From Thermovirgaceae bacterium (GTDB lineage: Bacteria; Synergistota; Synergistia; Synergistales; Thermovirgaceae), in contig JBKHBH010000027.1 in the NCBI GenBank assembly GCA_046542505.1, forward strand, positions 1 through 22,107: a stretch of DNA of 22,107 nt. The letters run 5' to 3'. Position 1 is the first letter of the stretch. Each line of letters begins with the position of its first letter. Positions 1-22,107 of this stretch are shown here, piece after piece. The notes under the pieces were generated by a model that was given only the letters and a program-made list of their open reading frames with translations, had not been told where the DNA came from and searched no databases. The translations under genes were made by a program, and so were the position numbers.

Positions 1-21
1 TTGCGGAAAGGAGTGAAAACC

Positions 22-534
22 ATGTCAGCCTATCCAGCCATACTTGTCGAAAACGATTTTCACGATATCGAGTTCTGGTACCCCTATTACAGGATGCAGG
101 AGGCGGGGCTTGATCCTTTTGTGGTTGCGCCTGCGGCGCCCAAAATCTACCGCGGAAAATACGGCACCACCATCGAGGCCACCTATGATGCAGGCAGCCT
201 TCAGGCCAAACCCCCCTTGGCGGTGGTGATCCCTGGCGGCTGGGCTCCCGACAAGCTCCGCATGTCTTCCGATATCGTGCAGCTTGTCAGACATGTCTTC
301 GAAAACGGAGGCATCGTAGCCGGCATTTGCCATGCGGGAAGCCTTCTTGTATCAGCCGGCATCGTGGCAAATCTGAGGGTCACCAGCTATCCCAGCATCA
401 AGGACGACCTGATCGCAGCCGGAGCGGAGTGGGTCGATGCCCCGGTCGTCAATTCGAAAGGGCTCATCACCAGCCGGCGTCCTTCGGATCTGCCCTTTTT
501 CATGAAAGAAATCATCAGCAGCCTTTTGCCCTGA
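22..534 (+). CDS. PfpI/DJ-1 family (type 1 glutamine amidotransferase-like) protease/glyoxalase
   Basis: FHDIE, IPGGWAPDKLR, nucleophile elbow ICHA and ITSRRPSDLP motifs. AAGGAG SD precedes ATG22, preferred over the TTG at 1. Confidence 0.9.
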   Translation: MSAYPAILVENDFHDIEFWYPYYRMQEAGLDPFVVAPAAPKIYRGKYGTTIEATYDAGSLQAKPPLAVVIPGGWAPDKLRMSSDIVQLVRHVFENGGIVAGICHAGSLLVSAGIVANLRVTSYPSIKDDLIAAGAEWVDAPVVNSKGLITSRRPSDLPFFMKEIISSLLP

Positions 535-551
535 CCCCGGAACCGGATTCT

Positions 552-1352
552 TCAACGTGTACATTGCCGCTGCGCGAAGATTACGGCTTCCAGCTGCTTG
601 AGAATCGGGATTACATCCGGCAGGAGCGGAACGGGCCCGCCGAAAAGATTCGCTTCAGCGATCTCGCGGAGATCGGGAAAAACCATGGTACCTCCCTGGT
701 TTTCGGCGTTGAGGGCTTCAGCCAGTCTACCGAGGACCTCGGAATCAGACTTGTTGAGTATCGAAAGGCAGGGTTTTCCCTCATTTTCGGCAAGCTCGTT
801 CATGAATCGGGCAAAGAGCACGGACTCCCATGAAGGATCCAGCACGGAGAAGAATATGTCGCAGTGTTCGTAAAGACCGCGACCGACATGTTCAACACCT
901 GCTTCGGCATCCACAAGATAGATCCATCCGCCCTTGTGCAGACTCTCGATGAAATGCTGTCCCAGCATGAAAAGTGGGCAGGCACACCCCTCCTTCGGGG
1001 ACCTTATCTTGCCGATGCTGACAAGACAGAGATTGTCCCTGCCGCCCACACAGGAACGAGGCAGATCCCGAACGTGCAACTCTCCTTTTTTCCCGAAAAG
1101 ATCACAGGACCGGGATTCTCCGTCCCTGTTCCTGCAATCGAGCCACTTTTCCACAGCCTCCTTGCCGCCGAACTCCTCCGCCAGCGTCATTTCGGGAGCC
1201 TCGATTCCAAGCATCCTGTGAAGGCTCCCGTTGCTTTCGTCCGCATCGATCACGCAGACGGAACGGCCGTTTACTGCAAGATGGCGTGCGAGAAGGGCCG
1301 TCAGGGTGCTTTTGCCGCTCCCGCCCCTTCCGCAAAACAATCCTCTGCACAT
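552..1352 (-). CDS. cooC: CooC/AcsF-like MinD/ParA-family nickel-insertion ATPase
   Basis: Deviant Walker A GRGGSGKST, IDADES, CxC metal motif EGCACP, DAEAGVEH, LNK. GAGGTG SD upstream. Confidence 0.75.
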   Translation of the reverse strand: MCRGLFCGRGGSGKSTLTALLARHLAVNGRSVCVIDADESNGSLHRMLGIEAPEMTLAEEFGGKEAVEKWLDCRNRDGESRSCDLFGKKGELHVRDLPRSCVGGRDNLCLVSIGKIRSPKEGCACPLFMLGQHFIESLHKGGWIYLVDAEAGVEHVGRGLYEHCDIFFSVLDPSWESVLFARFMNELAENEGKPCLSILNKSDSEVLGRLAEALNAENQGGTMVFPDLREIAEANLFGGPVPLLPDVIPILKQLEAVIFAQRQCTR

Positions 1353-1486
1353 AACGCTGAATCACCTCTCAGATTAAAAACCGAAAAGGAAAAACATGTA
1401 AATCCTACGGGATTTTACCACGGACTCGGAAAAACAACCGGCTTCGGCGCATGATTTTTACAGTGTAGTGCTAACACGTTTTTTGA

Positions 1487-1996
1487 AAGGATCTGCAGGG
1501 ATCGTTTAGCAGCAGAGCGGGTGCGAAGGTTTACGTCGAAAAATCCCAAAGAATTGGTGGCGACGGAAGGAGGGACGCTCATTTCCGCGTACGTCTCGAC
1601 ACTATCTCCGTGATTGAAGGAATCGCCACAAGAAACGTTGACGGTACTTCCTCGGCATGGGACAGGGTTCCCAACAACGGCATATGGGCGATAGCAGTCG
1701 ACACTGAGGGGAACCTCCGGAACAGGTCTGACGGAAGCGTCCGTTTCGCCGTCGAGGGCAGGACATCTCTCGATTTCTGGGTCGCCGACAACGGTTCGAT
1801 CACTGCCGGATCGACACGCTACGAAGTGATCGTCAGGTTCAATGATGGGACCGCCATGCGGGGAATTGGCGGCCACACCAAATTGAACCTGTGGCTTGCG
1901 GATAACGGAAAGTTCAGTGTGGTACCGGAAAAGTTCGATGTTTTCGTTGTCTTTGAAGACGCCAGGATTCTCAAAAACTCGATAGCGAGGGATTAG
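1487..1996 (+). pseudogene. Probable 5'-truncated remnant of a repeat-domain (beta-rich, possibly secreted) hypothetical protein
   Basis: The frame of ORF 1610-1996 stays open back to TGA1484-1486 with protein-like sequence (KVYVEKSQRIGGDGRRDAHFRVRLD) but no ATG/GTG/TTG there. Internal repeat LDFWVADNG / LNLWLADNG. Confidence 0.5.
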
Positions 1997-2053
1997 CCCT
2001 TCAGCAACAGATCAGCCCTTCTTTCCCGGTGGGCCCGAATCGAGTCCACCTCT

Positions 2054-2965
2054 TTACTGGGAGGAAAGAGGCTTTCTTCCAAAAAAGCCGCCGCCCTCCA
2101 GGATAAGAATCACCACAGCACCAACGATCAGAGCCCCTCCTTTCAGGGCTTCCGGTGTGGGGCTTTCCTGAAGGAGAAATGATGCGAGGAACGTGGCAAA
2201 AAGAATTTCGGACATTGACGTTATCGCCGCCACGGAGCTTGGAATCCTTCTGAGCGCCAGGGATATAAGGACATAAGAAAAAACCGTCGGGAAGACAGCC
2301 AAATGCAGGAGCGATACCCACCCTGCAGCGGGAAGGTTCCCAAAATCCGGAATCTCTCCCAGAAAAACTGTTATCACCGTCATCAGCACCGCTCCCCACA
2401 GAAACATCTGGACAAAAGTCCTGACGGGATCGCGCCGCCCCGTCCCGTATCTGCTGTTTAGCATATAGAGGGAATACCCGATGCCAGAGGCAACGGCGCA
2501 AAAGGCACCCCAAAAGTCAAAGGTCCCTCCCTTTGGCCCTCCCACTGCAACCCAAACACCGATGAAACCGGCCATCATGGCTGTCACCCTCAAGGGAGTC
2601 AGGCGTTCCTTTCCCAGCACCGTCGCCCCGATGACCGTCCAGAAAGGATTCGTGTAAAAGAGGAGGACCGCAAGGCTCACGGGGATGGTCACAAAAGCGA
2701 TGTTCGAAAGATAATAGACGAAGACAATACCCGTGAGACCGGAAAAAACATGTTTCCAGACATCTTTCCCGCCCGGGCGCAGGGTTTCCGGATGTTTAAA
2801 AAAGGCATAGCAGCCTACGGCGACAGCACCAAAGACCGCCCTGACGAATGATACACCGGCTGGGGTGACACCCGCTTCGAAGGCGACGCGTTCCGCCGGT
2901 CCCAGGGAGCCAAAAAGAGCCGCAGCACAAAGAATCATGAGAATGCCGGCAAGATAGGGAGCCAT
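2054..2965 (-). CDS. DMT/EamA family transporter
   Basis: About 10 hydrophobic segments in two repeats, with LLFYTNPFWT...LGKERL and SEILFATFLASFLLQE EamA motifs. Confidence 0.9.
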   Translation of the reverse strand: MAPYLAGILMILCAAALFGSLGPAERVAFEAGVTPAGVSFVRAVFGAVAVGCYAFFKHPETLRPGGKDVWKHVFSGLTGIVFVYYLSNIAFVTIPVSLAVLLFYTNPFWTVIGATVLGKERLTPLRVTAMMAGFIGVWVAVGGPKGGTFDFWGAFCAVASGIGYSLYMLNSRYGTGRRDPVRTFVQMFLWGAVLMTVITVFLGEIPDFGNLPAAGWVSLLHLAVFPTVFSYVLISLALRRIPSSVAAITSMSEILFATFLASFLLQESPTPEALKGGALIVGAVVILILEGGGFFGRKPLSSQ

Positions 2966-2974
2966 AAGCTTTTT

Positions 2975-3697
2975 TTACACTCCGGACCGTGCGATTTCCC
3001 GCACGCCTCTCGAGGTCCCGACAAAAGCCCGTGAGGCCAGGCCGCAGAAGAGGCCCGTTTCCAGTATCCCCGGGATGTTTTTGAGTCGGGCTTCAAACCC
3101 AGGGGCGTCCTGAAGGATTCCCGTCTCGACATCCAGGATATAATGCCCTCCATCGGTCAAAAAAGGCCTGTTCCGTTTGTCATCGCGTCGCAATACGGGT
3201 TTCCCGCAGGTCTCAAAGAGATTTTTCATGGTCCATATGAATCCGAAGGGCTCTATCTCCACGGGGATGGGAAAACCCTGGCCTCCCGGTTTTTCTACGA
3301 GTTTCCTTTCATCAACGATGACGATGAACTCCCGGGCCGAAGCCGCAACGATTTTCTCCCGGAGCAACGCCCCCCCGTATCCCTTGACAAGCGTCAGGTC
3401 CGGGGTGACGCAATCGGCTCCGTCTACGCAGAGATCAACCCCCCTGTCGTCCAGGTCAGTCAGCGGTATTCCGAGCCTGCGGGCCTCCGCAGCGGTTCTT
3501 TCCGAAGTCGGAATTCCCCAGACATTAACCAGGCGGTGTTCCTTCAGGGCGCCCGCCAGTTTCGAGAGGAAAATTTCCACAGTCCAGCCTGTACCAAGGC
3601 CAAGGATCATTCCACCCCTAACCCGTTCCAGGGCTTTTTCCGCCGCAGCTTCCCGCATCCAGATGACTTCGGGGGTGTTTATCCCTTCGTCTTTCAT
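2975..3697 (-). CDS. rpiA: Ribose-5-phosphate isomerase A
   Basis: GLGTG, DGAD, KGYGGALLREKIVA, IPVEI, TDGGHYILD and IPGILETGLF signatures. Confidence 0.95.
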   Translation of the reverse strand: MKDEGINTPEVIWMREAAAEKALERVRGGMILGLGTGWTVEIFLSKLAGALKEHRLVNVWGIPTSERTAAEARRLGIPLTDLDDRGVDLCVDGADCVTPDLTLVKGYGGALLREKIVAASAREFIVIVDERKLVEKPGGQGFPIPVEIEPFGFIWTMKNLFETCGKPVLRRDDKRNRPFLTDGGHYILDVETGILQDAPGFEARLKNIPGILETGLFCGLASRAFVGTSRGVREIARSGV

Positions 3698-3730
3698 GCA
3701 TGTCCCCCTTTCACCGGCTCTCGCGACAGG

Positions 3731-3760
3731 TTGTCCCCTTTCCTGAGGTTCCGGTATAAT
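3731..3760 (+). promoter_or_regulatory. Candidate sigma70 promoter (TTGTCC-N18-TATAAT) facing otsA
   Basis: Perfect -10 at 3755-3760 in the AT-rich divergent rpiA/otsA region. A second, palindromic ATTATAAT at 3763-3770 could act as a -10 on either strand. Confidence 0.35.
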
Positions 3761-4050
3761 AGATTATAATAGTTTTGTAATATTCCGATTCCGTTCCATT
3801 GCGGTGGAACCCTTTGAAATTCTACCAGAGTCCGGCAGGGAACGTTTACATATCATTGCTTTTCACCTCTCTTCTCAAATGCTGAAAGCGTTGGCCGGAA
3901 ACGTCATGGCACCGCATCAAGGTTACCCGCCGCATGGCACGGATCTTCCAGGTGTCGTTTCTTGTCCTCCTTTTCGCAAAGCTTTTGACTCTTTCTCTGC
4001 GATCTTCGCACACGAAACAGGCACCTCGACAATGAAAGGAGTGACTTCCT

Positions 4051-5604
4051 GTGGCTGGGAAACACGGAAGCCGTTTTGTCATCGTTTCCAACAGGTTGCC
4101 TCTCAAACTGGAGAAAAAGGGCAGAAAATGGGAAGTAACCCCGTCCTCGGGCGGTCTCGTGTCGGCCCTGAATCCCATTCTGAAAAACCGGGGAGGCATA
4201 TGGATCGGCTGGACAGGAACAACGGAACACATCGGGATGGATACCCTTCGGCATATACTCGGACCAGCTTCGAAGGAAGCAGGATACAGGACTTTCCCCG
4301 TTCGCCTGACGCATGAAGAAGTCTCCAAATACTATTACGGCTTTTCCAACGAAGTCATATGGCCCCTGTTTCACGACCTCCAGAGCCGTTGCAACTTCGA
4401 CCCCGAGTACTGGAAAGCCTACCGGCACGTCAACCAGAAGTTTGCCCGTACCGTTTCACGGCACAGCCGGGAGGAGGACTTCATCTGGATTCACGACTAC
4501 CAACTCATACCATTGGCCTTCCAGTTGAAAAGGCTCAATGTCAAAAGGCGCTGCGTGTTTTTCCTGCACATTCCTTTTCCTCCACTCGACATCTTCCTGA
4601 AGCTGCCCTGGCGGATCGAGATTCTGCAGGATTTCCTCCAATATGATTTCATCGCCTTCCAGACCGCACGTGACAGGAGGAATTTCGTGGAATGCCTCCG
4701 TGCCATGTTCAGGGGCACCAGGACCAAAGGGCGAGGCCCCATAGTCACCGTACACTGCATGGACAGGAAAATCCGGGTCGGCGAGATGCCAATAAGCATC
4801 GATTACAGGACCTTCGCGCGACGATCTGGATCCGAAGAGGTCCGGAAACTGCTCAAGGAACACCGCAAGCGGCTCCACAGGAACACAGTCATACTTGGCG
4901 TTGACAGGCTGGACTACACCAAGGGCATTCCCGAACGCCTCAAGGCGTATCATCTGGCATTGAAAAAACACCCTGAACTCAGGGAAAACATCACACTGGT
5001 GCAAATCATCGTCCCCAGCCGCGAGGAAGTTCCCGCATACCAGTCACTCAGGGAACAGATCGAACGGCTGGTGAGCACCATCAACGGCGAGTTCACCACA
5101 CCGGGCTGGGTCCCCGTCCATTACATGTACAAATCCGTCCCGAAAGACGAGCTTCTCGCCTTCTACCGCCTTGCGGACATCGCGCTCATCACTCCCCTCA
5201 AGGACGGCATGAATCTCGTCTCCAAGGAATACTGCGCCTGCCAGACGGATAACGACGGCGTGCTCATTCTCAGCGAGTTCGCCGGTTCCGCGGCGCAGAT
5301 GCAACGTGACGCCATCATGGTAAACTCATATGACATCGAGGGAATCGCCGATGCGATTTACGAAGCCGTCAAAATGCCTCCGAAGGAAAAACATGAACGC
5401 ATGCGTCGCCTGAGACGGAACCTGAGACGACGGGACGTGTTCTGGTGGGTGGACAACTTCCTGAGAGCTGCCACCGGTCAGGCGCTGGTGGACTTCCCCG
5501 AATCCGAAATGGCCCCGATTCTACACGCCATCCAGCCACGGGGGCCGAAGCAGAAAAATCGCGGTTTCGGATATGATGCGGCAGAAAAGGATTACAGGAG
5601 TTAA
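4051..5604 (+). CDS. otsA: GT20 family trehalose-6-phosphate synthase-like glycosyltransferase
   Basis: VSNRLP, GGLV, WIGW, WPLFH, WIHDYQL, FLHIPFP, GVDRLDYTKG, DGMNLVSKEY, LSEFAG. GTG start with AAGGAG SD. Confidence 0.9.
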   Translation: MAGKHGSRFVIVSNRLPLKLEKKGRKWEVTPSSGGLVSALNPILKNRGGIWIGWTGTTEHIGMDTLRHILGPASKEAGYRTFPVRLTHEEVSKYYYGFSNEVIWPLFHDLQSRCNFDPEYWKAYRHVNQKFARTVSRHSREEDFIWIHDYQLIPLAFQLKRLNVKRRCVFFLHIPFPPLDIFLKLPWRIEILQDFLQYDFIAFQTARDRRNFVECLRAMFRGTRTKGRGPIVTVHCMDRKIRVGEMPISIDYRTFARRSGSEEVRKLLKEHRKRLHRNTVILGVDRLDYTKGIPERLKAYHLALKKHPELRENITLVQIIVPSREEVPAYQSLREQIERLVSTINGEFTTPGWVPVHYMYKSVPKDELLAFYRLADIALITPLKDGMNLVSKEYCACQTDNDGVLILSEFAGSAAQMQRDAIMVNSYDIEGIADAIYEAVKMPPKEKHERMRRLRRNLRRRDVFWWVDNFLRAATGQALVDFPESEMAPILHAIQPRGPKQKNRGFGYDAAEKDYRS

Positions 5605-5618
5605 AGGGAGGAAAACCA

Positions 5619-6845
5619 ATGGCACAAGCGATAAACGTGACGAAAGGAATTCACTGGGTCGGAGTAAACGACCACCAGTCGGACCTCTTCGAGTCCCTAT
5701 GGCCTCTTCCCAGGGGAGTCACCTATAACAGCTACCTCATCGACGACGAGAAGACCGTACTGATAGACACGGTCAAAGCGCCCTTCCTGACGGACCTCAT
5801 CGACCGGATCAGGGAAGTCCTCGGGCCAGGCAGGAGCCTGGATTATCTGGTCATCAACCACATGGAACCCGATCACTCGGGAGCAGTGAAGATTCTCAAG
5901 ACGGTCTTTCCCGATCTGAAAATCATCGGCAATACCAAGACAAAGGACCTTCTGGAAAGCTTTTACACTCTCACTGATGACGTGATCGTCATGAAAGACG
6001 GAGAGACCCTCGACATCGGAAGCCGGAATCTCCAGTTCTTCATGATCCCCATGGTTCACTGGCCGGAAACCATGGTGACATGGGACGCATCCACAAAGAC
6101 ACTTTTCCCCTGCGATGCCTTCGGCGGTTTCGGGGCACTGGACGGCGGACTCTTCGACGACGAAGTGGACATGAACTTCTACGAAGGGGAGATTTTGCGG
6201 TACTTCTCCAACATTGTCGGTCGCTACAGCCCCCAGGTGCAAAAAGCGATCGGCAAACTCAAGGGACTGGGGGAAATACGCATCATCGCACCCTCTCACG
6301 GGCCGATACACAGGAAAAAACCCGGAAGGATCGTGGAGCTTTATGACCGCTGGAGCCGTCACGAGACGGAATGTGGTGCCGTCATCGTCTTCGGATCCAT
6401 GTACGGAAACACCCAGAAGGCCGCCGATGCCGTGGCACGGTCCCTGGCGGAAGAAGGCATCGAAAAGATGGTCTACCACGACATTTCCAGGAGCCACGTC
6501 TCCTTCATCGTCCGTGATATCTGGAGATACAAGGGACTTGTGCTGGCCGGCTGCACCTATAACACGACCCTCTTCCCTCCCATGACCGAACTTGTCGGCC
6601 ACCTGCTCAACAAGAAGATGAAAAACCGGTACCTTGGACTGGTGGGATCCTACAGCTGGAGCAAGGGAGCCCTCGCGGCCCTGCAGGATTTCGCCTCCAA
6701 AGGAGACTGGGAGATCATCGAACCCCAGGTGGAAGTCAAGTCCTCGCCCGGGCCTGAAGACTTCTCCGCCTGCGGACAGCTGGGGAAAAACCTCGCCGCA
6801 AAACTCAAAAGCTGCACCTATCTCGAAAAGTGTTCTCTGGACTAG
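5619..6845 (+). CDS. fprA: Class A flavodiiron protein (metallo-beta-lactamase + flavodoxin), O2/NO reductase
   Basis: TYNSYLI, HMEPDHSG, HWPE, CDAFG, PSHGP and flavodoxin SMYGNT. GGAGG SD, 14 nt after the otsA stop. Confidence 0.92.
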   Translation: MAQAINVTKGIHWVGVNDHQSDLFESLWPLPRGVTYNSYLIDDEKTVLIDTVKAPFLTDLIDRIREVLGPGRSLDYLVINHMEPDHSGAVKILKTVFPDLKIIGNTKTKDLLESFYTLTDDVIVMKDGETLDIGSRNLQFFMIPMVHWPETMVTWDASTKTLFPCDAFGGFGALDGGLFDDEVDMNFYEGEILRYFSNIVGRYSPQVQKAIGKLKGLGEIRIIAPSHGPIHRKKPGRIVELYDRWSRHETECGAVIVFGSMYGNTQKAADAVARSLAEEGIEKMVYHDISRSHVSFIVRDIWRYKGLVLAGCTYNTTLFPPMTELVGHLLNKKMKNRYLGLVGSYSWSKGALAALQDFASKGDWEIIEPQVEVKSSPGPEDFSACGQLGKNLAAKLKSCTYLEKCSLD

Positions 6846-6873
6846 GTCTCGACAATTTTGACAAGCAATTCGC

Positions 6874-6913
6874 AGAGCGTGTGATTTCCAAGGAAATCAC
6901 ACGCTCTTTTTTT
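6874..6913 (+). terminator. Intrinsic terminator after fprA, possibly also serving the convergent yjbQ
   Basis: Perfect 16-bp inverted repeat AGAGCGTGTGATTTCC-AA-GGAAATCACACGCTCT followed by a T run. Confidence 0.85.
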
Positions 6914-6917
6914 GCCT

Positions 6918-7316
6918 TCAGGCTTCATCCACACGCACAAAGACGTTCCTTGTCCTGGGGCCGTCGAACTCGCACAGGAAAATGCCCTGCCAGGTTCCGA
7001 GCAGGAACTTTCCCTCCTCAACCAGAAGTGCCAGATCCGGTCCGACGAGCGTTGCCTTGATGTGAGCCGCAGAGTTTCCCTCCGCATGACCGTAATTGTC
7101 CCCCCAGGGGACGAGCTTTTCCAGGGACATCAGGATGTCAGCTGCCACGTCCGGGTCTGCAGACTCGTTGACGGTAACGGCGGCTGTCGTGTGCGGAACG
7201 AAAATCCGGCAGACACCGAGGCGGACACCCGATTCCGACACGGCGAGAGCTATTTCACGCGTGATATCGACCATCTGTGACCTTGATTTCGTCGATATTT
7301 TCAGGGTCTTGTGCAT
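6918..7316 (-). CDS. yjbQ: YjbQ/UPF0047 family protein
   Basis: HTTAAVTVNE, EGNSAAHIKA and LGTWQGIFLCEFDG. AAGGAGG SD. Confidence 0.92.
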   Translation of the reverse strand: MHKTLKISTKSRSQMVDITREIALAVSESGVRLGVCRIFVPHTTAAVTVNESADPDVAADILMSLEKLVPWGDNYGHAEGNSAAHIKATLVGPDLALLVEEGKFLLGTWQGIFLCEFDGPRTRNVFVRVDEA

Positions 7317-7407
7317 GGATTCGCCTCCTTTCGCCAGGGTCTTGCTTTGACTTCCGTTTCAAGAAGTGTTAGGATTACCTAACTTATAGGATAAGGAGTC
7401 CTTTGCA

Positions 7408-8447
7408 ATGGGAAGCTTTTTCGCCTCAATCTTCCAGGGAGCCTGGTCGCATCGGCGCCGTTCATGCTCTTCGGATTTCTGGCATCGGGCCTTCTCAAAG
7501 TCTTTCTCCCCCGTGATTTCGTCAGAAAACACCTGGGTGAAAGAAAAGTCATGTCCATCTTCAAGGCTGCCCTTCTGGGCGTTCCATTGCCCCTGTGCAG
7601 CTGTTCCGTTCTCCCGGCGGCGGCGGAACTGAAGCGCCAGGGCGCCCGCAGGGGTGCCGTCGGAGCTTTCCTCGTCTCGACACCGGAAAGCGGTATCGAC
7701 TCCATAGCCGTAACCTGGGCCCTCCTTGACCCGATCATGACGGTCCTTCGGCCACTGGCGGCCTTCCTGACAGCGGCCGCGACGGGACTCGGAATCCTCG
7801 CCACGGAAAACGATGACCAGCTCCCGCCGGATCCGTGTCTCCCTGATGAAGCCTGTTCCTGTCACGATCACGAGCACCCGGTTGAGCCAAAGGCATCATT
7901 CGGTTCAAGAATCAGCGACGCCTTCCGGTACGGTTTTCTCGAACTCGTGGAAGACATCGGCCCGTGGTTTGCCGGAGGGGTTCTCCTGGCGGGCGTCCTT
8001 CAGACACTGCTGCCCGCCGATCTCATCCCGAAAACGCTCGGTACGGGCATGCTGTCGATACTGGCGACTCTGGCCGTTTCCGTCCCGCTTTACATCTGTG
8101 CCTCCGCCAGCACGCCTGTTGTCGCTTCCCTGGCCCTGAAGGGCCTTTCCCCGGGGGCGGCTCTGGTCTTCCTTCTTGCGGGGCCGGCCACGAACATCAC
8201 TTCCCTGACGGTGATTGCCGGGATCCTTGGCCGAAAGGCAGCAGCCATCTATCTTGCGACGATTGTTGTATTTTCGGTGTTTCTCGGACTTGCAGCAAAC
8301 TCTTTCTACGAAACATTGGGGCTTGACGCGTCAAGATGGCTTGCAGGCGGCACGAAGGAGTCACCCGGGCTGTTTTCCATTGCATGCGGGATTGTGCTCT
8401 CTGTCTTGCTCCTGCGGGCTGTGGCCCTTCGCTTTCTGTCGCGGTAG
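7408..8447 (+). pseudogene. DUF318/SO_0444-like permease (putative metal efflux), frameshifted near 7447-7449
   Basis: PLPLCSCSVLP, STPESG, YICASAS, LLAGPATN and a Cys/His-rich linker. The SD-supported ATG7408 (MGSFFASIFQGAWS) is out of frame with the main ORF (ASAPFMLFG..., 7464-8447). Confidence 0.65.
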
Positions 8448-8537
8448 CATGGCGTCTCCGGCGGTGGCGGCTTTACAGGCGCCCTGTCTTGCGAAACAAT
8501 TCCCGGGGAGACCCTCAATTCGGAGGAAGGGCCAATC

Positions 8538-9299
8538 ATGCCTGTCTGGCTGGTTTTTCACGGAGACCTCGTCGATCTGCTCAACAAGAACACGGATCCC
8601 GGGTCCGTCAGGGAACTGTTCCGGACGGCCCCCGTCAAGGACCTTGTGGAATCCCAGGGTATCCCCCATACCGAAGCAGGGAGCATCGTCACCGCGGAAG
8701 GAGGCGAAAAAGCCTTTGACTATACACCAGGGTCCGGTGAAACACTTCATGTTTACCCTCACAAGCCTCCCGTGGACGTTACGAAAGGTTCCCTTCTTTT
8801 CCCCCACCCCTTTGGAGAAATCCGTTTCATTGTCGACGTCAACGTCGGGCGTCTCGCAAAACTGCTCAGAATCGCCGGTTTCGACACCCTCTACAACCAG
8901 AAATGGGAGGACAGTGAAATAGCAGAAAAAGCCCGGGAGGAAGAGCGCATCCTCCTCACCAGGGACCGTGAACTTCTCAAGCGGAACGCCGTCATCCGGG
9001 GCCGACTGATCAGGTCACCGGACCCATGGGACCAATTCGGTGAAGTCGTCACCTTCTTCGGACTGCGAGAGAAAATCGACCTGTTCTCCCGATGCCCCAA
9101 ATGCAACGGGCCTTTAAAGACAGTGGACAAGGAGGAAATTATCGATCAACTCGAGCCTTTGACCCGCCTCATGTATGACACCTTTACACGATGCCCCGGG
9201 TGCGGCCAGATCTACTGGTGCGGGTCCCATCACTCCCGCATACGGGAAAAAATGGCCGCTTCGCTGTCAAGAGCCTGCCCTTCTAACGGGAGGCGCTGA
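8538..9299 (+). CDS. Mut7-C RNase domain protein with N-terminal ubiquitin-like domain and C-terminal Zn ribbon
   Basis: VKDLVESQGIPHTE, FIVDVNVGRLAKLLR, RILLTRD, SRCPKCN...CPGCGQIYWCGSH. GGAGG SD. Confidence 0.88.
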   Translation: MPVWLVFHGDLVDLLNKNTDPGSVRELFRTAPVKDLVESQGIPHTEAGSIVTAEGGEKAFDYTPGSGETLHVYPHKPPVDVTKGSLLFPHPFGEIRFIVDVNVGRLAKLLRIAGFDTLYNQKWEDSEIAEKAREEERILLTRDRELLKRNAVIRGRLIRSPDPWDQFGEVVTFFGLREKIDLFSRCPKCNGPLKTVDKEEIIDQLEPLTRLMYDTFTRCPGCGQIYWCGSHHSRIREKMAASLSRACPSNGRR

Positions 9300-10473
9300 C
9301 GCAGGCCCACTTCTCGAGGGTCTCGGCGATGCGTCGCGCTCCTTCGGCAAGCACTTCAGGCTCCCTTACGAGAGCGATCCGGACGAATCCCGTCCCTTTC
9401 GTCCCGAAGGACCGCCCAGGCGTCACCACAACTCCAGCCTCCTTGATGCAGAATTCGGCGAAGGCCATGTCATCGGTGCAGTCGGGCACCTTCGCCCAGA
9501 TGAACATGCTTCCCTGAGGGGGCGTAACGGTCCATCCCTTTTCCGCAGCCGTGTCGATAAAGGCGTCACGCCGCTTTTGGTACATGTCTCGCGTTTTGGC
9601 GATCATCCCGTCCCTGTCGGGATGGGTCAGAGCCCTTATCGCGGCTTTCTGGACGGGCCTGTACAGACCGTAATCGATATTGCTTTTGAGCCTCCGGAGA
9701 CCCTCGATAAAAACCTCGTTCCCCGCCACGAACCCGATCCGCATCCCCGCCATGTTGAAGGTCTTCGAGAAGGAATTCACTTCCACTGCCACGTCACGGG
9801 CGCCTTCGATCTCGAGGACGCTCGGGGGCCTGAACCCGTCGTAGGCAAGTTCGCAATAGGCATTGTCGTAGATGAGCCAGATATCATTCTCCCTGCAGAA
9901 ATTCACGGCCCTTTCCAGTACATACTTTTCGGCGCCGACACCTAACGGGTTGTTTGGATAATTCAATACCATGAGCCTCGCCTTTTTCGCCACGTCACCA
10001 GGAACGCCCGTGAAATCCGGGAGGAACCCCTTGTCCTCTTCCAGCGGCAGATGCCAAGATGTTCCGTCTACCACGGTCGGCATGTAATGGTAAATGGGAT
10101 AACCGGGATTAGGCAGAATGCAGAGGTCACCCTTTTCCATGGCCACCAGCGGGAAATGGGCGAATCCTTCCTGGGATCCCCACAGGGGGAGGATTTCCGT
10201 CTCGGGGCCAAGGGGCACTCCGAACCTTTCCCCGTACCATTTCGCTATGGCTACGGGAAGTTCCGGATCGATAAAGGGATATTCGTAGGAGCGGTCTTCT
10301 TGGGCCGCTTCAAGGACCGCCTCCAGAACGGGGCCTTCCGGCCGGCGGTTCGGGCTGCCGACACCGAGGTTGATGATCTTTTTGCCCGTCTTCCGGGCTT
10401 CTGCAATCCATCCCTGCAGGAGGCTGAAAATTCCTTCCTCCCCTTCACGCACACGGTTGGCAATGTATGGCAT
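9283..10473 (-). CDS. Class I/II PLP aminotransferase (LL-DAP aminotransferase/MtnE/AlaC-like)
   Basis: NLGVGSP, GSQEG, PGYPIY, LNYPNNP, DNAY, SFSKTFNMAGMRIG. AAGGAGG SD places the start at ATG10473 (MPYIA). Confidence 0.88.
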   Translation of the reverse strand: MPYIANRVREGEEGIFSLLQGWIAEARKTGKKIINLGVGSPNRRPEGPVLEAVLEAAQEDRSYEYPFIDPELPVAIAKWYGERFGVPLGPETEILPLWGSQEGFAHFPLVAMEKGDLCILPNPGYPIYHYMPTVVDGTSWHLPLEEDKGFLPDFTGVPGDVAKKARLMVLNYPNNPLGVGAEKYVLERAVNFCRENDIWLIYDNAYCELAYDGFRPPSVLEIEGARDVAVEVNSFSKTFNMAGMRIGFVAGNEVFIEGLRRLKSNIDYGLYRPVQKAAIRALTHPDRDGMIAKTRDMYQKRRDAFIDTAAEKGWTVTPPQGSMFIWAKVPDCTDDMAFAEFCIKEAGVVVTPGRSFGTKGTGFVRIALVREPEVLAEGARRIAETLEKWACVSASR

Positions 10474-10734
10474 CGCTTTTACTCCTCCTTTTGGAAATAC
10501 GCCGGCTGCATCGGTCAAGCACTCACTCAAAAACCTCTGTCGAAATTGTCACCACGATTTTTAGAGTAACACTCCTTTGGTCGCTGGAAAAGCAGGAGGA
10601 TCCTTTACATCCTTCCCATCGACCGTTTTCGGTTTTTTCGGAGCCTCCCCCGGGAAGTGAAGGTTTTCCTTTCACCGGTTGAAACCGCTCCCGGACTGGT
10701 TCCGTGACTCTCAGACCGCTATTATTCCAAAGCC

Positions 10735-10899
10735 TCAGGCAATGAAAGAAACCATGATTTTCGTGTCGCGGCAGAAATTGCTGGCGGTCTTGCGAAAGAG
10801 GCGCCCCAGGGTTTCGCGACTGACCGTCAGGTAAACCGCGGGCTGTTGGAGATCAGGTCCCGAACTGCATCTGCTCCCGTCGGGAAGCAGCGAGGGCAA
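10735..10899 (-). pseudogene. Possible Crp/Fnr-type HTH remnant
   Basis: Short frame reading LQQPAVYLTVSRETLGRLFRK resembles the Crp/Fnr HTH pattern (ELAxYLGVSRETLSR). Confidence 0.3.
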
Positions 10900-11052
10900 G
10901 TCTCAAAGAATCGAAAGGAGCAGCCAGGCAAAATGAAGGGAGGGTTCCCGGAGACACCTTGCCATCCTGGGCCCTCCCTTGAAGTAAAGACACACTTTCC
11001 CCACAGGACGATGTGTCGTCGATAGCCATGCGCTTTGCACTATGCGCGTGGT

Positions 11053-12045
11053 TCAGTCTGCCACATCTCTTTCGCTCAATATCTTTCTCAGCACGGGATA
11101 ATCGATGTTGCCTCCGGAAATGACAACACCCGTTTTCCTCCCCAGGGATTTCATCTTTCCCGAAAGGAGGGCACCAACACCGACAGCTCCGGCACCTTCG
11201 ACAACCTGGTGATGCTCGCGGTGCAGGAAGGCTATCGCGCTTTCTATATCCTCTTCGGTGATCTCGCACATGCCGCTCACCCTTTGCTTCGCGAGGGAAA
11301 GCACAGGCTGCGTAATCCCGCCGGAAAGACCGTCGGCAATCGTTTCCCCGTATTCCACTTTCTTTACTACGCCTTCCTTCCAGGAGGCGACCCACGGATT
11401 CGACGTTTCTGACTGTACCCCGTAGATCTGTGAATCGGGATTCAGGGCTTTCGCGGCAATGGCCACGCCGTTCAAAAGCCCTCCGCCACCGGCAGGTACA
11501 AGGACCAGGTCCAGATCGGGTTCATCAAGGAACATCTCTAAAGCCAGGGTCCCCTGCCCCGCGATGACGGCGGGATCCTCAAAGGATGAGACATAGGTTT
11601 TCCCCTTTTTTTCTGCGTACCGATGCGCAGCCTCTTCGGTATCGTCATAGTTTCCGTCCACGATGTGCAACTGGACAAAGCTGCCCCCACGCCGGTTGAT
11701 CGCTTCTTTTTTTGTTTCGGGACAATCCCTGGGGACAAAGATCTCGGCCACCACCCCAAGCTCACTCGCGGCGACCGCGACGCCCTGGGCATGATTGCCG
11801 CTGGAACAGGTGACAACCCCCCTGTTTCGCTCGTGTTCACTCAGGCAGTTCACTTTATAGAGAGCGCCGCGAACCTTGAAAGCGCCGCACATCTGCTGGT
11901 TTTCAAGCTTCAGGTAGACGGGGCCGCCGGCGATTTCACTCAGTTTGTCGGAATACAGTAAGGGCGTATGCCATACCTTGTTTCGAAGAAACCGGTACGC
12001 CCTGACCACGTCTTTTACCGTCGGGTTAAGAGCTTTCTCTCCCAT
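11053..12045 (-). CDS. Fold-type II PLP threonine/serine dehydratase or racemase family enzyme, without ACT domain
   Basis: TPL, LKLENQQMCGAFKVRGA, SSGNHAQG, GQGT, GGGGL, TIADGL, SGGN. GGGGGTG SD places the start at ATG12045. Confidence 0.88.
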   Translation of the reverse strand: MGEKALNPTVKDVVRAYRFLRNKVWHTPLLYSDKLSEIAGGPVYLKLENQQMCGAFKVRGALYKVNCLSEHERNRGVVTCSSGNHAQGVAVAASELGVVAEIFVPRDCPETKKEAINRRGGSFVQLHIVDGNYDDTEEAAHRYAEKKGKTYVSSFEDPAVIAGQGTLALEMFLDEPDLDLVLVPAGGGGLLNGVAIAAKALNPDSQIYGVQSETSNPWVASWKEGVVKKVEYGETIADGLSGGITQPVLSLAKQRVSGMCEITEEDIESAIAFLHREHHQVVEGAGAVGVGALLSGKMKSLGRKTGVVISGGNIDYPVLRKILSERDVAD

Positions 12046-12124
12046 TTCACACCCCCGTGTATGGTATGTGACCGGGTGCCGACCCCGGTGTTCGCTGCTG
12101 GTTTTTTCGCAGGACACCCCGTTT

Positions 12125-12338
12125 CTAGAACAGGTTCAGGATGTGCCCCTCGTCGTCCACGCCGATGGCCTCCGCAGCGGGCTTGGCAGCCCGGGCATGG
12201 TCATGATGGACCCTCAGATAGGCACGTTGAAACCGGCCCCCGTCGACGGAGGGATTCCCCGGATACCTCCACTTTCTTCGCAATCCCACCGATGGGCTCC
12301 ATCTTCGCTCTCTGCGCTATCTCGATGTCCGACAGCAT
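12125..12338 (-). pseudogene. fhs: Formate--tetrahydrofolate ligase relic with a large internal deletion
   Basis: N-terminus MLSDIEIAQRAKMEPI is joined out of frame to the C-terminus STGAGFNVPI*GSIMTMPGLP / KPAAEAIGVDDEGHILNLF*. Both ends match known Fhs termini. Confidence 0.9.
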
Positions 12339-12379
12339 AAATGAATCATCCCTTTCTGGCAATTTTTGGGAGAACTCTC

Positions 12380-12407
12380 TGGTTGCTAACGGCAACCATG
12401 TATTATA
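12380..12407 (-). promoter_or_regulatory. Candidate -10 box (TATAAT) with operator-like palindrome TGGTTGC-N5-GCAACCA upstream of the fhs relic
   Basis: TATAAT on the minus strand at 12402-12407 and a perfect 7-bp inverted repeat at 12380-12398. The -35 is poor. Confidence 0.45.
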
Positions 12408-12466
12408 TCCGGCGGTTCTCAGGCACAAAGGGCATGGTGCAAATATTGCCTGAAAATCCTGCACAC

Positions 12467-13465
12467 CTAGATTTTTACATCCAGAACATGCAGCCTGGAC
12501 TTTGAAAAAAGGATGGGAATCTCTTTCGGCTCCCGTTTTTCCCTGATGAAAACCCCGAGGTTGCCGCCGGATCGGCGTCTCTGGCCGAATGGGATGTATT
12601 GAACCTGCGACCCTTTGACGAGATCGAAACGTATCCAATCTCCCGACTCATCCTTGAAAAAACCTTTTGCCCTCACAACATCGGCGGGCAATTGTCCCAT
12701 AAGGCTGCGAAAATCCTCAGGGGTCCCTTCCCAGCAAATACATTGGGCAAGAAGCGCATCGGGAGGCGCAAGGTGAGCCTCCGGATCCTGCAATGCGGAA
12801 TCGATGTAGCTCTCTATGTCTTCCTCTGCAGGCACTTCACCTGGGTTTTCCCGGACGCCGGCGGAACTGCCCGATTTCAGCAAATCCCATGGGATCCTGC
12901 CGAAAGACGTTTCGTATATGCGCGCAGTGTCATTGAGGCCGGTGATTTCCAGCCGAAGTTTCTGCATCTTCCTTTTGTTCACAAGGTCTCGCTTGTTGAT
13001 GATGATCACAGTCGCTGTATGAGTCTGCCTGGAAACGGCGTTGAAGTGGTCCGCCCATTCGCTGAAATGCTCGGCATCGACTACACAAATGCTGTCGGCC
13101 AATGCGTAGAAGCGTCCGAGAGGACCTATGGAGAGATCCCGCTCAATATCACTGGTATCGGCTATGCCGCTCGCCTCAATCAGAAGGATCGACGGTTTCC
13201 ACTCGCGCGCAATGGAGTAAAGCCCTCTCATGAAATCACCCTTGGCGCACGCGCAAAAAATCGACCCCTGGTTGATTTCAAGTATCTCGAGACCTTCCCT
13301 GTAAGAGATTTCTCCATCCACGCCAATCCGGCCGAACTCGTTCATCAGGACGCCAAGGGTTTCGTCTTCCGGACGGGTTTCCAGAAGGTGGAGCAACATC
13401 GTTGTTTTGCCGCTGCCCAAAAATCCCGAAATCAAAAAAACCCTGCATTTGCCTGAACTGGCCAT
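12467..13465 (-). CDS. CobW/COG0523 family metallochaperone GTPase
   Basis: GFLGSGKTT, NEFG, GSIFCAC, IEASG, NKRD and a C-terminal VVRAKG. The start at ATG13465 avoids overlap with the upstream gene and has an SD. Confidence 0.88.
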   Translation of the reverse strand: MASSGKCRVFLISGFLGSGKTTMLLHLLETRPEDETLGVLMNEFGRIGVDGEISYREGLEILEINQGSIFCACAKGDFMRGLYSIAREWKPSILLIEASGIADTSDIERDLSIGPLGRFYALADSICVVDAEHFSEWADHFNAVSRQTHTATVIIINKRDLVNKRKMQKLRLEITGLNDTARIYETSFGRIPWDLLKSGSSAGVRENPGEVPAEEDIESYIDSALQDPEAHLAPPDALLAQCICWEGTPEDFRSLMGQLPADVVRAKGFFKDESGDWIRFDLVKGSQVQYIPFGQRRRSGGNLGVFIREKREPKEIPILFSKSRLHVLDVKI

Positions 13466-13521
13466 TCCCCCCTGTCCTCCTTTTCGCGAGACGGCTCCGG
13501 GAACAATCATTTCCTGCCCGT

Positions 13522-15123
13522 TCAAAAGAGCATGGCTTTCATGAAACGTTTTTGAAAATCCCTCAATGTCGACAGTTCGATGTAACGCATCTTCCGGGCC
13601 ACTGAATGCGTCGTCTCCCAAAACGGAGCCGAGGCAAGGGCCGCAACTGCACCACGGCCGGCGGCGTTGCGGACACCGCGGATTTTACTCAGGGGAACGG
13701 GAGGCAAAAGACCTACCCTGACGGCGCTTTCCTGATCGATATAGTTGCCGAAGGCCCCTGCGAGCAGCACCTCGTCGACGTCATCAAGAGCTAGGTCCGC
13801 ACGTTCGAGAAGCACTTCGATTCCCACCTTGACTGCACCCAGGGCAAGCTGGACCTCACGGACATCCTTCTGTGTGATGTAAACCGGCTTTTCGCCCTCT
13901 GCCAAAAGGATGCGGAGAATCCCATCGGGTCCCCGGTCCATGCGTTCGCGAATCCAGGGATCATCACATTCTTCGGGATAGACCATTCTCCCCTTCCGGT
14001 CGACGATGCCGTCCTCGAGAAGCACGGCCACCGCGTCAACCAGCCCGGAACCGCAAATCCCTCTGGCTGGTGCATCTTCAATGGTCTCGACGACCAGGCG
14101 GTCCTCGTCCCGGTAGACTTTCTCGATCGCGCCCGCGGCGGCTCTCATGCCGGATCCTATGCGGGCCCCTTCAAAGGCCGGTCCGGCAGCGGTGGCACAG
14201 CAGTATATCGCTTCACTGGAGCCCAATACGATTTCATTGTTTGTCCCCGTATCTACAAAAAGACGAACAGCCGCAGAGTCGGCGATCCCTGTCACGGAAA
14301 CACCGGAAACGATATCGGCGCCCACATACCCGGCCACGTTCGGCAGAAACTTGATTTGTCCTTCCGGGTGGATTTTCATTCCAAAAGGAGCTGCTGCCTG
14401 AGGAGGTAGAGAGAGGAAATTCGGCTTGTAGGGGCTGACACCAATACTTTCGGGGGAAACACCTGCGAGAAGATGTTCCATCACGGTGTTTCCCACGATA
14501 GCCACCTGGTATATATCCTGGACACCCAGTCCGTTTCGCGAGGCCATTTCCTCCAACCGCTGGTTCATCCCCTCAACCAGCACTTTCTGCAACCGCCGCA
14601 GGCCATCTTCCGAAGACGCAAAGGAAATTCTTGAAATGACGTCGTCCCCGTAGGTGATTTGAGGATTCAAGAACGAAATGCTATCGATGAGATGGTATCG
14701 TTCAAGGTCCAGAAGATAGGCGACAACAGTGGTTGTGCCAATGTCAAAGGCAGCTCCGTAACCCTTCGAGTCGGGTTCCCAAAAAAGCTCTTCCTCGGAA
14801 ATTTTGGAGAGAATCTTTGAACTTTTCCCGTCGACTTCGTCCAGAACGAGTATTTCCCCGTCTCCGGAAATCCTGGCCATGCAGGCAAGGCGTATTCCCT
14901 CGTTGAGCACTTCTTCTCCCAGAACCTTCTTTTCCGTCTCGGCAGGAGGTCCGACACATCTTCTGGCCTTGACGCGGCACTTTCCGCAAATTCCGGACCC
15001 GCCGCAAGGGCGGGCTATCTGGACTCCCCCTCTTGCAGCCGCTTCATGGACTGTCTCACCACCTTGCGCATCGACGGTGATGCCTGAAGGTTTGAAGGTG
15101 ATTTTGAAGGATTTTTCGCTCAT
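13522..15123 (-). CDS. ASKHA-family reductive activator of corrinoid proteins (RACo/RamA-like) with N-terminal [2Fe-2S] domain
   Basis: CGGSGICGKC...RLAC, DIGTTT, DTGTNNE, AAGPAFEG, GICGSGL, LAGAFG. Confidence 0.92.
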   Translation of the reverse strand: MSEKSFKITFKPSGITVDAQGGETVHEAAARGGVQIARPCGGSGICGKCRVKARRCVGPPAETEKKVLGEEVLNEGIRLACMARISGDGEILVLDEVDGKSSKILSKISEEELFWEPDSKGYGAAFDIGTTTVVAYLLDLERYHLIDSISFLNPQITYGDDVISRISFASSEDGLRRLQKVLVEGMNQRLEEMASRNGLGVQDIYQVAIVGNTVMEHLLAGVSPESIGVSPYKPNFLSLPPQAAAPFGMKIHPEGQIKFLPNVAGYVGADIVSGVSVTGIADSAAVRLFVDTGTNNEIVLGSSEAIYCCATAAGPAFEGARIGSGMRAAAGAIEKVYRDEDRLVVETIEDAPARGICGSGLVDAVAVLLEDGIVDRKGRMVYPEECDDPWIRERMDRGPDGILRILLAEGEKPVYITQKDVREVQLALGAVKVGIEVLLERADLALDDVDEVLLAGAFGNYIDQESAVRVGLLPPVPLSKIRGVRNAAGRGAVAALASAPFWETTHSVARKMRYIELSTLRDFQKRFMKAMLF

Positions 15124-15145
15124 CGACGTCCCTTCCTTAATGTTC

Positions 15146-15187
15146 CACCCCGCCGCAGGGTTTTTGTTGTTTTCCCCGGGCGGGGTG
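15146..15187. other. Intergenic stem-loop between the MT2 and activator genes
   Basis: 9-bp perfect arms CACCCCGCC / GGCGGGGTG with extra imperfect inner pairing. Confidence 0.55.
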
Positions 15188-15204
15188 AATGACTTTCTCG
15201 AGCT

Positions 15205-16584
15205 TTACTCGAGCCTTTTGTCTATTTCTTTCATCAGTTCTTCCGGAGTCGGGACGATATTGTCAAAGACCACTTCGTTGTTTATGAGCATCGTGGGGAG
15301 TGTAGACACACCCAGAGCCTTGGTCCGCATGATGCCTGCCGCGCTTTTGATGAGGGACTCGCGCCATGCGAGTTTGTCGCCATAATGAGGCGCAACCTCG
15401 GCGACGGCCTCACACATGTACTGACAGGGCGCACACCCCTCGGAATCGAGAGTGACGATCTCCACGAACACCTTGCCAGGTTCGATTTCCACATCTTCCA
15501 GCACATCGCCCGACTCTTGTGCATGAGCCAGGGCATCTTCAAGGGAAAGAAATCCCTGGGTTTCCGACGGCTCTTCTCCCATCGTTGCATAACGTCCCAC
15601 AGCTTCGAGATTGTACACGGGAGTGTCGAAGGGAAGGTCGCAGCCCGGAGAAAGAATGTAGCCTTTCCTGCCGCCCGTCTCAATGCGATGCCGGGCATCC
15701 TCCACGCATTCTTTGGGCGAACCGAAGAGCAAAGTAGTTGTCAAGGGGATGTTTCCTTCAAAGGCGACCTTGTACTTGTGGGCAAGGTCTTTGACGAAAT
15801 TCAGATCTACCTGTTCGTCAAAAGCGATAGCATGGGGCTTCGACTGCATCATCAATTCGATGTTCTTCGTAGCGTTGCCGCAGCAGAAAAGGGTCACAAT
15901 GCCACCCTTGTTGTTGACTTCATCTATCACAGGTTTGACGTAAGGAGTCACGAAGGTCTCGAAATGCCTGGGGGAAATCTGGCTTGTCATGGGGTCGACA
16001 ACTGCCACCACGTGAGCACCCGTTTCCATGTACCATTCGCCCATGCGCCGCGTAATCTCTGAACAGAATTCGAGCACTTCCTTGGCTTCTTCGGGCTTTT
16101 TCACCATGTCCATAATAAAGGCCGACCCCCTGAGATGGAGGGCCAGTGTGAAAGGACCGCAGCAAAGACCGAAAACAGCCGTTTCATCCCCGATCTCCTT
16201 TACGAGGCGCCTCGTTGCCTCAAACATCAGGGGAAGACGACCACCCTCTTTGGTAAATTCCGGAAGATCCGTGACTGATTTTGATTTGTCGGCCAGAACA
16301 TGACCGACAACAGACGGAGGATTGTTTTTTGCCCAGCGAAGTTCGCAGCCCAAAACCTCCGCTTCGACCTGAAGATCAAAAGTAGAGCAAACGCCATCGG
16401 CGCAATAGCGTTCTGCAGCCTTTTCCACACCCTCGACAAGTACTTCGGGATCCCTGAGCAGCGTTGCTGCATCGGTGTCCACCAGCCTTGCAACATGCAC
16501 TCCCGTAAAGGGCACCCAGGGCACCCTGTCTACATCCTGAAATTGAAGGGCGCGAAGCACTCTCTCTTTTCCCGTCATCATCAT
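15205..16584 (-). CDS. UroD/MtbA/MtaA-family methylcorrinoid methyltransferase (MT2) fused to a C-terminal thioredoxin-like CxxC domain
   Basis: MTGKERV..AL, DLQVEAEVLGC, GPFTLA, VDPMTSQISP, GNIP, ILSPGCDLP. The C-terminal part reads VEIVTLDSEGCAPCQYM...LGVSTLPTMLIN. Confidence 0.85.
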   Translation of the reverse strand: MMMTGKERVLRALQFQDVDRVPWVPFTGVHVARLVDTDAATLLRDPEVLVEGVEKAAERYCADGVCSTFDLQVEAEVLGCELRWAKNNPPSVVGHVLADKSKSVTDLPEFTKEGGRLPLMFEATRRLVKEIGDETAVFGLCCGPFTLALHLRGSAFIMDMVKKPEEAKEVLEFCSEITRRMGEWYMETGAHVVAVVDPMTSQISPRHFETFVTPYVKPVIDEVNNKGGIVTLFCCGNATKNIELMMQSKPHAIAFDEQVDLNFVKDLAHKYKVAFEGNIPLTTTLLFGSPKECVEDARHRIETGGRKGYILSPGCDLPFDTPVYNLEAVGRYATMGEEPSETQGFLSLEDALAHAQESGDVLEDVEIEPGKVFVEIVTLDSEGCAPCQYMCEAVAEVAPHYGDKLAWRESLIKSAAGIMRTKALGVSTLPTMLINNEVVFDNIVPTPEELMKEIDKRLE

Positions 16585-16608
16585 ATGTTCTCACCCAGTG
16601 TCGTATTC

Positions 16609-16655
16609 GAACGACATGAAAGGGCGCCCTGTTATGGCCCCCTTTCATGTCGTTC
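16609..16655. other. Long intergenic stem-loop downstream of the mtmB-like gene
   Basis: 20-bp arms with one mismatch (GAACGACATGAAAGGGCGCC / GGCCCCCTTTCATGTCGTTC), 7-nt loop, no U-tract on the coding (minus) strand. Confidence 0.75.
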
Positions 16656-16683
16656 TTTCAGCTAGACTTTCCACGGCGAATTT

Positions 16684-18075
16684 CTAATAGGGAAATTCGA
16701 CTCCCATCTTGTTGAGTTCCTCTTTCATGCGATAGTACTGATCAAGATATTCCTGGCGTGGGATCAAGCGTTCCATATCGTAGACGTCCTGGATCGTTTT
16801 TCCGTAATTGTCTGTGGGGATAAGGGACTCATATTTTTCCATGATCTTCTGGCACACTTCTTCAGCCTTGGCCCTGTCGAGACGCATCTTGAAGGAAGCT
16901 TCGGAACACTCGTGGTAGAACCGTGATTCAAGCGGCGTCGCGTGGTCGGTGTACTTGTTGCGGCAAGTTGCGGCACCCCAGGGGTTACCTCCGGAACTCT
17001 CCGTCGCGAGGGCGTGGTTGGCGCATTCCCAGTAAAGTTGATCTGTTCCGGGACCCGCATTTGCGAAGAGGTTGTTGAGGTAGATGAGGTTGGAGTTTCT
17101 GGACATGGCCTGGCTCAACATGCTCTGGATCCAGAGAAGCGCCCTGGTCGTCGTCGACTGCCATTTGAGGTGGAAGGGGAAGTTGAGCGCCCAGTTTGAA
17201 CCGTAGAGGCAGGCCCCCTGGATGTTGTAGGCCGTCTGGAGAACCGCCGTTGCCTCGGTGCCACCCGCGTGGCCGCCGAAAATCGCGCCGCAGAGGTTCC
17301 CGAAAACATTGCCGTAGGAGCGGTAATGAAGCGACTTGTTCAGCATTGCGTCGTTGGTCGTCATCTCCGTGAGAATGGAAACCATGCGTCCGTCAAGATG
17401 GGACTGGCGCACACCCCAGGCCGGGTTTGCCGCAGCTATCTGGGCCTGGTCGGTCTCGGCGGTTCCAACGGAAACGGTCCAGACGTCGGGTTTTCCGACA
17501 AGGCGCTGTGCGTCCCTGAGATTCATGGCATGTTCCATGGCCGCCGCCACTTCGGTGGGGCTCTGCGATGTAGCCTTGCGGCCCATAAAATCCTCGATCA
17601 AGGGTGCGCAGAGACCGTCAAGCATCGGCTCTTTCAGATAGGCCATGCAGGCTTTCTTGTGAATATCGGTGCTGAAGTTCGCATCTGGGCTGAAAAGATG
17701 GAAGGGGCGTTTCTCCTTGTCTTCCACGGACCGAACCTGCAGCCAGCGCTGGTCGTGGCCTGCACCGACCATGTAACTCGGTTGTTTCGTGTAAAGCACT
17801 TCATCAACCTCGGACTCGGTGAATTTCATCACCCTGTGATGGTCGGCGTGATAGACACCAACGGAGATGAAGAAATCTTTTGCAGCCGCCCAGAGCCTGT
17901 CGGCAAGGTCATCGTCGCAGTTAACGATCGTTTTGCCGTCCCACTTGATGTCGTGCTCCTTGACGACCCTTCTCATTTCGGGAATGAATGACTTCATCAT
18001 CCATTCATTCTGATTCCTGTAAAACGGTCCATCTTCTACCTTGGAGAAGACCTCCCACATTCTAAACGTAGACAT
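16684..18075 (-). CDS. mtmB: MtmB-family (monomethylamine:corrinoid methyltransferase-like) protein lacking pyrrolysine
   Basis: 463 aa with MtmB-like segments VNCDDDLADRLW.AA, RVMKFTESEV, SPTE, GKP, GG.AGG.E, AGPGT, TPLESRF and YD...L.P.QEY. No internal TAG. Adjacent to the corrinoid protein gene. Confidence 0.85.
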   Translation of the reverse strand: MSTFRMWEVFSKVEDGPFYRNQNEWMMKSFIPEMRRVVKEHDIKWDGKTIVNCDDDLADRLWAAAKDFFISVGVYHADHHRVMKFTESEVDEVLYTKQPSYMVGAGHDQRWLQVRSVEDKEKRPFHLFSPDANFSTDIHKKACMAYLKEPMLDGLCAPLIEDFMGRKATSQSPTEVAAAMEHAMNLRDAQRLVGKPDVWTVSVGTAETDQAQIAAANPAWGVRQSHLDGRMVSILTEMTTNDAMLNKSLHYRSYGNVFGNLCGAIFGGHAGGTEATAVLQTAYNIQGACLYGSNWALNFPFHLKWQSTTTRALLWIQSMLSQAMSRNSNLIYLNNLFANAGPGTDQLYWECANHALATESSGGNPWGAATCRNKYTDHATPLESRFYHECSEASFKMRLDRAKAEEVCQKIMEKYESLIPTDNYGKTIQDVYDMERLIPRQEYLDQYYRMKEELNKMGVEFPY

Positions 18076-18140
18076 GTTGACACCCTCCTTATTTTTGCTG
18101 GGGAAAATTCATTACACAGTTGCCCACTGAGCCTGACCCG

Positions 18141-18773
18141 CTAGCGGTTCAGAGCAGCCTTCAGCTTGTCGACGAATTCGAAGGCGTCAAAAGACCAGAT
18201 ATCGGCACCTATTCTTTCGGACCATTCCGGTGATGTCGGGGCTCCACCGATGCAAACAAGGTATTTGTCCTTCTCCCCTGCCTCGGCGAGAAGTTTGATG
18301 AACTCTTCCTGATTCGGCATAGTCGTCGTCATCAGGGCCGAAAGGCCGACGGCCTCGGCGTTGTTCTTTTTTGCCTGCTCCATGTATTCAACGGGATCCA
18401 CGTCGACGCCCAGGTCGACGACATTGAATCCGTGTGCCTGAAGCATGATCCCGACGATATTCTTTCCTATTTCATGGTAGTCACCCTTGACGGTTCCGAT
18501 GACGACCGTTGCCGGGACCTTGTCAGTCTCCCTTGCGACAAGATGCTCCTTGAGGACATCCATGATCTGCATGAAGGTATCTCCCGCAACCATGAGGTCC
18601 GGAAGGAACACCTCGAAGTTCTCGAACTTCTCACCCAGTATTGCCATTTCTTCCGTCAAGCCGTCCATGATCTCATGGGGATCCGTTCCTTTATCGATCA
18701 TTTCCTGGACAAGTGAGCTGGCGCTTTCCCCTTCCCCTTCGATCAGGTACTGACGAACTTTTTCAATAGACAT
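18141..18773 (-). CDS. Cognate corrinoid protein (MtmC/MttC-like)
   Basis: Cap-domain motif FLPDL, B12-binding GDYHEIGKNIV (DxHxxG), SALMTTT, IGGAP. AAGGAGG SD places the start at ATG18773. Confidence 0.93.
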   Translation of the reverse strand: MSIEKVRQYLIEGEGESASSLVQEMIDKGTDPHEIMDGLTEEMAILGEKFENFEVFLPDLMVAGDTFMQIMDVLKEHLVARETDKVPATVVIGTVKGDYHEIGKNIVGIMLQAHGFNVVDLGVDVDPVEYMEQAKKNNAEAVGLSALMTTTMPNQEEFIKLLAEAGEKDKYLVCIGGAPTSPEWSERIGADIWSFDAFEFVDKLKAALNR

Positions 18774-18820
18774 TCTGACACCCTCCTTGATGGGATTATT
18801 TGCGTATCCTATGAGGGAAC

Positions 18821-18849
18821 TATATAGGGCGCCGGTCAAAGGAGTGCAA
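18821..18849 (-). promoter_or_regulatory. Candidate sigma70 promoter of the methyltransferase operon (TTGCAC-N17-TATATA)
   Basis: Minus-strand hexamers at 18844-18849 and 18821-18826 with a 17-nt spacer, about 48 nt upstream of the corrinoid gene start. Confidence 0.45.
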
Positions 18850-18876
18850 AAACCTTCTTTTCTGATGTGAGATTCT

Positions 18877-18955
18877 CGAAAAAAGGGATGATCCCGTTAA
18901 TGGGGTTTTTTGCGAAATGGCAGTGAACGAAAGGGGGAAATCCCCGTTATCGGGG
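18877..18955. repeat. Imperfect direct repeat pair, candidate activator binding sites
   Basis: AAAGGGATGATCCCGTTAATGGGG and AAAGGGGGAAATCCCCGTTATCGGGG. The CCCGTTA cores at 18893 and 18943 are 50 bp apart. Confidence 0.55.
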
Positions 18956-18973
18956 CTATGCAGCCTGAAGGAT

Positions 18974-21931
18974 TCACTGGACCCAGCCCACCCGACTGCG
19001 CAGTTCGTCCACCTTTTTTCTGTAATACGCTTCATTCTGTCCCAATACGGCTGAAGCAAAATCGTCGGGGATGGATGTTTTGAGACTGGAGAGTTCCGCC
19101 TTCGCCCAGTAATATATGGCCAGCCAGGTCGGGCGTTTCGCCTGTGCCACCAGCCGTTCCGTCACTTCGAAATATTCTCGGCTTTTGGCCCAATCTTCCT
19201 CAAGACCTGTGATGAGCCCCAGAAGACTGAAGGCTATGCCGCCGCCCTGAAGCCCTCCGTCCTGTTCCGAGTTCCGCTGGAAATAAAAAGCTTCGAGACG
19301 GCGGAGCATCATCTTGGCTTCATCGTATCGTTCAAGAAGACAGAGAGAATAACCGGCCTTTGCCAGGGAAAGGCCCATGCCCCGGTGAATGCCCAGCGAT
19401 TCACCCATCTGGACGCAGTTTTCGTAAAAGGCCAGAGCTCCTTCCGTGTCGCCCTGCGTCAGGTGGAGGTCCCCTCGAAAATGTTCCGCAGCGATAAGGG
19501 GCAAGGTGTATCCGGGCCCCTGTTCCTCCAGTTTTTCAAATATTTTTGTCGACATCCGGAGCAGTTTCGATGCCTCATCGGGCCGATCTTCCATGATCCG
19601 GGCGATGGCAAGAAACCGGAGAGCCGTTCCCAGGGGAACGTATAGCCTGTGGCCGAGGGCAAGACGATACATTTCACGAGCAAAAGGAAAGAGCCTGGCC
19701 ACATCGTCTGTCTGTATGGCCAGGTAGCAGAGCTGTCGAAGGACATCCACCTGCTCTGCGGCACTTGCTTTTCTGGCCCGCCGATATGCCTCGGTAAGTG
19801 TTTCAAGGGCTTCCTCATATTGCCCGTTCCACCAGAGGTGCGCTCCTTCCAGGACGAGGAGCTCGCGTTCAAGGGCATTGTATTCCGGTGTGTGTCCGAG
19901 CCTGCGGATCTGCTTGTCGAGAAGCGAACGCACCTCTGATATTGAATATTCAGTGAAGTCCGTGTCTTCAGCCATGGGAACATGGAGTTCCAGCTCCTGA
20001 TCCGTCAACGAAGGAAAAACTTCATGGGAAGCCTTGAAATGAACCTTCAATTCCCTGATACGCCAGTAGATCTCTTTATAGTAAAGTCCTCCCCTGCGAC
20101 AGAGGTCTGCTATTCTGGCGAAAGTGAGGCGGTTTTCTTCGCCTTCAGGGCAAAGATTCTCGAGGACTTCAACGGCCTTTTCGGTCAACGCCGCCCGTCT
20201 GGTGAACTGCATCCGTTCCAGCAGAGCCTCTCTGATCTTGGGGTGGGAGAAATAATAGAGGACGTCACCGTCATCAGAAGGGTGCTCCCGCACAAGCCCC
20301 TGCAATTCGACCTGTTCGAGCCTGGTTGAGACGTCAATTTTCGAGAGGCCGAGAAGGCCCGTCACCTGGGAGAGTGTCGCCGGTTCCGGAAAGACAGCGA
20401 GACCTTCGAGGAAGAGCCTGTCTTCACCGTCCAGCATTTCGATCCTGGCCTCGAAAAGATTGGATGTAAGGGCTGATCCGGGCTCATTCCCGACACCCGC
20501 TTCAGGCTCATCCTCTGAAGGAATCAGCAGTTGCTTGATGAAATACGGGGTCCCCTGGGTCTGGCTGTAGACTTCAGCGACACGCTGCTCATTCCAGACC
20601 AGATCGGGACGAAGGTGCCTGCAGATCTGTCCTGTTTGCTCAAGGTTGAATCTTTTGAGATGGATTTCCAGTGTTTCGATCGGCTCTCCCGAGATTTCCG
20701 TCCGCAGCATAAAGGTCGATCGCACTTCCTGGTAGCCGGAAATCAGAAGTTTTCGGGAAAAGGATTCGTTCCAGATGATGGATTCGAGAATCATCCAGGA
20801 GGCCTTGTCCATCCACTGGATGTTTTCGACCACGAGGATCCGCTGATCCTCCGGGCCCCTGGAGGCAAGATGCTCGAGGATACGTTCCGCCACCCGGAAG
20901 TATGTCAGTTCCGTGGGAGTGACCTTTTCACTTTCCTGGGGAATCCCGCAGCCGAGTCTCCGCAGCAGATGCAAAAACGGGGCCATTGGGCGTTCCATCT
21001 CTTCCTGGTAGCACCTGACTCTCAGACAGGTCCAGCCGTCATTTCCCAACCGGCTTGCGACCTCTTCGACAAGGGTTCCCTTGCCTATTCCCTCTTCGCC
21101 CCAGACAAAACCACAGAGCGACTGGTTTGAGTCCTTTGCACAGCTGAAAAAATCCAGAAGCCGGAGGACTTCGGTATTTCTCAAAAGGGGGTTGTCTTCG
21201 GCGAGCCTTTTCCTGATTTCCGACCCCTTGACCCGACGGCGTGATCCCTCGGCGGACAGGACCTCCTCCAGACCGGACTGAACTCCAAGGTCTTCTTCGA
21301 CTCGCCGCGAGAAGTCACGTGCCACGCGGACAGCATCGATCTTTCGGTCCGCCTTGATGTAAAGGTGGGCAAGCTCACCGTGAATATCCTCATCATAAGG
21401 CTCAAGGTCCGCCAGTTTTTCGAAACACCTGACAGCATCCCGGAACCCCCTGTCGTCTCCCTGGTTTCGCATGAAGCCAGCCCGTTTTTTGATCCCTTCG
21501 GCGAGCATCTTGCGATACCTGCCGCGGCGGTCATGGAGCCATTCGTTGAAAACGGGCCAATCATCAAGTTCGGGCAGGTCCAGGTAGGGTTTGCAAAGAG
21601 ATTCGAGGTCTTCCCAGGAGAGGATCTCCACCTCTCGCAAAAGATCCAGGTCTTTCGCGATCTTTACGTTCGGGTCCAGGCCGATGGATCTTCCACGGGA
21701 AATGAAAACGGGCGCAAGGTTGCGGATTGCGCTGAGGGCATTGCTGAGGTTCCGTCGTCCCGCCTCGGTCGTCTTGTCCCCCCAGAGAAGGGAACTGATG
21801 CGATCACGGTGCATGGTCCCTTCCTCGACCAGCATAAGGGCAAGTATACGAGCCTTCAGAAAGGGAAAGGATATTTCTTCCTGGTCCGCAAAAAAAGCGG
21901 GAGAACCCAGAAACCTCGCCATATATCTCAT
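18974..21931 (-). CDS. Large SARP/AfsR-like transcriptional regulator (wHTH + BTAD + STAND-type ATPase + TPR-like region)
   Basis: RDRISSLLWGD...RRNLSNAL, LEPYDEDIH, Walker A GEEGIGKG, Walker B ILVVENIQWMD, YYFSHPKIRE and helical C-terminal repeats. Confidence 0.85.
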   Translation of the reverse strand: MRYMARFLGSPAFFADQEEISFPFLKARILALMLVEEGTMHRDRISSLLWGDKTTEAGRRNLSNALSAIRNLAPVFISRGRSIGLDPNVKIAKDLDLLREVEILSWEDLESLCKPYLDLPELDDWPVFNEWLHDRRGRYRKMLAEGIKKRAGFMRNQGDDRGFRDAVRCFEKLADLEPYDEDIHGELAHLYIKADRKIDAVRVARDFSRRVEEDLGVQSGLEEVLSAEGSRRRVKGSEIRKRLAEDNPLLRNTEVLRLLDFFSCAKDSNQSLCGFVWGEEGIGKGTLVEEVASRLGNDGWTCLRVRCYQEEMERPMAPFLHLLRRLGCGIPQESEKVTPTELTYFRVAERILEHLASRGPEDQRILVVENIQWMDKASWMILESIIWNESFSRKLLISGYQEVRSTFMLRTEISGEPIETLEIHLKRFNLEQTGQICRHLRPDLVWNEQRVAEVYSQTQGTPYFIKQLLIPSEDEPEAGVGNEPGSALTSNLFEARIEMLDGEDRLFLEGLAVFPEPATLSQVTGLLGLSKIDVSTRLEQVELQGLVREHPSDDGDVLYYFSHPKIREALLERMQFTRRAALTEKAVEVLENLCPEGEENRLTFARIADLCRRGGLYYKEIYWRIRELKVHFKASHEVFPSLTDQELELHVPMAEDTDFTEYSISEVRSLLDKQIRRLGHTPEYNALERELLVLEGAHLWWNGQYEEALETLTEAYRRARKASAAEQVDVLRQLCYLAIQTDDVARLFPFAREMYRLALGHRLYVPLGTALRFLAIARIMEDRPDEASKLLRMSTKIFEKLEEQGPGYTLPLIAAEHFRGDLHLTQGDTEGALAFYENCVQMGESLGIHRGMGLSLAKAGYSLCLLERYDEAKMMLRRLEAFYFQRNSEQDGGLQGGGIAFSLLGLITGLEEDWAKSREYFEVTERLVAQAKRPTWLAIYYWAKAELSSLKTSIPDDFASAVLGQNEAYYRKKVDELRSRVGWVQ

Positions 21932-22107
21932 GAATTTTTCTCCATCGCGTCAGGTTGATCTCGTCCTTTTCCAGAAGCAAACCTGCCAGCTTCAACAAAA
22001 TGTTACCCCAGGCGATCTCAGAGATAAACCGTTACCAAGCGATTAAAAACACCAGAGGTCACGGAAAGCGGCCAACAGGTGACACAGGGACATTATGCTA
22101 TCCCTGC

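Follow-up and report, generated by a model that had tools for sequence, protein, structure and literature searches.

Among the closest described systems, the only pyrrolysine (Pyl)-free MtmB with shown activity is MtqB, whose substrates are choline and tetramethylammonium, whose acceptor is CoM, and whose clade is reported to branch near the Pyl-containing MtmBs (PMC13044021). Corrinoid clusters that have MtaA-like genes and lack a tetrahydrofolate (THF) methylase are already described as a kind, the type 1 mlp clusters, which are defined by at least two co-oriented Mlps with a His-Cys-Cys motif and for which thiol or selenol chemistry has been proposed (PMC10418091); the module presented here falls outside that definition. 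In the split methionine synthase MtgBCDE, homocysteine can serve as acceptor (PMC12478193), and the ergothioneine synthase MES acts on a histidine derivative (PMC9516567).

The window that we analysed is a whole stretch of 22,107 nucleotides from a Thermovirgaceae bacterium, an amino-acid fermenter living anaerobically. As claimed in the original prediction, it contains six co-oriented genes. All are on the minus strand between 12467 and 21931 with intergenic gaps of 200, 65, 99, 81, and 56 nt, and their Pfam domains are, in turn, BTAD, AAA_16, and TPR; B12-binding; MtmB; URO-D with a weak Thioredoxin_3 match; Fer2 and the RACo middle and C-terminal domains; and CobW.

18974..21931, minus strand: regulator, BTAD (SARP-like) plus STAND ATPase plus TPR, 985 aa (Pfam BTAD, AAA_16, TPR)
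18838..18851, minus strand: operator-like motif TTTTGCA-N4-TTT, conserved upstream of the corrinoid gene
18141..18773, minus strand: corrinoid (B12-binding) methyl carrier protein, 210 aa (PF02310 and PF02607)
16684..18075, minus strand: Pyl-free MtmB-family methyltransferase, 463 aa (PF05369; alignment to 1L2Q)
15205..16584, minus strand: MtaA/UroD-family methyltransferase with a CxxC thioredoxin-like domain (MtaA-Trx), 459 aa (PF01208 and PF13192)
13522..15123, minus strand: RACo-type ATP-dependent corrinoid reductive activator with N-terminal [2Fe-2S], 533 aa (PF00111, PF17651, PF14574)
12467..13465, minus strand: CobW/COG0523 GTPase with an F-C-x-C motif, 332 aa (PF02492)
12125..12338, minus strand: fhs (formate-tetrahydrofolate ligase) remnant (blastn to the intact gene on contig C102)

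These six genes almost certainly constitute a corrinoid methyl-transfer module, and the prediction of a bacterial system of this type is supported, with MtmB likely on the donor side (MT1) and MtaA-Trx on the acceptor side (MT2). The module is syntenic in other Synergistota genomes, which was the neighborhood check proposed at the outset, and the corrinoid gene lies directly upstream of mtmB in all 26 related loci. One RNA run, which contained 6% of the words, yielded only short contigs of a relative (about 90%) that cover the regulator gene, the corrinoid gene, and mtmB and cannot show cotranscription; an Rfam search of the window returned no RNA family. Searches of mostly open literature found neither a characterised orthologous cluster nor a published account of this cluster or of corrinoid methylhistidine demethylation, in agreement with the suggestion that the pathway is possibly undescribed.

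MtmB matches PF05369 over its full length (257.9 bits against a cut-off of 25, E 2e-76) and aligns end to end with Methanosarcina barkeri MtmB 1L2Q (E 6e-49). Its gene has no amber codon, and Val201 (GTT) occupies the Pyl202 column, which places the enzyme outside the Pyl-dependent monomethylamine methyltransferases; Glu205, Glu229, and Glu259 of 1L2Q, which we take to be active-site residues, align to Gly204, Met231, and Leu261. Of 268 Synergistota genomes, 27 encode this MtmB with an identity of at least 83%; close homologues are named from cultured Synergistes jonesii and Acetomicrobium mobile, and plasmids gave no match.

The AlphaFold2 model of MtaA-Trx (pLDDT 87.7, pTM 0.87) has a UroD-type barrel, with Methanosarcina mazei MtaA 4AY7 as the top Foldseek match (rmsd 2.0 over 337 columns), and its C-terminal CxxC thioredoxin domain is a weak match to Thioredoxin_3 (residues 381-452) just under cut-off. 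Scores for the CoM methyltransferase models of NCBIfam stay below their cut-offs (MtbA, 160 of 600; MtaA, 156 of 400; TIGR01463, 189 of 235). Where His-x-Cys...Cys would be expected, the protein has F233-C234-C235 and C315, and Phe233 replaces the zinc-site histidine in all aligned fused and split homologues. Among 16 split homologues from metagenome loci, 13 have a TGA at the C315 position, 2 keep the cysteine, and 1 is cut by a contig end. This in-frame TGA stands at a conserved cysteine and homology continues beyond it, as in selenoproteins, and these 13 split homologues are predicted from sequence to carry selenocysteine at the third cysteine; the window's own gene encodes cysteine there. 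A 2026 selenoproteome review has no mention of such a protein under MtaA, UroD, or uroporphyrin. At 14 of the 20 loci that were fetched, paralogues of MtaA-Trx adjoin MttB and a corrinoid protein. In 4 of the 26 related loci a His-x-Cys UroD gene stands in for MtaA-Trx, and in locus L038 and 7 of the 76 metagenome loci its place is taken by a homocysteine methyltransferase domain. Among cultured species, Cloacibacillus porcorum and C. evryensis are named as sources of close MtaA-Trx homologues.

The corrinoid protein is MtbC/MtgC-like, with scores below cut-offs. The activator has the bacterial RACo-type N-terminal [2Fe-2S] domain that had been predicted, followed by ASKHA middle and C-terminal domains, and belongs with RACo/AcsV (404 bits to the AcsV model and 120 bits to the RamA model, each below its cut-off). 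CobW, which most likely starts at ATG 13465 (an alternative TTG at 13621 overlaps the RACo gene), is a G3E GTPase (PF02492, 122.6 bits) with a Cys motif whose C71 and C73 are invariant in 11 homologues; named equivalogs were not reached. Its gene is present at 12 of the 26 related loci and also adjoins MtaA-Trx genes at loci without MtmB, and from this co-occurrence CobW is likely the metal chaperone of MtaA-Trx.

The regulator (BTAD match, 26.7 bits versus a cut-off of 22.1) has an orthologue at 21 of 26 related loci and is likely an activator of the module. SARP/BTAD activators have a direct-repeat operator before the -10 box. The TTTTGCA-N4-TTT motif, which repeats with an 11-bp period in most relatives, lies 13 nt before a TATAGT -10-like box (18824-18819), and an inverted half-site begins at 18913. 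Of 23 regions preceding the corrinoid gene, 20 contain the motif (1,000 shuffles: mean, 0.05; maximum, 1); it has 9 matches across the whole genome and also precedes the regulator gene at several loci; we infer that the regulator binds it. The promoter before the corrinoid gene was not among the predictions of a sigma-70 scan, and a GGG...CCC repeat in the window's promoter was rejected as an element, being unconserved in 23 other regions.

The module had also been called complete and self-contained, and here the comparison with relatives disagrees: in the closest ones, cobW is followed by nhaC, a Mo enzyme, and an intact fhs, and the regulator gene is preceded by hutH, a MetH-activation-domain gene, and a second UroD gene. 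Across the 26 related loci, nhaC is present at 23 and the activation-domain gene at 21; VP35 matches to the activation-domain profile were set aside as chance (E 0.15 or worse). In the window's genome, hutH, the activation-domain gene, and the second UroD gene are on contig C42, while no orthologue of the transporter (best, 34 to 38%) or the Mo enzyme (best, 26 to 28%) was found in the 93.5% complete assembly, and their absence suggests that the module may be decaying there. In the fhs remnant downstream of cobW, the first 90 nt are fused to the last ~123 nt (93% and 90% identical to the intact C102 copy). The order is cobW-nhaC-Mo-fhs at locus L001, and at L151 fhs is followed by a threonine-dehydratase-like gene, as in the window; the remnant marks the place where relatives have nhaC, the Mo enzyme, and intact fhs. 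Locus L001 has two Mlp-type genes with the regulator gene between them. Eleven of 268 Synergistota genomes, every one of them MtmB positive, encode the Mo-bisPGD enzyme, and in 5 loci its gene is within or directly beside the cluster. Its identity is 47 to 52% to six of the seven Mo enzymes that neighbor marine MtmBs, 34% to the remaining one, and 23 to 26% to other Mo enzymes. A YfcC-M20 operon, whose dipeptidase is closest to HmrA and human Xaa-Arg dipeptidase, has the same operator-like motif in all six genomes possessing it.

Taken together, we propose, with confidence slightly short of even and with substrate calls that rest on gene context, that this conserved Synergistota B12 module demethylates a methylated histidine, most likely ring-N-methylhistidine, and passes the methyl group to a thiol without folate. 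The amino acid would be imported by NhaC (absent from the window's genome); gut relatives would obtain it from a dipeptide, for example anserine or balenine, by means of the coregulated YfcC transporter and M20 dipeptidase, and in other relatives the linked Mo enzyme would take sulfur off a thiohistidine such as ovothiol. RACo, aided by the activation-domain protein (encoded on C42 here), would hold the corrinoid protein at Co(I), and Pyl-free MtmB would move the N-methyl group to cobalt, releasing histidine to be fermented via HutH, HutU, and Fhs. MtaA-Trx, its metal loaded by CobW, would then use C235, C315, and the thioredoxin CxxC to take the methyl group off cobalt and place it on a thiol; the simplest candidates are sulfide, which would yield methanethiol, and homocysteine, which would yield methionine.

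The original prediction had left donor and acceptor both unknown, and for the donor, gene context narrows the choice: a methylated histidine is somewhat favored, with ring methylation a tentative assignment and alpha-N-methylation an unlikely one. In the wider MtmB family, 14 of 76 metagenome loci, from at least six tree branches, have hutH, hutU, or hutP no more than 8 kb away (19 of 76 with HutC-like regulators), the 76 being loci with a near-full-length MtmB gene, in which kin are not independent; the other 62, many of them short, have no hutH/U/P, and neither does any of 20 control MtaA-Trx loci without MtmB. In Synergistota, hutH is within ~10 kb at only 2 of 26 loci, both from one genus, and among 19 family genomes a second, cluster-type hutH (93 to 100%) is confined to 3, which are precisely the module carriers of the window's genus. 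This second hutH has kept the Ala-Ser-Gly triad, and its closest grouping is with the housekeeping gene, apart from the hutH beside marine MtmBs, which suggests separate recruitment. At 13 of the 26 loci there is a PLP racemase-like gene, best matched by a broad-specificity amino-acid racemase, which requires a free alpha-amine; this gene, the Mo enzyme, and the YfcC-M20 operon with its shared motif were also counted toward methylated histidine. Any basic amino acid would suit NhaC/ArcD-like and YfcC transporters and a dipeptidase of Xaa-Arg type, and the sole characterised Pyl-free MtmB uses choline and tetramethylammonium (PMC13044021). Since a long branch (1.08) separates the Synergistota MtmB clade from hut-linked marine sequences, its substrate may differ from theirs, and the histidine link could be limited to distant relatives, with N-epsilon-methyllysine, methylarginine, methylornithine, or another N-methylated basic amino acid as donor. 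NhaC obtains a score against the ArcD arginine/ornithine antiporter model, the annotation of YfcC is that of a basic amino-acid antiporter, and the M20 type points the same way; this alternative is nevertheless of low probability, as the extra hutH is restricted to the three carriers, the Mo enzyme family is common to the module and hut-linked marine loci, and no lysine or arginine catabolic gene recurs among the neighbors. The module might otherwise complete ergothioneine/hercynine breakdown, the Mo enzyme desulfurising, MttB taking the betaine alpha-N-methyls, and MtmB the last one. MttB is beside MtmB in 24 of 76 metagenome loci, in some as two copies, the Mo module of L145 and L147 has MttB and a BCCT betaine transporter on its flanks, and MES, which acts on trimethylhistidine, has short motifs in common with the Mo enzyme (by eye only); the window's genome and two other carriers of its genus, however, have no MttB, and the coregulated dipeptidase is ill suited to an alpha-N-methyl substrate, so that we regard this route as distinctly unlikely. 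Stand-alone homocysteine methyltransferases lie ~4 to 12 kb from three clusters; S-methylmethionine as donor was ranked low because the wider context is histidine linked.

For the acceptor, a thiol is the probable choice; the pairing of MtaA-Trx with MttB, the genes that replace it at other loci, and the TGA at the C315 position were weighed in its favor. As predicted, the six-gene cluster has no pterin-binding gene and no transporter, and a THF methyltransferase was found neither in the window nor in the rest of the assembly (the contig ends 176 nt past the regulator gene). The 29 carrier genomes yielded no AcsE-type gene, PF00809 giving only FolP-like, MetH-embedded, and three weak partial matches there, and the window's genome has no match for MetF, the MetH homocysteine domain, MtrH, MetE, ComA, or CdhD. 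Methanogen-type CoM use was rejected, with no ComA match in five of five carrier genomes searched. Counting against a thiol, the loss of the zinc-site histidine in MtaA-Trx breaks the His-Cys-Cys rule for S-methyltransferases (PMC10418091). The methyl group would end on THF if MtaA-Trx were a new type of THF methylase or MetH acted in trans, and folate or MetH routes are open in those carriers that have MetF (23 of 29) or a homocysteine methyltransferase domain (26 of 29); fhs is directly downstream in the closest relatives, and metF-metH lies just upstream in L026. This is very improbable, as MetF is missing from the window's genome and two carriers of its genus, six of six genomes of the genus lack the MetH homocysteine domain, no full CdhD was found in five tested, and fhs, accounted for by histidine breakdown, is deleted at the window's locus. 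Polarity could also be reversed, MtaA-Trx taking methyl from methanethiol or methylselenide in S/Se-methyl chemistry for sulfur, selenium, or methionine salvage, as has precedent in the proposal for mlp clusters (PMC10418091); the window's genome has tRNA-Sec, SahH, and a methionine-gamma-lyase-like gene. MtaA-Trx is, however, the constant partner of varied MttB/MtmB enzymes and varied transporters, which fits a shared acceptor step, and most loci have a single Mlp-like gene, making reversal improbable.

If methylhistidine demethylation onto a thiol is correct, it would give the large Pyl-free MtmB family a second function and provide an anaerobic fate for methylhistidines, compounds that commonly arise from the diet and from muscle turnover and that serve as biomarkers. 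It would also name the missing acceptor enzyme, a family with an altered metal site and predicted selenocysteine, for many bacterial MtmB/MttB clusters without a THF methyltransferase, and account for the way in which amino-acid fermenters that are not acetogens get rid of N-methyl groups, methanethiol being a possible product. A broader reading, possible though doubtful, is that Pyl-free MtmB in anaerobes removes the imidazole methyl group from methylhistidine supplied by anserine, balenine, muscle protein, or Mo-desulfurised ovothiol, and that the widespread His-less MtaA-Trx family, selenoproteins in some lineages, is a general folate-free sink from the N-methyls of many MtmB/MttB donors to methanethiol.

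Like the M. barkeri MtmB/MtmC/MtbA/RamA methylamine:CoM system, the module combines an MtmB-family MT1, a small corrinoid protein, an MtaA-family MT2, and an ATP-dependent activator; it differs in having no pyrrolysine, a bacterial RACo, an MT2 without the zinc histidine and with an added thioredoxin domain, and no ComA match. With MtqB of Methanococcoides methylutens Q3c, compared by description, it would have in common N-methyl demethylation onto a cognate corrinoid protein (PMC13044021). Type 1 mlp clusters resemble it in their MtaA-like gene, corrinoid protein, and RACo and have no THF methylase within 20 kb (PMC10418091), the module having none as far as its contig extends, to 176 nt past the regulator gene; but they have at least two co-oriented Mlps with a corrinoid protein and RACE, whereas the module has one MtaA-like gene, with Phe-Cys-Cys, plus MtmB, the second UroD gene being on C42. 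Bacterial betaine:THF systems (MtgABC and relatives) and the split MtgBCDE of Ruegeria pomeroyi (PMC12478193) are alike in N-demethylation via a free corrinoid protein and in an activation-domain gene; against both, the module's MT1 is of the MtmB rather than the MttB family, and no pterin-binding or MtrH-type MT2 was found. The Mo enzyme of related loci, whose best solved match is acetylene hydratase, the reported match of MES too, has an acetylene-hydratase-like Mo/W-bisPGD module in common with MES (PMC9516567) but no fused cysteine desulfurase; instead, an Fe-S subunit and an NADH oxidoreductase gene adjoin it at several loci, which would suit the reductive direction.

All six co-oriented genes of the original prediction were found on the minus strand of the window, which is the whole of contig C62 in a 93.5% complete genome. 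The whole of MtmB, the proposed donor-side enzyme, aligns with M. barkeri MtmB and has Val201 at the Pyl202 position, and the MtaA-like protein, the proposed acceptor-side enzyme, gave a confident predicted model (pLDDT 87.7) with a fold like that of M. mazei MtaA and a C-terminal thioredoxin-like domain (C384-x-x-C387; MtaA-Trx). Located 3' of cobW is a remnant of fhs that has lost about 1.45 kb from its interior. Past the cluster, positions 9283-12048 hold threonine/serine dehydratase-like and class I aminotransferase genes, in the same order in locus L151 with one extra gene between, and positions 1-9299 hold ordinary genes (PfpI, CooC/ParA-like ATPase, EamA, RpiA, trehalose-6-phosphate synthase, flavodiiron protein, UPF0047, and Mut7-C RNase). 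Features:

12467-21931, minus strand: six-gene module
15205-16584, minus strand: MtaA-Trx
18838-18851, minus strand: operator-like motif before the corrinoid gene
7464-8447: permease-like ORF

Among 268 Synergistota genomes, 34 have MtmB matches at E 1e-20 or better, and 27, the window's genome counted, at 83% identity or more. After removal of L017 (a 69% paralogue) and four duplicate loci, 26 non-duplicate related loci were tallied by hand, and the module genes recur together across them, which bears out the synteny named earlier as a check: corrinoid gene in 26, NhaC transporter in 23, RACo in 22, regulator and activation-domain gene in 21 each, racemase-like gene in 13, CobW in 12, M20 peptidase in 6, Mo enzyme in 5, and hutH in 2. 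MtaA-Trx is found at 19 loci, a nonfused His-x-Cys UroD gene takes its place at 4, and neither occurs at 3, two of which stop at a contig edge. The activation gene alone had no Pfam match; its profile matched Thermotoga methionine synthase 1J6R (E 5e-6), and a marine homologue matched Met_synt_B12.

The six genes of the predicted "complete, self-contained" module are present, but the copy is incomplete, as partner genes of its relatives are absent or on C42, another contig of this genome. We regard this copy as eroded: the 93.5% complete genome yielded no orthologue of the NhaC transporter or the Mo enzyme, and C42 carries the activation gene, hutH, and a second UroD gene. Module decay occurs in several lineages: in L040 (G266:C63:65323-65979), where the cluster is of the 69% type, MtmB is broken, matching only in part and containing one TAA, and L009 also stops after mtmB.

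Of 23 regions, 20 have the motif TTTTGCA-N4-TTT about 75 to 105 nt upstream of the corrinoid start (shuffle mean, 0.05), a count that is partly circular because the pattern was picked by eye from those same regions. Its independent support is its recurrence upstream of other genes. Across 1.25 Mb of loci the motif matched 65 times, and by our own reading some 60 of the matches are at module-linked positions: at these clusters, upstream of the regulator, upstream of a YfcC-M20 operon in six genomes, and between the activation gene and the second UroD gene, C42 of the window's genome included. SARP regulators follow an 11-bp repeat rule, and we infer that the BTAD protein binds at this motif.

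Several lines of evidence point to a histidine derivative as the methyl donor. Metagenomes were scanned with an alignment of 26 distant homologues (41 to 52% identical to the window's MtmB), and neighbors were counted at the 76 loci with near-full-length MtmB among the best 80 of 335. Within this best-80 set, hutH, hutU, or hutP occurs at 14 of the 76 loci, a HutC-like regulator at 12, MttB at 24, the Mo enzyme at 8, and a homocysteine methyltransferase at 7, and on a quick, midpoint-rooted tree the loci with hut links are spread over six or more branches; at the control MtaA-Trx loci without MtmB, the hutH/U/P count was 0 of 20. All 19 genomes of the window's family have hutH, the cluster-type copy is limited to the three MtmB carriers of the window's genus, and a different second hutH (47 to 49%) occurs in three others. 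The Mo enzyme is present in 11 of 268 Synergistota genomes, all of them carriers. Against a histidine donor, hutH is near only 2 of the 26 Synergistota loci, the Synergistota MtmB clade sits on a long branch, and the module transporters suit any basic amino acid. N-tau-methylhistidine is also degradable without demethylation, by a Hut-like route. Within the histidine reading, the dipeptidase is co-regulated and the window's genus lacks MttB, both of which favor a ring-methylated histidine, and MttB and BCCT genes adjoining the Mo module favor hercynine in some lineages.

That Mo module (L145-L148, L154, and L155) comprises an NADH oxidoreductase, an Fe-S subunit, the Mo-bisPGD enzyme, NhaC, an amidohydrolase, and cofactor genes; it is confined to MtmB carriers and is a candidate thiohistidine desulfurase. 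A second MtmB paralogue (66 to 68%; L029:1380-7848 and L036:4367-7984) has its own transporters and regulator, with an M20 peptidase in L029, and may take the other methylhistidine isomer. At L043:8363-11936, a corrinoid gene and a xanthine/uracil permease accompany a Pyl-free MtmB that is only distantly related (24%), amid purine-degradation-like genes, which makes demethylation of methylpurines a possible role for this MtmB. In one Synergistota genome, L042:6696-12907 has an in-frame TAG in MtmB followed by pylS-, B-, C-, and D-like genes and probably encodes a pyrrolysine system.

MtaA-Trx matches occur in 29 of 268 Synergistota genomes, with up to five copies each, and MttB with a corrinoid gene accompanies it at 14 of 20 further loci fetched; MtaA-Trx is therefore a constant partner of different donor enzymes. 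The reference set for these 20 loci was without a pterin-binding protein, and the genome-wide PF00809 search spanned 5 of their 12 genomes. Loci L125-L144 contain up to five paralogues per genome, most with MttB, a corrinoid gene, and BCCT, TRAP, or sodium:solute transporters, and would represent unstudied N-demethylation modules.

The predicted lack of a pterin-binding tetrahydrofolate methyltransferase extends beyond the cluster: across 29 MtmB-positive genomes, PF00809 recovered FolP-like and MetH-embedded domains and three weak partial matches and no stand-alone AcsE type. Of these genomes, 23 have MetF and 26 have a homocysteine methyltransferase domain. The window's genome (93.5% complete) gave no match to MetF, MetH, MtrH, MetE, ComA, or CdhD, and the MetH homocysteine domain was found in 0 of 6 genomes of its genus; such absences are weak in incomplete genomes, and one of the six is a single contig. 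At G185:C25:20820-21176, a 335-aa frame resembles CdhD in that protein's C-terminal part alone (E 4e-15) and is possibly HgcA-like.

A thiol, with sulfide and homocysteine as alternatives, fits best as the acceptor; a precedent is CmuA, in which an MtaA-like domain methylates bisulfide. Phe replaces the Zn-His in all aligned fused and split MtaA-Trx homologues, and similar thioredoxin domains, fused or stand-alone, occur in several phyla. In 13 of 16 split homologues, two of the 13 identical, the C315 column is occupied by TGA and homology extends past it (L075, L084, L086, L088, L090, L093, L096, L100, L101, L103, L104, L109, and L122). In these loci the thioredoxin domain has a gene of its own, and a second thioredoxin-like ORF is often present. 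Judged by their in-frame TGA at the third Cys, these MtaA-like genes are a candidate selenoprotein family.

The proposal of a possibly undescribed pathway agrees with the literature searched, in which we found no description of the present cluster; the papers compared were PMC10418091, PMC13044021, PMC9768040, PMC13188914, PMC8318568, PMC9842639, PMC12478193, and PMC9516567. PMC10418091 gives C. evryensis as holder of a type 1 mlp cluster, for which no link to the present cluster was found. Together, our findings describe a real, conserved, and co-regulated module, a variant of corrinoid methyltransferase systems whose proposed donor can be tested and whose acceptor enzyme is unstudied.

Follow-up and report, generated by a model that had tools for sequence, protein, structure and literature searches.

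Gene neighbours of a pyrrolysine-free MtmB-family methyltransferase in Synergistota suggest, without proving, oxygen-free removal of methyl from a methylated histidine

A corrinoid methyltransferase operon

On the minus strand of the window (the whole 22,107-nt stretch of DNA that was analysed), a gene for a large transcriptional regulator is followed by genes for a corrinoid protein, an MtmB-like methyltransferase I, a URO-D-fold methyltransferase II fused to a thioredoxin-like domain, a RACo-type activator, and a CobW-family GTPase and then by a remnant of fhs (Table 1). The MtmB-like frame has 463 codons, no internal stop, and a terminal TAG, and the corrinoid gene upstream of it is TAG terminated too. 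The sequence-only reading of this DNA had described an uninterrupted frame with no in-frame TAG and had taken TAG to be an ordinary stop in both genes. Both statements held: of the genome's 1444 long open frames (at least 900 nt), 307 close with TAG, which is thus an ordinary stop in this organism.

Table 1. Coordinates of features in the window
Coordinates	Strand	Feature	Basis
18974..21931	-	Large AAA-ATPase/BTAD/TPR transcriptional regulator	Domain search; 21/28 Synergistota carrier loci
18141..18773	-	Corrinoid (B12-binding) protein, 210 aa, MtbC/MtmC-like, directly upstream of the MtmB-like gene	PF02310 + PF02607
16684..18075	-	MtmB-family methyltransferase I (substrate:corrinoid), pyrrolysine-free, 463 aa	PF05369, 1L2Q/1NTH, predicted fold
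17473..17475	-	Val201 codon GTT, pyrrolysine-202 column	phmmer alignment, codon reading, Pyl-MtmB controls
15205..16584	-	MtaA/CmuA-like (URO-D fold) methyltransferase II with C-terminal thioredoxin-like domain, CAPC	PF01208; PF13192 weak
13522..15123	-	RACo/RamA-type ATP-dependent reductive activator of corrinoid protein	PF14574, PF17651, PF00111
12467..13465	-	CobW/P47K-family GTPase, probable metallochaperone	PF02492
12250..12338	-	5' stub of formate-tetrahydrofolate ligase (fhs) gene	blastn against L004/L005, translation

The 463-aa protein matched the MtmB profile PF05369 over residues 6 to 458 (258 bits against a cut-off of 25; E = 2e-76) and, in phmmer, the Methanosarcina barkeri MtmB entries 1L2Q and 1NTH (E = 6e-49). 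An AlphaFold model built from a 101-sequence alignment had a pLDDT of 96.5 and superposed on MtmB (1TV2/1L2Q) with a TM score of 0.93 and an rmsd of 1.7, giving it the MtmB TIM-barrel fold. Two checks proposed with the sequence-only reading, a profile search against the MtmB family and an alignment or structural comparison with the M. barkeri enzyme, thus returned a full-length match and a close fit that is gapless at Val201. The gene is real and intact and belongs to the MtmB family, but its product is neither a pyrrolysine MtmB nor MtqB; family, fold, and operon show that it serves a corrinoid demethylation system as its substrate-specific methyltransferase I. It is present as a single copy in the query genome (G000, 93.5% complete), which belongs to a bacterium that ferments amino acids.

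The corrinoid protein, whose ATG follows an AGGAGG, scored 175 bits with TIGR02370, below the cut-off of 215. The URO-D-thioredoxin fusion scored 189 bits with TIGR01463, also below cut-off, and matched MtaA (4AY7) with an E value of 2.5e-24; the His of the MtaA zinc site is replaced by Phe, and both Cys residues are kept. Its zinc-site and CAPC motifs were invariant in all fused forms aligned, and the family is large, with 3,584 matches among 8,000 candidates. The CobW-family GTPase matches the copy in a genomic island at locus L004 at 75%. The fhs stub is a deletion scar: compared with close relatives, an NhaC antiporter, an Mo/W enzyme, and most of a second fhs have been lost, so that the module in the window is without a dedicated importer. 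Genome G260 has this junction too, at 78% DNA identity, and the stub is therefore not an assembly artefact. The numbers of promoters and terminators predicted were close to those expected from shuffled sequence (6 versus 3.1 ± 1.7 and 11 versus 8.9 ± 3.1, respectively).

The pyrrolysine column and the predicted pocket

In the phmmer alignment, Val201 faced X202 of 1L2Q/1NTH without a gap. Two genes for pyrrolysine-containing MtmBs of Synergistota (L039 and L040) provided an independent control. Codon 203 of each is an in-frame TAG, pylS, pylB, pylC, and pylD lie beside them with scores above cut-off, and in both the TAG aligned with Val201. The by-eye assignment of Val201 (GTT) to the pyrrolysine site was therefore confirmed. 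A search of the genome for pyl genes, also proposed earlier, covered pylS, pylB, and tRNA-CUA rather than pylC and pylD. In the 93.5% complete query genome there was no match to pylB, the PylS model gave only weak matches far below its cut-off, and ARAGORN reported no tRNA with a CTA anticodon. Across 119 clade rows of at least 38% identity, some of them redundant loci, the column holds Val in 101, Ile in 8, Lys in 8, Leu in 1, and Gln in 1, with in-frame stops in none.

Further changes surround this position. Hao and colleagues are said to have reported in 2002 that E229, E259, Q333, and Y335 of M. barkeri MtmB lie around the pyrrolysine ring and bind the amine. These residues align with M231, L261, N335, and F337 of the query; the L039 and L040 proteins retain E, E, Q, and Y at the four columns. 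Since pyrrolysine is absent and all four pocket residues are replaced too, the query, a pyrrolysine-free MtmB-family methyltransferase, probably does not use monomethylamine as its substrate. This refines the earlier proposal of a pyrrolysine-free MtmB with a different methyl donor, which stands as far as it went; what it overlooked was the gene context, which points to an amino acid as the substrate, probably a histidine derivative.

An MtmB without pyrrolysine is ordinary as such. Representative proteins (50% clustering) matching the query at an E value of ≤0.001 numbered 717, and all 174 of the full-length database proteins aligned carry an ordinary residue in the pyrrolysine region. MtqB also has Val there, and on these three counts we rejected Val at this site as a novelty. 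Pyrrolysine-free members with described activities exist as well, so the statement in the sequence-only reading that no substrate of such an enzyme had been characterised was wrong. According to the accessible text of PMC13044021, MtqB of Methanococcoides methylutens Q3c demethylates tetramethylammonium (QMA) and choline and has weak monomethylamine activity. EmtA, which the available part of 10.1101/714501 gives as ~30% identical to MtmB and free of pyrrolysine codons, methylates estradiol, and AbeA and EmtA are described in the accessible sections of PMC11912376 as steroid C-methyltransferases grouped with MtmB. A pyrrolysine-free MtmB of Formimonas warabiya is induced on dichloromethane, as stated in the excerpted text of PMC9768040. 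In the tree of 1,061 MtmBs in PMC13044021, sequences outside the pyrrolysine and MtqB clades are given as being of unknown function in that accessible text, and the query clade may be among these unlabelled sequences.

We took protein P0426 to be MtqB (459 aa; mass of 49382.1, as in the accessible table of PMC13044021; 78% to the AM1 protein). Like the query, MtqB is a pyrrolysine-free MtmB homologue paired with its own corrinoid protein and, in the alignment made here, has Val in the pyrrolysine column; as both proteins have it, Val at this position is, judged from the alignment, not diagnostic of substrate. However, MtqB is only 24 to 27% identical to the query and lies on a separate branch, at a tree distance of 3.6 compared to 1.3 for the Formimonas homologue. 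It has C233, C261, C263, C298, and Y335 (query numbering) where the query has S, L, G, N, and N, and it lacks D131, H182, R230, N373, and K374 of the query. Most pocket columns differ, and column by column the query does not have the Cys/Met/aromatic pocket of MtqB. Membership in the MtqB clade was rejected; the sequence-only reading had named placement inside a characterised clade as a result that would count against it, and the query lies outside this one. By these comparisons it sits in a clade apart from MtqB, whose predicted pocket is distinct from that of MtqB and conserved among the clade members.

The query clade is well supported in the tree (1.0, including a Lys-bearing side branch), and its named members come from Synergistes jonesii (86%; WP_279009820.1), Cloacibacillus, Formimonas (48 to 49%, P0031), Dehalobacterium, Thermoleophilia, and Aminicenantes. 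Fourteen residues, D131, C156, H182, M184, G204, Q212, and R230 as well as L261, F299, N335, F337, W366, N373, and K374, are each kept in 113 to 119 of the 119 clade rows (some redundant) and are rare (0 to 23%) in 128 more distant family members, which looks like one conserved specificity. With pocket positions assigned from alignments and DSSP strand positions, the space of the pyrrolysine arm would be filled by the hydrophobic residues V201, W199, F128, M231, and L261, and the clade-invariant polar residues D131, C156, H182, R230, N373, and K374 could bind and protonate the substrate. Such newly acquired charged residues would suit an amino acid.

Several known systems are close to the module. 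With MtmB/MtmC of M. barkeri (1L2Q, 1NTH, and 1TV2) it shares family and fold over the full length, a corrinoid gene directly upstream, and an operon that also encodes a reductive activator and an MtaA/MtbA-like methyltransferase II; it differs in its structural identity of 24%, its bacterial host, and the amino-acid antiporter and racemase found with its relatives. EmtAB of Denitratisoma and AbeABC of Phosphitispora TUW77 are likewise MtmB-related bacterial corrinoid methyltransferases, but they act on a steroid carbon; no steroid gene was found among the Pfam-scanned neighbours of the query clade. The pyrrolysine-free MttB enzymes (MtgB, MtpB, MtcB, and MtyB) follow the same logic of pyrrolysine loss with a changed methyl donor, but they form a different family (Foldseek TM of ~0.5, 11 to 13% identity) and use betaines as donors and a folate methyltransferase II.

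The module across Synergistota and its link to histidine

Of the phylum's 268 genomes, 34 had an MtmB-family match, and in 30 of these it reached 47% identity or more. We compared 28 distinct carrier loci (the group at 60% or more, with three duplicates dropped and many loci ended by contig ends). All 28 encode the corrinoid protein, 25 a URO-D enzyme, 23 RACo, 23 an NhaC/ArcD-like antiporter, 21 the regulator, and 21 a MetH-activation-domain-like protein; a class-III PLP enzyme (13 loci), an M20 amidohydrolase (7 loci), and an Mo/W enzyme (5 loci) are less frequent. The best PDB matches of the PLP enzyme are a broad-specificity amino-acid racemase and an isoleucine 2-epimerase, and an aligned Asp is retained in 12 of the 14 proteins of its cluster. 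The closest solved relatives of this racemase-like enzyme are known for non-polar amino acids, which counts against a histidine substrate. The true pyrrolysine-MtmB loci of the phylum (L039 and L040) carry an ammonium-transporter-family permease together with the pyl genes. Antiporter and racemase-like enzyme point to a free alpha-amino acid, not a betaine.

The evidence for histidine comes from metagenome loci of the wider clade and from the query genus. Among the best 80 of 232 metagenome loci, 7 contain hut genes and 73, many of the loci being short, do not; a rough estimate of chance, made without a matched control from two hut loci per 3.5 Mb and a mean flank of 6.9 kb, is ~0.5 loci in 80. 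HutH is encoded in L049, L064, and L100, HutU and HutI in L061 and L064, and FtcD in L061; in L049, L057, L058, and L062, a HutP gene immediately precedes the corrinoid-MtmB pair. These loci fall in four separate sub-clades, between which the MtmB-like proteins are 52 to 65% identical (42 to 50% to the query). HutH of L064 carries Cys instead of His83, and L061 encodes a divergent HutU; the methyl group may be kept through the Hut steps there. Commoner neighbours than hut in the same best 80 of 232 loci are pyrrolysine-free MttB (16 loci) and an Mo/W enzyme (9 loci) whose best PDB match is acetylene hydratase.

Within Synergistota, HutH was present in the fetched stretch of only 2 of the 38 regions searched, L004 and L005, both from the query genus. 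The island of the query genus encodes a second HutH that is 90 to 96% identical among G000, G262, and G263 and 66 to 68% identical to the core copy, keeps the equivalent of HAL His83, and scores above the hutH cut-off; at L004 a second fhs is present too. In G259, a complete genome, neither the island nor the second HutH is present. In the query genome, the second hutH lies on contig C42 with a MetH-activation-like gene and a second URO-D enzyme, has no overlap with the window, and by synteny with L004 and L005 is inferred to adjoin the module. Genome-level co-occurrence with HutH was set aside as uninformative because HutH occurs in 182 of the 268 genomes anyway.

No BCCT gene was found in the best 80 of 232 metagenome loci, and MttB had no match in the query genome. 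Together with the antiporter and PLP racemase, which imply a free alpha-amine, these absences favour a methyl group on the ring. We therefore consider a histidine-derived methyl donor of some kind rather probable from the gene neighbours and find it quite possible, if short of probable, that the module carries out anaerobic demethylation of ring-N-methylhistidine to fermentable histidine, with transfer of the methyl group to a thiol. Methylhistidines commonly arise when animals and fungi turn over proteins and dipeptides, and they serve as clinical markers. A corrinoid methylhistidine demethylase was not found in the literature searched, a body of text that omits most subscription papers.

Fate of the methyl group and competing readings

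Profile searches of the 93.5% complete query genome returned no match for MetF, the MetH homocysteine (Hcy) domain, MetE, or ACS, and its only pterin-binding protein is FolP, adjoining FolK. AdoHcy hydrolase and HutU are present, and a MetY-like gene scored below cut-off. With no match to a folate methyltransferase (MeTr) either, the folate route was rejected for this genome, and we read the methyl group as going to a thiol and not to tetrahydrofolate; homocysteine or sulfide would be the simplest acceptor. Among the 30 carriers, MetF is present in 23 and an Hcy methyltransferase domain in 26, with neither found in the three genomes of the query genus, so that only this genus and G266 stand out by the missing folate route. 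Above-cut-off pterin-binding matches in the 30 carriers were, by score and frame length, FolP-like or in MetH-sized frames, one weak match excepted. In G213, the place of the URO-D enzyme after the corrinoid-MtmB-NhaC genes is taken by a stand-alone homocysteine S-methyltransferase domain. LuxS was found in none of the seven genomes tested. Similar methyl sinks have been proposed for other URO-D clusters lacking a folate route (PMC10418091, accessible text). The Type 1 mlp clusters described there, also in the accessible part, resemble the query module in combining a corrinoid protein and a RACo-type activase with CoM-methyltransferase-like URO-D enzymes and in lacking an H4folate methyltransferase. 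They are, however, defined by Mlp2 and Mlp3, whereas the query module, as far as the available description allows comparison, is centred on an MtmB-family methyltransferase I, and its URO-D enzyme differs from the mlp type described there in its thioredoxin domain and changed zinc motif. Compared by description, the query genus has the corrinoid protein, RACo, and one or two URO-D enzymes.

We hypothesize that the MtmB-like enzyme takes the ring N-methyl group of N-pi- or N-tau-methylhistidine, or of a close imidazole derivative, and would transfer it to Co(I) of the corrinoid protein encoded beside it; RACo, by the established function of its family, would re-reduce oxidised Co(II). The MtaA-like methyltransferase II, given the absences listed above, could then deliver the methyl group to a thiol, probably homocysteine or sulfide. 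Freed histidine would be fermented via HutH/HutU and formate-tetrahydrofolate ligase, for which genes are present and a coupling to the module is presumed. In relatives, the NhaC/ArcD-like antiporter would import the amino acid and the PLP racemase would interconvert its D and L forms. Slightly less probable, though still quite possible, is the wider proposal that the clade is a widespread O2-independent methylhistidine demethylase and that in the query genus URO-D-thioredoxin passes the methyl group to homocysteine or sulfide. Gut and sediment anaerobes would then draw on N-pi- and N-tau-methylhistidine from anserine, actin/myosin, and ovothiol, and the substrate ring would occupy the place of the pyrrolysine ring. 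If this were so, the URO-D-thioredoxin route would be a folate-independent methionine synthase or a source of methanethiol, pyrrolysine-free MtmB enzymes would have methylhistidine as their third class of substrate, and the system would offer a test of the idea that substrates of pyrrolysine-free enzymes mimic the pyrrolysine-amine adduct.

Other donors have to be weighed against ring-methylated histidine. The hut genes could be incidental in amino-acid fermenters and the donor another methylated free amino acid (S-methylmethionine, an N-epsilon-methyllysine, a methylarginine, or N-methylproline). With the model of the arginine/ornithine antiporter ArcD, whose cut-off is 650, the antiporter reaches 340 to 400 bits; the racemase is similar to Leu/Met racemases and to those of broad specificity, and many residues of the predicted pocket are aromatic or contain sulfur; stand-alone Hcy S-methyltransferases lie 4 to 23 kb from the MtmB-like gene in four genomes of one genus, and one locus (L019) has a proline racemase. 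We nonetheless judge this unlikely, given the recurrence of hut genes in four sub-clades, the island-linked HutH, and the lack of lysine-fermentation, arginine-deiminase, or proline/glycine-reductase genes among the Pfam-scanned neighbours (68 plus 91, with short and shadowed ORFs excluded). The methyl group might instead sit on the alpha-nitrogen of histidine, the donor being hercynine or its di- and monomethyl products, derived from ergothioneine or ovothiols: an Mo/W enzyme would desulfurate, and MttB paralogues would remove the first methyl groups and the MtmB-like enzyme the last, or the latter all three. MttB and the Mo/W enzyme, in 16 and 9 of the best 80 of 232 loci, occur together in L052, L094, L103, and L108, and MtqB shows that the fold takes quaternary amines (PMC13044021, accessible text). 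Mo/W neighbours would also fit hercynine or ergothioneine breakdown because MES, a metallopterin ergothioneine synthase, has an N-terminal module of the acetylene hydratase family in the available text of PMC9516567; the likeness of the Mo/W enzyme to MES was judged by eye. But the query genome has no MttB and has lost the Mo/W gene, which is found in only 5 of the 28 Synergistota carrier loci, and the transporter is of the amino-acid antiporter type and not BCCT; we regard histidine methylated on the alpha-nitrogen as an unlikely donor too.

A methyl group might also be retained while modified Hut enzymes degrade methylhistidine, with the MtmB-like enzyme acting downstream, for example on N-methylated formiminoglutamate or glutamate. 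The divergent HutH and HutU encoded next to the MtmB-like gene in L064 and L061, the HutH with Cys instead of His83, would fit, as would the HAL acting on N-tau-methylhistidine that is cited in the accessible part of PMC11432326. The island HutH of the query genus keeps His83 and scores above cut-off, however, making such a sequence of steps improbable here. Small amines, whether monomethylamine handled without pyrrolysine or tetramethylammonium and choline as in MtqB, are very improbable donors even though MtqB, with Val in the pyrrolysine column, uses QMA and choline and a little monomethylamine (accessible text of PMC13044021): MtqB is of another clade at 24 to 27% identity with most pocket columns different, the acidic residues of pyrrolysine MtmBs are gone from the query, and the phylum's pyrrolysine-MtmB loci pair an ammonium-transporter-family permease with pyl genes, whereas the query module goes with an amino-acid antiporter. 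We give the least credence, and very little of it, to a reversed flow in which URO-D enzymes load the corrinoid protein from a methylthiol and the MtmB-like enzyme methylates an acceptor, as EmtA does estradiol. EmtA is indeed an MtmB-related methylating enzyme without pyrrolysine (10.1101/714501, available part), URO-D-family Mlp enzymes have been proposed to demethylate methyl-S/Se compounds (accessible text of PMC10418091), and no folate sink was found in the query genome. The usual neighbours, though, are an importer, a racemase, catabolic HutH/Fhs, and HutP, and the partner in G213 is a homocysteine methyltransferase domain. Demethylation of a methylated histidine can be tested in cultured species, namely, Synergistes jonesii, with an MtmB-like protein at 86%, and Cloacibacillus porcorum and C. 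evryensis, in both of which the partner methyltransferase is found at 79%.

Pyrrolysine and Pyl-free MtmB in Synergistota

True pyrrolysine MtmB occurs in two Synergistota genomes (loci L039 and L040), with an in-frame TAG at codon 203; it is accompanied by pylS, pylB, pylC and pylD, all scoring over the cut-off, and its neighbors encode a corrinoid protein and an ammonium-transporter-family permease. One of these genomes, G213, carries both types, as it also has a member of the Pyl-free clade (47% identical to the window protein). The operon of that member (L135) runs in the order corrinoid protein, Pyl-free MtmB, NhaC, stand-alone homocysteine S-methyltransferase domain and PLP enzyme of the D-cysteine desulfhydrase family, making it a candidate route by which methionine is made independently of folate, with the methyl group coming from an imported donor.

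Locations of the features discussed
Feature	Location	Remarks
Pyl-free MtmB operon	L135:4126-9757 (G213:C14)	
Pyrrolysine MtmB locus	L039:6065-12290 (G213:C77)	
Pyrrolysine MtmB locus	L040:6696-12907 (G217:C7)	
Distant Pyl-free MtmB locus	L047 (G224:C17), about 938-16226	
Two-paralogue cluster	L035:5716-16670 (G239:C11)	
Divergent Hut enzymes adjoining MtmB-like gene	L064:1989-5474 and L061:3-3368	
Stand-alone acetylene-hydratase-like Mo/W enzyme	L004:16623-18665; L103:7317-9428	
URO-D/thioredoxin fusion	window 15205-16584	
Threonine/serine-dehydratase-like PLP gene	window 11053-12048	same strand as fhs stub
LL-diaminopimelate-aminotransferase-like PLP gene	window 9283-10473	same strand as fhs stub
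128-aa ORF	window 1610-1996	+ strand; no Pfam match

Other branches and paralogues

A side branch with Lys in the pyrrolysine column (L114, L116-L120 and L126; P0043-P0047) is 39-42% identical to the window protein. The Pyl-free MtmB of L047 is distant (22-24% identity), and its company of xanthine permease, YgeY-type hydrolase and xanthine-dehydrogenase-like genes hints at methylpurine demethylation by another clade. A single cluster in L035 contains two paralogues, 85% and 68% identical to the window protein, and a separate corrinoid gene for each of them. After the second paralogue come genes for an AbgT transporter, an M20 hydrolase and an alanine/glycine symporter.

Other genes of the window

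In the URO-D/thioredoxin fusion, CAPC is invariant and the zinc motif is altered (Phe-Cys-Cys for His-x-Cys); a search with the fusion gave 3,584 matches at E<=1e-60 among 8,000 candidates, Spirochaetes included. The fhs stub is followed by two PLP genes, the first of which, threonine/serine-dehydratase-like, also adjoins the fhs remnant in G260 and lies outside the conserved module in other carriers. A Pfam search matched nothing in the 128-aa ORF.

Divergent Hut and Mo/W enzymes

In L064/L061, the MtmB-like gene adjoins genes for a HAL, in which Cys occupies the His83 position, and a urocanase, whose substrate-site motifs are altered and which scores under the thiourocanate-hydratase cut-offs; these divergent enzymes possibly serve a modified histidine. 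The Mo/W enzyme accompanies the module in 9 of the best 80 of 232 metagenome loci and 5 of 28 Synergistota loci. Judged by eye, it resembles the N-terminal module of the ergothioneine synthase MES.
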